DNA of 32,000 nt, taken from positions 420,001 through 452,000 of the forward strand of contig NC_021219.1 of the NCBI RefSeq assembly GCF_000392435.1. The letters run 5' to 3'. A program made the position numbers and the translations under genes. The DNA is from Candidatus Saccharimonas aalborgensis (GTDB taxonomy: Bacteria > Patescibacteriota > Saccharimonadia > Saccharimonadales > Saccharimonadaceae). Below are positions 1-32,000 of this stretch, one piece after another. Positions within the stretch are counted from its first letter, which is position 1; the number at the start of each line of letters is the position of its first letter. Under the pieces are notes generated by a model, which had not been told where the DNA came from, ran no database searches, and was given only the letters and a program-made list of their open reading frames with translations.

Positions 1-2
1 CC

Positions 3-224
3 AGAGCACCATTTCATATTTACTACGAAGGCTCTGCCTTTAGCGTGAGTGCAAAAAACCGCGTTGGTCCCTTTGATATATTGCCCGGACACGCCGATTT
101 TTTTAGCATACTTGTCCCCTGTACGATCACCATTGATACGGGCACCGAGCAGCTTTCATTTGAGATCTATAGCGGCATGCTGACAGTTCGAAGCGACCAA
201 GTCCTCCTGTTCGTCAACATGTAG
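3..224 (+). CDS. atpC: 3' end of an ATP synthase F1 epsilon-subunit-like gene (partial; 5' end lies outside the window)
   Basis: Frame 3 is open from the window edge to TAG at 222-224. It translates to ...HIYYEGSAFSVSAKNRVGPFDILPGHADFFSILVPCTITIDTGTEQLSFEIYSGMLTVRSDQVLLFVNM. The G-x-F-x-I-L-P-G-H-A core and the following strand pattern (I.I....E.F.I.SG.L.V....V.L) line up with the N-terminal beta-sandwich of characterised epsilon subunits. This was recognised from memory. The ORF is absent from the supplied track because no start codon is inside the window. Confidence 0.5.
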   Translation, partial: RAPFHIYYEGSAFSVSAKNRVGPFDILPGHADFFSILVPCTITIDTGTEQLSFEIYSGMLTVRSDQVLLFVNM

Positions 225-225
225 G

Positions 226-1239
226 CTACTGTGTCACGACGTAATCAAAGGCAAACCCGCCCGGAGGCAAGGCTTCTGCCGTGCTAATCGAAAAACCGTT
301 TGAGGTACGGTTGATATAAAACCCATTGACCGCACGACCAACTGGGCTCACTACAACGTGAGGGGTGGTGGCATATTTAGTTTGAAAGCTAAGATTCACC
401 AGCGTTCCCCCGCCTGCATTTATCCCGGTGTTGATCGCAATAGTACCAGAGGTGTCATTGCCGCTAATCGAGACTGTCCCGTTACTGCCCGCCCCTGCCC
501 CTGCACTCACCGACGGTGCTGCTCCGGTGGTTATCAAGTGTCCAGCAACGGTCAGCGTATTGACCTGAAAGTTGCGCACCGATAGCGCCCCACCGATAGC
601 CAAACTGCCGACCACATTTACGTTATTGTTGACCGTTACCAACTGGTCGACAGTCAACTGGCCCTGAATCCGGGTTGTGCCGGCAACAGCGAGCTCCTTT
701 TGTAATTTGAGTGAGATCATGGTGCCGTCACCATTGACGCTCAGCTGTGAGGCAGCTACCGTACCGGCCTGAATCTTCGATAGGTTGGCCGCCGATGCCG
801 TCAGCGTATTGTTTAAGTTGAGCTGCCCTGACATACTGACATCACCCGCCACAGCAACCTTGCCATTGAACTTGGTATTTGGTCCGATCGTCAGGATGGT
901 CTCTGCACCACCACTTGGATTACGATCGACACCAAGTTTATTCAGCGCGTCCAGATTTACCGTGACGTTTTGCTGTGCCGCAGATACTGCATCAGCTTGA
1001 CCTTTCATCAGAAAGGCGATAACGACCGCATTCAAGATCAAGATAACCGCCACGACAGTGAGGCCGATGAAGGTTGCTTTGTGACTTGGCCGATACATAC
1101 TCCGACGCGGCGCAGGATCGGTACTAACCGCAGGTGCAGCCGATACCTGTGTATCGACGGTTGCATCAAGAGAGGAAGTCTGAACGGTCAAAACTTCGGG
1201 GCGCGGCGCGCTCGTTCCCTCTTTTTGGTCTTCGGTCAT
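226..1239 (-). CDS. Membrane-anchored surface protein: N-terminal TM helix, repetitive beta-helix-like region, conserved C-terminal beta domain. Function unknown.
   Basis: 337-aa ORF starting with ATG. An AGGGGA Shine-Dalgarno-like box lies about 6 nt upstream on the minus strand. One hydrophobic helix is present (FIGLTVVAVILILNAVVIAFLM). It is followed by a long Asn/Val/Thr/Gly-rich repetitive segment (..VAVAGDVSMSGQLNLNNTLTA.., ..VNNNVNVVGSLAIGGALSV..) typical of beta-helical fibre or adhesin proteins. The antisense ORFs at 358-585 and 785-1000 look spurious. Confidence 0.8.
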   Translation of the reverse strand: MTEDQKEGTSAPRPEVLTVQTSSLDATVDTQVSAAPAVSTDPAPRRSMYRPSHKATFIGLTVVAVILILNAVVIAFLMKGQADAVSAAQQNVTVNLDALNKLGVDRNPSGGAETILTIGPNTKFNGKVAVAGDVSMSGQLNLNNTLTASAANLSKIQAGTVAASQLSVNGDGTMISLKLQKELAVAGTTRIQGQLTVDQLVTVNNNVNVVGSLAIGGALSVRNFQVNTLTVAGHLITTGAAPSVSAGAGAGSNGTVSISGNDTSGTIAINTGINAGGGTLVNLSFQTKYATTPHVVVSPVGRAVNGFYINRTSNGFSISTAEALPPGGFAFDYVVTQ

Positions 1240-1350
1240 CAGGAGTCCCCTAGTATCATTATCTCTGTTTTTCCACCATTATCTATCCACCAGTATAGCC
1301 TTTTCAGGAGTAACTTGCAAAATACTCATGCTTCAGAAACAATAGACACT

Positions 1351-2094
1351 ATGGTAGGACGAATTAACGGCTACGGAGTGTTGGGGCTAGTTGTTGGCTG
1401 TGTGCTTCTTTGTTCTAACTATGTCTCCGCTGAGACACTACAGTCGAACAATTATCGCTTCGATGAATCAACACTCGGAGCAGGCGGACTCAACCAGTCG
1501 ACCTCAAATAGCTACGCCGGCTCGGGTGCCTACGGTGATATTGGTGTAGGAGAGTCTGCATCCAACAATTATCAGATACGAGTCGGAACACCGACGACTC
1601 CTGATCCTACCCTTACTATCGAACTACTCTCGACAAATGCTAACTTTGGCGTTCTCTCGCCTACCAGTGCTGCAACAGCGACAGCGTCATTTTCGGTGAT
1701 TAACTACACAAGCTATGGTTACGCGGTACAGCTGACTGGCAGTGCGCCGACAAATGGCGCTCACTCGATAAGCGCGATGGGTACCACGACTGTTTCACAG
1801 CCTGGCATTGAGCAGTTTGGTGTCAATCTTGTTGCCAATACCTCTCCCGTATCTTTCGGTGCAAACCCAGATAATGGCCAGTTCGGCTACGGTCAAGTTG
1901 GTACGGGAGCCGGTGATACCACGTACTCTACCCCTAATCAATTTCACTACGCCAGTGGTGATATCATCGCCAGTGCCCCCAAAAGTTCTGGCAAAACTAT
2001 CTATACCCTGAGCTACTTACTGAACGTTGCTGGTATTACGCCAGGTGGCCAGTACGCCAGCAACCAGACAATTATCGTCACCGGAACCTACTAA
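1351..2094 (+). CDS. Secreted small beta-rich protein carrying the WxL/SCPU-like module shared with the two downstream paralogues
   Basis: In-frame ATG at 1351 gives a signal-peptide-like N-terminus (MVGRINGYGVLGLVVGCVLLCSNYVSA/ETL). The track ORF from 970 would overlap the divergent gene 226-1239. The body aligns by eye with the C-terminal halves of the 2179 and 3463 proteins: NFGVL.., GYAVQLTG, IEQFGVNLVANT versus SQFGLNLRANT and SEFGMNLKLNT. The C-termini also match: GGQYASNQTIIVTGTY versus AGTYSTTLTYICTPTY. Confidence 0.8.
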   Translation: MVGRINGYGVLGLVVGCVLLCSNYVSAETLQSNNYRFDESTLGAGGLNQSTSNSYAGSGAYGDIGVGESASNNYQIRVGTPTTPDPTLTIELLSTNANFGVLSPTSAATATASFSVINYTSYGYAVQLTGSAPTNGAHSISAMGTTTVSQPGIEQFGVNLVANTSPVSFGANPDNGQFGYGQVGTGAGDTTYSTPNQFHYASGDIIASAPKSSGKTIYTLSYLLNVAGITPGGQYASNQTIIVTGTY

Positions 2095-2110
2095 AAGTCC
2101 TAAAAAGTTG

Positions 2111-2139
2111 TTGACATGCTATCTTGCTCATGCTATTAT
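2111..2139 (+). promoter_or_regulatory. Sigma70-type promoter upstream of the 2179 gene
   Basis: TTGACA (2111-2116), a 17-nt spacer, then TATTAT (2134-2139). It lies in the 84-nt gap after the 1351-2094 stop codon. The predicted leader is about 33 nt and A-rich (accaccataaaacaaaaaaatcaccaca ATG). Confidence 0.6.
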
Positions 2140-2178
2140 CTCTTGTAGAAACCACCATAAAACAAAAAAATCACCACA

Positions 2179-3348
2179 ATGAAAAAACAACTCACCACCA
2201 CACTACCACGCGCCTTAGGCGTGTTTATGCTTGTCGCGGCTTTTGTCGTACAAGCAGCTTTCCTACCAACTAACTCTGCCTACGCTTCGCAGATTACGAC
2301 GCGTACACTCACATTACTTGCTGGGGATAACAACACCCTCGGCATCAACGGTGGTTCTTTGCCTGGTCGCCTTGTACGCCATAAGTTCACCTTTACGCTA
2401 CCTACTGCGGCGAGCATCGGTGCGGTCCAATTCCAATACTGTACCACCGCCGCTGACGTTGGTGCAGCCACGTGCGTCCCTCCTACAGGACTCGACACGA
2501 CGACCGGTACTCTCGACGGAGCGACCGTCGGACTGACCGGACTCACTGTCGTACATGATTCGGCAAACGTCTTTCACGTTACCCGTGCACCAGGGGCGAC
2601 GCAGGCCCTCGCGGCAAACACTGCTGTCACCATTCAGCTCAATAACATCACTAACCCTACTGACATCAACAAAACCTTCTTTGTGCGTATTGCTAGCTTT
2701 GGCACCTTCGACGCAACTGGCGCGTCAACCGACAAGGGAACTGTGGCCGCCAGTACGACAAATGCCATCGATCTATCTGGAGTTATGCCCGAATCACTCG
2801 TCTTTTGTACGGGCAAGACAATTGGTCTCACCGCCGGTGTGCCGGATTGTACCACGGCCGATCTCAACGCAATTACCTTTAACCAGCTCTTTTCTCCTGT
2901 CGATACTGCCTCTGCAACATCACAGATGGCAGCCAGTACAAACGCAGGTTCTGGGTACAGTATTACTGTCAATGGCCCGACTCTAACCAGCGGTAGCAAC
3001 ACTATCCTCCCTATGAATGTGGCTGCTACTAGTACGCACGGAGTCAGCCAATTTGGTCTCAACCTACGTGCCAACACGACAACAACCCCTGGTCTTCCAT
3101 TTGGAACCGATGTCGCTCCAGTGTCCAATACAACCAACTACCGAGCAAAACCACTTGCGGGCTACGATACTGCAGAAACCTTCAAATACATTGATGGCGA
3201 CCCGGTTGCCGACAGTTCCGACGGCGGCACCCTTGGTGCCACCGATGCCCAAATTTACACCGTCAGTTACATCGCGAACGTGCCAGGTAGCCAGCCCGCC
3301 GGAACCTACTCTACTACCCTTACCTATATTTGTACTCCGACCTACTAG
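2179..3348 (+). CDS. Secreted two-domain surface protein, paralogue A (N-terminal Ig-like domain plus WxL/SCPU-like C-terminal domain)
   Basis: 389-aa ORF with a signal peptide (..FMLVAAFVVQAAFLPTNSAYA/SQ). It shares long identical blocks with the 3463 protein: GVMPESLVFCTG, FNQLFSP.DTA.ATSQMAASTNA, GYSITVNGPTLTSGSNTI, TLTYICT.TY. It is Thr/Ala/Gly-rich and has no TM helix after the signal peptide. Confidence 0.9.
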   Translation: MKKQLTTTLPRALGVFMLVAAFVVQAAFLPTNSAYASQITTRTLTLLAGDNNTLGINGGSLPGRLVRHKFTFTLPTAASIGAVQFQYCTTAADVGAATCVPPTGLDTTTGTLDGATVGLTGLTVVHDSANVFHVTRAPGATQALAANTAVTIQLNNITNPTDINKTFFVRIASFGTFDATGASTDKGTVAASTTNAIDLSGVMPESLVFCTGKTIGLTAGVPDCTTADLNAITFNQLFSPVDTASATSQMAASTNAGSGYSITVNGPTLTSGSNTILPMNVAATSTHGVSQFGLNLRANTTTTPGLPFGTDVAPVSNTTNYRAKPLAGYDTAETFKYIDGDPVADSSDGGTLGATDAQIYTVSYIANVPGSQPAGTYSTTLTYICTPTY

Positions 3349-3370
3349 TCCACCACGTGGCAGCTAGCCC

Positions 3371-3399
3371 ATACCGCGCTACGGTGATTTGCGCGGTAT
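3371..3399 (+). terminator. Hairpin after the 2179-3348 gene (possible weak intrinsic terminator)
   Basis: Perfect 9-bp inverted repeat: ATACCGCGC (3371-3379) and GCGCGGTAT (3391-3399) with an 11-nt loop. The trailing sequence is ttgctagtt. The U-tract is poor, so the function is uncertain. Confidence 0.35.
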
Positions 3400-3425
3400 T
3401 GCTAGTTATCCACACGCCGTTAGTG

Positions 3426-3455
3426 TTGACCACTTGTTTACGCTTATGATACAGT
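3426..3455 (+). promoter_or_regulatory. Promoter with an extended -10 box placed immediately before the 3463 ATG (predicts a leaderless mRNA)
   Basis: TTGACC (3426-3431), an 18-nt spacer, then TGa-TACAGT (3447-3455). Only 7 nt (atttcat) separate the -10 box from ATG 3463, and no Shine-Dalgarno sequence is present. Confidence 0.5.
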
Positions 3456-3462
3456 ATTTCAT

Positions 3463-4563
3463 ATGAGAAGTGTGAGGGGAAAACTTTATCTTTTGTGTGC
3501 ACTCTTGGTGTTCGCAAGTATTGCTTCTGTCTACCGGGCGCCGACTGCTAATGCCGCTCAGATTACCGTCCGCAGTCTTCAGCTTATAGGGGTAGGTACT
3601 ACCGGTGGATCACTTGCTGGTGGCACTGTTAACCACAAGTTTGCATTCACCATCCCCGGTGGTAACACTGTTGGTTCAATTAAGTTTGAATATTGTACGG
3701 TTGCGCAAGTCACAGCCTGTGTCATGCCCACCGGCCTCGTTACCACAGGAGCAACCTACGGTGGTGAAACAGGTGTGACTGGGTTTTCACTAGTGAATAC
3801 CACCAACGGTGCCCCGTATATTACCCGTACTGCTGCTGCCGTGGGAACGAACGTCGCCGCTACGTATACCCTCAATAGTGTTGTCAACCCTACCGCTGTT
3901 AATACAACGTTTTTTGTCCGTATTTCTACCTACACCTCAACCAATGCAACCGGTTCACCGCTCGATACTGGTAGTGTTGCGGCCAGCACAGCAAACCCCA
4001 TCGTTCTCCAGGGCGTGATGCCTGAGAGTCTTGTCTTTTGCACGGGTGCGACCGTCACTGTCGACTGTGTCACTGTTACCAACCCCACGATCAATTTCAA
4101 CCAGCTCTTTAGCCCAACTGATACCGCTACCGCCACGTCGCAAATGGCGGCCAGCACAAATGCCACCACTGGCTACTCGATCACTGTCAACGGTCCAACC
4201 CTCACCTCTGGGTCAAACACGATACCTGGTATGACTACAGCTGCTGGAATAACAAGAGGAAAAAGTGAGTTTGGTATGAACCTTAAACTCAACACTACCG
4301 CAACTTCAACAGTAGCCGTTGGTGCTGAGGTTACTCCTACTCCTGATGGGACAGATCTGCGTGGCCAGGCACAGACTGGCTACAACACCGTTGATCAGTT
4401 CAAATTTGTCACCGGGGAAACGGTTGCAGCGAGTAACAACGGTGGCGCCGGTCCAACAAATGCCCAGCTATACACCGTTTCATACATTGTCGATGTCGCT
4501 GGTAACCAGCTATCGGGCACTTATACCACCACATTAACCTATATTTGTACCGCTACTTACTAA
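3463..4563 (+). CDS. Secreted two-domain surface protein, paralogue B (tandem duplicate of the 2179-3348 gene)
   Basis: 366-aa ORF with a signal peptide (..LLVFASIASVYRAPTANA/AQ). It has the same domain order and the same conserved blocks and cysteines as paralogue A: FEYCT..TAC, LVFCTG....DC, TLTYICTATY. Confidence 0.9.
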   Translation: MRSVRGKLYLLCALLVFASIASVYRAPTANAAQITVRSLQLIGVGTTGGSLAGGTVNHKFAFTIPGGNTVGSIKFEYCTVAQVTACVMPTGLVTTGATYGGETGVTGFSLVNTTNGAPYITRTAAAVGTNVAATYTLNSVVNPTAVNTTFFVRISTYTSTNATGSPLDTGSVAASTANPIVLQGVMPESLVFCTGATVTVDCVTVTNPTINFNQLFSPTDTATATSQMAASTNATTGYSITVNGPTLTSGSNTIPGMTTAAGITRGKSEFGMNLKLNTTATSTVAVGAEVTPTPDGTDLRGQAQTGYNTVDQFKFVTGETVAASNNGGAGPTNAQLYTVSYIVDVAGNQLSGTYTTTLTYICTATY

Positions 4564-4567
4564 GCTT

Positions 4568-5566
4568 ATGAAACGATTTCTTGCCATCACACTCACCGTC
4601 ATCTGCCTCGTCGTTGCCACAGCGTTCTTTGTATTGCCACGCACCGCAAACGCCGCTCCCAATGATGGTGGTCAGGCGCTGGAAATCGCACCGCCAGTTC
4701 TTAATCTCACGGCAAATCCAGGTGATGTCATCAATGCACAGATTGCCATCAGGGACGTCTCGCCACTTCCACTGATTGTTTCGAGCCAGGTAAACGATTT
4801 TATAGCTGATCCGAATAGTGAGAACGGAAATCCGAAAACACTTGTCGATACTACTGAAAAAAGTCCTTACTCGATTATCGACTGGGTGTCACCGCTTCCC
4901 CAAATGACACTAAAGTCAAAGCAAATCGAAAACCTCCCCATCAAGATAACGGTACCAAAAAACGCAGCTCCTGGAGGCTACTACGGTACGATCCGATTTA
5001 CCGTCAGCCCACCAGATATGAAAGAAACTGGAGTATCGCTAAGTGCGAGTTTAGGGGCGCTCATCATGATCCGCGTCAACGGCGATGCAAATGAGAAACT
5101 GTCGCTCCAAGAGTTTTATGTTAGTAAGACTGGTGAAAAAGGCTCAATATTTGACTCTGTCCCTCTACAATTTACTGAGCGAATCAAAAATGAGGGGAAT
5201 GTCTTTGAGCAACCACGAGGCAATATCATCATCAAGGATATGTTCGGAAATATCACTGCAAATGTCAATGTCAATCTTGAGAATCGAAATGTGCTCCCCA
5301 ACTCAACCAGACGCTTTGAGCAGCCATTTGATGAGTCTGCCCTCGGGAACCGATTTATGTTCGGTTACTATACTGCAGAGTTAACTCTTAGCTACGGAAA
5401 GAACCAGACCCTCACCTCACGATTGTCATTTTGGATCATCCCGTGGAAACTCATCCTTGGTATACTCATCCTACTCGCTGTACTTATCTTTGTAGGACGT
5501 ATCATGATCAAACGATACAATGAACGCCTACTCGGCAAGTCACGTAGCCGCTCTCGACGACGCTAA
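4568..5566 (+). CDS. DUF916/DUF3324-like (WxL-interacting-protein-like) cell-surface protein with a C-terminal membrane anchor
   Basis: 332-aa ORF starting 4 nt after the previous stop codon. It has a signal peptide (..FFVLPRTANA/AP) followed by two Ig-like halves. Motifs include LEIAPPVLNLTANPGDVINAQIAIRDVS..., ...ITVPKNAAPGGYYGTIRF, and ...IKNEGNVFEQPRGNIIIKDMFGN....VLPNSTRRFEQP....GYYTAELTL. A C-terminal TM helix (WKLILGILILLAVLIFVG) and a basic tail (KSRSRSRRR) follow. This architecture and motif pattern match my memory of Firmicute DUF916+DUF3324 proteins encoded next to WxL genes. Confidence 0.65.
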   Translation: MKRFLAITLTVICLVVATAFFVLPRTANAAPNDGGQALEIAPPVLNLTANPGDVINAQIAIRDVSPLPLIVSSQVNDFIADPNSENGNPKTLVDTTEKSPYSIIDWVSPLPQMTLKSKQIENLPIKITVPKNAAPGGYYGTIRFTVSPPDMKETGVSLSASLGALIMIRVNGDANEKLSLQEFYVSKTGEKGSIFDSVPLQFTERIKNEGNVFEQPRGNIIIKDMFGNITANVNVNLENRNVLPNSTRRFEQPFDESALGNRFMFGYYTAELTLSYGKNQTLTSRLSFWIIPWKLILGILILLAVLIFVGRIMIKRYNERLLGKSRSRSRRR

Positions 5567-5590
5567 GCACTAGCGGTATGTATGAAATGA

Positions 5591-5599
5591 TGCTACAGT
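5591..5599 (+). promoter_or_regulatory. Extended -10 box immediately upstream of the 5606 ATG
   Basis: TGc-TACAGT (5591-5599), then 6 nt (atagct), then ATG 5606. This is the same TGnTACAGT box as at 3447-3455. No convincing -35 element is present. Confidence 0.4.
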
Positions 5600-5605
5600 A
5601 TAGCT

Positions 5606-6568
5606 ATGCCTGCATGGGTAAAGATTAGTGAACATAAACACACCGGTAAACTACGCTCCCACGAACACACCTCGTACGTGTTCTTAGGTATGTTGCTTTT
5701 TGTGGTAGGCTTTGCTCTCACTTCGTTTACGAGTTATGCCTACGTGGGACGCGGACCAGGCGCTGGTTCGGTTGGTATGAGTGGTGTCGTCGCGGGCAAA
5801 CCGCCGACATCGGCCGCACACATTACCTCGCCTACCGACGGACAGCATTTTAGTACGACACCGATCACCGTCAAGGGTACTTGTCCGACCGATAGTCTGG
5901 TAGAGATTTTCAAAAATGACATTTTCGCTGGTTCAACTCCCTGTACTACTGACGGCAGCTTTAGTCTGGAGTCAGACCTCTTGATCGGTGCAAATGTTGT
6001 GTATGCAAAGGTCTATGATGCTCTCAACCAAGCGGGGCCTGATTCAAATAAAATTACCGTCTGGTACGATGTACTCGGTATACAAGGTGGAATATTGACC
6101 TCACTCAACTTTGGCGGTAACCAGCTACTCATCAATACTGATGCAATTTTTCGAGGAACATTTCCCAATCAGGAAATGACAATGCCCATCGATATTATCG
6201 GAGGACGCGCACCATATGCAGTAAATATCCAGTGGGGAGATGGTACGAATAAGGTTGTTTCTCGCACCGACAATCAAACATTTCGGGTTGGTCACGTATA
6301 CGAAAAGGCTGGTACCTATCAGCTTTCACTTCAGGCCACCGATGCCGACGGCCGTGTCGCATTTTTGACGGTCGCTTCAATCGTAAACGGTCAGCCTCCT
6401 GTCGCCGAAACCACGACACCCTCAAAATCTGTGACAGATAACCTGTTATTATTGTGGCCGCTGTACGCCGCTACCTTTGCTGTTGTCATCAGTTTTTGGA
6501 TCGGTGAATGGCGAGAAAAAAGGATGCTCGCCAAGCACCATTTGCTGATTCTTGATCAAAACGTCTAG
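5606..6568 (+). CDS. Membrane protein with hydrophobic helices at both ends and extracellular Ig-like and PKD-like domains
   Basis: 320-aa ORF. It has a His-rich N-terminus (SEHKHTGKLRSHEHTSY) followed by a TM helix (VFLGMLLFVVGFALTSF). An Ig-like segment follows (ITSPTDGQHFSTTPITVKGTCP...). A PKD-type signature is present: IQWGDGTNKV....VGHVYEKAGTYQLSLQATDADG. A C-terminal TM helix closes the protein (LLLLWPLYAATFAVVISFWIG). Confidence 0.8.
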   Translation: MPAWVKISEHKHTGKLRSHEHTSYVFLGMLLFVVGFALTSFTSYAYVGRGPGAGSVGMSGVVAGKPPTSAAHITSPTDGQHFSTTPITVKGTCPTDSLVEIFKNDIFAGSTPCTTDGSFSLESDLLIGANVVYAKVYDALNQAGPDSNKITVWYDVLGIQGGILTSLNFGGNQLLINTDAIFRGTFPNQEMTMPIDIIGGRAPYAVNIQWGDGTNKVVSRTDNQTFRVGHVYEKAGTYQLSLQATDADGRVAFLTVASIVNGQPPVAETTTPSKSVTDNLLLLWPLYAATFAVVISFWIGEWREKRMLAKHHLLILDQNV

Positions 6569-6583
6569 CGTGATAAATGCCTC

Positions 6584-6612
6584 TTGCATTTATTAGCATA
6601 AGCGTGTATCAT
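6584..6612 (+). promoter_or_regulatory. Candidate promoter for the 6782 giant gene, giving a long leader of about 160 nt
   Basis: TTGCAT (6584-6589), a 17-nt spacer, then TATCAT (6607-6612) preceded by TG (6605-6606). It lies in the 213-nt intergenic region. Confidence 0.45.
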
Positions 6613-6781
6613 AGGGTTGTAAAACCTATGTGTGAGACAAAAACGGCTTTACAGCACTAAAACAAAATAACAGCGTTTTCTAATAAAAAACCACCCAGCA
6701 CCTTCAAGGTACCTCTTTTGCTTTGATGGCGTATTCTCACTAGGCTACAAAAACAAAAGTCCACCAGGTCAAAAAACAAAC

Positions 6782-9700
6782 ATGCCAGTAACTATCTTTC
6801 GTGCGTTAAGCCGATCACTATTGGGCGCCCTTTTTGTGGGCGTGTTTGTCGTATCTGGAATTATAGGAGTGGCACCTCAGACAGCGCATGCCGCAACCGG
6901 TATTAACCAACAAATGAACTTTCAAGGCCGACTGCTCAACGCTCAGGGTGCAGTAGTCCCTGACGGCTACTACAATATCCAGTTCAAGATCTACCAGGAT
7001 GGTACCGGTACCACCGCAGGAAACCCTGGTGGAACCCTCAAGTGGACAGAGGATTGGCTCAACACCGCTGGAAACGGTGTCCAGGTCAAAAATGGCTTTA
7101 TGTCAGTACAGCTTGGAACAATCAACCCCTTTGGTAGTCAAGTCGACTGGAACCAAGACACGCTGTGGCTGAGCGTGAATATCGGCACTACCAACACTAC
7201 CTGTACGCCATTTAGCTCCTGTGGTGGCGATGGAGAAATGGTACCAATGAAGCGTCTTGCATCTGTTGCCTACGCGATGAATGCCGGCTCGCTCGGCGGC
7301 CTAACAGCGAGCGGATTTATCCAAAATACCACAGTACCTCAATCGGCTAATATCGCTGTGCAAAGCGCAAGTGCAAGCAGTGTAGGTGCAATGGTACAAG
7401 GTGCATCATCTCAATCCGTAGACCTCTTTCGGCTCCAAGATAGTAACGGTAACGTCAATGCCGCCTTCAATAACAACGGTGATCAGCTCACGCTCGGCAG
7501 AATTAGTACTACCGGCACCGTCACGCAAGGAAAACTAGTATTTAATGATGGGACGCTTGATGGCTATGGGCTCACAATTCAGTCTGGCACGCAGACGGGC
7601 AACTATACCCTGACCCTCCCGAGTCTGGCTGGTAATGCAACGGTATGTACGAGTAATTCAACTGCCACCTCTGCCTGTACAAACTTTATCCAAAACCAGA
7701 CGACGCTACAGGCCGCCTCAAACTTTCACATCTCTGGCACTGGTCAGGCCGATACCGCTATCATCACACCAGCTATTCGACCAACAAGTGACTCCACCAC
7801 AGCCCTTAAAGTACAAAATGCTGCTGGTACCACAGACATCATGACAATAGACTCGACAAATAACCGTGTCGGTATAGCCTTAGCAAATGGCGAAACCGCA
7901 TCATATGACCTCAGTTTCGGCGGTGGAACTGATCGGATCATCGGAGTCAATACAAACACAAGTACAGGGGTAGGACGCTCCCTAACGTTACAAGGTGGTG
8001 GTGGTAACGGCACTAATCAAGCCGGTGGTGCGGTTAACATTATCGGTGGTGCACCAACAGGTTCAGGGGTGCGAGGTGCGGTTAACCTCCAAACAACCGT
8101 CAATGGTGATGTCAATATAGGAAATGCCGGGAGCGCTGCTAACACCGTCACACTGACTGCCGGTGCAACCAATGGTATTAAGCTTGTTTCGGACAAGATA
8201 ATGGTTGGTAATGCCACCACCACAACCACTATCCAAAAAACTACACAAACCACTGCCGGCCAAGCTGGGCAGCAGCTCACCATCCAGGGTGCTACCAGCG
8301 GTACAACTGGAGTGGGTGGTGCAGTGCTCATCCAGGGTGGTAATAGCGCAACTGGTACGACTGGCGGCAACCTCACTCTGGCCGGTGGAACCGGTACCAC
8401 ATCAAACGGTCTTGTTATACTCAATACGTCAGCCTTCCAGACGATCGCCAATGATGCCAACTGTTTCCCAAGTGGCACTGAATCAACCTCATCATCTGGG
8501 TGTACTGTCGCTCAGACATCCGTCAACAACTATGCTTCTGTCATCGTCGGGTTTACCCAAGATGGACAAACAGCAACCCTCCCAGATCCAAGTATTGCAA
8601 CTGCTGGACGCGTCGTTTACGTGACTGCATCAAATCTCACAAAGGACTTTACACTGAGTGTCAATGGTGGTGGCCAAGGCAATCAGATTGCAATGCGTAA
8701 GAATACAACCGCAACGATGATCTGGAATGGCGCTGATTGGACGGCTGCGGGTGCATCGAGCTCGACTACCCTCCAGGCTGCCTACGACAACACACTCCAG
8801 AGCGCCGGTGGCGCCGAACTCGTCGTCAGTAAAACCAGTGCGACCAATGGTCTGACCATTCGTGATAGCTCTACCAACCCTGTGAATGGTACGCTCCTCA
8901 GCGTCCAGACAAAAAGCGCGGCAGGCTTGCTCCAGGTCAACAGCAATGTCACTGAATATGCCAGCAATGCCGGTGCAGAGACTGCCGGTGCCAGTGCCAC
9001 AACCTTCCCGGCCAGCACTTGGAGTAGCACCGGTACTGCCACGGTCACCCGCCAAAATGTCGCCGGTAACTATATCGCCACTGGTCAAGGTTCTGTATCG
9101 ATTGCCGCAACCGCCGCTAACAGTGGTGCCAAAAACCAACTCATCAATAGCGGTGGTAGTGCCGCCGCCTTGACAGCCAACACTACCTACAACGTCAGCT
9201 TCACTACTCGTCTCACCAGCGGTTCAAGTACGTTTACTGACCTCAATGTGCAATATTCGGCTGATGGCAATACCACCCTCCTCACTGCTTGTGGTGCCAC
9301 CTCAGCTGTCAACACAAGTATCTGGACCAAGGTCAACTGTACCTTCACGACGCCCGCTAGTGGTATCACCAGCGGCAACGCGATCCTCATTCGCCAAACT
9401 GCCAGTGCCACCCGCACCTTCTACGTCGACAACCTCAGTGTCACGATTGCTGCCGATTACAACTTTGCCACCGACGGCAGTGTGACTGATGCTGGCAACT
9501 ACGCGACAAACTGGCCGACTGCCGGACAAGGTACAGTTGCGAGCTCACGTATTATCACTGACGGTAACGACGCCAGCGACAGCGCCCAAGCCAACGTGAC
9601 GGCCGGTGCAGCCAACGCCGGTATCCGTAATAAACTATCGTCAAATCCGCTCAGTTCAACGCTTTACCGCGTCACCGTCTATGGCAAGCTCATCTCTGGT

Positions 9701-10681
9701 GCTGCGTTTAACGACTTCAAGATACGCTATAGTTATCTTGGCAGCACCTCAACCACCGCTGGCGACTACGTGGACTGTGTCGACTATAACGCGCAGACGC
9801 TGGTTACGACCGGCTGGACGAAAGTAACGTGTTACATCCAAACTGATGCCAATGCCGCGACCAACCCTTACGTCTACTTCGTCGAAGCGACTTCGGGCGT
9901 ACGAACCTTCGCCGTTGACTCGTTTAGCATGACACTGGCGAGCATCACCACACCAAATGTTCAGGTCGGTGGCGGTATTAACGGTGGCCCAACCACACTC
10001 TTCACACTCGACAAAGGGGCAAGCGCACCAATCGCCAGCAACAACGATGCGCTGCTCGGCAGCATGTACTACGACACCACGCTTGGAAAGCTGCAGTGCT
10101 ACGAGGCTGATGGTTGGGGTGCCTGTGGTTCCAGCCCAGACAACATTGTCACTATCTCTCCAGAGTACACAAATGCGGTGCTCCACGGAACTGGTATCGG
10201 GACAATGACCAGCGACATCTGTTCAAGCACCCTCCAAATCAACGACGGGGTCAGTGGACGGCCCAGCGTCTGTGGGACAAATGAAACGTACAACTTCTAC
10301 AAATGGACTAGTCCTCAGGCCACAACTCAAACCTATAGTATCTATGTGACCTACCAGTTACCGAGTACCTTCAAGAGCTTCAACTCAGGTCAAGCCTCAC
10401 TCATGGCTCGTACCGATAACGGAAGCAGTGGCGGCTCATCAAGCGTTCAGTACCAAATATATCGAAATAACGGCAGCGGTCTTTTACCCTGTGGTTCAGC
10501 AGTCAGCGTTTCAAGTGGCACACAAACTTCATGGCTGACCGGTACGGCAACCGGTGCCGCCGACCCATCGACCTGTGGCTTTGCGCCTGGCAACAGTATC
10601 GTCTTCAAGATCGACATGACAACCAGTAAAAACGCGAACGCCTACGTTGGTAACCTCAACTTTGCCTTTAGCAACAAGTAG
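6782..10681 (+). CDS. Giant secreted surface protein/adhesin (1299 aa) with two tandem CBM-like jelly-roll modules
   Basis: The signal peptide is ..GVFVVSGIIGVAPQTAHA/AT. The N-terminal module reads INQQMNFQGRLLNAQGAVVPDGYYNIQFKIYQ...LKWTEDW...VQVKNGFMSVQLG. A Gly/Thr/Asn-rich beta-helix-like middle follows (GGAVNIIGGAP.., GGAVLIQGGNS..). Two repeats end in SIWTKVNCTF...TRTFYVDNLSVT and TGWTKVTCYI...VRTFAVDSFSMT, a pattern typical of carbohydrate-binding modules. All antisense and off-frame ORFs inside this gene look spurious. Confidence 0.9.
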   Translation: MPVTIFRALSRSLLGALFVGVFVVSGIIGVAPQTAHAATGINQQMNFQGRLLNAQGAVVPDGYYNIQFKIYQDGTGTTAGNPGGTLKWTEDWLNTAGNGVQVKNGFMSVQLGTINPFGSQVDWNQDTLWLSVNIGTTNTTCTPFSSCGGDGEMVPMKRLASVAYAMNAGSLGGLTASGFIQNTTVPQSANIAVQSASASSVGAMVQGASSQSVDLFRLQDSNGNVNAAFNNNGDQLTLGRISTTGTVTQGKLVFNDGTLDGYGLTIQSGTQTGNYTLTLPSLAGNATVCTSNSTATSACTNFIQNQTTLQAASNFHISGTGQADTAIITPAIRPTSDSTTALKVQNAAGTTDIMTIDSTNNRVGIALANGETASYDLSFGGGTDRIIGVNTNTSTGVGRSLTLQGGGGNGTNQAGGAVNIIGGAPTGSGVRGAVNLQTTVNGDVNIGNAGSAANTVTLTAGATNGIKLVSDKIMVGNATTTTTIQKTTQTTAGQAGQQLTIQGATSGTTGVGGAVLIQGGNSATGTTGGNLTLAGGTGTTSNGLVILNTSAFQTIANDANCFPSGTESTSSSGCTVAQTSVNNYASVIVGFTQDGQTATLPDPSIATAGRVVYVTASNLTKDFTLSVNGGGQGNQIAMRKNTTATMIWNGADWTAAGASSSTTLQAAYDNTLQSAGGAELVVSKTSATNGLTIRDSSTNPVNGTLLSVQTKSAAGLLQVNSNVTEYASNAGAETAGASATTFPASTWSSTGTATVTRQNVAGNYIATGQGSVSIAATAANSGAKNQLINSGGSAAALTANTTYNVSFTTRLTSGSSTFTDLNVQYSADGNTTLLTACGATSAVNTSIWTKVNCTFTTPASGITSGNAILIRQTASATRTFYVDNLSVTIAADYNFATDGSVTDAGNYATNWPTAGQGTVASSRIITDGNDASDSAQANVTAGAANAGIRNKLSSNPLSSTLYRVTVYGKLISGAAFNDFKIRYSYLGSTSTTAGDYVDCVDYNAQTLVTTGWTKVTCYIQTDANAATNPYVYFVEATSGVRTFAVDSFSMTLASITTPNVQVGGGINGGPTTLFTLDKGASAPIASNNDALLGSMYYDTTLGKLQCYEADGWGACGSSPDNIVTISPEYTNAVLHGTGIGTMTSDICSSTLQINDGVSGRPSVCGTNETYNFYKWTSPQATTQTYSIYVTYQLPSTFKSFNSGQASLMARTDNGSSGGSSSVQYQIYRNNGSGLLPCGSAVSVSSGTQTSWLTGTATGAADPSTCGFAPGNSIVFKIDMTTSKNANAYVGNLNFAFSNK

Positions 10682-10698
10682 CTACCTCTTCACGGTTA

Positions 10699-10707
10699 TG
10701 GTACAAT
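10699..10707 (+). promoter_or_regulatory. Extended -10 box between the two giant genes
   Basis: TGg-TACAAT (10699-10707), 18 nt downstream of the 6782-10681 stop codon. It is 18 nt upstream of GTG 10726 and 33 nt upstream of ATG 10741. Confidence 0.35.
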
Positions 10708-10725
10708 AACAGAGAAGCCACCCCG

Positions 10726-13700
10726 GTGGATAGTGAGGGTATGAAGAGAAAAAATCAATCAAGTCAGCGTAAACACGACATCGGCCGACTACGGCACGGG
10801 CGTATTGAGAGTTGTTTGTCATTGGTAAAGCGTTTCACAAAAGTAACGGCAAGCGGGAAACGCTATATTGTCATACCTGCGCCCACCAAGAAGGGCTTGC
10901 TGCGGTTTGGTCTTATTATCGTCATTGTTACCGCCATCACTGCTATTGGTTATCAGTTGTATCGTTATTATGGACCGCATAACTACCAACTCAGTTCAGC
11001 TGGAAAGTTGCTTACGCCCCCTAGCGATGTGCTTGCAAAAAGCCTCTTATTCGATGCGAAGCAACAGATCTATAGTTTCATAAACGGGAGAGCAAGCACA
11101 CCAGAATCAAAACAAAGTGGTGCGGGCCTTGTCGCCGCGACTATACCTGTCGATGCCGCGAAGGGTATGGTGGTCACCGACCCCAACTACAAAGTTGACC
11201 TCACTATTACTCCCCAATTTGCGGTCGCAAATGGCCAACAAGATCAAAACCGCGTCGTATACCCATTTCGCGACCACAGCGGCTGGCTAGTATATACCGC
11301 TGAGGGGACAGGCATCAAAGAAGACATCGTGCTCTCAAAGGCACCCGGCAACGAGGCGTCATTTACTTATTTGCTGAAACTACCTGACGGCACTGAAGCA
11401 CGGCAAGAGTCAGATGGTAGTATTGGTGTCTATGGTAACGAGCTCTTCATCAACAACATCTCTGCAGGTTCCGATGCAGACGCCGCTCTCCTCAAGAAAG
11501 CCCGCGAAAATGCCAAAAAATCCCTATTACTTTTTGTCATACCAAGCCCAATTGTCAAAGAGTACGGCAAGCAAACTTCGCAGGTTGAGGCGTCGTTTCA
11601 CCTCGAGAAAAATCGTCTCACCGTCACCGCCAAGGAACTCACCAAAGCTACCTACCCGCTGACCATCGACCCAAGCATCTACGTGGTCACCGCCCAGCAG
11701 TTCATGAATGGTAACAACGAGACCAACATCAATTTCGACGTCGCTAACAAACTTATTAAGAAGGGCCGTACCACTGGCGCGCGATTTGACACGTGGAACA
11801 GCGCGACCAAATTACCTCAGGGAAACTGGGCTGGCGGTACGGCAGTTGCTGGTGGCTACCTCTACTCGGTCGGTGGCCTTTCACTCAACGGCCAGATCTA
11901 CACCGCGCAGGGTGCAAGTACATTTACTGTCCCGGCTGGCATTACAAGCCTCTCTGTCAAGGTATGGGGGGGTGGTGGAGGTGGTGGTGCCGGCGGTTCA
12001 GCCGCCGCCGGAGGCACCGGTGGAGGAGGTGGCTATGTATCGGGAAGTGTAGCGGTCACACCGGGCGAAACTCTCACTGTATATGTCGGTGGTGGAGGCG
12101 CAACTGGTACTCGCAACACTGCTGGTGGTGGAGGTGGAGGTGGTGGCTACTCCAGTATTTACCGAGGCGCAACCCCACTGGCAATCGCTGCTGGTGGTGG
12201 AGGTGGAGGTGGTGGCCGTAACTCAGCTGGTAATACAGGTGGCGCTGGTGGCGCTGGTGGCGGCACGAATGGTATCGCTGGCACAACATCTGGTGCTGGT
12301 GGAGGTGGTGGCGGTGGTACTCAGTCTGCTGGTGGCGCCGGTGGTACTGGCGGTACGAACGCAGGTTCAGCTGGTAGCTCACTCACTGGTGGTCTTGGTG
12401 GTGACGGACGCACCAGTGGTACAACCGACGGAAGTGGCGCAAGTGGTGGTCTTGCAAGTGGCGGTAACGGTGGCGGCGTCATAGCTACCAGTCGTGCCGG
12501 TGGTGGTGGTGGTGGCGCTGGGTACTTTGGTGGTGGTGGTGGATCGAGCTCATCAAGCGGCTCTGGTGCTGGGGGTGGTGGTAGCGGCTCAAGTTTTGTT
12601 TCAGGTAGCCTCACAACCACAGCTGGTGGCGGCCAAAATCCTGGTAATAACACCGATACTGACCGCTCCGGTGCGGGCCAAGGAGGTAACGCGGGTGCAA
12701 CGGGCGGCACGGGCACTGGCGGTAGCAATGGTATCATCATCATCAACTACGGAGCAGGCGGCACAACCACAAGCACCACGCTCAACTGGATTCACCTTTC
12801 AACTACCGACGGTTCACTCGAAAGCCCAAACCCCGGCAACGGAGCCTGTAGCGGCTGGTGCACCGACAGTGCCTACAATCTCCCTGAAGCACGGAGCAAC
12901 TACTCGCTAGTCGCCTACAATGGCTTCCTGTACGTCATCGGCGGACTCAACGGCAGCGGTGTTCCTCAAACAACAATCTATGTCGCAAAGCTCGGTGCCA
13001 ATGGTGAGCCCCAGCTTTGGAACCCAACATGGAACCCGACAACTGACCCAACCAAGACAACCTGGAGCTACTGGTATACCAACAACGTGAGCTTATCAAG
13101 TGCCCGCTCCGACATCACTGCCGCCGCGTACAATAACCGTTTGTATGTCATGGGCGGCAGAGCTGCCAGCAATACTATCGTTAGTACCGTCGAAGTCGCT
13201 GACCTCACGCCAACTGGGCAAATCGGCAGCTGGAGTGCTCAGACGTCACTTCCCTATAACGCATATGGTCATGGCGCGACCGTATACAACGACCGTCTCT
13301 ACATCATCGGTGGTAGCAGTACCGTCGGAGGCGGGCCCCGCACCGATGTGTATTACAACAAGATTAACACAAACGGTACCATAAATAGTTGGCAGCAGAC
13401 ATCGAGTTTCGCGACTGGACGCTTTTCTGGTGGCGGCAACTTCGTAACAGTCTGGGGAGCATTTATGTATATATCGGGTGGTTGTAGTGCAGTCAATGCC
13501 AGTGGATACTGTTCAACTGTGCAAAGTAATACACAGGTCGCAAGTATCAACACCGATGGAAGTCTCGACGTATGGAATACAGTTGGCACGGTGTCGAATC
13601 AGCGGTTTGGTCATGGGCTTTTCGCATGGCGTGACAATATCTACGAGGTTGGTGGCTGTTCTGCCCAAAATACCAGTACGGGTGCATGTACCGTTACCCT

Positions 13701-16383
13701 GGAGACGATCGTCTATGGATCGATCAATCGTGACGGCGATGCCTCAACCGTTGGGCAATCATCCAACCCCGGTAGCGGCACCTGCACCGGTGGTACGCCA
13801 ACAAACTGTAGTACACCAGCAGCCTCAATCGGTAGCCTACTCAATGCCTCGATTGTGTCAAACGGCTATCTCTACATATTTGGCGGCTGTACCGACACAG
13901 CATGCAACCCGAGTGGTGTCACCAATGGCGTTGCCTATGCCGCCATTAGTTCAACTGGGCAAATGTCAAAACCAGCTACCTGTCCAAATGGTGCCTTCCA
14001 AAACAATATATGGTGTATCCAATCGACCAATACCCTGCCCGTCTCCGTGGCTGCAGCGAGTCCGGTCATATTCAACAACCGCATATACCTGATTGGCGGG
14101 CTCAGCGGCAACAACAACACGAACACTATCATGCGTGCCAACCTTGGTACTGACGGAAGCGTTGGGGCATGGACACAGCAGTCGATGAGTGGTGCTGGCG
14201 CAACCTCAGTTTCCTATCAATATGCCTATACTCGTGCCAATCCAGCCGACGCAACCAACAACCCCGGGCACCTGTTTATATTTGGCGGCTGCACCAACAG
14301 CAACAACGCTGGCTGCACTGCCTACTCGCAAAATGTTTATCGCTGCAACATACAGGCGGCCGGGGCAATTGCAAGTTGCAGTACCACGAACCAGCTACAA
14401 ATCGGCACCATCCCCGGCGACACGCAAACCGGCCTCGCCATCATGAGTGGTACCGTCTACGCCAATTACGTATACCTCATTGGAGGTGTTTCACCGAACA
14501 TTCAGGACCTCAAAAGTGTTCGCTATGCCAAAATCGACAATAATAACAATGTTGTCACAGCTGGAGCGAGCGGCTGGACACAGTCCCCCAACGAAATGGC
14601 CGTTGGACGACGACGTTCGGCAGCTTTCGGGTACAACGGCTACATCTATGTGATCGGTGGTTACGAAGCAGCAACCGGAACACTTCCTGACATTGAGTTT
14701 ATTAAGATGAATGTTAGTGACGGCAGTCTGGGCGACGGCGGTACCGAGACCTTCAATGTCTCGGCCGTGCAGATTAACCAGCGCTGGGGACTAAGCGCGC
14801 CGGTATCAAATTCCTATGCGTACGTTATCGGTGGCTGTACAAACGGTGCCAGTCCGGGCGGCTGTACCAGCACGACAAATGTCGTCCAAACATTCCAAGT
14901 CTACAACAATGACAGCGGCGCGCCGGCTGGCTATAGCACCAGCGCCAACCAGTATACTGCTCAGGCAAACCGCATCGGCGCCTCAGCCGCCATTCACAAT
15001 GGCTATCTCTATGTCGCCGGAGGCTGTACTAGCGCAACCGACTGTACCGCGACTACAACCGACGTCTCGTACGCACCAATCGACGCCAATGGTGCTGTTG
15101 GCACATGGACCAGCACTGCTAGTCTACCCGCGGCACGGACTTGGGGCAAGTTGCGGGCTGCGGGCGGTACGCTCTACTACATCGGCGGACAGTCAAATAC
15201 CGCCACCGACCGTCGCACCGAGGTCTATTATGCAACACCAAGCGGCGGCGCAATTTCGTCGTGGAATACCGCGTCCAATGCGCTACCAGCCGGTCGAACA
15301 AAGTTTGGCGCAACTGTCTGGAACAACCGCCTCTATGTTGTTGGCGGCGAAGGTACTGGTACTGGCTGTACGGCGAGTAACGTGTGCAACACCGTCTATG
15401 TCAGCCCCCAGCTAAATAGCGGCGGCAACATAGGCACCGCGTGGTCAACTGGCAGCACCTCGTTCACCGTGGCACGAAGCGGTGCCACAGCCATTGCGTA
15501 CGCAAACAACCTCTATCTTTTCGGTGGTTATGACGGGGCGAACTATCTGAGTGATAGTCAATATTCGCAGATCAATGCAAGCACGGGCAATGCAGGCTCA
15601 TGGAATTTCTCTAGCAGTATGCCAGGACCGCTCGCTGATGGAGACGGCTTCGCCGCCAACGGCTACATCTATGTGCTCGGTGGTAGGAGTAGTGCGACGA
15701 CGTGCGACCCCGCGACAATCGTTGCTCCCATCAGTGCTAACACGACCATCGCGAGTGGCAACAACCCGACTGGTATAGGCGAGTGGTATGAAACAAATCA
15801 GCGATATACTGGAGCGCGCTACGGTGCGGCTGCCGTGTATACTGACGGAAAAGCCTACGTTCTCGGTGGTGGCTGTGGCAGCACGCTCACCTACGCAAGC
15901 CCCGTCACACAACAGACACCCCTCCTATCACAGCCGCAGGTTGCCAAATATTCCATCATGATTGACACCGACTCCGATGTCTTCCCAAATGCGTGGCTAC
16001 TAAACGGTCTCGACAACTCCATCGGCGCTCGCTGGCAACTCAAATACCGCAGCATGGCCAATCAACAAGCCGCCAGCCTATGCGCAACCATGAGTACATG
16101 GGGCCAAGACACCAACTTCGGCGACGTCACACTTGGAACACCCGGTGCGTATATTGTGAAAGATGGTAGCGGCACCGACATCAAATGTGGACGCTACTTC
16201 TTCTTCAATGTAACGGTCGATAGCTCACAATCCTTTGGCTATCCCGACGACGTGAGTCGCGGTCCAACGATCACCGACTTGACCCTCCAATTTACCGCCG
16301 ATCCCGGCAAACGATTGATGCACGGCCGCACCTTTACTGGCGGCCTCCAGATGCCCGATGACACGCCATATTATACCAATTAG
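10726..16383 (+). CDS. Giant membrane-anchored surface protein (about 1885 aa): N-terminal TM helix, glycine-rich domain, multi-propeller Kelch-repeat region, C-terminal beta domain
   Basis: The ORF opens at GTG 10726. ATG 10741 (MKRKNQ..) is an alternative start. A TM helix is present (LLRFGLIIVIVTAITAIGYQL). The glycine-rich domain reads FTVPAGITSLSVKVWGGGGGGGAGG...TLTVYVGGGG... Seventeen hydrophobic-Y-hydrophobic-x-GG Kelch-type motifs follow it: FLYVIGG, RLYVMGG, RLYIIGG, FMYISGG, NIYEVGG, YLYIFGG, RIYLIGG, HLFIFGG, YVYLIGG, YIYVIGG, YAYVIGG, YLYVAGG, TLYYIGG, RLYVVGG, NLYLFGG, YIYVLGG, KAYVLGG. One more (YLYSVGG) lies before the Gly-rich domain. Confidence 0.9.
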   Translation: MDSEGMKRKNQSSQRKHDIGRLRHGRIESCLSLVKRFTKVTASGKRYIVIPAPTKKGLLRFGLIIVIVTAITAIGYQLYRYYGPHNYQLSSAGKLLTPPSDVLAKSLLFDAKQQIYSFINGRASTPESKQSGAGLVAATIPVDAAKGMVVTDPNYKVDLTITPQFAVANGQQDQNRVVYPFRDHSGWLVYTAEGTGIKEDIVLSKAPGNEASFTYLLKLPDGTEARQESDGSIGVYGNELFINNISAGSDADAALLKKARENAKKSLLLFVIPSPIVKEYGKQTSQVEASFHLEKNRLTVTAKELTKATYPLTIDPSIYVVTAQQFMNGNNETNINFDVANKLIKKGRTTGARFDTWNSATKLPQGNWAGGTAVAGGYLYSVGGLSLNGQIYTAQGASTFTVPAGITSLSVKVWGGGGGGGAGGSAAAGGTGGGGGYVSGSVAVTPGETLTVYVGGGGATGTRNTAGGGGGGGGYSSIYRGATPLAIAAGGGGGGGGRNSAGNTGGAGGAGGGTNGIAGTTSGAGGGGGGGTQSAGGAGGTGGTNAGSAGSSLTGGLGGDGRTSGTTDGSGASGGLASGGNGGGVIATSRAGGGGGGAGYFGGGGGSSSSSGSGAGGGGSGSSFVSGSLTTTAGGGQNPGNNTDTDRSGAGQGGNAGATGGTGTGGSNGIIIINYGAGGTTTSTTLNWIHLSTTDGSLESPNPGNGACSGWCTDSAYNLPEARSNYSLVAYNGFLYVIGGLNGSGVPQTTIYVAKLGANGEPQLWNPTWNPTTDPTKTTWSYWYTNNVSLSSARSDITAAAYNNRLYVMGGRAASNTIVSTVEVADLTPTGQIGSWSAQTSLPYNAYGHGATVYNDRLYIIGGSSTVGGGPRTDVYYNKINTNGTINSWQQTSSFATGRFSGGGNFVTVWGAFMYISGGCSAVNASGYCSTVQSNTQVASINTDGSLDVWNTVGTVSNQRFGHGLFAWRDNIYEVGGCSAQNTSTGACTVTLETIVYGSINRDGDASTVGQSSNPGSGTCTGGTPTNCSTPAASIGSLLNASIVSNGYLYIFGGCTDTACNPSGVTNGVAYAAISSTGQMSKPATCPNGAFQNNIWCIQSTNTLPVSVAAASPVIFNNRIYLIGGLSGNNNTNTIMRANLGTDGSVGAWTQQSMSGAGATSVSYQYAYTRANPADATNNPGHLFIFGGCTNSNNAGCTAYSQNVYRCNIQAAGAIASCSTTNQLQIGTIPGDTQTGLAIMSGTVYANYVYLIGGVSPNIQDLKSVRYAKIDNNNNVVTAGASGWTQSPNEMAVGRRRSAAFGYNGYIYVIGGYEAATGTLPDIEFIKMNVSDGSLGDGGTETFNVSAVQINQRWGLSAPVSNSYAYVIGGCTNGASPGGCTSTTNVVQTFQVYNNDSGAPAGYSTSANQYTAQANRIGASAAIHNGYLYVAGGCTSATDCTATTTDVSYAPIDANGAVGTWTSTASLPAARTWGKLRAAGGTLYYIGGQSNTATDRRTEVYYATPSGGAISSWNTASNALPAGRTKFGATVWNNRLYVVGGEGTGTGCTASNVCNTVYVSPQLNSGGNIGTAWSTGSTSFTVARSGATAIAYANNLYLFGGYDGANYLSDSQYSQINASTGNAGSWNFSSSMPGPLADGDGFAANGYIYVLGGRSSATTCDPATIVAPISANTTIASGNNPTGIGEWYETNQRYTGARYGAAAVYTDGKAYVLGGGCGSTLTYASPVTQQTPLLSQPQVAKYSIMIDTDSDVFPNAWLLNGLDNSIGARWQLKYRSMANQQAASLCATMSTWGQDTNFGDVTLGTPGAYIVKDGSGTDIKCGRYFFFNVTVDSSQSFGYPDDVSRGPTITDLTLQFTADPGKRLMHGRTFTGGLQMPDDTPYYTN
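11964..12730 (+). repeat. Low-complexity GGN-codon tract encoding the glycine-rich domain
   Basis: Runs of ggtggtgg / ggaggtgg / ggcggtgg span about 770 nt. They generate long spurious ORFs in other frames and on the opposite strand (Pro-rich, His/Gln-rich, Val-rich). Confidence 0.9.
12119..12216 (+). repeat. Perfect 29-nt direct repeat, two copies offset by 69 nt (in frame)
   Basis: ctgctggtggtggaggtggaggtggtggc occurs at 12119-12147 and again at 12188-12216. The flanking bases differ on both sides. Confidence 0.9.
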
Positions 16384-16399
16384 GAAAAACCCTACTACG

Positions 16400-17020
16400 A
16401 TGAATCCCCGTCCACATTCATACAAACCTTCTGCCACTCAGCACCGTGTGGTTGCTTTTAGTCCCCCGAAGCGTCCACCGTGGTATAGAGTGCGCATAGC
16501 AAAATTACTGCACCAACCACGACTTATCATTGGTGCCCTGCTTCTTCTTGGCATTGTCTTTATTATTAGCTGGTCTCAGAAAAAAAACGATCTTATTCAG
16601 CCTCACACCGAGACCACAGCGTCAACAAAAAAATCAAAAGATGAGGTTCCAAAGTTCATAACGGTACTACCAGGAGGTAAATCAATTGCCGACCTTGGCG
16701 GCTGGACACGCGTTAGTCCCGATTCTGCTGACCCAGTATTCGCCTACGTTGACAACCTGGATGGATCGCAGATTATTGTTAGTCAGCAACCACTTCCCGA
16801 CACATTTCAATCTGATCCCGAGGGACATATCGCTGAACTTGCAAAAAGTTACAATGCTTCAGACAAGATCAGCACTACAACCACGACAATCTATATTGGT
16901 GACTCAATAAAAGGACCGCAGTCGGTCATATGTACCAAATCAAAACTACTCATTCTCATCAAATCATCCGTCAAGCATTCGAACGATAGCTGGATTCGTT
17001 ACATTAATTCACTCAGCTAG
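16400..17020 (+). CDS. Bitopic membrane protein, unknown function
   Basis: ATG 16400 is preceded by aggaaaa (16382-16388). The track start at 16358 would overlap the previous gene. The N-terminus is basic and Pro-rich, followed by a TM helix (LIIGALLLLGIVFIISW) and a soluble domain of about 140 aa (..FAYVDNLDGSQIIVSQQPLP..). Confidence 0.75.
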   Translation: MNPRPHSYKPSATQHRVVAFSPPKRPPWYRVRIAKLLHQPRLIIGALLLLGIVFIISWSQKKNDLIQPHTETTASTKKSKDEVPKFITVLPGGKSIADLGGWTRVSPDSADPVFAYVDNLDGSQIIVSQQPLPDTFQSDPEGHIAELAKSYNASDKISTTTTTIYIGDSIKGPQSVICTKSKLLILIKSSVKHSNDSWIRYINSLS

Positions 17021-17039
17021 TATTACTGAACCACTAGCT
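17015..17039. terminator. Inverted repeat spanning the convergent stop codons (possible bidirectional terminator)
   Basis: AGCTAGT (17015-17021) and ACTAGCT (17033-17039) with an 11-nt loop. It overlaps TAG 17018-17020 on the plus strand and the minus-strand stop at 17023-17025. The stem is short and there is no U-tract. Confidence 0.25.
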
Positions 17040-17544
17040 CACCACGCATATACCCGCTCTTGCCGTTCTCGGCGCACGTTATGTCGATTGGCCACTTTCC
17101 CTTTGTTCTATTTGACTCAACTGACCAACTCCAGCTCACCACGCCATACTCATCTGCCATCTTTGGCACCAGGCCACTATCACGGCTTTTTTCACTATTG
17201 TCATACGTAACGATGATACTACAAGCAGCCTTTGGTTTGGTACGAATAGTAATTGAGGCATTTGACCCGGCTGAAAGTGGCGACGTCAATACGCTAATCG
17301 AAACACCAACCGGAGCGTTATCAGCAACTTTTGGCGGCGCTACTTCACGAGTCGGTGCTGGTTGGACCTTCGACACTTTCACTTCCGCGTGCTGCCCCGT
17401 CCACCACACATACCAGAGAGCTGCCGCGAGAGCGAGCAACAAGACAAGGAGCAGTGCAATTGTGGCTATCACAGCCGAGCGGCGGCGATGCTGTCGCCGG
17501 CGACCACGTGCTGTTGCCGGCGTGTGCTTCAATTCTTTGAGCAT
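17023..17544 (-). CDS. Bitopic membrane protein with a C-terminal Ig-like beta domain, unknown function
   Basis: 173-aa ORF. The N-terminus is Arg-rich (ARGRRRQHRRR), followed by a TM helix (VIATIALLLVLLLALAAALWYVWW). An extracellular domain follows (..VSISVLTSPLSAGSNASITIRTKPKAACSIIVTY..). It starts 5 nt after the upstream stop codon. The antisense ORF at 17060-17578 has no protein-like features. Confidence 0.8.
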   Translation of the reverse strand: MLKELKHTPATARGRRRQHRRRSAVIATIALLLVLLLALAAALWYVWWTGQHAEVKVSKVQPAPTREVAPPKVADNAPVGVSISVLTSPLSAGSNASITIRTKPKAACSIIVTYDNSEKSRDSGLVPKMADEYGVVSWSWSVESNRTKGKWPIDITCAENGKSGYMRGELVVQ

Positions 17545-17549
17545 GAGTG

Positions 17550-18113
17550 TTATTTATTTTTATCGTTGTACTCTTTGATGGTCTGCGAAACTTTACCATC
17601 GGCCTTGAGATTTTCAAAGAACAACACCTGGGTACGCTCAATCATCATCTCATCGTCTGGGCCGTGAAGCTCACCGCCCAACTTTATTAGTTCAACCCCA
17701 TTGCTATCACTGGTCTGCGGATTCTTTGCATCGCTCGTAGTTGACTTTGTTTGGAGATAAAAAACGCTCGTCAGTCGATAATACTCGTTGTTCGCTCGTT
17801 GCAACTTGCCAAAGTACACCTGTCCATTGCTAAGAAAAACAGCTTGATACTTATCTCCCTTTATAACATTACCGATAGTCGCTTGGTATACCATCCATCC
17901 GAGACAAGCCGCGATCAGTAGCGCGATGAGTCCACCGACAATCATCATAGTTCGACGCGAAAAGCGACGAAGCGGTTCCTGCCGCCGAAATGATACAGTC
18001 GAAGTGTGGGGTACTTCGCCGTGAGGCGGCTCTGCGACGGGTTCGGGTTCAGTGGACCGCAGTTGCTGTTGCGGTACGCCCGGACGAGTTGGGCGACTCG
18101 AAAATCTATCCAT
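17550..18113 (-). CDS. Bitopic membrane protein, unknown function
   Basis: 187-aa ORF. An AGGGAGAA Shine-Dalgarno box lies about 7 nt upstream of the ATG. A TM helix is present (MMIVGGLIALLIAACLGWMVY). A soluble domain follows (..YQAVFLSNGQVYFGKLQRANNEYYRLTSVFYLQ...LIKLGGELHGPDDEMMIERTQVLFFENL). Confidence 0.8.
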   Translation of the reverse strand: MDRFSSRPTRPGVPQQQLRSTEPEPVAEPPHGEVPHTSTVSFRRQEPLRRFSRRTMMIVGGLIALLIAACLGWMVYQATIGNVIKGDKYQAVFLSNGQVYFGKLQRANNEYYRLTSVFYLQTKSTTSDAKNPQTSDSNGVELIKLGGELHGPDDEMMIERTQVLFFENLKADGKVSQTIKEYNDKNK

Positions 18114-18142
18114 TATATTTCTCCCTTGTTATTCTTATGGTT

Positions 18143-18151
18143 ATCATATCA
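18143..18151 (-). promoter_or_regulatory. Extended -10 box upstream of the 17550-18113 gene
   Basis: The minus strand reads TGa-TATGAT (plus-strand coordinates 18151-18143). This is about 30 nt upstream of ATG 18113, and the AGGGAG Shine-Dalgarno box sits within that leader. Confidence 0.35.
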
Positions 18152-18185
18152 CAAGGCTCGTACCTCTGTCCAGAACACCAATCAC

Positions 18186-19376
18186 CTAGTGATAAGGATC
18201 GAGGGTAGCTTGCACTTTTTGTTCTTTGCCGTCTCGTATAATGCTAAGTTCAACCACGTCACCGACTGCCCGCCTCCCGACGAGAGAGGTGAGGCTATGT
18301 GTCTCATCAATCGATATGCCGTCAACTTTCGTGATAACATCTTTTTCTTTTAGGCCGGCCTTTTCAGCTGGACTACCGCCGATGATCGCCGACCCGCCGT
18401 GACTCGACAGTAAATAAGCACCGCGTTTTACCGACAATGTATAGGTCGACGCCACTTCATCAGTCAACGCAACATATCGCACGCCGAGATACGGCCGTTC
18501 AAACTTACCTGTTTTTATGACACTGGCTATCAGCCCCTTTACGTCGTCGATAGGGATAGCAAATCCAATATTTTCTGCTGAGCCGCTCGCTACTGCCGTG
18601 TTGATACCGATTACTTCACTATTCATGTTAACGAGCGGACCACCCGAATTACCAGAGTTAATTGCTGCGTCAGTTTGCAACAAATTTTGAAGCAATTCGC
18701 TCTGCGATCCACCTTCATTTCCGGCCTCAATACTCCGACCGTACCCAGACAAAATACCCGCCGTGACCGTATTTTGGAACTGGCCCAGTGCGTTACCTAT
18801 CGCCACTACTTTGTCACCCACCTGCAGACTCGACGAACTACCAAGTGTGGCAGGATGGAGTGATTTTCCTTTTGTGTTGTTGATCTTTAGGATGGCAATA
18901 TCGAGTGAATCGTCTGAACCTGTTCTTCCCACCACTGTGACATCATCGAGAACACTCCCATCTGATAGTGTAATCGACACCTTGGTGGCATCAGCGTCAA
19001 CCACATGACGGTTTGTCACAACATACCCATTATCGCTGACGATGATCCCCGTCCCTGCACTTTGCTGTGAATAGGCAATATCACGGCCAAAAAAATCATT
19101 CTGTGTTGCGCGGCTTGTCACGTTGATTGAGACCACGCTCTCGCCGACAGTCTTTGCAAGCGCACTGATATGTTGACCTTCTTCGACGGTGACTTGTCTG
19201 GTAAGCTGGCTGCTCGTGGCTGGTACAAATAAACGCGTCGCCACAATCCCGCCACCAAACCCGCAGAGCGTACTGACACCAATGATGACAATTGTATAGA
19301 GCAGTGGAAACCTGTGAGGATGACGATGACGTCTGGGACCAGCGGTTGATTGTGAAGAAAGTGGAGAGTTGTCCAT
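18186..19376 (-). CDS. htrA: HtrA/DegP-family (S1C) trypsin-like serine protease with a C-terminal PDZ domain, membrane-anchored
   Basis: The protease core contains GYVVTNRHVV (His), DIAILKI (Asp) and NSGNSGGPLVN (Ser). The PDZ segment reads GAYLL....SPAEKAGLKEKDVITKVDG. I chose ATG 19376 as the start: AGGTGA lies 7 nt upstream, and this ATG is just past the upstream TGA at 19384-19386. The track start at 19439 would overlap the upstream gene by 56 nt. Confidence 0.9.
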   Translation of the reverse strand: MDNSPLSSQSTAGPRRHRHPHRFPLLYTIVIIGVSTLCGFGGGIVATRLFVPATSSQLTRQVTVEEGQHISALAKTVGESVVSINVTSRATQNDFFGRDIAYSQQSAGTGIIVSDNGYVVTNRHVVDADATKVSITLSDGSVLDDVTVVGRTGSDDSLDIAILKINNTKGKSLHPATLGSSSSLQVGDKVVAIGNALGQFQNTVTAGILSGYGRSIEAGNEGGSQSELLQNLLQTDAAINSGNSGGPLVNMNSEVIGINTAVASGSAENIGFAIPIDDVKGLIASVIKTGKFERPYLGVRYVALTDEVASTYTLSVKRGAYLLSSHGGSAIIGGSPAEKAGLKEKDVITKVDGISIDETHSLTSLVGRRAVGDVVELSIIRDGKEQKVQATLDPYH

Positions 19377-19383
19377 CACATTA

Positions 19384-20520
19384 TCACCTACGCTTAGTGT
19401 CATGTTTTTTTGTATGCGTTTCTTCAATCGGCTCTTCATCTATGCTGGTCGGTATGTCATCAAGGAGGACTTTTCCGAGGGTATAGACATAGACAATGTC
19501 ATCGCGGACAATCAAGAATCTTGTTGCTTCATTTCCTGCTGGCGTCGCAACGATCGGTACTTTTAGTTCCTCCTCTAGATTGAGCATATCGTCGAAAGTC
19601 TGAACTGGTACCATGGTCTTACCTGCAATTGCAGCAGGCTGGCTCGCGCGGATGATGATACCATCGTGGTACCGATAGATTTTTTCGAGCTCTCGCTGGT
19701 AGGCTGATTTAAATATCTGTCTGCGCATGCCATACACTATCGCCATGAGACCAAACGCCGTTAGAATGCCCATGATAATTCGCTCATAATTTTTTGTCAT
19801 ATCTTGCCCTGACTTCATCGCCTGTGTGACAACTTGTTTCTTGTCTTCTTTTTCAAACTTGGTCGCAAATCGATAAATTGGCTGGTCCAGTGGCATCGTG
19901 ACCGTCGCGACTCTGATGTCGTCGAACCGTGTTCCATCAATCGAACCAGAAACGTGAACTGTAAAGGCAATTGTAACTTCCGAAGTAGCCGGCAGGGAAA
20001 GTGCTTGCTTCATTTGATTGACCATTTTTCGATAGTCTGCAAATGGTATCGATACCGAAGGGTCAAATGTAAGGTCAGAAGTTGTCACCACAGACGTGAC
20101 TGGCTTAATAAGCGAGTACTCTTTTGACCAGACGGTCGATATGTCCTTGCTGTCAGCTCCAAACATATACTGATAACGAACCGTTGCCGTCGCACCATAC
20201 AGTGTCGTCAATTCTACCGGCCGAGCGCTATGATACTTATAGTGAAGTGTTGCCTTTACCTCGTCAGTCAGGTCTGCGACATAGGCGGTGTTATTTGCAG
20301 CTGGTCCCTTATCATAAAAACTACTATTAAAATAGCTGACTCCCGTATCTACTGCCTGATTTACGGTGTAGTCGTAGCCGGTAGGGCTCACGGGAGTTGC
20401 GTCACTAGTATGCCCTAGGTCATAAAACAGCAACGCCGCACAAACAAGTAGCAACATCCCCAATAATACAAATCCAAATGACCGCTGAGAATGTTCTGGA
20501 TTTGCTATATCAAGTGCCAT
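19384..20520 (-). CDS. Two-TM membrane protein, DUF5305-like, the last gene of the SipW/TasA-type operon
   Basis: 378-aa ORF with AAGGGA 5 nt upstream of the ATG. There is an N-terminal TM helix (FGFVLLGMLLLVCAALLFY) and a large extracellular domain. A second TM helix (IIMGILTAFGLMAIVYGM) is followed by a cytoplasmic tail (..YRYHDGIIIRAS....VQTFDDMLNLEEELKVPIV....FLIVRDDIVYVYTLG). The topology and the position next to a SipW-like peptidase match my recollection of the DUF5305 family. No search was run. Confidence 0.6.
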   Translation of the reverse strand: MALDIANPEHSQRSFGFVLLGMLLLVCAALLFYDLGHTSDATPVSPTGYDYTVNQAVDTGVSYFNSSFYDKGPAANNTAYVADLTDEVKATLHYKYHSARPVELTTLYGATATVRYQYMFGADSKDISTVWSKEYSLIKPVTSVVTTSDLTFDPSVSIPFADYRKMVNQMKQALSLPATSEVTIAFTVHVSGSIDGTRFDDIRVATVTMPLDQPIYRFATKFEKEDKKQVVTQAMKSGQDMTKNYERIIMGILTAFGLMAIVYGMRRQIFKSAYQRELEKIYRYHDGIIIRASQPAAIAGKTMVPVQTFDDMLNLEEELKVPIVATPAGNEATRFLIVRDDIVYVYTLGKVLLDDIPTSIDEEPIEETHTKKHDTKRR

Positions 20521-20535
20521 GCCGTCCCTTTCTTT

Positions 20536-21699
20536 TTACTTTGCAAATTCCTTGAGCCAGACACTTGGGTATCCGACATAAGGTACCTGAGCACGTACAA
20601 TGCCGACGATCTGATCTGCCTGCACCGGCATGTCGGGGCTCGGGCTATTGTCGCCTTGCGTCAGAAAAACGCGTTTCCCTGATCCATCCGACGTGAAGTC
20701 GATCGCAATCACGCGGTGGGTCGTTGAGTGGCCCGTTGCTTCATATTGTACGATATCTCCTACCTGGACGTCCATCGGATTCGCCTTTTGCACAATCACA
20801 ACTGCTCCTCTCTCATAAACTGGTTTCATGCTATTACTCATGATTACTTGGGGCCGATAACTAAACGCTCCCGTCATGAAACTAATAAGCGCAATCATTA
20901 CTATGACGAAAGCAATGTTTTGAGTGTCACGCGCCCGTTGATGATGCCGGGTCGGCTCGGCTATATCATGTCGGTTTCGATCAATGGCGATATACACGCC
21001 AACCGCCAGTGCCGTCCAGGCAATACCCGTCATATACCAATCATACTTAGGGATGATAGGGGGCACAAACATCACGGCAATAACTCCCAGTCGATACGTA
21101 AGCTGCGAACCAAGTCCCGCCGTAAACGCGAGATACGTCAAAAGGACGCTGCTCGCAAATGCAGGTACGAGGCTAGACACGGTTATTTTTGTGAAATCCG
21201 CGATTGAGGCTGCATTATCAAACTGGGAAAAGCTGATTTGTTGAACGGAAAATAACGTGCCAATGATAACACCAAGCCACACAACGTTGCGTCTCCCCCC
21301 TAATAGCATAATTCCGTGTCGTACATACTCTAAGGCGGCAGCCGTAACACCAAATGTGGCAAGATTTATCACAACCGTCTGCCAGTTAACTGCTACTGCA
21401 TTATTTACATAGGTGACCGCTAAACCAGACAAGAAGTAGAGAACAAACCAAACCGATAATACCGAGCTAATGATGAGGCTTTTCTCTGCCTTATGGCGCA
21501 CTCGATCATGTTGTCCGCGGGTCACTTGACGAGTAATGAGTGCTGTGGCCGTAACCAATATCGGCTGCAACACACTGAGCGAAATCGATGCGCTAATTAT
21601 TCCGACGCGCTCGAGTATAACCGGAAGCAAAATAGCGATCAGCGCCAATAGGCACAAATACCATACTACAACCTTGATGGTCCGAGCCTTCCGAAACAT
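20536..21699 (-). CDS. Fusion protein: polytopic membrane domain (about 280 aa) plus a C-terminal ER/archaeal-type (SipW-like, S26B) signal peptidase I domain
   Basis: The C-terminal ~105 aa read IMSNSMKPVYERGAVVIVQK...GDIVQYE....THRVIAI......FLTQGDNSPSPD. These give the Ser box (SxSMxP), the His box (HRV) and the GDN..D box of SipW/Sec11-type peptidases. The N-terminal part has roughly eight or nine hydrophobic segments by eye. The ATG overlaps the upstream TAA by 1 nt (TAATG). Confidence 0.85.
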   Translation of the reverse strand: MFRKARTIKVVVWYLCLLALIAILLPVILERVGIISASISLSVLQPILVTATALITRQVTRGQHDRVRHKAEKSLIISSVLSVWFVLYFLSGLAVTYVNNAVAVNWQTVVINLATFGVTAAALEYVRHGIMLLGGRRNVVWLGVIIGTLFSVQQISFSQFDNAASIADFTKITVSSLVPAFASSVLLTYLAFTAGLGSQLTYRLGVIAVMFVPPIIPKYDWYMTGIAWTALAVGVYIAIDRNRHDIAEPTRHHQRARDTQNIAFVIVMIALISFMTGAFSYRPQVIMSNSMKPVYERGAVVIVQKANPMDVQVGDIVQYEATGHSTTHRVIAIDFTSDGSGKRVFLTQGDNSPSPDMPVQADQIVGIVRAQVPYVGYPSVWLKEFAK

Positions 21700-22511
21700 T
21701 AGGCTTTACCCTTCACCGCTGCTCCGGTCGTTGTCCATGTTGTCATTGTAGAAGTGACTGAGGTCGAAAATGAGTATTGTGACCCGTTAGCGATTGGTAT
21801 GGCCGCCCCAGTATACGTCAGTACCGTTGATGTGCAGGTGTACGTTACTCCAGCCGGCACAGTCGATGTGCAAGTCTTTGTCGTTGGAATTGTGACCCGC
21901 CAACCACTGATCGGCTGACCCGAATTATTCGTGATTACTACCGACAGTGGAAACGCACCACCGCTTTTTGGCGACGCGGTGGCGGCCACAGTAAGCCCAG
22001 GAATTGCCACATACGCAGTTGAGTACGTCGCAGAGATATTAACGTTTTGGGGCGTGTAGTATGCGACAGTACTTGTAAATCTAATCGAGTTAGAGGTGTT
22101 ATTTATGGTGCTTGATGCACCGGCAGCGATAGTGACTGTGCGAGTAATCGTTACGACATGAGTCGTATTATTGATAGTACACGCCACGGTAGTCGGACAA
22201 GTGATCGCTGTAGTATCGTTTGGCACAGTAAATTGTACTTGCCAAGCAGTGATTGAGGTCACACCATTATTTTTTATGACAAAGGGGTTAAGCTTGTAGG
22301 TATATACGCCGGCTGCAAACGTTGCTGTCTTGGTATAGGTAACGGTTGTATAATTATTTGAAATGTAAGCGACACTCGATACAGCGGTATCAACCGAAAG
22401 CTGTTGGCTGAACAAAGCATAGGTTGTGCTCACTACCAATAGAGGCATCGCGAGGAGGAGCCCCATTTGCCGAATTGCCGCTCTGTATTTTTCTCGACGT
22501 CGCTTCCCCAC
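21699..22511 (-). CDS. Larger secreted subunit with the same SipW-type N-terminus and two Thr/Val-rich beta modules (possible minor or tip subunit)
   Basis: GTG 22511 is preceded by GGAA about 10 nt upstream. An alternative ATG lies 15 codons in. The N-terminus is KRRREKYRAAIRQMGLLLAMPLLVVSTTYALFSQQLSV. Its YA-x-F-S-x-x-L motif is shared with the two smaller subunits (YAAFSQNLTI, YASFATTLTV). Two modules contain ..ITAWQVQFTVP.. and ..ISGWRVTIP.. motifs. Confidence 0.8.
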   Translation of the reverse strand: MGKRRREKYRAAIRQMGLLLAMPLLVVSTTYALFSQQLSVDTAVSSVAYISNNYTTVTYTKTATFAAGVYTYKLNPFVIKNNGVTSITAWQVQFTVPNDTTAITCPTTVACTINNTTHVVTITRTVTIAAGASSTINNTSNSIRFTSTVAYYTPQNVNISATYSTAYVAIPGLTVAATASPKSGGAFPLSVVITNNSGQPISGWRVTIPTTKTCTSTVPAGVTYTCTSTVLTYTGAAIPIANGSQYSFSTSVTSTMTTWTTTGAAVKGKA

Positions 22512-22525
22512 CGCTACTGATTCCG

Positions 22526-23023
22526 TTAATTTTGAACGTAATTAAAGGTAATCGTCGCTGCTTTGTTGGCGCCGCTCGGGTTTGTCGAAGCACTAGCAGC
22601 CCATGTCACACTGATGGTAGCGGTTGTGGAAGCGTTGGGAGCCAAGGTATCGTTGACCGCTACACCACTGATTGCATACGTCAGGTAGGTTGGCGCGCCG
22701 CTGTTGATGGCGGTCAGGTTGGTGATAGTGCTCAACTTTGCGTTGATGTTGCCCTTGTTTTTGATGACGACTTGGTATGACGACGTTGCGCCAGGGTACG
22801 CTAGGTCGACATTAAACGTCGCTGAGGTAGCCGTAAATGATGGTGTACTGGCATGATCGGTGGCACCGACCTGTCCGGTGGGCGTGATACTGATGATTTC
22901 TACTGCCCAGTTACCAGTAGCAGTACCGGTACCATTGACAGTGAGTGTTGTCGCAAACGATGCGTACGCGATCGACGCCGCCGAGACGAGCACGATTGCG
23001 AGTGATATAATTTTGTTTCTCAA
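22526..23023 (-). CDS. TasA-like / SipW-dependent-signal secreted subunit, paralogue 2
   Basis: I chose TTG 23023 as the start. It gives (M)RNKIISLAIVLVSAASIAYASF.., colinear with paralogue 1 (MRNKIVAAALVLVAVASVAYAAF..), and has the same AAAGGAA Shine-Dalgarno box 9 nt upstream. Shared blocks are GNW.VEIISIT, TSATFNVDLAYPGAT, KNKGNINAK and VTW. The track start at 23098 adds 25 non-homologous residues that run through a promoter. Confidence 0.85.
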   Translation of the reverse strand: MRNKIISLAIVLVSAASIAYASFATTLTVNGTGTATGNWAVEIISITPTGQVGATDHASTPSFTATSATFNVDLAYPGATSSYQVVIKNKGNINAKLSTITNLTAINSGAPTYLTYAISGVAVNDTLAPNASTTATISVTWAASASTNPSGANKAATITFNYVQN

Positions 23024-23066
23024 CGAGATGTTTCCTTTTGTATATTGTGTCCTATACCTATCTAGA

Positions 23067-23095
23067 ATTATACTCCTCTCCTCTCCTTGAGACAA
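23067..23095 (-). promoter_or_regulatory. Sigma70-type promoter for the paralogue-2 gene, internal to the operon
   Basis: The minus strand reads TTGTCT (plus 23095-23090), a 17-nt spacer, then a consensus TATAAT (plus 23072-23067). This sits 43 nt upstream of the TTG start at 23023. Confidence 0.5.
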
Positions 23096-23134
23096 CAAAC
23101 AAACCGTGTCCTCTCATCAGTCGAGAGGACACGG
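23095..23134 (-). terminator. Intrinsic terminator or attenuator directly after the first TasA-like gene
   Basis: Perfect 12-bp stem: CCGTGTCCTCTC (23104-23115) and GAGAGGACACGG (23123-23134) with a 7-nt loop. On the minus strand the hairpin is followed by TTTGTTTGT (23103-23095). It lies 22 nt after the TAA of the 23157-23660 gene. Confidence 0.65.
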
Positions 23135-23156
23135 GAAACGTAGCTATACGTTGTTT

Positions 23157-23660
23157 TTAGGTGTTCTGAGCAAAGCCGTAGGTGATTGTTGCGTTCTTTG
23201 TCACGGTCGTTACATTAGTAGTCGCGGTGCCAAGCCAGGTGACGGTAACTGTAGCAGTCACCGTGCTACCGGGGGTCAATGGATCATCAACCGCTGGACC
23301 GGTAACGGTAAACTTAACATCGGCAGGATCTGCTGCATTTGTTGCGACCAAATCAGGAATGGAGCTCACCTTTGCGTTGATATTGCCCTTGTTTTTCATG
23401 ACGACATCATACGTAGCCGTCGCGCCAGGGTAGGCCAAGTCAACGTTGAAAGTAGCTGATGTTGCATTAAATGAAGGGGCAACGTTATTGTGATCACTTT
23501 CGCCTGTACCCGAGGTCTTTGTAATACTTATGATCTCGACGCTCCAGTTACCAGATGCGTTTCCCGTACCATTGATCGTAAGGTTTTGTGAAAATGCTGC
23601 ATACGCCACGGACGCAACGGCGACGAGGACGAGTGCGGCAGCGACAATTTTGTTTCTCAT
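23157..23660 (-). CDS. TasA-like / SipW-dependent-signal secreted subunit, paralogue 1 (likely the major subunit)
   Basis: 167-aa ORF with AAAGGAA 9-10 nt upstream of the ATG. The signal-like N-terminus is MRNKIVAAALVLVAVASVAYA/AFSQNLTINGTG. A beta-rich body follows (..TSATFNVDLAYPGATATYDVVMKNKGNINAKV..). It is the first gene of the operon and is followed by a strong hairpin. The antisense ORFs at 23106-23459 and 23182-23433 were rejected. Confidence 0.9.
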   Translation of the reverse strand: MRNKIVAAALVLVAVASVAYAAFSQNLTINGTGNASGNWSVEIISITKTSGTGESDHNNVAPSFNATSATFNVDLAYPGATATYDVVMKNKGNINAKVSSIPDLVATNAADPADVKFTVTGPAVDDPLTPGSTVTATVTVTWLGTATTNVTTVTKNATITYGFAQNT

Positions 23661-23691
23661 ACAGAATGGTTCCTTTTATGTTTAGTTGTGT

Positions 23692-23721
23692 ATACTAGTA
23701 GCATACATTATCTTTGCATAA
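23692..23721 (-). promoter_or_regulatory. Candidate promoter of the TasA-like operon
   Basis: The minus strand reads TTATGC (plus 23721-23716), an 18-nt spacer, then TAGTAT (plus 23697-23692). This is 31 nt upstream of ATG 23660. Alternative hexamers exist in the same AT-rich stretch. Confidence 0.3.
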
Positions 23722-23767
23722 CCAACAAGTGACCAGCGTGATACCCGTCGCGATACAGCTAGTTTCC

Positions 23768-24571
23768 TTAGCTGCGGCGTTCCCGAACGAGCTGGAGACA
23801 CAAGGTAATCAGCACGGGCAGGACGATACTCAGCGTAATGATTGTTCCGGGGTATCTCCCGTTGAAGCCATCAGGTGATACGTGCTTGAGTAGTATGCCG
23901 CCAAACGCCCATACAAATACAGTGAGGTACGCCGCATCGCGATTTCGTAGTGCCGTGATGATGCCGATTGTCGCTGCAACCAAAAGCATCGCAACCATCC
24001 ACGTACTTGCTTTGATACCAAATCCATTCCAATTGACGCTCACGAGAAATGTAGTTATATTTGCAACAGTAGCGACGGTTATCCACCCAAAATAGACACT
24101 GAAGGGGAGTTTTGTCTGTACGTATTCGACACCACTAACCCGTTGACTCCTTAGCAGGTCAGCAATCTTGATAAGAGTGGCTAGCAACGCAATCATCAAT
24201 AACACACTGAGCCACAGTACCTTATACTGCCACGCAAGTATCCACATACCGTTAAGAGCGAGGTTGATGGTGAGTAGTTTTGTCACATCGGTGAGCGCAT
24301 CGATGGTCAGTGTCGACTTTTTTGACCGACCGATACCAAAGACATACAGGATAAATCCAGCAACGAGCAGGTATATCACTCCCCAGATTGCAAACGTCAC
24401 TCCTGCTGGCGCAAACAAATTAGGGAAACTGTCAGAAACCTGTGCGGTATTCACTCCGCCGAGCACCGTAGTGCTACCCGCTAGACCATTGAGTACCATC
24501 GTAACAGCAAATGTTGCCGCCAGTCCCCAGCTCCATTTTTTCTCAACACGTTTTTTCTTGTTCCAGATCAT
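23768..24571 (-). CDS. Polytopic integral membrane protein, possibly TspO/MBR-related
   Basis: 267-aa ORF with AAGGAG 5 nt upstream. It has about seven hydrophobic segments. The N-terminal motif NGLAGSTTVLGGVNTAQVSDSFPNLFAPAGVTFAIWGVIYLL resembles the long TspO-like family of Gram-positive bacteria as I remember it. This is unverified. Confidence 0.45.
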   Translation of the reverse strand: MIWNKKKRVEKKWSWGLAATFAVTMVLNGLAGSTTVLGGVNTAQVSDSFPNLFAPAGVTFAIWGVIYLLVAGFILYVFGIGRSKKSTLTIDALTDVTKLLTINLALNGMWILAWQYKVLWLSVLLMIALLATLIKIADLLRSQRVSGVEYVQTKLPFSVYFGWITVATVANITTFLVSVNWNGFGIKASTWMVAMLLVAATIGIITALRNRDAAYLTVFVWAFGGILLKHVSPDGFNGRYPGTIITLSIVLPVLITLCLQLVRERRS

Positions 24572-24596
24572 ATAAACTCCTTATGGCTATAGAATA

Positions 24597-25079
24597 TCAC
24601 AGTGCGAGAAGTGTTTCGATATCACCGACAAGTGACGCCGGTGATGTTGTCGGCGCAAAGCGTCGTATTTTCTCGCCGTCGCGGGCCACCAAAAACTTGG
24701 TGAAATTCCACTTTATTTCTTTGCCAAGTGTTGCGTTACTGTGATCTTTTAGGTAGCGAAACACCGGGTGAGTGTGGGGACCATTCACCATAATTTTTTC
24801 ACTAAGCAAGAATGTTACCCCAAAATCTCGTTTACACACTGACACGAGCGTGTCATTTGTCTCGGGCTCTTGAGAGGCAAATTGATCACACGGAAAACCG
24901 ATCACTACTAATCCCTGGTCCTTGTATCGTTGGTAAAGCGCTTCAAGTTCCTCAAATTGCGGTGCGAGACCACACTTTGTCGCCGTATTCACAAGCAATA
25001 GTACCTTGCTCCTAAAACCAGCGAGTAATGTTGTCGCACCAACAGTATCTCGAAACGTTAGAGAATAGATGTCGCTCAC
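24597..25079 (-). CDS. gpx: Glutathione peroxidase family protein (Cys-type)
   Basis: Signature blocks are LLLVNTATKCGLAPQ (peroxidatic Cys), VVIGFPCDQFASQEP and KWNFTKFLVARDG. The 160-aa length is typical of the family. Confidence 0.9.
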   Translation of the reverse strand: MSDIYSLTFRDTVGATTLLAGFRSKVLLLVNTATKCGLAPQFEELEALYQRYKDQGLVVIGFPCDQFASQEPETNDTLVSVCKRDFGVTFLLSEKIMVNGPHTHPVFRYLKDHSNATLGKEIKWNFTKFLVARDGEKIRRFAPTTSPASLVGDIETLLAL

Positions 25080-25080
25080 G

Positions 25081-25584
25081 TTACTCGCTCACCTCAACCT
25101 CAAAGTAGTCTTGAGGTAAAAATCCAAAAGCCTTAGCAACTAGCATATGCGGAAATATACTAAGCAAGTGATTATATTCAGAGACAGCAGCATTATAGAG
25201 TAACCGTTCGCCTTGAATGCCGTCTTCTATATTGACAAGCTCGTCGATAATTTTTTGAAAGTTCTGCTGCGCCCTCATAGCTGGATATGCTTCAATACAT
25301 TGCACAATATTTTTTTGCAAAGCAGACTCCGCCTTGCCGGTTTCTTGTACATCACCGTTTCTCGCTGCTGCGATACTTTGTTGAACATTCAGCTCAAAAT
25401 CACTCGACGCTTGAGTAGCAGAGATAAGACGCGGTACTACCGCATGTCGCTTTGCTAGGACCGTCATTATGTTTGCCCATAATTCTCCGACGATAACGTA
25501 GCGTTTACGTAGTTGGTTATATACTACAATTATTGCAATCACTTCCAGCACCGTAAAGGCAATAAACAAGTAGACAACTACCAT
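25081..25584 (-). CDS. lemA: LemA family membrane protein
   Basis: Starting at ATG 25584 gives MVVVYLFIAFTVLEVIAIIVVYNQLRK.. (an N-terminal TM helix followed by the LemA helical domain). The C-terminal signature is YNAAVSEYNHLLSIFPHMLVAKAFGF. The track start at 25656 would overlap the upstream gene by 79 nt, whereas the chosen start overlaps it by 7 nt (ATGGTAG). Confidence 0.85.
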   Translation of the reverse strand: MVVVYLFIAFTVLEVIAIIVVYNQLRKRYVIVGELWANIMTVLAKRHAVVPRLISATQASSDFELNVQQSIAAARNGDVQETGKAESALQKNIVQCIEAYPAMRAQQNFQKIIDELVNIEDGIQGERLLYNAAVSEYNHLLSIFPHMLVAKAFGFLPQDYFEVEVSE

Positions 25585-26684
25585 AATTTCCTCGCGACCA
25601 TAGTGTCTCGCACCTTCAGCCAGCGCGCTACCAACGTGTACATAATTGCTATCCATACTGGGCCCAGTAGCGCACCGACAGATGCCTTATCACCCAAAAA
25701 TACGAGAGCGAGGAGCAACATCGCAACGATATATATCGCTGCACCGGCACCGAGGCTCCGCCGAACGGTAAACAAGTGCGGCACAGCCTGAAGTGCAGCT
25801 TCCAAGGGTATATTGTAATGACTGAAGCTTGGTACCGAATCTGCAAATAGTTTTCGGGCGCGCTTCACGACGATAGAACGGCACATTTCAATACTCTCTA
25901 AGAGAAGCTGTGTATCACTTGCGGAGTGCAAAGAGTGTATGTCTGTCATTACATACATTCTGCCGTTACTTACAAATACATCGCTCTGTGACATTCGTTT
26001 TACAAAATGCTGAGCAACATCGCTGGTGAAAAATTTTGCTGCTTTCGACAACTCAAGGTCTGCATATATATCTAGCACCTGATCACTTGCCCTATCTAGT
26101 ACAACTCGTTTGTGTCTTGGTAGTAGTAGTTTTCTCCCGATATGCCGTTCGATACTATAGGCATGTGAATCAACAAAAAAGTTTGGGAGTGTTGAATCGA
26201 CCTTTACCTCGATATATAGTGTACTTCCCAAAATATTCACCCTTGCCTCTGTCTGGTCATTAAACAATATGGCATACTGGCTTTGTGAATACAAACGAAG
26301 CGCTTCTTCAAGTTGCGATGCACGATGTGTCTTACGCAAACCTACAACAAAATAAACTACGCTTCTGTATACCAGGTGCAATACGATCCAGACAAGCGTA
26401 AACTCTAACAAGAAGGATGCTATGACTTCTAGTACATTATGCGTACCAAGTAGCATAGTGTGCTGATAAAAAGCACTCCCCGGAAATAGCCAGAACGTTC
26501 CATTTTGTATCTCGTAACGTATGACATCAAACGACCACTGTTCGGGAAAGCCAGCAAATGGAATATATGCCATTGCAAACGAAATCGCGACGGCAAAAAT
26601 AGCCGTGAGTGTTCCTAGCAGTCTCAACTTTCTCCTATGGCGAATAATCCCCCCGAATATCGCTTCATGGTCAATATTATTCAT
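25578..26684 (-). CDS. Four-TM membrane protein with a central soluble domain, unknown function, LemA-linked
   Basis: 368-aa ORF overlapping the upstream gene by 8 nt (ATGAATAA). It has two N-terminal hydrophobic helices (LGTLTAIFAVAISFAMAYIPF and VIASFLLEFTLVWIVLHLVY) and two C-terminal ones (AAIYIVAMLLLALVFLG and LLGPVWIAIMYTLVARW). Confidence 0.8.
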   Translation of the reverse strand: MNNIDHEAIFGGIIRHRRKLRLLGTLTAIFAVAISFAMAYIPFAGFPEQWSFDVIRYEIQNGTFWLFPGSAFYQHTMLLGTHNVLEVIASFLLEFTLVWIVLHLVYRSVVYFVVGLRKTHRASQLEEALRLYSQSQYAILFNDQTEARVNILGSTLYIEVKVDSTLPNFFVDSHAYSIERHIGRKLLLPRHKRVVLDRASDQVLDIYADLELSKAAKFFTSDVAQHFVKRMSQSDVFVSNGRMYVMTDIHSLHSASDTQLLLESIEMCRSIVVKRARKLFADSVPSFSHYNIPLEAALQAVPHLFTVRRSLGAGAAIYIVAMLLLALVFLGDKASVGALLGPVWIAIMYTLVARWLKVRDTMVARKLW

Positions 26685-27339
26685 CTTTGATCCTTAATGA
26701 GTCGATTATTCGCTTCACAACTTCATCTTCACGTGACTCGACCTGTGAGTAAATGGTTAGCTCATATTGAGCAGTGTTCGTTGCAATCATCACAATCGTT
26801 TCTCTTCTGCTGAACATCTCCCCGATATACCGCCGTTCATCCTTTAGGGTCGAGGTATACCTAAGTTGTATAGCCTGGTACTTACCGACAGACACATCTC
26901 TCTTTTCCTTTGTAGTGAGTGTGTAGTCCGTATTCTTGTGCAATCTATCCTGCAAATCTTCTTTCTCTGCAAAATACTCCGCTGGCTGTTTACTATACGA
27001 ACGTATGCTAGTCTCAGAAAGAGATATCATAGGATCGGGTTGCGTTGCCTTTGGATTAAGCGTGCTATTCCGAAGCGTCCGCGGCAGACTCATCGTAGTA
27101 GATACCATACCCTCTCCGTAATCTTTCCTGCTGGCTACAACGTAGCCATTAGGATATTCAAACGTTAGTCGCCCATCGCTACTTGTAAACGTACGAAAAT
27201 CTGGCTGATTGATATATGAATCTATACCGTTCACCACACCCTGTACAAAAAGACTTAGGCCAACTGCAATACTGGCTGCTACCACGACAAGTACACTCAT
27301 TGAGAGAATGTTCAGCCTGAAGTGGTGTGTTTTATTCAT
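26677..27339 (-). CDS. Bitopic membrane protein, unknown function (first gene of the LemA operon)
   Basis: 220-aa ORF with a TM helix (ILSMSVLVVVAASIAVGLSLFV) and a soluble domain of about 180 aa. The ATG lies 8 nt downstream of a TGgTATAAT box. Confidence 0.8.
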   Translation of the reverse strand: MNKTHHFRLNILSMSVLVVVAASIAVGLSLFVQGVVNGIDSYINQPDFRTFTSSDGRLTFEYPNGYVVASRKDYGEGMVSTTMSLPRTLRNSTLNPKATQPDPMISLSETSIRSYSKQPAEYFAEKEDLQDRLHKNTDYTLTTKEKRDVSVGKYQAIQLRYTSTLKDERRYIGEMFSRRETIVMIATNTAQYELTIYSQVESREDEVVKRIIDSLRIKDE

Positions 27340-27347
27340 TGGGTATC

Positions 27348-27356
27348 ATTATACCA
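27348..27356 (-). promoter_or_regulatory. Extended -10 promoter, leaderless configuration, for the 26677-27339 gene
   Basis: The minus strand reads TGg-TATAAT (plus 27356-27348), then 8 nt (gataccca), then ATG 27339. No Shine-Dalgarno sequence is present. Confidence 0.5.
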
Positions 27357-27406
27357 AGTCAAACGGAGTATGCCCATTGTGCTTGTGTCACATGACAATT
27401 CACTCA

Positions 27407-27415
27407 TGCTATACT
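27407..27415 (+). promoter_or_regulatory. Extended -10 promoter, leaderless configuration, for the 27423-27674 gene
   Basis: TGc-TATACT (27407-27415), then 7 nt (acgggct), then ATG 27423. It is divergent from the box at 27348-27356. Confidence 0.45.
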
Positions 27416-27422
27416 ACGGGCT

Positions 27423-27674
27423 ATGGATATCCCCGCAAACCTACAAGAGAAACTTACGACAAACATATCAGATACTGTCAATGACCAACTCTCAAAGATA
27501 TTTATGCAGTACTTCTTGCCCACTATTATTTTCATGTGCGTTATCATCGTACTGTATGTCATGCGGGCCATCCACCGCTACCGAGTTGACAAAGCCATCT
27601 TCGAAATTCGTGACACCCTCCGTGCCCAGCGCAGCACTCAACAGGTCGTACGCCCAGACACCAATCAAAAGTAA
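27423..27674 (+). CDS. Small single-TM membrane protein (83 aa), unknown function
   Basis: The ORF has a central hydrophobic helix (FLPTIIFMCVIIVLYVM) flanked by charged segments. A promoter-like box lies directly upstream. The overlapping ORFs at 27322-27741 (+) and 27492-27713 (-) lack such features. Confidence 0.55.
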   Translation: MDIPANLQEKLTTNISDTVNDQLSKIFMQYFLPTIIFMCVIIVLYVMRAIHRYRVDKAIFEIRDTLRAQRSTQQVVRPDTNQK

Positions 27675-27752
27675 ATGTAACCCTTCGCATTTACGACGTA
27701 GAGGGCGTGCCAAATGGAGTTTTTGTGGTAGACAATCGTAGTTTGTTGATTT

Positions 27753-28115
27753 TTATAAATACGCCCGGTATCTGCCTGGGTCCTCGCGGGATTTCTCATT
27801 TTTGGCGTAGAGCTCAACAAAGGTTACCATTGCACTGGTCTTAACCAGTACGAATACAGCTCTTGCCTTATCTGACATGCCTAGTGACAGTACGTCCAAT
27901 CGCATCTTGACGACTTCAACAGACTCATTAACCACCAGTTTTGTGGCTCGTTTGTTGTTGAAAAACTTTTGCTGGAAGATTTCCTGCTGATCAGAGTCAG
28001 TGTATACATCGGCTATGAGCAGCATTGCTGCATCTACGTCATCGGGAAGCGAACGCCACTTCTTACTTAGTCGCTTGAGGTCTTTTTTGAACTCAGGAGA
28101 CAGCTCAAAGTTCAT
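27753..28115 (-). CDS. Putative toxin of a type II TA pair, RelE/ParE (HigB/Gp49)-like
   Basis: 120-aa ORF overlapping the upstream antitoxin gene by 11 nt. The N-terminus FELSPEFKKDLKRLSKKW and the late block VVKMRLD....KARAVFVLVK.....FVELYAKNEKSRE resemble RelE-superfamily toxins (F.kdlkkL ... yR.iy.v ... i..K.e). The assignment rests on motif resemblance and genomic context only. Confidence 0.5.
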   Translation of the reverse strand: MNFELSPEFKKDLKRLSKKWRSLPDDVDAAMLLIADVYTDSDQQEIFQQKFFNNKRATKLVVNESVEVVKMRLDVLSLGMSDKARAVFVLVKTSAMVTFVELYAKNEKSREDPGRYRAYL

Positions 28116-28887
28116 CCTCTGGCTCCGTCACGGCGGTCAAGTCGCTGCGATAAAAGACGAAGCGATAGTTTATTTTTTCACCCTGTTTTGCAACTCGCCA
28201 CGGCGTATCATAGTGTGAGAGCTCACTCAATTCTGCAGCGGACTTATCACTTAAGCGTGCTAATGTCTCATTTATGTGCTGTAGTTCGCTAGCGCTAAGT
28301 TCTTTCAGTTCCACGCTTATTAATGGTAAGTACTTCTTTTGCGTGTTCTTGAAGTATTCCGTCTCTGCAACTTCGAGCTCTTGGTTCGCCTTCATGCCTT
28401 CTACTACACTCACAAAATCCCGCGTCGGGGTTGGACCAAAGTGGTTACGCACGTAGGTTAGGCCTGTTACCGACTGACCTGTCTTTTCGTAGTAGTCAAA
28501 ATCAATAAAGTACAGCAACTTATATAAAACGGTTTCGCCAACATTCGGTTTAGCACCTACTTTTTCGAGTACATATAGCAGCACTTCGCGGAGCTTTTCC
28601 GGGCTCGTTTTTGGATCGATGTCACGCGGGATAATCTCTTCCTTGGCTTGCCCGAAATCGTACGGTGCGACAGACTCATGCACCATACTCACTTCGCCTG
28701 ATATAAGATCGGCCGGTGAGACCTGGTAATATTCAGCAAGTCTGTTAATTTCATCAAGGTTCGCCGGACGACGTTCTGCCTCCAGGCTTGCATAGGTAGC
28801 ACGAGCAATACCAATTGCCTCTGCGACATCGGCTTGGCTCACGCCTTTTTCTCCTCTTAATCTCTTGAGAGTATCTGTAAAGCTCAT
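28105..28887 (-). CDS. XRE-family HTH fused to a DUF4065 (Panacea/SocA-like) domain: PanA-type antitoxin
   Basis: ATG 28887 has a GGTGGG box 8 nt upstream. The track TTG at 28902 adds 5 residues. The HTH reads FTDTLKRLRGEKGVSQADVAEAIGIARATYASLEAERRPANLDEINRLAEYYQVSPADL. The DUF4065-type core reads VLYKLLYFIDFDYYEKTGQSVTGLTYVRNHFGPTP. Confidence 0.8.
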   Translation of the reverse strand: MSFTDTLKRLRGEKGVSQADVAEAIGIARATYASLEAERRPANLDEINRLAEYYQVSPADLISGEVSMVHESVAPYDFGQAKEEIIPRDIDPKTSPEKLREVLLYVLEKVGAKPNVGETVLYKLLYFIDFDYYEKTGQSVTGLTYVRNHFGPTPTRDFVSVVEGMKANQELEVAETEYFKNTQKKYLPLISVELKELSASELQHINETLARLSDKSAAELSELSHYDTPWRVAKQGEKINYRFVFYRSDLTAVTEPEDEL

Positions 28888-28978
28888 AATCTTGCCCACC
28901 AATTATGGTTTGTGATTCTATAAGAGTAACACAACTCTACATTATTAGTCAATATATCTTCTCCCAAAATGAGCACTA

Positions 28979-28987
28979 TGTTATAAT
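28979..28987 (+). promoter_or_regulatory. Extended -10 promoter in the divergent intergenic region
   Basis: TGt-TATAAT (28979-28987). The predicted transcription start is near 28994, which is 112 nt upstream of ATG 29106. Confidence 0.45.
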
Positions 28988-29105
28988 ACCTTCGGTTACT
29001 GGTTCCTGTAAAGTGGGGCGGGAGCTACAAAAAAACCATAAGGTCGGTGTGGCACGTCGCTCGCGCCACAGAATATTTTTGAGAGCGAGAAGGGGCTATG
29101 AGGAA

Positions 29106-29393
29106 ATGACAGCACAACAACTATACGATGATGTACTGAGTTACGTCGGTAGCGATAATTTTATCAACTGGTATGTCGGGATTACGGGTGATGTTGAAAA
29201 ACGCCTTTTTGGCGAGCATAACGTTCATCGAACTCAACATAAGTGGATTCATGGACAAGCTATGAGCGCTGAAACAGCTCGGGCGGTTGAGGCAGCACTG
29301 ATTGAGCTAGGTTTCGACGGTGGCGGTGGCGGCGGTGACCATACCGCCATTCACGTCTACGCGTTTCGCCAAGATCTAGGTACTGTACGCTAA
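29106..29393 (+). CDS. Small protein (95 aa) with a degenerate GIY-YIG-like motif, unknown function
   Basis: ATG 29106 is preceded by GAAGGGG (29089-29095). The motif string is NWYVGITGDVEKRLFGEHNV....ARAVEAALIELGF. It resembles the YIG-(T)-x-d-x-x-R-x-x-x-H and downstream Glu elements of GIY-YIG/UPF0213 proteins, but the first GIY strand is not evident. A Gly6 run lies near the C-terminus. The 67-codon upstream extension in the track runs through the promoter region and looks non-coding. Confidence 0.55.
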   Translation: MTAQQLYDDVLSYVGSDNFINWYVGITGDVEKRLFGEHNVHRTQHKWIHGQAMSAETARAVEAALIELGFDGGGGGGDHTAIHVYAFRQDLGTVR

Positions 29394-29491
29394 AGGGTCA
29401 ATGGAAAAGTGGCTGGCTTATAGAGGCTAGAAGGGTTCACTGCTTGCAAAAACCCGTAAGGCGCTAGAAAGGTCACACCCTCCAGCAAAAT

Positions 29492-29516
29492 GAGGCAAGT
29501 AGCCTCGTTTTGTTTT
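29492..29516. terminator. Short bidirectional intrinsic terminator between convergent genes
   Basis: GAGGC (29492-29496), loop AAGTA, then GCCTC (29502-29506), followed by gTTTTGTTTT on the plus strand. On the minus strand the same hairpin is followed by ATTTTG. The stem is only 5-6 bp. Confidence 0.4.
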
Positions 29517-29517
29517 G

Positions 29518-30708
29518 CTAGCGATTTCCCTTTGCGCGGTTGTGCGCTACACAAAGCATCTCACAATTTTCCAGCGACGTTGAGCCACCCTTGCTCCATG
29601 CGCTTACGTGATCAGCATCCATTTCGTTATACCCCCAGAGTTTCGCTTGATTTGCGTCGTGTCCGATCGCACAGTACGAGCAGTTGCTAGTATCTTTCTC
29701 GTGTGCCGTATTTGTTTGACGCTCATAGACTACCCGTTTGTCGCGATCGTCAAACACCCTCACGTCAAGTAATTTTGTATCTGACTCTCCACCGAGAATA
29801 TACTCAAAAACGCCGCTGCGACGTTTGACAAACTCATCTCCATAGAGTCGTCGCACTGTCTCATGCACCCGGGCCGGCTCATACTGCGTTGTATGATACA
29901 TCTCGTACAACCTACCCCATTCAAGTCCGCGCATCTCTCGCTCGACATCAATAAAGACACCGTCGATCCAGTTGATAACCTTCGTGAAGTACGCTTTTAA
30001 TTCATCAATGCTTGTGTCATAACGATGCTGGCTCATGTAGCGATCCACATCTTCGCGACTCACCCACTGCAAAGCCCGTTCGAGATATTCTTGGCGACGT
30101 ATATCGCCTGCGATGTACGAACTCCACTTTTGGACATTGCTATTGTTTGGGTTGCTGAACTCTTCGCGCGCCAGTGTTACAAATGGTCCGCTATACACGG
30201 CATTCAAAATCTCTTGCTCATTGAGCGCCACGCCTGCGATGTTGATGGTCTTGAACCAGTCTTTTATTTCCGATTCCTCACCCTCGCAGATATACACAAG
30301 CAGTGGCGTTTCCATGATACGACGCTGCATGTCTGCCGCTAGACCGCTAAAATATTGTTGATTTCCGTTGGTATCTTTTGCGGCAAAGAGTCCGCGTACA
30401 AACCTTCCTATCGTCGTGATACGCTGCTGGCCATCAAGTACTTCATAGTCGTCATCACCGACTTTGCTAAAGTACAATAGGCCGATCGGATAGCCCTTGA
30501 GTAGACTATCGATCACCGCGACGTCCTTCCTGCCGTCACCATAGATGTATCGGCGTTGATACTCCGGCTGGATCGTCAGTCGGCCGTCGAGTCCAAAGAG
30601 TCCTTTTTCGTCAAGCTCATTGTACTCAAAACCTTCGACGATATCAGCAACAGTGATGCCTTGCCCAGCATCGGCTTCATCTCGCCTTACCCATAGTGTT
30701 GTTTTCAT
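29518..30708 (-). CDS. DUF262 (ParB-like/GmrSD N-terminal) domain protein with a C-terminal HNH endonuclease domain
   Basis: DUF262 motifs are [12 protein letters not shown] and [14 protein letters not shown] (the DGQQR box). The C-terminal HNH reads CSYCAIGHD....[35 protein letters not shown]. The ATG overlaps the TGA of the upstream methyltransferase gene (ATGA, 30705-30708). Confidence 0.85.
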
Positions 30709-31889
30709 ACAGCCGCCTTTCTGTGTCGGATTAAGATGCGTTGATAGGGAACGATAGCTTTGCCATCGGTGTCGACGTAGACGGGGTTAATCCAGCCCTG
30801 TCGTATCGCTCCTTTGTTACCTTGCTTATAGTAAAGATCGACAAATTCTTTTGTTACACCCCTCCAACCTTTTGGCAGGATATTTGACTGAGGATGACCC
30901 ACGATCTCAAATTGCTCCGGCGAGTATTTGTCGAGGAAACTGATGGGTACTCCCATAACGCCATTGTAATCACTGGGAATTGCATCGCTAAACGGCACTT
31001 CAATGGCATCGTAATTGTCGTATTTATCATAAGCATCTCTACCCTGCATTTTTTTGTTGTGTTTCAAATTTTCGGCCATCGTCATGAGTTGCAATGGTTG
31101 GTGACGACGTGCGTGGTCAATGTTTGTGAACCAATTTACATTGCGAAACTTCACGAGTCCCGTCTGTTCATCAAACACTCCTGAGGCAAAATCACGAACA
31201 TTTTCAGAAGGTACCGAAAAATATGCGTTTCCCGCATTAAAACCGTTGCCGAGCCAAATCTTATCTTCCTTGATTAGGGGAAATATTTCTTTATACGTAA
31301 TAGCGTTCATGCTACCAATAATCACAAATTTCTTTTTGTATTCGACGAGCTGCCCTACGTACTCGCGAAACAAACTAAACGGCGGATTTGTCACCACGAT
31401 ATCCGACTGCTCGAGTAGCTCTACACACTCAACACTGCGAAAATCACCGTCGCCCTCGAGCGGGGTCCACTCGTTATGCTTATTTGCTTTGAGTTGCTGA
31501 GCCACGTCCTCGAGATTGAATTGCCCATCGTCATCATAGTCACCCACATCGCTAATGACAAACTTGTTTGCCGTTACCTTTGGCCTGCCTTTTGCTGGAG
31601 TGACGGTGACATCATCGCCAAACAGTCCGAGTTGTGTATTTGCAACGGGGCTTGGCTTGTAGCTCGTCGTGATTAGCTTTTTCAATCCCAGTCGCTTGAA
31701 GTTGAGCACAAAGTATTTGAAAAAGTTGCTCTCAAATGGGTCATCGCAGTTACAATAGACTACTTTGTCACGAAACGTATCGGGATTATACATAAGATAC
31801 GCCCCGATTTCCTTTTGGATGTCGGGATACTGCGTATAAAACTCATCATTTTTGGCCTTTTTGGCGCTAGTGAGGTTTGAGTTCGCCAT
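30705..31889 (-). CDS. N6-adenine DNA methyltransferase, EcoRI-methylase-like family
   Basis: The N-terminus [20 protein letters not shown]....[37 protein letters not shown] closely resembles the M.EcoRI-type N-terminus as I recall it. The catalytic NPPF motif is present in [14 protein letters not shown]. Confidence 0.85.
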
Positions 31890-31900
31890 AAACTGTAATT

Positions 31901-31909
31901 ATTATAGCA
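31901..31909 (-). promoter_or_regulatory. Extended -10 promoter just upstream of the methyltransferase ATG
   Basis: The minus strand reads TGc-TATAAT (plus 31909-31901), then 11 nt (aattacagttt), then ATG 31889. The predicted 5' UTR is only about 4 nt and has no Shine-Dalgarno sequence. Confidence 0.45.
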
Positions 31910-32000
31910 ACAGTGTTTGTTTTTGGTGAGACCTTAGTTAATAAGCAAATTGTTCGGATATGTGACCGTCGTTACCGAGCACATAAACGCTTGAGCGCTG

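Follow-up and report, generated by a model that had tools for sequence, protein, structure and literature searches.

A probable compact Pam pilus operon in Saccharibacteria with a WxLIP-related chaperone-like protein

The Pam operon described by Troman et al. (bioRxiv 2026, 10.64898/2026.03.03.709456) encodes PamT, two-domain pilins, transmembrane (TM)-anchored PapD-like chaperones, and the RbmA-like protein PamR. Cryo-EM structures of the M. amalyticus PamA and PamB filaments revealed donor-strand exchange, the assembly order given in the preprint rests on AlphaFold models, and the system is confined to the CPR, chiefly Saccharimonadia and Microgenomatia (10.64898/2026.03.03.709456). The WxL/Csc clusters of Bacillota comprise a short WxL protein, a long WxL protein, a WxLIP (DUF916 plus DUF3324 plus a TM segment), and an LPXTG protein (PMC10599100; PDB 9i25, 9i1y). 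Here we analyzed a five-gene locus of Candidatus Saccharimonas aalborgensis within a 32-kb stretch of DNA (the window). The original prediction had likened this locus to WxL/Csc clusters and taken its kind to be undescribed; the latter claim was overturned by matches to the NCBIfam PamT, PamR, and Pam_pilin_C models and to the 2026 Pam preprint. We consider it highly likely that the locus is a CPR Pam pilus operon in its compact Saccharimonadia version, from which we infer a donor-strand-exchange pilus assembled with neither usher nor sortase. Filaments assembled in this way are known only from PamA and PamB of M. amalyticus.

Layout and conservation of the locus

Five ORFs, all on the + strand, spanned exactly positions 1351-6568, which agrees with the five co-oriented genes that had been predicted there. 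The locus and its surroundings contain the following features:

226..1239, - strand: divergent single-pass membrane protein, 337 aa, syntenic in 69/80 loci
1351-2094, + strand: g1, 247 aa, PamT, putative tip subunit
2111..2139, + strand: sigma-70-like promoter match in the g1-g2 gap (TTGACA-17-TATTAT, extended TG, 11/12 consensus)
2179-3348, + strand: g2, 389 aa, two-domain Pam pilin
3463-4563, + strand: g3, 366 aa, second two-domain Pam pilin
4568-5566, + strand: g4, 332 aa, chaperone-like protein with a membrane anchor, WxLIP (DUF916/DUF3324) family
5606-6568, + strand: g5, 320 aa, PamR, RbmA-like putative terminator and membrane anchor
6782..10681, + strand: g6, 1299 aa, secreted protein, directly 3' of the operon in 69/80 loci
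10726..16383, + strand: g7, 1885 aa, Kelch-repeat, glycine-rich surface protein, hydrophobic anchor at the N terminus

An identical gene order was repeated in 80 loci, each from another Saccharibacteria species. This recurrence rules out a chance arrangement, and the synteny of the five genes in related genomes, which had been put forward as a check on the prediction, was thus upheld. All 80 loci contained g4, while g5 was present in 76 and g1 in 70, and exactly two two-domain pilins were encoded in 63 of 70 loci. Records of g4 homologues in genome contigs that name a lineage assign them to Saccharibacteria or Patescibacteria, the others being labelled 'bacterium' only. Genome comparison placed Ca. 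Saccharimonas aalborgensis closest to the window, with a 100% identical g4. Examination by eye and a hydrophobicity scan revealed N-terminal hydrophobic signal sequences with A-x-A-like ends in g1-g4. The major pilin genes may have a promoter of their own at the match between g1 and g2, although the evidence is limited to a pattern match, and sites of this kind were in total no more numerous in the scanned region than in shuffled controls.

The two giant ORFs that had been noted 3' of the locus were found as g6 (1299 aa) and g7 (1885 aa). Searches of Pfam, NCBIfam, and PHROGs with g6 returned no match; across loci, conservation is confined to its N-terminal ~200 aa and C-terminal ~800 aa, with a variable middle part. 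It is a candidate for the neighbour described as 'tail fibre-like' by the Pam preprint and is at most a putative component of the pilus. The g7 product matched Pfam Kelch families (E down to 1.6e-41) and Gly_rich_2, and was seen in 41/80 loci; it is syntenic where the flanks suffice, many loci stopping short of the g7 position. The divergently encoded membrane protein has a hydrophobic segment at residues 50-68 and a repetitive extracellular part, and its bactofilin-like match was weak (E 7.5e-4) and below threshold. A separate SipW-like cluster is located elsewhere in the window.

Products of the five genes

When compared with the NCBIfam PamT equivalog model NF058579, g1 scored 257.2 bits (cut-off 240) over profile positions 7-241 of 241, and g5 scored 340.2 bits against the PamR equivalog model NF058578 (cut-off 300). 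The Pam_pilin_C model NF058581 (cut-off 55) was matched by g1, g2, and g3 with 148.7, 145, and 137 bits, respectively. Because PamT, PamR, and Pam_pilin_C were all matched above the curated NCBIfam cut-offs, we conclude that the locus is an orthologue of the Pam operon, in which g1, g2, g3, and g5 are members of these families in conserved synteny.

The g1 protein comprises a signal peptide and an N-terminal region (residues ~28-85) that is conserved and was modelled with low confidence. Its only Pam pilin C-terminal domain (residues ~95-247, nt 1633-2091) reached a pLDDT of around 90 in the AF2 model; mature g1 contains no cysteine. In g2, a signal peptide and an N-terminal domain are followed by the linker GVMPESLVFCTG (residues 201-212, nt 2779-2814) and a C-terminal domain (residues ~230-389). 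The same linker occurs in g3 at residues 184-195 (nt 4012-4047), ahead of a C-terminal domain at residues ~206-366 (nt 4078-4560). While full-length alignment of g2 with g3 gave 50% identity (E 2e-107), the similarity of g1 to either is limited to the C-terminal ~150 residues (33% identity, E 1e-15). Signal sequences and pairwise alignment thus confirmed three secreted proteins with a common C-terminal module, in which all of the motifs previously listed (NFGVL/FNQLF, YGYAVQL/GYSITV, QFGxNLxxNT, and the terminal GxYxxx(h)T...TxTY) were found and aligned. Among 148 pilin homologues, the linker is near-invariant and, together with the C-terminal domain, makes up the most conserved segments. In g3, five cysteines are invariant. 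The linker is a putative donor strand of g2 and g3, and gene order suggests that g2 occupies the place of PamA in M. amalyticus. A PDB sequence search did not find the solved Pam pilin chains.

An AF2 model of g4 (pLDDT 84) displayed two beta-sandwich domains, a C-terminal TM helix at residues ~293-315 (modelled helix 293-330), and a basic tail; this model and the hydrophobicity scan corroborated the signal peptide, two Ig-like halves, TM helix, and basic tail that had been predicted. The top Foldseek matches were the Enterococcus faecium WxLIP structures 9i25_C and 9i1y (E 2e-10), which were likewise the top PDB sequence matches. Next in the Foldseek ranking came RbmA and, with E 1e-8 to 1e-7, the chaperone-usher chaperones CfaA, CsuC, Caf1M, DraB, and YadV. 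By hhalign, the g4 family matched three DUF916 proteins at 99.5% and the canonical Enterococcus WxLIP at 96.7% over 286 columns, covering the whole length. Alone, g4 scored 16.5 bits against Pfam PF06030, under the cut-off of 27.3, and this model was matched by 35/42 close and 69/86 distant g4 homologues (best E 3.8e-9). No member of the g4 family matched PF11797, the second domain of g4 falling below that model, and no NCBIfam Pam model matched g4. We conclude that g4 is a distant WxLIP relative by fold and homology, which sustains its earlier description as DUF916/DUF3324-like, with g4 itself remaining under the PF06030 cut-off. DUF916 partners are not confined to Firmicutes, being found in Clavibacter, for example. 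The proposed WxLIP/PamC-D family comprises ~9000 clusters at 50% identity. By fold and TM anchor, g4 would fill the PamC/PamD role. We assigned GVSLSASLGALIMI (residues 155-168, nt 5030-5071) as the candidate donated strand because its residues 155-166 are conserved, show a hydrophobic alternation, and have low pLDDT in the monomer model.

The g5 protein matched Pfam PKD (25.2 bits; threshold 23.5) as well as a Big_7/Glucodextran_B Ig domain and has one hydrophobic segment at each end (residues 21-39 and 279-297) as well as a semi-conserved stretch, GxVGMSGxVxGKPP. Pfam and the hydrophobicity scan therefore support the initial view of g5 as a PKD/Ig protein with a C-terminal TM anchor.

Comparison with the Pam system and proposed assembly

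The gene order T-pilin-pilin-chaperone-R matches the T-A-E-D-R order of accessions given for M. amalyticus. In both systems, the pilins have two domains and a conserved linker, the chaperone-like protein has two Ig domains and a TM anchor, usher and sortase are lacking, and the lineage is Saccharimonadia. They differ in that a single chaperone gene is present here instead of PamC and PamD, and in that two paralogous pilins of ~38 kDa stand in place of PamA (55 kDa), PamB (39 kDa), and PamE. Five cysteines are invariant here, compared to two or three cysteine pairs in the preprint, and the ATP synthase genes that the preprint gives as typical neighbours were not found in the 32-kb window.

The donor strands, assembly order, and function proposed below draw on the cryo-EM and AlphaFold work on M. 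amalyticus and on conservation patterns. All five products would be exported by Sec. The membrane-anchored, two-domain g4 would then cap the groove of a pilin through a donated beta-strand, for which GVSLSASLGALI at the end of the first domain is the candidate. The linker strand of an incoming g2 or g3 would oust the chaperone strand, such that the fibre would grow from its base. PamT (g1) has an acceptor domain and no linker and would therefore be placed at the tip, whereas PamR (g5) would plug the last subunit, its TM helix tying the fibre to the membrane. The first contact with the actinobacterial host would be made by the fibre, and tiny epibiotic Saccharibacteria probably use the Pam pilus for reaching host cells. 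The earlier idea of a host-attachment fibre formed by donor-strand exchange fits both the Pam pilus reading and the fold matches of g1 to pilins.

Alternative explanations and the link to WxL systems

The homology of g4 to WxLIP extends end to end, through the signal peptide, two Ig-like domains, and TM helix, and could instead indicate a Csc/WxL complex, in which g1-g3 would be WxL-like proteins bound non-covalently to peptidoglycan and stabilized by strand insertion from g4, forming a static adhesin with no polymer. In WxL systems, too, small and large clients have a common C-terminal domain and a WxLIP strand completes the WxL beta-sandwich, and the final-strand motif GxYxxxLT[WY] is common to both systems. 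However, the clients are not WxL proteins by HMM, profile, or fold ranking. PF13731 was unmatched at E<=1 in g1-g3 and 52 relatives, the pilin C-terminal domain reached hhalign probabilities of 0.1-13% with WxL profiles compared to 64% in a WxL-versus-WxL control, and the Trp-x-Leu motifs are missing, these positions reading G-Y-S-I and L-T-Y-I in g2/g3 and G-Y-A-V and Q-T-I-I in g1, with no Trp. The g1 model had its best Foldseek matches in the chaperone-usher pilins CsuE, PapA, PapG (pilin domain), FimF/G, CsuA/B, and CfaB, which dominate the top 50, and no WxL chain, including that of 9i25, was among these 50. On the strength of the missing PF13731 match, the hhalign values of <=13%, and the Csu/Pap/Fim pilin fold matches, we rejected g1-g3 as WxL-domain proteins. 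A WxL cluster is defined by at least two WxL proteins and one WxLIP, the former being absent here, and it carries an LPXTG protein, whereas g5 is TM-anchored instead. WxL proteins are also described as peptidoglycan-bound adhesins, not filaments, while the homologous Pam pilins are visible as filaments by cryo-EM, and we regard a Csc/WxL complex as very unlikely. In fold, g1 resembles chaperone-usher pilins only weakly (best E 4e-3, no match at <=1e-3), and g5 is likened to the biofilm matrix protein RbmA through its NCBIfam name, as might be expected of a non-fibre surface or envelope set (S-layer-associated or matrix) with the C-terminal module as a docking domain and g4 and g5 as independent Ig-like proteins. 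Such a set is hard to reconcile with matches, at the equivalog level, to proteins that have homologues modelled into filament density, with a near-invariant linker strand next to a groove-forming C-terminal domain, or with the co-occurrence of the five genes across 80 species, and we give it only a slight chance.

The locus could also encode a true archaic chaperone-usher (Csu/SCPU-type) pilus gained from a diderm bacterium, since the fold of g1 matches CsuE and the CsuA/B pilus and that of g4 matches chaperone-usher chaperones, CsuC among them. Chaperone-usher pili (Pap/Fim, CFA/I, Csu) resemble the present system in their incomplete Ig-like pilin domain, two-domain chaperone fold, donor-strand complementation and exchange (demonstrated in PamA and PamB), and logic of tip subunit and terminator. 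In contrast to these pili, the window ORFs scanned included no usher gene, the putative donor strand is an internal inter-domain linker rather than an N-terminal extension, an additional N-terminal domain is present in the pilins, and membership in the sequence families is lacking: SCPU and Fimbrial Pfam models were unmatched at E<=1 in 52 sequences, and PapD_N matched only 1/42 g4 homologues (E 0.03). To our knowledge, Saccharibacteria lack an outer membrane. The g4 protein is TM-anchored, in contrast to periplasmic chaperones, and nearer to WxLIP than to PapD in sequence, and the lineages named for its homologues, given above, likewise argue against a gain from diderms, which we regard as exceedingly improbable. 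As for the SCPU/Csu-type pilins offered as an alternative in the original prediction, they fit the best fold matches of g1. TasA fibres of Bacillus subtilis, of which 8aur_A ranks third among the g1 fold matches, are likewise donor-strand-type beta-sandwich polymers of a monoderm; TasA, however, does not require a chaperone and undergoes processing by SipW, whereas the present pilins carry ordinary signal peptides and are paired with a dedicated chaperone-like protein. A sortase-dependent Gram-positive pilus was rejected: g1-g7 lack a C-terminal LPXTG sorting signal, as had been predicted, and no sortase was found among the window ORFs scanned.

We return to the Pam pilus operon, a kind of system that is already known; what is new is the link between its chaperone and WxLIP, which is not mentioned in the Pam preprint (10.64898/2026.03.03.709456). 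We tentatively raise the possibility, which we hold to be somewhat doubtful, that Pam pili (CPR) and WxL/WxLIP clusters (Bacillota, Actinomycetota) are two branches of one ancient monoderm system based on a membrane-anchored, two-Ig, strand-donating chaperone or platform that needs no usher. The chaperone half of this proposal is well supported by sequence comparison and modelling, while client homology and functional equivalence of the Pam and WxL systems are not well supported. If the proposal is true, WxLIP would be primarily a chaperone rather than a host-binding protein, and WxL proteins could be divergent, possibly polymerisable, pilin-like clients.

Identity of the five-gene operon

The original prediction described five co-oriented genes in this part of the window, and we found open reading frames at exactly the coordinates it gave.

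Genes of the operon
1351-2094, + strand: g1, PamT, 247 aa
2179-3348, + strand: g2, two-domain Pam pilin, 389 aa
3463-4563, + strand: g3, two-domain Pam pilin, 366 aa
4568-5566, + strand: g4, chaperone-like protein, 332 aa
5606-6568, + strand: g5, PamR, 320 aa

Families were named with NCBIfam release 20, whose Pam models are dated June 2026 and derive from a preprint on a pilus operon of CPR bacteria (Troman et al., bioRxiv 2026, doi 10.64898/2026.03.03.709456). The g1 product was a PamT equivalog (257 bits, cut-off 240), the g5 product a PamR equivalog (340 bits, cut-off 300), and the Pam pilin C-terminal domain was present in g1, g2 and g3 (137-149 bits, cut-off 55). All three models scored above their cut-offs, and we regard NCBIfam as decisive for identity; no Pfam family matched g1-g3. 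We conclude that the locus is an orthologue, and an ordinary member, of the Pam system described in 2026. The idea that the system was undescribed is superseded by the preprint and the NCBIfam models, and four of the five genes would be named by NCBI's pipeline.

Much of the predicted protein architecture was borne out. The C-terminal module proposed to be common to g1-g3 is the Pam pilin C-terminal domain, and its motifs (NFGVL/FNQLF, YGYAVQL/GYSITV, QFGxNLxxNT and the terminal GxY...TxTY strand) were all found in register when the three proteins were aligned. The g2 and g3 proteins are paralogues with 50% identity, and only the C-terminal ~150 residues are common to them and g1 (33% identity, E 1e-15). 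For g5, Pfam identified Ig and PKD domains and hydrophobicity analysis a hydrophobic segment at the C-terminus, in keeping with its description as a PKD/Ig protein with a C-terminal membrane anchor. None of the five proteins carries a C-terminal LPXTG signal, as had also been noted. A promoter and terminator scan produced one strong promoter-like site, with a site total not above that of shuffled controls.

According to the preprint, two filaments of the Saccharibacteria-related parasite Ca. Mycosynbacter amalyticus were solved by cryo-EM and consist of the two-domain pilins PamA and PamB, in which the inter-domain linker strand of one subunit fills the C-terminal domain, Ig-like and truncated, of the neighboring subunit, a case of donor-strand exchange (doi 10.64898/2026.03.03.709456). 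The preprint places in the same operon the genes for PamT, a tip subunit of one domain, for the additional pilin PamE, and for PamC and PamD, two PapD-like chaperones that each have a transmembrane (TM) helix at the C-terminus, together with PamR, which is RbmA-like and TM-anchored. It describes a system without an usher, best conserved in the linker that is donated and in the site that binds it (doi 10.64898/2026.03.03.709456). The gene order in the window, T-pilin-pilin-chaperone-R, corresponds to the preprint's accession order T-A-E-D-R. Unlike the type system as described there, the window has one chaperone gene rather than two, two similar pilins of about 38 kDa with no 55-kDa PamA-like subunit, and no ATP synthase genes inside its 32 kb.

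Pilin domains compared with WxL domains

The original prediction likened g1-g3 to WxL domains and offered Csu/SCPU-type pilins as an alternative. The Pfam families WxL (PF13731), SCPU and Fimbrial had no match at E<=1 in g1-g3, nor in any of the 52 members of the PamT/C-terminal-domain alignment. When the Pam C-terminal domain was compared with WxL profiles by hhalign, untrimmed alignments reached 13% probability with only the signal peptides aligned, and trimmed alignments gave 2.2%, 0.1% and 1.5%, whereas a comparison of the Paenibacillus with the Enterococcus WxL profile, run as a positive control, reached 64% over 118 columns. The WxL homologue search had yielded a narrow profile of 19 sequences, all from Paenibacillus, and the comparison was still negative after WxL proteins from Rossellomorea, Clavibacter and Enterococcus were added. 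The sole recurring local alignment, which was not significant, covered the last beta-hairpin (…YTVSY…GTYTTTLTYICT against …GTYKSVFTYTAT or HYTGDLTWSLD); this is the likeness that the original prediction had picked up.

The C-terminal domain of g1 was modelled confidently with AF2 (pLDDT about 90). PDB matches of the model were weak (best E 4e-3) yet coherent, comprising CsuE, PapA, the TasA fibre, the PapG pilin domain, FimF/G, CsuA/B, CfaB and PapE, and no WxL chain appeared among the top 50. No Pam pilin or WxL chain was recovered from the PDB by sequence when g3, g4, or profiles of PamT and of a two-domain pilin served as queries; the PamA and PamB models are apparently not in the PDB set searched. 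We therefore rejected a WxL identity for the pilins on profile, Pfam and fold tests, and homology between the Pam C-terminal domain and the WxL domain is not supported by sequence or fold. Sortase pili were rejected given the lack of an LPXTG signal. With WxL tests negative and chaperone-usher pilins as the fold matches of g1, a Csu-type pilin assembled by donor strands is the better description. This alternative agrees with the weak Csu/Pap/Fim-type fold matches but does not extend to SCPU or Fimbrial family membership, and true chaperone-usher pili were rejected because no usher turned up among the window ORFs scanned.

Conservation among two-domain pilins (n=148) peaks in four places: the first strand after the signal peptide (AAQITVRSLQL), the near-invariant linker GVMPESLVFCTG, the start of the C-terminal domain and the C-terminal strand. 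This pattern agrees with the preprint's account of where conservation is greatest, namely in the linker that is donated and in its binding site. PamT, in which the acceptor domain is present and the donor linker absent, would fit a position at the tip.

A further difference from the type system is that the mature pilins carry five invariant cysteines (g2 Cys 88/99/210/224/385; g3 Cys 78/86/193/202/362) and mature PamT has none. Each is conserved in 146-148 of the 148 homologues, and the five include one within the putative donor linker (VFCTG) and another within the C-terminal strand (YICT). The odd number might indicate an inter-subunit disulfide or a free thiol. Separately, the N-terminal region of PamT (window 1432-1605, residues ~28-85) is strongly conserved in 70 species and predicted to be disordered (pLDDT below 50), with three S-x-N-Y-type repeats (SNNYRF, SNSYAG and SNNYQI). 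It may become ordered upon binding or may be an adhesive tip element.

The Pam chaperone and the WxLIP family

In the AF2 model (pLDDT 84), g4 has a signal peptide followed by two beta-sandwich domains, and at its C-terminus a TM helix with a basic tail. The protein had been called DUF916/DUF3324-like, that is, related to the WxL-interacting protein (WxLIP), and this held at the family level. On its own, g4 scored 16.5 bits against PF06030 (WxLIP_PGBD, DUF916), below the cut-off of 27.3; the model was matched by 35 of 42 close homologues and by 69 of 86 more distant ones taken from an exhaustive HMMER search (best E 3.8e-9). Profile-profile comparison of the g4 family gave 99.5% probability (E 1.5e-22) with DUF916 proteins of Paenibacillus, Rossellomorea and Clavibacter, and 96.7% over 286 columns with a WxLIP of Enterococcus raffinosus, in an alignment that spans the signal peptide and both domains and reaches into the TM helix. 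The E. raffinosus cluster is canonical, with a short WxL protein, WxLIP, an LPKTG protein and a long LRR-WxL protein (Pfam scores: PGBD 121 bits, HBD 134 bits, WxL 70 and 78 bits).

Structure searches pointed the same way. In a Foldseek search of the whole PDB, the best matches of the g4 model were two recently solved structures of E. faecium WxLIP, 9i25_C (E 2.3e-10, labelled "bound to long WxL") and 9i1y, followed by RbmA and then the chaperone-usher chaperones CfaA, YadV, CsuC, Caf1M and DraB. EfmWxLIP1 was also the top PDB sequence for the g4 family profile (E 0.003). No NCBIfam model matched g4 or any of 86 relatives examined. The combined g4/WxLIP family is very large: HMMER gave 8976 representatives at E<=1e-3, with 5002 at the stricter E<=1e-10. 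We conclude that the Pam chaperone is a distant member of the WxLIP (DUF916/DUF3324) family, a remote homology we consider solid. This link is the new point, the rest of the system having been described already: the terms WxL, DUF916, DUF3324, Csu and SCPU are absent from the preprint text, and our literature search found no paper connecting WxL or DUF916 with CPR bacteria.

When a WxLIP strand completes the WxL sandwich, the mechanism is that of donor-strand complementation by a chaperone. In g4, the nearly invariant segment GVSLSASLGALI (residues 155-166) ends the first domain, has alternating hydrophobic residues, is of low confidence in the AF2 monomer model and lies where PapD-like chaperones have their G1 donor strand. 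From its conservation, alternation, low confidence and position, we infer that it would be the strand donated by the chaperone. PamR, in which a semi-conserved stretch follows the first of the hydrophobic segments and a TM helix lies at the C-terminus, could serve as terminator and anchor.

Searching plasmids with g4 by tblastn returned mostly DUF916-annotated proteins of Paenibacillus, Rossellomorea and Clavibacter; the Paenibacillus and Rossellomorea genes adjoin a gene for a Pfam-confirmed WxL protein. On a Clavibacter phaseoli plasmid (L083, 4933-6747; Actinomycetota), the DUF916-family protein adjoins a small secreted partner that matched no Pfam family at E<=0.01, and two Deinococcus plasmids (H1 and H2) gave weak g4-like matches; WxLIP-type systems are therefore not limited to Bacillota. 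On a Paenibacillus urinalis plasmid (L082, 7493-10639), a genuine WxL cluster (DUF916 plus WxL) precedes an RCC1 beta-propeller protein of 1048 aa that matches WxL weakly at its C-terminus; this arrangement parallels, by analogy only, the giant Kelch beta-propeller protein downstream of the Pam operon.

Synteny, neighboring genes and significance

A pattern scan located g4 relatives at 121 places in species-representative genomes, of which 80 were fetched and compared with the window proteins by tblastn. Where named, their lineage was Saccharibacteria, Saccharimonadales or Patescibacteria; the closest genome-contig match, Ca. Saccharimonas aalborgensis, had an identical g4 (100%). Gene order was near-invariant, running from an upstream minus-strand gene through PamT, two two-domain pilins, g4 and PamR to two large genes, g6 and g7, so that a lack of synteny in relatives, which would have counted against the prediction, was not seen.

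Genes flanking the operon
226-1239, - strand: upstream gene, 337 aa
6782-10681, + strand: g6, 1299 aa
10726-16383, + strand: g7, Kelch protein, 1885 aa

Among the 80 loci, g4 occurred in 80, g5 in 76, g1 in 70, and g6 and the upstream gene in 69 each, most absences falling at contig ends. Exactly two two-domain pilins were present in 63 of 70 complete loci and 0, 1, 3 or 4 in the others (L066 and L073 among them), which suggests duplication and loss of major subunits. Judging from the 80 species loci examined, nearly all Saccharimonadia carry the compact five-gene operon, flanked by the same genes.

The divergent upstream gene encodes a single-pass membrane protein with weak bactofilin-like repeats; we found no mention of it in the original prediction or in the available part of the preprint. 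PHROGs, Pfam and NCBIfam were all empty for it and for g6, and a "tail fibre-like" label is thus not confirmed. Relative to a same-species genome (L001, 12215-20994 for the g6-g7 region, window 6782-16383), g1-g5 and the upstream gene were 98-100% identical, g6 was 82-84% identical with its middle part unaligned, and g7 was 69% identical; g6 and g7 look like strain-level hypervariable surface proteins beside a conserved pilus core.

Elsewhere in the window, minus-strand genes at 19384-24571 form a possible second fibre cluster. All three of its substrates have an A-[AL]-F-[SA] motif directly past the hydrophobic segment, which recalls SipW-processed TasA-like proteins. Defence and mobile-type genes occupy the window end (28105-31889).

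Other genes in the window
19384-20520, - strand: DUF5305 protein, candidate second cluster
20536-21699, - strand: archaeal/SipW-type signal peptidase I (TIGR02228, 87.5 bits, cut-off 51.85)
21699-22511, - strand: 270-aa protein, candidate second cluster
22526-23098 and 23157-23660, - strand: two paralogous small secreted proteins, candidate second cluster
28105-28902: HTH and SocA/Panacea antitoxin-like protein, defence/mobile-type
29518-30708: GmrSD-N and HNH endonuclease, defence/mobile-type
30705-31889: EcoRI-type adenine methyltransferase, defence/mobile-type

Saccharibacteria live attached to Actinobacteria, and little is known of the means by which they locate their hosts and stay on them. 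Since the compact Pam operon is near-universal in Saccharimonadia, it offers a defined genetic target in transformable Saccharibacteria. Its interest now rests on the homology between the Pam chaperone and WxLIP rather than on the novelty of the locus as such. That homology ties a CPR pilus both to the widespread, poorly understood WxL clusters of Gram-positive bacteria and to chaperone-usher chaperones, and it suggests that WxLIP can be reread as a strand-donating chaperone, a proposal that is testable.

Follow-up and report, generated by a model that had tools for sequence, protein, structure and literature searches.

AbpX, the donor-strand fibril protein of Pyrodictium abyssi, was solved by cryo-EM (bioRxiv 10.64898/2026.01.04.697558; PDB 9sj2, with 9rhp as a crystal entry), and the structure confirmed cleavage of the signal peptide at TYA (PDB 9sj2). 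A trio of an AbpX-like pilin, a polytopic signal peptidase (SPase) and a DUF5305 protein was reported from archaea, Bacillota and Chloroflexota (bioRxiv 10.64898/2026.01.04.697558). The Tafi bundling pili (archaeal Tat-fimbriae) employ two to three small pilins of 150-200 aa (TafA/TafE), a dedicated S26 signal peptidase (TafD) and a DUF5305 protein (TafG). Donor-strand assembly of Natrinema TafE was solved by cryo-EM; the peptidase is needed for pilin processing, and deletion of TafD blocks TafA processing and fibre formation (PMC11821415, PMC12337348). The literature on Tafi and AbpX loci names the DUF5305 protein TafG or describes it as accessory to the SPase (PMC11821415, PMC12337348, bioRxiv 10.64898/2026.01.04.697558). 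In the TapA-SipW-TasA system of Bacillus subtilis and the SipW-BsaA/B/C system of Clostridium perfringens, the matrix subunits are beta-sandwich proteins that assemble through exchange of an N-terminal donor strand, and they have an ER-type SPase I of their own. TapA is the accessory secreted protein that gives the first strand in the TasA system, and a membrane-tethered 'exchange then cleave' model was proposed for BsaA and SipW. In the chaperone-usher type 1 pilin FimA, too, a donor strand completes the Ig-like fold.

The locus studied here lies in a 32-kb stretch of Candidatus Saccharimonas DNA (the window), and we read it, with a probability of about 0.68, as an AbpX-type (TasA-superfamily) extracellular fibre system. 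Its predicted content of small secreted beta-sandwich subunits, a dedicated polytopic SPase I and a DUF5305 partner supports a TasA-superfamily fibre system. An earlier note on this DNA had described a SipW/TasA-type fibre operon; the gene content and kind of system were correctly recognised, and the TasA/SipW family assignment gave way to AbpX. The features are given by position in the window:

18186-19376, minus strand: HtrA/DegP-family serine protease, trypsin-like domain and PDZ
19384-20520, minus strand: protein E, 378 aa, DUF5305
20536-21699, minus strand: protein D, 387 aa, nine transmembrane (TM) helices and signal peptidase I
21699-22511, minus strand: protein C, 270 aa, GTG start
22526-23023, minus strand: subunit B, 165 aa counted from TTG 23023
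23067-23095, minus strand: promoter-like site just 5' of subunit B, TTGTCT-17-TATAAT, 10/12, a consensus match only
23104-23134, minus strand: intrinsic-terminator-like hairpin immediately 3' of subunit A, 8 GC pairs in a stem of 13 bp, followed by the tail TTTGTTTGTT
23157-23660, minus strand: subunit A, 167 aa, ORF
23707-23735, minus strand: weak candidate sigma-70-like promoter 5' of subunit A, TGGTCA-17-GATAAT, 9/12, a consensus match only

The five genes at 19384-23660 are co-directional and closely spaced on the minus strand, with all ORFs at the coordinates that the earlier note had given. The gaps between B and C, C and D, D and E, and E and HtrA are 14, -1, 15 and 7 nt, the C-D overlap being TAATG; the HtrA gene follows in the same orientation as previously described, and its 7-nt spacing holds if it starts with the ATG at 19376. 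Subunit B appears in the ORF listing as 22526-23098. The TTG at 23023 is most likely its true start, given an AAGGA ribosome-binding site and a match to the 'MRNKIISL' of its homologues. An AAGGA ribosome-binding site also precedes the ATG of subunit A at 23660. The hairpin after subunit A was the top-ranked terminator-like site within 17000-24700 (RNA fold of -27.3 kcal/mol, z = -3.75), and none of 200 shuffles folded equally well; the site ahead of subunit B was the best promoter-like site of the region.

Subunits A and B are 57% identical, and both are beta-rich, secreted proteins of about 165 aa. Subunit A has a Sec signal peptide with predicted cleavage between AYA and AFSQNLTINGTG, followed by a beta-sandwich core, and subunit B has predicted cleavage between AYA and SFATTLTVNGTG. 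The blocks TSATFNVDLAYPGAT and KNKGNINAK, already pointed out for this pair, are found in both. All named members among the 230 homologues of subunit A are from Saccharibacteria. The conserved type is that of subunit B, since most loci with one copy have a subunit that matches B best; subunit A is the additional, A-type paralogue and putatively the abundant fibre subunit. A common N-terminal signature had been claimed for the three secreted proteins, and when all six frames of the 32-kb window were scanned with [AGST]Y[AS][ASTL][FWL][SAT][QTSE].L, A, B and C were indeed the only matches. A, B and C were identified as exported proteins with a common conserved segment across an AxA-type signal-peptidase site, (A/T)YA before the cut and x(F)(S/A)Qx L(T/S)(I/V) after it. 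Mature residues 1-12 are the most conserved stretch of the subunit family (entropy 1.52 bits vs. 1.85-2.51 in later segments).

Profile comparisons identified archaeal AbpX, rather than Bacillus TasA, as the demonstrable and closest characterised relative of the subunits, at a sequence identity of only about 20%. The AbpX fibril (9sj2_C) was the best PDB sequence match with both subunit profiles (E 0.039 and 0.015). It was the sole PDB match of profile A1, and with profile A2 the only other fibre-protein match was the self-complemented AbpX crystal entry 9rhp_A; the remaining matches were weak and at chance level, e.g., T-cell receptor chains. These searches gave no match to Tafi pilins and none to TasA at E<10. 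Alignment of 82 diverse homologues with four AbpX sequences (hhalign) gave Prob 95.2% and E 2.8e-8 over 131 columns, and the mature parts alone gave Prob 81.5% and E 1.1e-5 in register, with residue 3 of one mature protein set against residue 3 of the other; Prob did not exceed 0.4% in the controls, which were reversed or column-shuffled. The N-terminus of AbpX, TYA followed by QWSETLSLSATISTG, aligns with the corresponding segment of subunit A. Both proteins have the (T/A)YA cleavage context, a probable amphipathic donor strand in which position +2 is aromatic or hydrophobic and position +6 is L, the core motif PG...N.G..PA and, as in the subunit family at large, a C-terminal QN. AbpX differs in the acidic Ca2+ ligand at mature position 4, which is never present in the subunit family (Q or T instead), and in its acidity (D+E about 15% vs. 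6.0% in subunit A and 3.7% in subunit B).

The subunits, in which the earlier note had seen a resemblance to TasA/camelysin, fall outside the TasA/camelysin and TIGR0408x families, and neither A nor B reached PF12389 (TasA/camelysin), NF046066 (TasA), TIGR04088 (SipW-cognate) or other NCBIfam models, and NF046067 also lacks a match among the Saccharimonas proteins. AbpX itself scores 18.6 bits with the TasA Pfam model, below threshold, and the same model is likewise only sub-threshold in 15 of the 82 family members. The AF2 model of subunit A is all-beta (pLDDT 77, core 80-94). Foldseek placed two donor-strand pilins among the best PDB matches of the subunit model, FimA at ranks 1-2 (E 3.6e-3, TM 0.39) and AbpA at rank 7 (E 0.043, TM 0.34), all of them weak (TM of 0.40 or less), and no TasA was present in the top 50. 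The expected similarity to TasA, camelysin or AbpA folds was thus seen weakly for AbpA and FimA and not for TasA. The modelled resemblance to FimA is one of fold class only, and the chaperone, usher and outer membrane of the FimA system are all absent here. Inspection of the A and B alignments, which permits a weak inference, found no conserved BsaA-like Asn-Glu-Lys isopeptide triad.

In protein D, nine predicted TM helices occupy residues ~10-275, and residues 276-387 make up an extracytoplasmic signal peptidase I domain. As had been anticipated, the peptidase is of the ER/archaeal type (TIGR02228 87.5 bits vs. a cutoff of 51.85), with the motifs SNSMKP, THRV and GDNSPSPD; S288, S290, M291, P293, H328, R329, G349, D350, N351 and D356 are invariant in 32 homologues, and S290, H328 and D350 are the putative catalytic residues. 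Its AF2 model (pLDDT 78) has nine TM helices, and the top Foldseek match is human SEC11C (7p2q_A; E 4e-4, prob 1.0). Protein D is 39% identical to the abpX-adjacent SPase across the catalytic domain and aligned with it over 260 columns (hhalign, Prob 98.7%, E 2.9e-16), the two being of equal size and architecture. These comparisons identify protein D as a Ser-His-Asp signal peptidase I on a nine-helix membrane domain, homologous to the peptidase beside abpX. The likeness to SipW suggested before did not extend to the family, as protein D scored 50 bits with the SipW equivalog model, whose cutoff is 190. SipW itself is small, and two TM helices are typical for prokaryotic SPase I; TafD has four TM helices and an N-terminal catalytic domain, whereas that of protein D is C-terminal. 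The Saccharimonas signal peptides also differ from those of Tafi in being Sec-type rather than Tat, and RRxFLK is absent.

Protein E is a DUF5305 protein (PF17231 89.6 bits vs. a cutoff of 29, E 2.5e-25), as the earlier note had it, and DUF5305 is a recurrent partner of such peptidases. Hydropathy predicts TM segments (~11-38 and ~247-266) on either side of an extracytoplasmic domain, with the C-terminal domain in the cytoplasm. By analogy, protein E is a putative TafG-like accessory subunit of the SPase; descriptions of the Bacillus tapA-sipW-tasA operon include no gene for DUF5305.

Like the present locus, AbpX loci have DUF5305 and a variable partner that is a minor or tip protein; the partner here, protein C, differs in having tandem CBM2-like modules. 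Protein C begins with a basic n-region and a hydrophobic helix, its cleavage is predicted between TYA and LFSQQLSVD, and two CBM2-like beta-sandwich modules with 4 Cys come next. A 16-residue cleavage/strand segment is all that it shares with A and B, and the N-terminal signature is kept in 34 proteins of the C slot. Protein C scores 20.4 bits with CBM_2, just short of the gathering threshold (24 bits). Nine other C-slot proteins were tested, of which seven score 28-86 bits, and five of these seven have two modules. Since protein C is below the CBM_2 threshold and has no obvious planar aromatic strip, glycan binding is speculative.

Fibre formation would proceed by donor-strand complementation, as inferred by analogy with the known systems. 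A, B and C would be exported by Sec and remain tethered by their own signal peptides until a D-E complex cuts after YA, giving a new N-terminus whose first ~12 residues would form an amphipathic beta-strand. The freed strand may enter the open beta-sandwich groove of an adjacent subunit, and head-to-tail repeats would join B and/or A non-covalently into a thin fibre, with A probably overproduced from its own promoter-like site and the terminator-like hairpin ahead of B. Protein C, a donor strand with two CBM2-like modules in place of a pilin body, would occupy the first subunit's groove in the way that TapA serves TasA, which would place it at one fibre end. Protein C is thereby a putative nucleator and either a tip adhesin, possibly glycan-binding, or a cell-wall anchor, and HtrA may remove subunits that are misfolded or left unassembled. 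The system as a whole likely serves in adhesion or in the formation of a matrix, toward host cells, flocs or polysaccharides.

Rather than a tipped adhesive pilus for attachment to a host, the same fibre chemistry may produce a secreted lattice or matrix in which cells are embedded within activated-sludge flocs, such as a hydrogel like that of AbpX or a biofilm scaffold like that of TasA; we regard this as possible but less likely. AbpX and TasA both form matrices, the wider subunit family is acidic like AbpX (median pI 4.27, D+E 12%), and A, B and C contain neither LPXTG nor SLH anchor motifs. Against this, subunit B is near neutral (pI 6.5), the AbpX Ca2+-ligand residue is missing, and the presence of a dedicated partner that combines a donor strand with tandem CBM2-like modules suggests that one end binds specifically.

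It is improbable that A, B and C are ordinary monomeric, Ig-like surface or secreted proteins served by a specialised peptidase, with no fibre. Generic Ig-like domains were the commonest family matches of the 82 homologues (choice-of-anchor D 51/82, TIGR01451 (DUF11) 48/82, DUF7507 40/82, CARDB 31/82), which individually score higher with these than with TasA-family models, and part of the AbpX profile signal could stem from a generic beta-sandwich that has the common PG...N.G motif. The weak Foldseek similarity to pilins also fits monomers. However, the Ig-like matches were all sub-threshold, and AbpX itself is labelled 'CARDB domain-containing' in UniRef. The in-register AbpX alignment from the mature N-terminus, conservation that peaks in the post-cleavage strand and not in the sandwich, and the restriction of what C has in common with A and B to that strand argue for the fibre reading, as does an SPase and DUF5305 module linked so far to fibre loci.

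A bona fide Bacillus-type tapA-sipW-tasA operon acquired from actinobacterial hosts of Saccharibacteria is very improbable: the gene logic is similar (subunit, accessory secreted protein, ER-type SPase), some relatives have weak PF12389, TIGR04090 and TIGR04088 traces and PF12389 homologues were reported from Patescibacteria (Wang et al. 2022), but the family models, PDB searches and peptidase architecture above, the origin data below and a GC of 0.48-0.50 throughout the locus, similar to its surroundings, all speak against it.

The cassette is conserved as a unit, with synteny far above chance and in agreement with the earlier expectation. The order subunit(s), C, peptidase, DUF5305 is kept in 43 of 45 independent loci, mostly from Saccharibacteria with about ten from gut Bacillota; one exception ends after C and in the other E precedes D (L020 and L045, respectively). 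The closest non-CPR loci recovered were those of gut Bacillota (subunit 38-48% identity, D and E 25-37%), and no actinobacterial locus was among those recovered. Horizontal acquisition from Actinobacteria, raised previously, found no support, as there is no sign of recent transfer and the cassette is widespread in Saccharibacteria with all genes diverging together. The cassette, most likely fibre-building, is of a kind not yet studied in Saccharibacteria, which are tiny epibiotic bacteria. CPR bacteria are outside the hosts named in the AbpX study (bioRxiv 10.64898/2026.01.04.697558). The novelty claimed for the cassette is weakened by the 2025-2026 papers, which describe the same module of SPase, DUF5305 and pilin from the Tafi and AbpX loci of archaea. 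The HtrA gene is probably co-transcribed with the cassette in this genome and is not a conserved member of it. Among Saccharibacteria, HtrA adjoins the cassette only in the window and in one other locus (L001), and four gut Bacilli loci have an HtrA homologue just upstream of the subunit gene.

The cassette is composed of five minus-strand open reading frames that span 19384-23660 of the window and are followed by a protease gene:

23157-23660, minus strand: ORF of 167 aa, A, a small secreted subunit
23067-23134, minus strand: terminator-like hairpin and promoter-like site between the subunit paralogues A and B
22526-23023, minus strand: ORF of 165 aa, B, the second small secreted subunit
21699-22511, minus strand: ORF of 270 aa, C, a larger secreted partner with CBM2-like modules
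20536-21699, minus strand: ORF of 387 aa, D, a polytopic signal peptidase I
19384-20520, minus strand: ORF of 378 aa, E, a DUF5305 protein
18186-19376, minus strand: HtrA/DegP protease, 7 nt downstream of the DUF5305 gene E

The gaps between B/C, C/D and D/E are 14, -1 and 15 nt, respectively, and the HtrA gene, which starts at 19376, lies 7 nt past E, as an earlier note on this DNA had reported. A 190-aa ORF for B was judged too long at its 5' end because the TTG at 23023, with AAGGA upstream, fits the N-terminus of the homologues. A 13-bp terminator-like hairpin, the strongest in the region (-27.3 kcal/mol, z -3.75), lies in the 133-nt spacer between A and B and is directly followed by the top promoter-like site of the region (TTGTCT-17-TATAAT), which suggests that A may be expressed differentially from B-C-D-E. 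Scanning the window for Rfam families and tRNAs gave no match, indicating that no RNA element is involved.

A, B and C are exported proteins with a common cleavage/strand segment. The N-terminal signature that the earlier note had ascribed to the three secreted proteins was present at exactly three sites in a six-frame translation of the 32-kb window, those of A, B and C. A and B were 57% identical and had 230 close homologues, the named ones all from Saccharibacteria. Neither protein matched a curated family above threshold. The same note had likened the subunits to TasA and camelysin, but A and B matched neither PF12389 (Peptidase_M73) nor NF046066 (TasA) at E<=1, and A, B and C gave no match to TIGR04088 (SipW-dependent signal peptide). 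Among 82 relatives, chosen as a diverse set of subunit homologues, PF12389 was detected below threshold in 15 (best E 6.2e-4), NF046066 was matched by two, and TIGR04088 was detected in two (E 0.025 at best). The AlphaFold2 monomer of the subunit was an all-beta sandwich (pLDDT 77, core 80-94). Foldseek returned only weak PDB matches for this model, FimA being first (E 3.6e-3, TM 0.39) and the bundling pilin AbpA seventh (a weak E of 0.043); TasA was not among the top 50.

The subunit family is large and is named by no curated model at present: when 1.8 billion cluster representatives were searched with a profile, 5296 relatives were recovered at E<=1e-3. Many of these are 300-870 aa long and have the subunit domain N-terminally. 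Such proteins, found among entries P0271-P0390, carry long C-terminal extensions behind the subunit-like domain and may represent forms of the pilin that act as adhesins or anchors. In the 82 relatives, conservation was highest in the N-terminal segment after the cleavage site. The sixth residue after predicted cleavage (+6) was L in 79 of them; +2, which is F in A, B and C, was L (50) or F (25); and +4 was Q (50) or T (18) and in none D or E. The mature proteins have pI values of 4.5 (A) and 6.5 (B), with a D+E content at full length of 6.0 and 3.7%, respectively, and for the wider family the median pI is 4.27 and D+E amounts to 12%. The C-terminal ends read YGFAQNT in A, FNYVQN in B and AAVKGKA in C.

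The best sequence match in the PDB with two different profiles was AbpX of Pyrodictium abyssi (E 0.039 and 0.015), a fibril protein that polymerises by N-terminal donor-strand complementation as seen by cryo-EM (bioRxiv 2026.01.04.697558). AbpX was the only PDB match of the first profile (A1). With the second, the crystal entry of self-complemented AbpX was matched too, and there were a few further matches, weak and no better than chance, for example to T-cell receptor chains. Aligned by hhalign with AbpX, represented by the full-length protein and three relatives (four close Pyrodictium sequences rather than a broad profile), the subunit family gave a probability of 95.2% (E 2.8e-8, 131 columns). 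After removal of the signal peptides the probability was 81.5% (E 1.1e-5), with mature residue 3 paired with mature residue 3, and reversed or column-shuffled AbpX alignments reached at most 0.4%. A metagenome scan for AbpX relatives found none. These comparisons showed the subunits to be homologues, at the level of sequence, of a donor-strand fibril protein of solved structure. AbpX itself scored 18.6 bits, below threshold, against the TasA Pfam model, which is the level of the 15 relatives with such a score, so both families are similarly far from TasA proper.

The cleavage and donor-strand regions of A (SVAYA↓AFSQNLTINGTGNAS) and C (STTYA↓LFSQQLSVD) resemble that of AbpX (GLTYA↓QWSETLSLSATISTG), and a predicted amphipathic N-terminal strand directly follows the signal peptidase I site in A, B and C as it does in AbpX; the F at +2 in all three corresponds to the aromatic residue conserved at mature position 2 of AbpX-like pilins. 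The PG...N.G..PA core and the C-terminal QN also are common to both families. In contrast, A and B lack the acidic +4 residue, the pI of about 4 and the D+E content of about 15% that go with Ca2+-dependent assembly in AbpX-like pilins. The fact that +4 is never acidic, together with the lower acidity of A and B, argues against Ca2+-triggered assembly.

Peptidase D is a dedicated, polytopic enzyme of the ER type, and its partner is the DUF5305 protein E. In agreement with the ER/archaeal type proposed earlier, D scored 87.5 bits against TIGR02228 (sigpep_I_arch; cutoff 51.85); its SNSMKP, THRV and GDNSPSPD motifs were unchanged, and S290, H328, D350 and D356 invariant, in 32 homologues. The likeness to SipW did not extend to the family model, as D scored only 50 bits against the Bacillus SipW equivalog NF046067 (cutoff 190). 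The AlphaFold2 model of D (pLDDT 78) showed nine transmembrane helices and, after them, a beta-rich domain, and human SEC11C was its top Foldseek match in the PDB (E 4e-4, probability 1.0); for the membrane domain Foldseek gave no convincing PDB match. From the charge distribution, we read the catalytic domain as probably extracellular. E was likewise assigned as the note had proposed, with 89.6 bits against PF17231 (DUF5305; threshold 29) over profile positions 1-217. Hydropathy placed hydrophobic segments at residues 11-38 and 247-266 around a domain of about 200 residues, a two-helix topology, with one domain outside the membrane and one in the cytoplasm, that agrees with the description of DUF5305 proteins in the AbpX literature.

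Loci of the AbpX type, reported from archaea, Bacillota and Chloroflexota, contain a ten-helix signal peptidase I, a DUF5305 accessory protein, minor subunits and variable tip proteins (bioRxiv 2026.01.04.697558). The cassette likewise has a neighboring polytopic peptidase (about 10 transmembrane helices in AbpX loci) and a DUF5305 protein. Beside abpX lies a gene for a 380-aa peptidase built like D, to which this enzyme is 39% identical in the catalytic domain; their alignment (probability 98.7%, E 2.9e-16) covered 260 columns and extended into the membrane domain. By the features tested, namely subunit homology, N-terminal strand, polytopic peptidase and DUF5305 partner, the locus belongs with AbpX-type loci, without the Ca2+ signature.

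C had only a 16-residue stretch around the cleavage site in common with A and B, and the remainder consisted of two modules with the pattern N.G...I..W.V.F. It scored 20.4 bits against CBM2 (PF00553), below the 24-bit gathering threshold. Among proteins encoded at the place of C in related loci, seven of nine tested passed the CBM_2 model with scores of 28-86 bits, and in five of the seven it matched two modules; the N-terminal signature was kept in 34 such proteins. In a gut 'Lactobacillales' MAG (L035, 7550-8710, plus strand), the two CBM2 modules of the protein at this place were separated by a perfect (GGDNT)n array of about 26 units, which looks like a long flexible spacer and would fit a distal binding domain.

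A genome scan recovered 45 loci with related cassettes. Saccharibacteria account for about 35, and about 10 come from MAGs of gut Bacillota that bear the labels Bacilli, Clostridia or 'Tenericutes.' Synteny in relatives, whose absence the earlier note had named as a refutation, was strict, with the order subunit(s), C-position protein, D and E kept in 43 of the 45; one exception (L020) ends after C and the other (L045) has E before D. Identities dropped in parallel across the cassette genes. About one in three loci from Saccharibacteria had two subunit genes, and the subunit of one-copy loci was usually nearer B, suggesting that A is the added paralogue. In three gut Bacilli loci (L034, L035 and L038, ~9760-10510), the second subunit gene lies between the peptidase and DUF5305 genes rather than upstream, which indicates separate origins or relocations of the paralogues in the two lineages. 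Four gut Bacilli loci (L032, L034, L035 and L038, ~4850-6830) have an HtrA homologue directly upstream of the gene for the subunit. In the other loci from Saccharibacteria, HtrA was not found at the position after E, adjacency there being confined to this species. HtrA was rejected as a core component because it adjoins the cassette in only five of the 45 loci. Its linkage in two unrelated lineages possibly reflects a functional tie such as subunit quality control. The earlier suggestion of acquisition from Actinobacteria found no support: no actinobacterial relatives were recovered among the 45 loci, and GC content was flat over the locus, so recent transfer from that source was discarded.

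Several known fibre systems were compared with the cassette. The archaeal Tat-fimbriae (Tafi) have loci with a peptidase, a DUF5305 protein and a small-pilin module; their donor-strand structure was determined by cryo-EM, and deletion of the peptidase stops pilin processing and fibre formation (PMC11821415, PMC12337348). A DUF5305 protein, the family of TafG in Tafi, is present here as E. Tafi pilins have a twin-arginine signal peptide, whereas A and B begin with MRNK or (L)RNK and lack RR, and C has KRRRE yet no RRxFLK-like consensus as read from its sequence. TafD-type peptidases have four transmembrane helices and an N-terminal catalytic domain (PMC11821415), unlike D, with nine helices and a C-terminal catalytic domain. 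A Tat-dependent Tafi system was dismissed because A, B and C have no Tat motif. Canonical TasA/SipW membership was rejected on the family models (PF12389, NF046066, TIGR04088 and NF046067). Isopeptide locking as in BsaA was set aside as unsupported; inspection of the alignments, a weak basis for inference, revealed no conserved N-E-K triad. The view that the system is independent of both sortase and type IV machinery held: A, B and C had no LPXTG with transmembrane segment and basic tail, and no sortase was found among the scanned cassette genes, which excludes sortase-dependent pili; type IV pili were excluded because their class III signal (G↓F/M-T-L-x-E) is absent. The N-termini are of the classical Sec/AxA kind and the adjacent peptidase is of family S26, not A24, the family of prepilin peptidases.

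By analogy, the system would function like the TasA, BsaA, AbpX and Tafi fibres. D-E would cleave A, B and C after YA, and mature residues ~1-12 would enter the sandwich of the next subunit. The hairpin would allow A to be made in excess over the downstream genes. C could give the first strand and sit at one end of the fibre as a tip adhesin or anchor, and HtrA could serve in quality control. For BsaA/SipW, a membrane-tethered sequence of 'strand exchange, then cleavage' has been proposed, and it fits the locus.

Attachment of Saccharibacteria and other CPR epibionts to their hosts is now ascribed almost wholly to type IV pili, along with a small number of adhesins. A bolder reading, to which we give a probability of about one in five, is that the cassette forms the fibre by which environmental Saccharibacteria attach to a host or recognise prey, with C at its distal end and D-E as the assembly platform. 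The fibre would be a Sec-dependent pilus independent of sortase and type IV machinery, and the tandem CBM2 modules of C would bind cell-wall glycan of the host bacterium. D and DUF5305 would hold a membrane-tethered subunit and be more than an enzyme for processing; they would couple removal of the signal peptide to transfer of the new N-terminal strand, so that the fibre grows from its base. If true, D and DUF5305 would constitute a minimal two-protein functional analogue of an usher or pilin sortase, and this machine would be at work also in gut Bacillota with small genomes and in a family of >5000 sequence clusters without a Pfam or NCBIfam model.

The locus is a candidate for a second, genetically compact surface-fibre system, conserved in many environmental Saccharibacteria and present also in gut Bacillota. 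With it, the set of AbpX/Tafi/TasA pilin, dedicated signal peptidase and DUF5305 protein, a module recognised only recently, reaches into the CPR. Our literature search found no paper tying such a fibre to Saccharibacteria, although one survey lists PF12389 homologues in Patescibacteria. The locus deserves experiment but can no longer count as a new structural class. The system is small and directly testable, with five genes, a predicted cleavage site and predicted catalytic residues, and the CBM2-like partner C provides a concrete binding hypothesis.

Elsewhere in the window, two large plus-strand ORFs may encode giant surface proteins: a 1885-aa protein (10726-16383) with Kelch beta-propeller repeats and a glycine-rich domain, where GC content rises to 0.60 at 12-13 kb, and an adjacent 1299-aa protein (6782-10681) with no Pfam match. 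The window was 90.8% identical in nucleotide sequence over 8.9 kb to a Ca. S. aalborgensis MAG (L001), and the alignment to L001 breaks at 25025-27399. A LemA gene (25081-25656) and a gene for a 368-aa membrane protein (25578-26684) were missing at the matching place in L001, indicating that these close relatives differ by an indel or rearrangement.

Follow-up and report, generated by a model that had tools for sequence, protein, structure and literature searches.

Bacteria encode very many membrane proteins of the CPBP/Abi type, and the functions of most of them are unknown. For one such protein, SpbR of S. aureus, control over a signal peptidase was demonstrated in 2025: this degenerate CAAX homologue forms a 1:1 complex with SpsB through the TM helix and an outer loop of SpsB, and modulates cleavage (PMC12260438). 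Substrates with Phe at P2′ are poorly cleaved by LepB, and TasA requires SipW (PMC10269814). In the AbpX preprint, independently, a type I signal peptidase (SPase I) with ten TM helices, together with a DUF5305 protein, is linked to fibre loci of the TasA superfamily (10.64898/2026.01.04.697558).

Here we describe a protein of Candidatus Saccharimonas aalborgensis in which a predicted CPBP-fold domain is joined to a signal peptidase of the Sec11/SipW type. We infer that this fusion is a new member of a barely described kind, a natural joining of two protein types that are found as a complex in S. aureus. Taken as a whole, the explanation that we regard as reasonably probable is that the protein is a leader peptidase dedicated to a surface-fibre cassette of five genes, with its N-terminal domain acting as a non-catalytic membrane platform.

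The fused gene and its recurrence

The window, the whole stretch of DNA analysed, comprises 32,000 nucleotides of contig NC_021219.1 (positions 420,001 to 452,000). The gene and its parts are as follows:

20536..21699, minus strand: fused signal peptidase gene, 387 aa, a predicted CPBP-fold domain followed by a Sec11/SipW-type signal peptidase I
20962..21699, minus strand: N-terminal eight-TM domain (aa 1-246), predicted CPBP/Rce1 (Abi) fold with degenerate motifs, assigned from structure matches
21319..21330, minus strand: E124-Y-V-R127 in TM4, a charged pair, and no other in the N-terminal domain is strongly conserved
21037..21063, minus strand: extracytoplasmic loop 7-8 (P213-P-I-I-P217-K-Y-D220-W221), where conservation within the N-terminal domain is highest
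20950..20979, minus strand: basic cytoplasmic linker, aa 241-250 (RNRHDIAEPT...), joining TM8 to the peptidase anchor
20872..20949, minus strand: TM9 (aa 251-276), the peptidase's own membrane anchor, a helix in the AF2 model; the SEC11C structure aligns from model residue 248
20539..20871, minus strand: aa 277-387, the extracytoplasmic catalytic domain, which human SEC11C/A matches in a profile search at E 6e-24
20830-20832 (Ser290), 20716-20718 (His328) and 20632-20652 (Asp350 and Asp356), minus strand: catalytic-domain residues

The reading frame at 20536-21699 (minus strand) is open throughout from its ATG start and encodes 387 aa, and the TAATG overlap with the upstream 270-aa gene, reported in a first-pass annotation made from the sequence, is real. 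That annotation had also counted roughly eight or nine hydrophobic segments ahead of the catalytic domain, in agreement with the AF2 model (pLDDT 95, pTM 0.87), which contains nine long TM helices (10-32, 37-60, 70-95, 106-134, 139-154, 166-193, 196-211, 221-241 and 251-276), of which the last, TM9, anchors the peptidase and the other eight are additional. The least confident region of the model is the linker at aa 241-250, with a pLDDT of 77-81. Two motifs singled out at that stage were located within the protein, the charged loop TRQVTRGQHDRVRHKAEK at aa 56-73 and AALEYVRHG at aa 121-129.

Matches to signal peptidase I of the archaeal/ER type (MEROPS S26B) cover the C-terminal ~125 aa. Over aa 264-383, TIGR02228 reached 87.5 bits (cut-off 51.85), and in the C-terminal part PF10502 scored 23.2 against a cut-off of 22.9. 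Residues S290, M291, H328, R329, G349, D350 and D356 are invariant in 130 sequences, and in a pairwise alignment to human SEC11A the segments SNS290M, TH328RV and GD350N...D356 fall on SGSM, VHRV and GDN...DD, respectively; the SEC11C structure aligns to model residues 248-386 with a Z of 11.9. Judged by these residues, the C-terminal third is predicted to be a catalytically intact Sec11/SipW-type (Ser-His-Asp) signal peptidase, with a TM9-anchored catalytic domain whose active site, by the positive-inside rule, would lie outside the cell. The start of the catalytic domain, first put at about aa 283, needs a slight shift: the peptidase part opens with its anchor near aa 251, and its globular domain follows from around aa 277. 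A canonical LepB is encoded elsewhere in the 1.01-Mb genome, and we therefore take the fused enzyme to be a dedicated second peptidase.

The joining of a signal peptidase to a polytopic domain, as first proposed, is genuine and conserved. Full-length homologues of ~387 aa number 201 in Saccharibacteria and 439 in a Bacillota clade, and the same fused architecture was present in 37 of the 49 distant relatives scanned. Longer homologues (644-681 aa) are arranged otherwise; one of them has CBM2 and CBM49 domains in front, and this match is probably a subunit-peptidase read-through. The first-pass annotation had anticipated two objections. One, that a frameshift or the mistaken joining of two genes produced the fusion as an artefact, could appeal to a single genome, labelled G349 here, in which the gene is split across two frames, but it is almost certainly wrong: independent assemblies from two phyla supply over 600 full-length homologues that agree in length and order, and the genome that contains the window is a single closed 1.01-Mb contig. 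When a stand-alone N-terminal domain was sought, the 233-237-aa matches obtained proved to be contig-end fragments whose cluster mates are 378-380 aa long, and thus we found no evidence for a split form. We rejected the artefact explanation, which recurrence across assemblies already refutes. The other objection, that the N-terminal region is a common, already annotated extension with a known role, holds in its first part, since the extension is common in the family and is mentioned in one 2026 preprint, and fails in its second, since no role is assigned to it there; a single mention of this kind weakens the finding and does not refute it.

Fold and conserved residues of the N-terminal domain

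In a comparison of the model with 48,161 representative chains using VIA-align, the best match was S. aureus SpdC (6u0o_A; 229 of 248 residues, model residues 3-246) at Z 14.1, a value to be read alongside the fold-search tool's warning that helical bundles may reach Z ~13-14 through arrangement alone. The second-best match in the same search was the CAAX protease Rce1 (4cad; Z 11.9-12.5, 221 residues aligned), and a repeat run was concordant. The next helical match, APH-1, followed at Z 7.8 and the remainder at 6.8 or below, and Foldseek returned probabilities of 1.00 for SpdC and 0.99 for Rce1.

Profile methods gave a different picture. PF02517 did not match the N-terminal domain even at E 10 (the Pfam scan returned noise only), and the four true CPBP genes that it picks up in the same genome do not include the fused peptidase. 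Global and local hhalign comparisons of the domain with 22 CPBP proteins of the phylum gave probabilities below 1% (0.4%), an NCBIfam scan found nothing on the domain, and a PDB profile search matched the peptidase part and not the N-terminal domain, which is left without Pfam or NCBIfam annotation. The ESM Atlas yielded unnamed clusters at 0.89-0.90 and one 'named' match at 0.78, which we treat as leads only. On the predicted structure alone, then, the first 246 residues are an eight-helix domain of the CPBP/Rce1 (CAAX protease, Abi) fold. The resemblance to CPBP/CAAX proteins tentatively raised from the sequence was right at the level of fold, as the SpdC and Rce1 matches span the whole domain. 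We could not locate a description of the fold of these ~246 residues in the literature.

Across 130 sequences from two phyla, E124 is conserved at 98% and R127 at 99%, and N112, in the same helix (TM4), at 98%. A mere scaffold would not obviously require three residues to be nearly invariant across two phyla, and this counts against a platform. The E124-R127 pair is possibly a remnant of CPBP motif 1 (EExxxR); the TM4 motif reads ExxR, with a single Glu and a spacing unlike that of EExxxR. No conserved His was found in the N-terminal domain among the 130 sequences, the sole column with 25% His sitting in a cytoplasmic loop, and this bears out the earlier remark that the other CPBP motifs are not evident. 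Neither motif 2 (FxxxH) nor motif 3 (HxxxN/D) was found in the domain, and in Saccharibacteria TM5 reads F150-x-x-x-Q154, compared with FxxxH in motif 2. The only conserved polar residues left in the domain are Asn112, Glu124 and Arg127, all in TM4. With no conserved His and only these three residues left, the N-terminal domain is most likely a pseudo-protease platform.

Conservation in loop 7-8 reaches 100% at P217, 99% at P214 and 85% at W221, and this loop probably contacts the peptidase domain. Covariation, estimated by mean-field DCA, was weak (Meff 223), and as half of the top inter-domain pairs were topologically implausible we quote only the top three and the in-register TM3-TM9 pairs: P213 and D220 of loop 7-8 with Y319, A94 with T327 (a neighbour of the catalytic His), and, in register between TM9 and TM3, E72 with T250 and H253 and V95 with S273 and A278.

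The putative fibre cassette and a proposed role for the fusion

The gene had been assigned to a fibre-subunit operon, and the surrounding cassette, which consists of two ~165-aa subunits, a 270-aa subunit, the fused peptidase and a DUF5305 protein, supports that membership. The remaining genes are listed below, with a slash marking the predicted end of each leader:

23157..23660, minus strand: first small subunit, 167 aa (MRNK...VAYA/AFSQNLTINGTG), beta-sandwich model, probably the major fibre subunit
22526..23023, minus strand: second small subunit, 165 aa (MRNKIISLAIV...AYA/SFATTL), start revised to TTG 23023
21699..22511, minus strand: 270-aa secreted subunit, leader ...TTYA/LFSQQLSV, which has additional beta modules and a stop codon overlapping the start of the peptidase gene (TAATG)
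19384..20520, minus strand: DUF5305 protein, 378 aa, PF17231 at 89.6 bits, starting 15 nt past the peptidase stop

Homologues of the second small subunit align from aa 26 of the listed 190-aa ORF, and an AAAGGA motif lies 8 nt upstream of TTG 23023. The 270-aa subunit shows weak CBM_2 similarity (E 6.8e-4) and keeps its position in 7 related genomes. The DUF5305 gene is present as a single copy in the genome and directly follows the fused peptidase in 12 of 12 loci inspected; we propose that its product is an accessory subunit of the peptidase. Across 11 loci inspected, the cassette runs from one to seven small secreted subunits with a ...A-x-A/x-F leader, sometimes with a larger subunit, to the peptidase and DUF5305, with a decayed locus as the one exception; the G349 locus has no subunit genes and a split peptidase gene. 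The gene order is common to 7 genomes of the genus, in which the flanks differ, and 4 gut Bacilli MAGs have the same order, with 2-7 tandem subunits carrying ...GYA/AFAQQLTINGT. The cassette occurs patchily, in 10 of 100 further species within the genus and in 0 of 300 other Patescibacteria sampled, and its sharing with gut Bacilli suggests horizontal spread.

In the subunits, A19, A21 and F23 are invariant among 45 homologues. Mature position 2 is an invariant Phe and position 4 is Gln or Thr (AFSQ, SFAT and LFSQ; consensus AFAQ), so that of the AbpX calcium-site pattern, an aromatic residue at position 2 with an acidic one at position 4, the acidic residue was not found in these subunits, and calcium-triggered assembly may therefore not apply. 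The subunit model (pLDDT 80) is a beta-sandwich with generic Ig-like matches only (best Z 6.9); it aligns to AbpA (7ueg) at Z 6.0 over 118 residues and to FimA with a Foldseek probability of 0.99 and a TM-score of 0.36. As in AbpX/TasA-superfamily fibre loci, the subunit genes adjoin those for a dedicated SPase I and a DUF5305 protein, and apparently no TasA/AbpX-type fibre cassette had been noted in Saccharibacteria before. Members of this group are episymbionts that need to attach to host bacteria, and the predicted fibre is thus a candidate attachment or matrix structure.

In the mechanism that we infer, the fused peptidase would remove the short ...A-x-A/x-F leaders of the subunits, whose Phe at P2′ is poorly accepted by enzymes of the LepB type, and cleavage would free a conserved N-terminal strand (AFxQxLTINGTG), by which the subunits may polymerise through donor-strand complementation. 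The N-terminal domain, which we liken to SpdC and SpbR of S. aureus, would be a membrane platform without catalytic activity that acts in cis, fixing the pose of the anchor and catalytic domain via TM3, TM8 and outer loops 3-4 and 7-8, and it would supply an intramembrane docking or gating site for the leader, such that the cassette's own subunits alone would be cut, in the right place and at the right time. DUF5305 would act as a second accessory subunit.

The N-terminal domain could instead still be an active, non-canonical intramembrane protease, making the protein a two-protease machine in which, for example, the leader is degraded in the membrane after the outer cut, as a signal-peptide peptidase would do, or a substrate receives a second cut. 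The conservation of E124 and R127 (98-99%) and of N112 (98%), all on TM4, fits this reading, as does the second-best structural match, to an active CAAX protease, and the catalytic EExxxR motif of Rce1 is reportedly carried by TM4 as well. We nevertheless consider it decidedly unlikely. The spacing is ExxR and not EExxxR, the top match SpdC is non-catalytic, and no profile similarity to active CPBPs was found; moreover, no His is conserved, although active CPBP enzymes require FxxxH and HxxxN/D, and equivalent H, E and R mutations in SpbR were without effect (PMC12260438). A second intramembrane enzymatic activity, one of the roles initially suggested for the domain, is thus improbable given the loss of the histidines. 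It is also conceivable, if unlikely, that the domain inhibits or times the peptidase to which it is joined, much as SpbR acts on SpsB, until DUF5305, the growing fibre or the cognate leader relieves it. Cleavage of several SpsB substrates is inhibited when SpbR is bound (PMC12260438), DUF5305 always comes next after the fusion, and covariation puts the outer loops of the N-terminal domain beside residues flanking the catalytic His, but these data do not separate inhibition from positioning, the peptidase here is of the ER/archaeal type, unlike SpsB, and an inhibitor permanently fused to a dedicated enzyme would be uneconomical.

An export conduit or polymerisation platform for the subunits, likewise among the roles first suggested, strikes us as very improbable. 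The cassette has no other obvious assembly machine, and beyond this nothing was found that favours a conduit: the domain matches the fold of CPBP proteins, which are not channels, no channel with that fold is known to us, and the leaders of the subunits are of the ordinary Sec type. Related TasA/AbpX fibres polymerise without a dedicated pore (10.64898/2026.01.04.697558).

The widespread natural fusion of the predicted CPBP fold to a signal peptidase is independent genome-level evidence that the pairing of CPBP proteins with signal peptidases is functional and old, and it offers a single-polypeptide system for studying the role of the CPBP-fold module. A broader conjecture, which we hold to be doubtful without being far-fetched, is that dead CPBP/CAAX-fold proteins are general partners of type I signal peptidases in prokaryotes. 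The fusion would then be the Rosetta stone of this pairing and, along with DUF5305, would correspond in prokaryotes to the signal peptidase complex of eukaryotes, its CPBP module binding the leader in the membrane and setting substrate choice. If this is true, many orphan 'Abi/CPBP' genes would be predicted to act on signal peptidases.

Comparison with known systems

AbpX-type loci, as described in the preprint, share with this cassette a TIGR02228-type SPase I that has about ten TM helices where one or two are usual, its placement in bacteria and archaea beside genes for DUF5305 and for small subunits, here of a proposed donor-strand kind, and an aromatic residue at mature position 2 of the subunit. 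The preprint gives one sentence to the TM count, stating ten where we count nine long helices; in the text available the fold is not named, and Saccharibacteria are not mentioned. Position 4 is acidic in the AbpX subunits it describes, whereas it is Gln or Thr in those of Saccharibacteria.

The SpbR-SpsB pair of S. aureus likewise physically joins a degenerate CAAX/CPBP polytopic protein to a type I signal peptidase, with contact via the peptidase TM helix and an outer loop that alters which substrates are cut and when (PMC12260438). There the two proteins form a complex, whereas the Saccharibacteria form is one polypeptide, a covalent fusion; SpsB is a Ser-Lys (LepB-type) enzyme and the fused enzyme is of the Sec11/SipW type (Ser-His-Asp). 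SpbR makes its contacts by TM5 and TM7, while covariation here indicates TM3 and TM8, and SpbR is recognised as a CAAX homologue by HMM, unlike the N-terminal domain. SpdC (LyrA; SagB-SpdC, 6U0O) shares the eight-helix CPBP fold without catalytic residues and serves as a scaffold in the membrane, where an extracellular hydrolase is bound by its single TM helix, but this partner is a glucosaminidase and not a peptidase, the two are unfused, and aligned identity to the N-terminal domain is 9%. With Rce1 of M. maripaludis (4CAD; PF02517, MEROPS M79/G5) the domain shares the eight-TM fold over its whole length, a conserved Glu and Arg on TM4 and a predicted cytoplasmic location of both termini; it differs in having no conserved motif-2/3 His, in reading ExxR and not EExxxR, and in giving no HMM or profile match.

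Dedicated ER/archaeal-type peptidases for Phe-P2′ subunits also occur in the fibre operons of B. subtilis (SipW, in tapA-sipW-tasA) and of haloarchaea (TafD), the latter also paired with a DUF5305 protein, TafG (PMC11821415). SipW, however, has two TM helices and no CPBP-like domain, and in TafD, which has four TM helices, an Ig-like domain at the C terminus takes its place. In the eukaryotic signal peptidase complex (SEC11 with SPC12, SPC22/23 and SPC25; 7P2P/7P2Q), the accessory helices are separate small subunits unrelated to the CPBP fold, but its catalytic domain is the closest relative of the one described here (E 6e-24, Z 11.9), and in both a catalytic subunit is surrounded by accessory TM helices.

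A signal peptidase fused to a membrane domain

The gene studied here occupies a single reading frame:

20536-21699, minus strand, open ORF encoding the 387-aa fused peptidase

Its ATG overlaps the stop of the 270-aa gene upstream, as TAATG, and 15 nt separate its own stop from the start of the next downstream gene. The first-pass annotation had described this arrangement as a signal peptidase I joined to a polytopic membrane domain; that observation was borne out by an ORF check and a family search, and the two motifs it quoted are both present in the protein (aa 56-73 and 121-129). A frameshift or assembly artefact is very unlikely, given how often the fusion recurs. A search of 5.8 billion proteins recovered 201 relatives, nearly all of them 366-402 aa with full-length coverage, named 'signal peptidase I' and derived from Saccharibacteria or Patescibacteria. 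With the N-domain (aa 1-246) alone as query, an exhaustive search of 1.8 billion cluster representatives gave 182 relatives, with identity down to 20%, most likewise 370-400 aa long. An S26 domain was detectable in 37 of 49 diverse relatives, and none of the 49 had a Pfam family on the N-domain. A second large clade, comprising 439 proteins, comes from MAGs of uncultured gut Bacilli and Oscillospiraceae. Within its own family the fusion is genuine and frequent, and the gene adds a member to a family mentioned once before. Apparent stand-alone N-domains (233-237 aa) were rejected, as they came from contigs of 1.2-1.4 kb and had cluster mates of 378-380 aa.

The C-terminal part matches TIGR02228 (archaeal/ER-type signal peptidase I; 87.5 bits, cut-off 51.85), and its match to PF10502 exceeds the cut-off of that model. 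A profile of 130 family members matched human SEC11C (E 6e-24) and SEC11A (E 1e-23), and pairwise alignment to human SEC11 placed S290 of SNSM over the catalytic Ser of SGSM, H328 of THRV over the His of VHRV, and GD350N...D356 over GDN...DD. Because these catalytic residues align, and S290, M291, H328, R329, G349, D350, and D356 are invariant (130 of 130 sequences), the fused enzyme is predicted to work as a Sec11/SipW-type peptidase with a complete Ser-His-Asp site. An ordinary bacterial LepB is encoded elsewhere in the 1.01-Mb single-contig genome (C1:733251-733769); the fused enzyme would therefore be a second, specialised peptidase.

Fold and motifs of the membrane half

No Pfam or NCBIfam model matched aa 1 to ~260 (Pfam at E values up to 10). 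The AF2 model built from the 130-sequence alignment (mean pLDDT 95, pTM 0.87) contains nine long helices, and the distribution of charged residues makes the N-terminus, the DRVRHK loop (aa 56-73), G-R136-R137-N, and the basic linker (aa 241-250) cytoplasmic, with the catalytic domain predicted outside the cell. Together, helices and charges predict an N-domain of eight transmembrane helices with both termini intracellular. In a fold search independent of Foldseek, which compared the whole model with 48,161 representative solved chains, S. aureus SpdC ranked first (SagB-SpdC complex, 6u0o_A; Z 14.1, rmsd 4.4, 229 of 248 residues, model 3-246) and the CAAX protease Rce1 second (4cad; Z 11.9, 221 residues, model 8-245), although by the tool's own warning arrangement alone can give helical bundles Z values this high. 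A second run gave Z 14.1 and 12.5, respectively, and both entries were also among the Foldseek matches, at probability 1.00 and 0.99. The next helical match was gamma-secretase APH-1 at Z 7.8, followed by others at 6.8 or below; Pei and Grishin reportedly assigned APH-1 to the same superfamily. A chance match is disfavoured because SpdC and Rce1 exceed all others by 4-6 Z units, each span the whole N-domain in order, and belong to one superfamily. We accept a CPBP/Rce1 fold for the N-domain, subject to the reservation that the structure compared is a predicted one; to our knowledge, the fold of this extra domain had not been described before.

Three motifs, EExxxR, FxxxH, and HxxxN/D, characterise active CPBP enzymes (PMC12260438). 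Among 130 sequences the N-domain has no conserved His, a single column in a cytoplasmic loop reaching 25%; the conserved polar residues are N112 (98%), E124 (98%), and R127 (99%) on TM4, T188 and Y189 on TM6, and Y202 and R203 on TM7, and an outer loop retains P214-x-x-P217 (99-100%) plus W221. The PF02517 HMM found four genuine CPBP genes in the window genome, the fused peptidase not among them, and hhalign of the N-domain against 22 CPBP proteins of the phylum gave no match. Residual protease activity would have what may be a partial motif 1 in its favour; motifs 2 and 3 appear lost, and judged from its sequence the N-domain is probably not an active CPBP protease. The interpretation offered at first pass is thus supported in part only, the vague CPBP/CAAX resemblance being upheld by the fold and a second enzymatic activity being improbable. 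Similar motif loss occurs in SpdC, LnsB, and SpbR, degenerate homologues from S. aureus: where SpbR has HELYMR, FIYLD, and QIVAI (PMC12260438), the fused peptidase has LEYVRH on TM4 and F150-S-V-Q-Q154 on TM5, paired by helix order. The four ordinary CPBP genes lie at G000:C1:912913-914008 (G000 being the window genome) and two other sites, two of them in tandem, with no peptidase gene near any of them.

The cassette and its subunits

The block of one or two ~165-aa subunits, a ~270-aa subunit, the fused peptidase, and a DUF5305 gene is kept in seven other genomes of the genus, with varying flanks. In an eighth, genome G349, the subunits are lost and the peptidase gene lies in two frames; at this locus (L055, G349:C1:587000-603000, 7863-10203) the split peptidase has no adjacent subunit genes, whereas DUF5305 has been kept intact. 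The cassette there seems to be decaying, as would be expected if the peptidase were of no use once its subunits are gone. The distribution is patchy: of 100 other species in the genus, 10 carry the cassette, and the N-domain query found the cassette in none of 300 sampled genomes of other Patescibacteria. Gut Bacilli MAGs (loci L062, L063, L066, and L075) have the same block with two to seven tandem ~185-aa subunits, whose leader and mature N-terminus, ...VGYA/AFAQQLTINGT, is close to ...VAYA/AFSQNLTINGTG in the window. Genes with prepilin-type N-termini (GFTLVELIAV...) lie downstream at these four loci, type IV pilin-like genes adjoining fibre genes.

Elsewhere, a 655-aa metagenome protein (P0256) combines CBM2 and CBM49, then the CPBP-fold domain and peptidase, in a single ORF, and is either a true large-subunit/peptidase fusion or a read-through at a TAATG-type junction; weak similarity to CBM_2 (E 6.8e-4) is seen in the window's 270-aa subunit as well. 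An HtrA/DegP-like ORF (18186-19439) shares 56 nt with the DUF5305 gene 3' end (19384-19439), and its real start may lie further downstream; the closest genome (L056) likewise has HtrA after DUF5305, an order that more distant genomes lack.

All 45 subunit homologues share A19, A21, and F23, which place alanines at -3 and -1 and a Phe at P2'. LepB is poor at cleaving Phe-P2' substrates, and TasA hence depends on SipW (PMC10269814); a dedicated Sec11-type enzyme would be needed for this reason. The subunit model is a beta-sandwich with a low-confidence N-terminal region (residues 8-22 score below pLDDT 50, and 10-residue blocks as far as residue 40 score 38-60). Its matches to solved structures are generic only (best Z 6.9), including the archaeal bundling pilin AbpA (Z 6.0, 118 residues) and FimA (Foldseek probability 0.99 but TM-score 0.36), and assignment to the TasA superfamily therefore leans mainly on gene context. 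The second subunit was listed as a 190-aa ORF (22526-23098, minus strand); homologues align only from aa 26 and AAAGGA lies 8 nt upstream of TTG 23023, which is most likely the start, giving 165 aa (MRNKIISLAIV...AYA/SFATTL). Between the first and second subunit genes, a GC-rich hairpin and then a T-run (23100-23140) are directly followed by a TTGTCT...TATAAT-like promoter, as would be expected were the first (major) subunit produced in excess.

Possible role of the membrane half

In the reading we favour, the N-domain would serve the peptidase as a platform acting in cis. Mean-field DCA of 366 family sequences (Meff 223), an independent though weak check, coupled TM9, the peptidase's membrane anchor, most strongly with TM3, in register (inner ends, E72 with T250 and H253; outer ends, V95 with S273 and A278). 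The top three N-domain/peptidase pairs (P213-Y319, D220-Y319, and A94-T327, lower-ranked pairs being noisy) all lie on the outer face and adjoin catalytic His328. These pairs would fit packing of the catalytic domain against TM3 at its outer end and against the outer loop with the highest conservation (PPIIPKYDW). N112, E124, and R127, predicted to form a buried cluster within the half of TM4 nearer the cytoplasm, may bind the leader through its basic N-region (MRNK..., MESKHKN...) or may have a purely structural part. An export pore is very unlikely, as the fold recovered is that of CPBP proteins, which are not known channels, and the subunits carry ordinary Sec-type leaders. Built-in inhibition, a less likely alternative, has its precedent in SpbR; this degenerate CAAX homologue binds the signal peptidase SpsB in a 1:1 complex and inhibits cleavage (PMC12260438).

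Literature searches found nothing on SipW or TasA-type fibres in Saccharibacteria and nothing joining the ten-helix enzyme of AbpX loci with the SpbR-SpsB complex. The accessible portion of the AbpX preprint describes, in bacteria and archaea, a dedicated SPase I with ten TM helices instead of two, and regards DUF5305 as an accessory subunit of the peptidase that recalls the eukaryotic complex; that portion names no fold for the extra helices and does not mention Saccharibacteria (10.64898/2026.01.04.697558). In haloarchaeal tafi genetics, the dedicated peptidase TafD is required for TafA processing and is paired with the DUF5305 protein TafG (PMC11821415). SpbR contacts SpsB through the SpsB TM helix and an outer loop (PMC12260438). 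The fusion provides genome-level support for the idea of dead CPBP proteins as signal peptidase partners.

Follow-up and report, generated by a model that had tools for sequence, protein, structure and literature searches.

We propose that the two adjoining minus-strand genes at positions 29,518 to 31,889 of the window (the whole 32,000-nucleotide stretch of Candidatus Saccharimonas aalborgensis DNA analysed here) constitute a two-gene, methylation-protected restriction-modification (RM) operon of the Type II kind, a reading to which we assign a probability of about 0.75. That methylation blocks cleavage, which site is involved and that the nuclease depends on NTP are points that we infer. The pair is an ordinary, widespread two-gene RM operon, already classed as Type II in defence databases. 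A preliminary description had called it atypical and had offered a new two-gene defence logic as one way to explain it; neither idea is supported, for both proteins match PADLOC Type II profiles and the pair occurs in hundreds of species from many phyla. The exact pairing, whose presence in a catalogue that description had taken to speak against novelty, is indeed catalogued as Type II through PADLOC profiles PDLC03418 and PDLC03297.

In the ORF list, the methylase gene occupies 30705..31889 (minus strand, 394 aa) and the gene of the predicted restriction nuclease 29518..30708 (minus strand, 396 aa). The overlap of the two genes at 30705..30708 (minus strand), reported earlier, can be read directly in the ORF list and the sequence: The TGA stop of the methylase (30707-30705) runs into the ATG start of the nuclease (30708-30706), and this ATGA arrangement is a predicted translational coupling of the two proteins. 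Given the coupling and the order of the genes, methylase before nuclease, the methylase would be translated ahead of the nuclease. At the same junction in the annotated homologous loci L001-L004, L087, L088 and L091, the genes either overlap, by 4 or 11 nt, or lie 9 nt apart. The promoter-like box that had been noted upstream proved to be a putative extended -10 element, TGcTATAAT (31901..31909, minus strand), which ends 11 nt before the methylase ATG. No -35 element fits this box, and it was therefore left uncalled in a two-hexamer consensus scan; if it is used, its position would leave the mRNA with a very short leader or with none. Promoter-like matches within both genes were not in excess (5, against 3.2 +/- 1.9 in shuffled sequence). 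Just past the nuclease stop, a terminator-like hairpin with a T-rich tail (GAGGC-loop-GCCTC; 29492..29506, minus strand), seen as a consensus match only, likely marks the end of the operon. The downstream neighbours in the window are a small ORF and then a Panacea-type toxin-antitoxin pair, and a T5orf172 gene lies just beyond the window.

The product of the upstream gene is, as had been called from the letters alone, a DNA N6-adenine methyltransferase of the EcoRI family. It matches PF13651 (EcoRI_methylase) in Pfam with an E-value of 6.4e-128 over profile positions 1-344 of 345 and the PADLOC MTase_II profile PDLC03297 with an E-value of 6.4e-102, and it is 45% identical over aa 2-330 to authentic M.EcoRI (reference from E. 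coli plasmid pU90-3). Its motifs run in the order DEFYTQ (aa 15-20), NPPF (aa 168-171; nt 31388-31377) and C-terminal region; the NPPF aligns with that of M.EcoRI and agrees with the (D/N)PP(Y/F) motif of AdoMet-dependent amino-methyltransferases. We considered a special C-terminal extension on this methylase and rejected it: The Pfam profile reaches aa 389, the C-terminal YQRILI motif pairs with YFRILI in M.EcoRI, and internal insertions account for the additional residues. The methylase had no relative in a PDB sequence search, and NCBIfam held no meaningful family for either protein of the pair.

The methylase probably recognizes a short site with an AATT core (GAATTC, RAATTY or similar). 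This suggestion comes from its identity to M.EcoRI, from the nesting of authentic M.EcoRI among the methylases linked to DUF262-HNH nucleases, and from the Campylobacter EcoRI-family methylase Cj0208, which makes RAm6ATTY (PMC4335053, PMC4687069). Cj0208, likened to our methylase by family and not by sequence alignment, shows that specificities in this family cluster around an AATT core; unlike the methylase studied here, it is effectively an orphan in Campylobacter, with a short nuclease remnant upstream. Palindrome avoidance gave no convincing signal in the window, in 1.19 Mb of homologous loci, in 38.7 kb of the source genome compared with third-order Markov simulations or in a test of all NAATTN hexamers, and this counts against the RM reading. 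GAATTC is absent from the window and occurs twice in the 38.7 kb, where about 3 are expected; its pooled observed/expected ratio, 0.845, lies below that of every other NAATTN hexamer, yet does not go beyond the depletion seen for palindromes in general. RAATTY is marginally underrepresented in the source genome (19 vs 27.7, uncorrected P about 0.04), and AAATTC/GAATTT is enriched in the pooled loci (observed/expected 1.09). As a lead only, the RAATTY enzymes ApoI and AcsI come from Arthrobacter, a genus that is among those of the plasmid matches described below.

The downstream gene encodes a DUF262-HNH protein, again in line with the earlier call, and is matched by the PADLOC REase_II profile ("Type II restriction enzyme", PDLC03418) with an E-value of 1.4e-95, aa 18-395 aligning with profile positions 8-371 of 372. 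Its N-terminal part holds a DUF262/ParB-Srx-like domain (GmrSD_N, PF03235, E 2.5e-20; aa 45-172, 30193..30576, minus strand) that is predicted to bind nucleotide. The motifs QPEYQR (aa 47-52) and DGQQR (aa 92-96; nt 30435-30421) of this domain are invariant in 54 homologues and align with the equivalent motifs of BrxU (7p9k). A helical middle region follows (aa ~173-342, 29683..30192, minus strand); the AF2 model of the nuclease (pLDDT 81) is all-helical from aa 164 to 338. The final 54 residues form the HNH (beta-beta-alpha-metal) nuclease domain (PF01844, E 4.9e-7; aa 343-396, 29521..29682, minus strand) with the pattern CxxC...DH...N...CxxHN, in which C343, C346, C382 and C386 are the predicted four-cysteine zinc site and D366-H367, N381 and H389-N390 the predicted catalytic residues; the cysteines, DH, N and HN are all invariant in the 54 homologues. 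Several homologues are labelled 'McrA' by JGI pipelines.

Structural comparison gave faint matches. A PDB sequence search with the nuclease returned BrxU alone (E 0.049) and no HNH Type II enzyme such as KpnI, Hpy99I or PacI, and Foldseek with the model returned nothing below E 0.02. The best fold matches of the DUF262 domain, all weak, were BrxU, ParB CTPases and sulfiredoxin, and those of the HNH domain, also weak, were the HNH domain of Cas9 and Gme HNH (4h9d). The PADLOC profiles of Menshen NsnA (E 3.2e-32) and PD-T4-2_A (E 8.2e-16) match the protein over its N-terminal half (aa 41-249). By alignment, the NsnA-matching half would correspond to the ParB-DUF262 domain plus part of the DNA-binding region ParBDB, as defined for NsnA (PMC12065111), and the start of the helical middle region aligns with ParBDB; this middle region is the candidate DNA-recognition module. 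Unlike Menshen, the present system has neither NsnB ABC-ATPase nor NsnC effector partners; its HNH effector is carried in cis, and its partner is a methylase.

The pair shares features with several known systems. With the EcoRI system, it has in common a PF13651 methylase and a two-gene make-up, but the order is methylase-nuclease here and nuclease-methylase in EcoRI, and the ParB/DUF262-HNH nuclease is unrelated to R.EcoRI, a PD-(D/E)XK enzyme; authentic R.EcoRI was found in one locus only (L085). With the HNH Type II enzymes KpnI, Hpy99I and PacI, it shares the beta-beta-alpha-metal module with structural zinc and the PADLOC REase_II label. To our knowledge, none of these enzymes has a ParB/DUF262 nucleotide-binding domain. 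In their systems, the partner methylase protects the host (PMC4081073, PMC2699513). With GmrSD, BrxU and SspE, the nuclease shares an N-terminal DUF262 domain with QRE-type and DGQQR motifs and a C-terminal His-Me-finger nuclease, and BrxU is its best, though weak, PDB match both by sequence and by fold. The contrast that had been drawn with these enzymes stands: The C-terminus is a PF01844 HNH domain with a four-cysteine zinc site and not DUF1524 (no PF07510, GmrSD_C, match at E<=0.01 in Pfam), and the protein has 396 aa, compared with roughly 550-590. GmrSD and BrxU attack modified DNA by themselves, whereas the nuclease here is linked to a methylase in every assessable locus.

The resemblance to SspE raises the alternative that the DUF262 domain senses m6A on host DNA and thereby controls both NTP hydrolysis and the nicking or cutting of invading DNA that lacks the mark; the methylase would then have an activating or licensing role besides its protective one. 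In SspE, where DGQQR-bearing DUF262 domains are modification sensors and NTPases, recognition of phosphorothioate triggers NTPase activity and nicking, and SspE depends on the host's own modification (PMC10952713, PMC12707154). The NTP-pocket motifs are invariant in our nuclease family too, and the obligate methylase linkage is equally consistent with such sensing and with the classical scheme. We nevertheless regard this alternative as unlikely: The effector and the size differ from those of SspE, the full-length PADLOC match is to a Type II restriction enzyme while the Ssp and GmrSD models give weak N-terminal matches, and no sequence feature demands the extra layer.

At least 531 species genomes encode a relative, and the family extends over bacterial phyla, a DPANN archaeal MAG and a phage. 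The same methylase-nuclease pair sits on four plasmids from four phyla, with Arthrobacter among the genera of the plasmid matches, and the pair is also present in Flavobacterium phage laban6-1, where its genes overlap by 4 nt. The spread over phyla is very wide and patchy at 62-72% nuclease identity. Such a distribution, the presence of the pair on small plasmids and in phage, and the toxin-antitoxin pair and T5orf172 gene next to it would also be expected of a selfish addiction or mobility module, one that post-segregational killing maintains in plasmids, phages and islands and that restricts invaders little. That idea is compatible with an RM mechanism, Type II systems being known to do both, and several loci have defence-gene neighbours (GmrSD in L089, an OLD-like ATPase in L060); as a replacement for host defence, we find it decidedly improbable.

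Co-occurrence of the two families, put forward earlier as a check, is complete in the assessable loci: An EcoRI-family methylase lies upstream on the same strand in all 79 loci with upstream room, the other 5 loci being cut by a contig edge and excluded. Nuclease relatives at only 31-39% identity still adjoin EcoRI-family methylases (L087, L088, L089, L090), and one polypeptide, P0155 (688 aa), contains EcoRI_methylase, GmrSD_N and HNH together. The linkage is strict and ancient, and the E-values and the conserved synteny far exceed chance. Genes lying between methylase and nuclease were considered as a third component and rejected; they occur in about 11 of the 79 loci and vary from locus to locus (RhuM-like, Bro-N-like, OLD-like ATPase, Dam-like methylase, homing HNH). 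It is highly improbable that the two genes are unrelated neighbours, with a Type IV GmrSD-like nuclease acting on foreign marks such as modified cytosines beside an independent or orphan adenine methylase: The well-studied DUF262 nucleases are all modification-dependent, GmrSD and BrxU among them (PMC4619093, PMC12707154), the 'McrA' labels point the same way and one locus has the nuclease with a methylase fragment only, but the unbroken linkage in fixed order with often overlapping codons, its persistence down to 31% nuclease identity, the fusion protein, the lack of DUF1524 and the co-transfer as a unit over so many phyla are not what independent modules would give.

Two further observations count against, or sit uneasily with, the RM reading. 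In the locus with the fragment, L067 from a Cohnella MAG, the nuclease is intact and the methylase is truncated to aa 202-365, which is unexpected if the nuclease is active there and no other methylase protects the DNA. In addition, conservation is higher in the nuclease than in the methylase, in a comparison whose sample carries a selection bias that sampling through the methylase would remove; this is unusual for Type II systems.

We suggest the following mechanism for the favoured reading, an RM operon protected by methylation. The EcoRI-family methylase would mark host DNA on adenine N6 at a short, probably AATT-core site, and the coupled downstream nuclease would cut DNA lacking the mark through its zinc-stabilised HNH domain. 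The ParB/DUF262 domain probably binds and hydrolyses NTP and, with the neighbouring helical domain, probably forms the DNA-binding or switch module that licenses the HNH domain, by analogy with BrxU, SspE and ParB; it is probably an NTP-gated regulator of the nuclease. Of the earlier proposal of methylation-protected restriction with an unusual NTP-dependent nuclease, the first part is favoured by the linkage in all assessable loci, the distant relatives and the fusion, so that methylation-blocked cleavage is indirectly suggested; the NTP dependence would follow from the conserved motifs. The locus has the make-up of a Type II system, with separate, neighbouring methyltransferase and endonuclease genes that overlap by ATGA and products that both match Type II component profiles, and the assignment as 'Type II' rests on the database label. 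A strict Type II enzyme needs Mg2+ alone and no NTP; because the ParB-type NTP pocket is fully conserved, the nuclease may not fit that definition.

This leads us to a tentative extension of the RM reading, possible but short of even odds, in which the system belongs to a distinct, NTP-gated class of restriction enzymes filed as 'Type II' by default. A ParB-like switch, working as a CTP/GTP-type clamp or by dimerisation, would act with ParBDB-like helices to read unmethylated AATT-core sites and to license the cis-fused HNH domain. If so, constraint from these multiple functions would account for the higher conservation of the nuclease relative to the methylase, and a DUF262-HNH nuclease, not an EcoRI-like enzyme, would be the partner of the majority of 'EcoRI methylase' proteins.

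Standard defence-annotation tools would label this locus RM Type II, and its value as a catalogue entry is small. In the open literature searched, no paper described an EcoRI-family methylase with a DUF262-HNH enzyme as its partner, and no explanation for the ParB-like domain in the nuclease was apparent there. The residual value is mechanistic: This is a widespread, highly conserved restriction nuclease built on the ParB/DUF262 fold, which is otherwise familiar from modification-dependent or modification-sensing enzymes. If the ParB domain is an NTP switch, the nuclease would connect classical host-protective restriction with the CTPase/NTPase switches of the ParB type and would also be a compact (~390 aa) methylation-sensitive enzyme. 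In the samples examined, the family to which the textbook M.EcoRI belongs is more often partnered by a DUF262-HNH nuclease. For Saccharibacteria, which depend on DNA uptake, the system would be a practical barrier both to that uptake and to genetic manipulation.

We propose that the EcoRI-family N6-adenine methyltransferase (M) and the DUF262(ParB-like)-HNH nuclease (R) work as classical restriction-modification, which is the best-supported reading of their operon. M would be translated first and protect the host sites, and R would cut unmodified sites via its HNH domain; within R, no parts other than the ParB/DUF262 domain and the helical middle are candidates for recognising DNA and for regulation, and R would include an NTP-gated step. 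In the ORF list of the window, M (394 aa, 30705..31889, minus strand) and R (396 aa, 29518..30708, minus strand) overlap by an ATGA at 30705-30708 on that strand, where the stop codon of M meets the start codon of R; here the ORF coordinates and the sequence confirm the preliminary description. Its proposal of a two-gene unit behind a promoter-like box also agrees with the sequence: an extended -10 element (TGcTATAAT, 31909-31901, minus strand) precedes M, a terminator-like hairpin (29506-29492, minus strand) lies 3' of the R stop codon, and promoter-like matches occur within the M and R genes at no higher rate than in shuffled sequence. Taken together, these features make M and R look like a compact bicistronic operon. 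Since the -10 element ends 11 nt before the M ATG, the mRNA may be leaderless or have a very short leader; no Shine-Dalgarno sequence is visible before this ATG (31887-31909, minus strand).

Pfam places a GmrSD_N (DUF262) domain at aa 45-172 of R (PF03235, E 2.5e-20) and an HNH domain at aa 343-396 (PF01844, E 4.9e-7), and did not find DUF1524 in the protein. The AlphaFold2 model (pLDDT 81, pTM 0.66) has three parts: the N-terminal domain is alpha/beta, the middle (about aa 164-338) is helical throughout, and the C-terminus forms a small beta-beta-alpha module. Its Foldseek matches in the PDB are all weak and belong to the types one would expect, namely BrxU (E 0.02), ParB CTPases, sulfiredoxin, Gme HNH and Cas9 HNH. 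BrxU was also the sole match of R in the PDB sequence search (E 0.049), the two being aligned over their QRE.. and DGQQR motifs, and neither search of the PDB returned a solved structure of a close relative. Because the motifs QPEYQR (47-52) and DGQQR (92-96) of the N-terminal half and the C-terminal residues C343, C346, C382, C386, D366-H367, N381 and H389-N390 are invariant in 54 homologues, the putative NTP pocket and the zinc-HNH active site are both judged to be under strong selection. The likeness of R to Menshen NsnA and PD-T4-2_A is limited to its N-terminal half, the only part that their PADLOC profiles match (E 3.2e-32 and 8.2e-16, respectively); in the Menshen analysis, the NsnA-matching region comprises ParB-DUF262 and a DNA-binding "ParBDB" domain (PMC12065111). 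In the characterised relatives BrxU and SspE, the ParB/DUF262 fold binds and hydrolyses NTPs and governs dimerisation or nuclease activation (PMC10952713, PMC12707154), and from this we infer the NTP-gated step in R. A variant closer to SspE, in which the ParB/DUF262 domain reads the m6A mark that the host places on its own DNA, seems unlikely to us.

By tblastn, an EcoRI-family methylase lies upstream of R on the same strand at 79 of 79 loci with upstream sequence, a count that leaves aside 5 further loci beginning at a contig edge. Such a methylase also precedes each of the divergent nucleases (31-39% identity) of Lactiplantibacillus, Variovorax and two metagenomic contigs. The pair occurs in the order M to R on annotated plasmids of Moraxella, Enterococcus, Pseudarthrobacter and Pediococcus, and it is complete in Flavobacterium phage vB_FspS_laban6-1 (L091, record 10219-12581), with a 4-nt overlap and a nuclease 65% identical. 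One 688-aa metagenomic chain (P0155) combines EcoRI_methylase, GmrSD_N and HNH in an apparent fusion, sequencing read-through being conceivable. A cognate restriction-modification pair would be expected to show just this pattern, which can scarcely be squared with a modification-dependent nuclease that merely neighbours an unrelated methylase, each acting independently; the constant upstream methylase, the linkage kept among the divergent nucleases, the phage pair and the fusion all argue against this, and we consider it highly improbable. The phage pair is next to the tape-measure gene, on the other strand.

Unrelated genes separate M and R in about 11 loci (insert loci L007, L017, L018, L029, L044, L052, L054, L055, L060, L070, L071 and L089); they include RhuM-like, Bro-N-like, OLD-like ATPase (a pair), Dam-like methylase and NUMOD4/HNH_3 homing endonuclease genes, and insertions of this kind are familiar from other restriction-modification systems. 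L089 also has a GmrSD gene just downstream. Of about 70 loci that could be assessed, the only one with an apparently intact R gene but no intact M gene is in a Cohnella MAG (L067, 6555-11170), where a mere fragment of M (aa 202-365) stands behind the gene of an 889-aa P-loop ATPase. R is more conserved than its own M in 95% of 2278 locus pairs from L005-L084 and the window (median identity 72% vs 56%), a comparison in which R identity is inflated by the choice of these loci as best nuclease matches. This is odd, because restriction endonucleases usually diverge faster than their methylases; the divergent clades reverse the relation (nuclease 36% vs methylase 45% at L087; 39% vs 45% at L088).

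M matches PF13651 (EcoRI_methylase) across the whole Pfam profile (E 6.4e-128) and is 45% identical to authentic M.EcoRI, whose reference sequence comes from an E. coli plasmid also encoding R.EcoRI. M.EcoRI falls in the same methylase family as M, among the DUF262-HNH-linked methylases: its identity to other members linked in this way reaches 59%, and a neighbour-joining tree places it with that of L087, not outside them. Since M is related to M.EcoRI and a Campylobacter member of the family methylates RAm6ATTY (PMC4335053, PMC4687069), our best guess for the recognition site of the pair is one with an AATT core. Palindrome and hexamer avoidance gave no informative signal on the site, whether for the window, for 38.7 kb of the source genome or for 1.19 Mb of homologous loci.

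Downstream, the operon adjoins an HTH-Panacea antitoxin gene (28105-28902, minus strand; HTH_3 and SocA_Panacea, E 2.5e-18), overlapped by a 120-aa ORF (27753-28115, minus strand) that is presumed to be the toxin and matches no Pfam or PHROGs family. Together (27753-28902, minus strand) they are likely a Panacea-type toxin-antitoxin pair. The locus recurs in the sister genome CP065017.1, where the nuclease is 98% identical and the presumed toxin gene is annotated as an ORF of 90 aa without the overlap. Between R and the antitoxin gene, convergent with R, is an ORF of 162 aa (28905-29393, plus strand) that contains a GGGGGG run, matches no family and is called by other gene callers only in a 95-aa version. 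T5orf172/MUG113 and DUF2188 genes lie directly upstream of M, beyond the window end, and form with the operon and the Panacea pair a small islet of mobile and defence genes. A heliorhodopsin gene (PF18761, 1366-2136 of locus L094 in the source genome, CP065015.1) is found a few genes upstream of the operon, about 5 kb past the window end. Elsewhere in the window (6782-16383, plus strand) are two giant ORFs, one of which, at 1299 aa, has no Pfam match, while the other, at 1885 aa, carries Kelch repeats plus a glycine-rich domain.

R has more than 8000 matches in a set of 5.8 billion proteins, the best of them (66-98% identical) from Saccharibacteria, other CPR lineages, Bacteroidota and Flavobacterium. 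A 50%-clustered library holds 5598 clusters of relatives at E<=1e-3 and 417 at E<=1e-30, including full-length relatives down to 33% identity. When one genome was scanned for each GTDB species, at least 531 species had a relative; the best 80 are 62-72% identical and come from CPR, Chloroflexota, Bacteroidota, Bacillota, Pseudomonadota, Planctomycetota, Elusimicrobiota, Omnitrophota, Actinomycetota and one Pacearchaeota MAG. In PADLOC, R aa 18-395 match the "Type II restriction enzyme" profile PDLC03418 (8-371 of 372, E 1.4e-95), a span from which the profile can be read as having the same architecture as R, end to end, and M matches the "Type II methyltransferase" profile PDLC03297 (E 6.4e-102). 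Where the preliminary description had offered either a restriction-modification pair or a new two-gene defence logic, the conserved linkage favours the former, and the latter gives way to a pairing already catalogued as Type II; novelty, which had been made to hang on the absence of such an entry, falls with the PADLOC search. The operon belongs, as an ordinary member, to a widespread family that databases already list. The literature searched held no description of the role of the ParB-like domain of R or of the recognition site. That the family constitutes an NTP-gated class of restriction enzyme is a tentative proposal, to which we give roughly one chance in three; if the NTP-gated step is real, R would depart from the textbook picture of a Type II enzyme.
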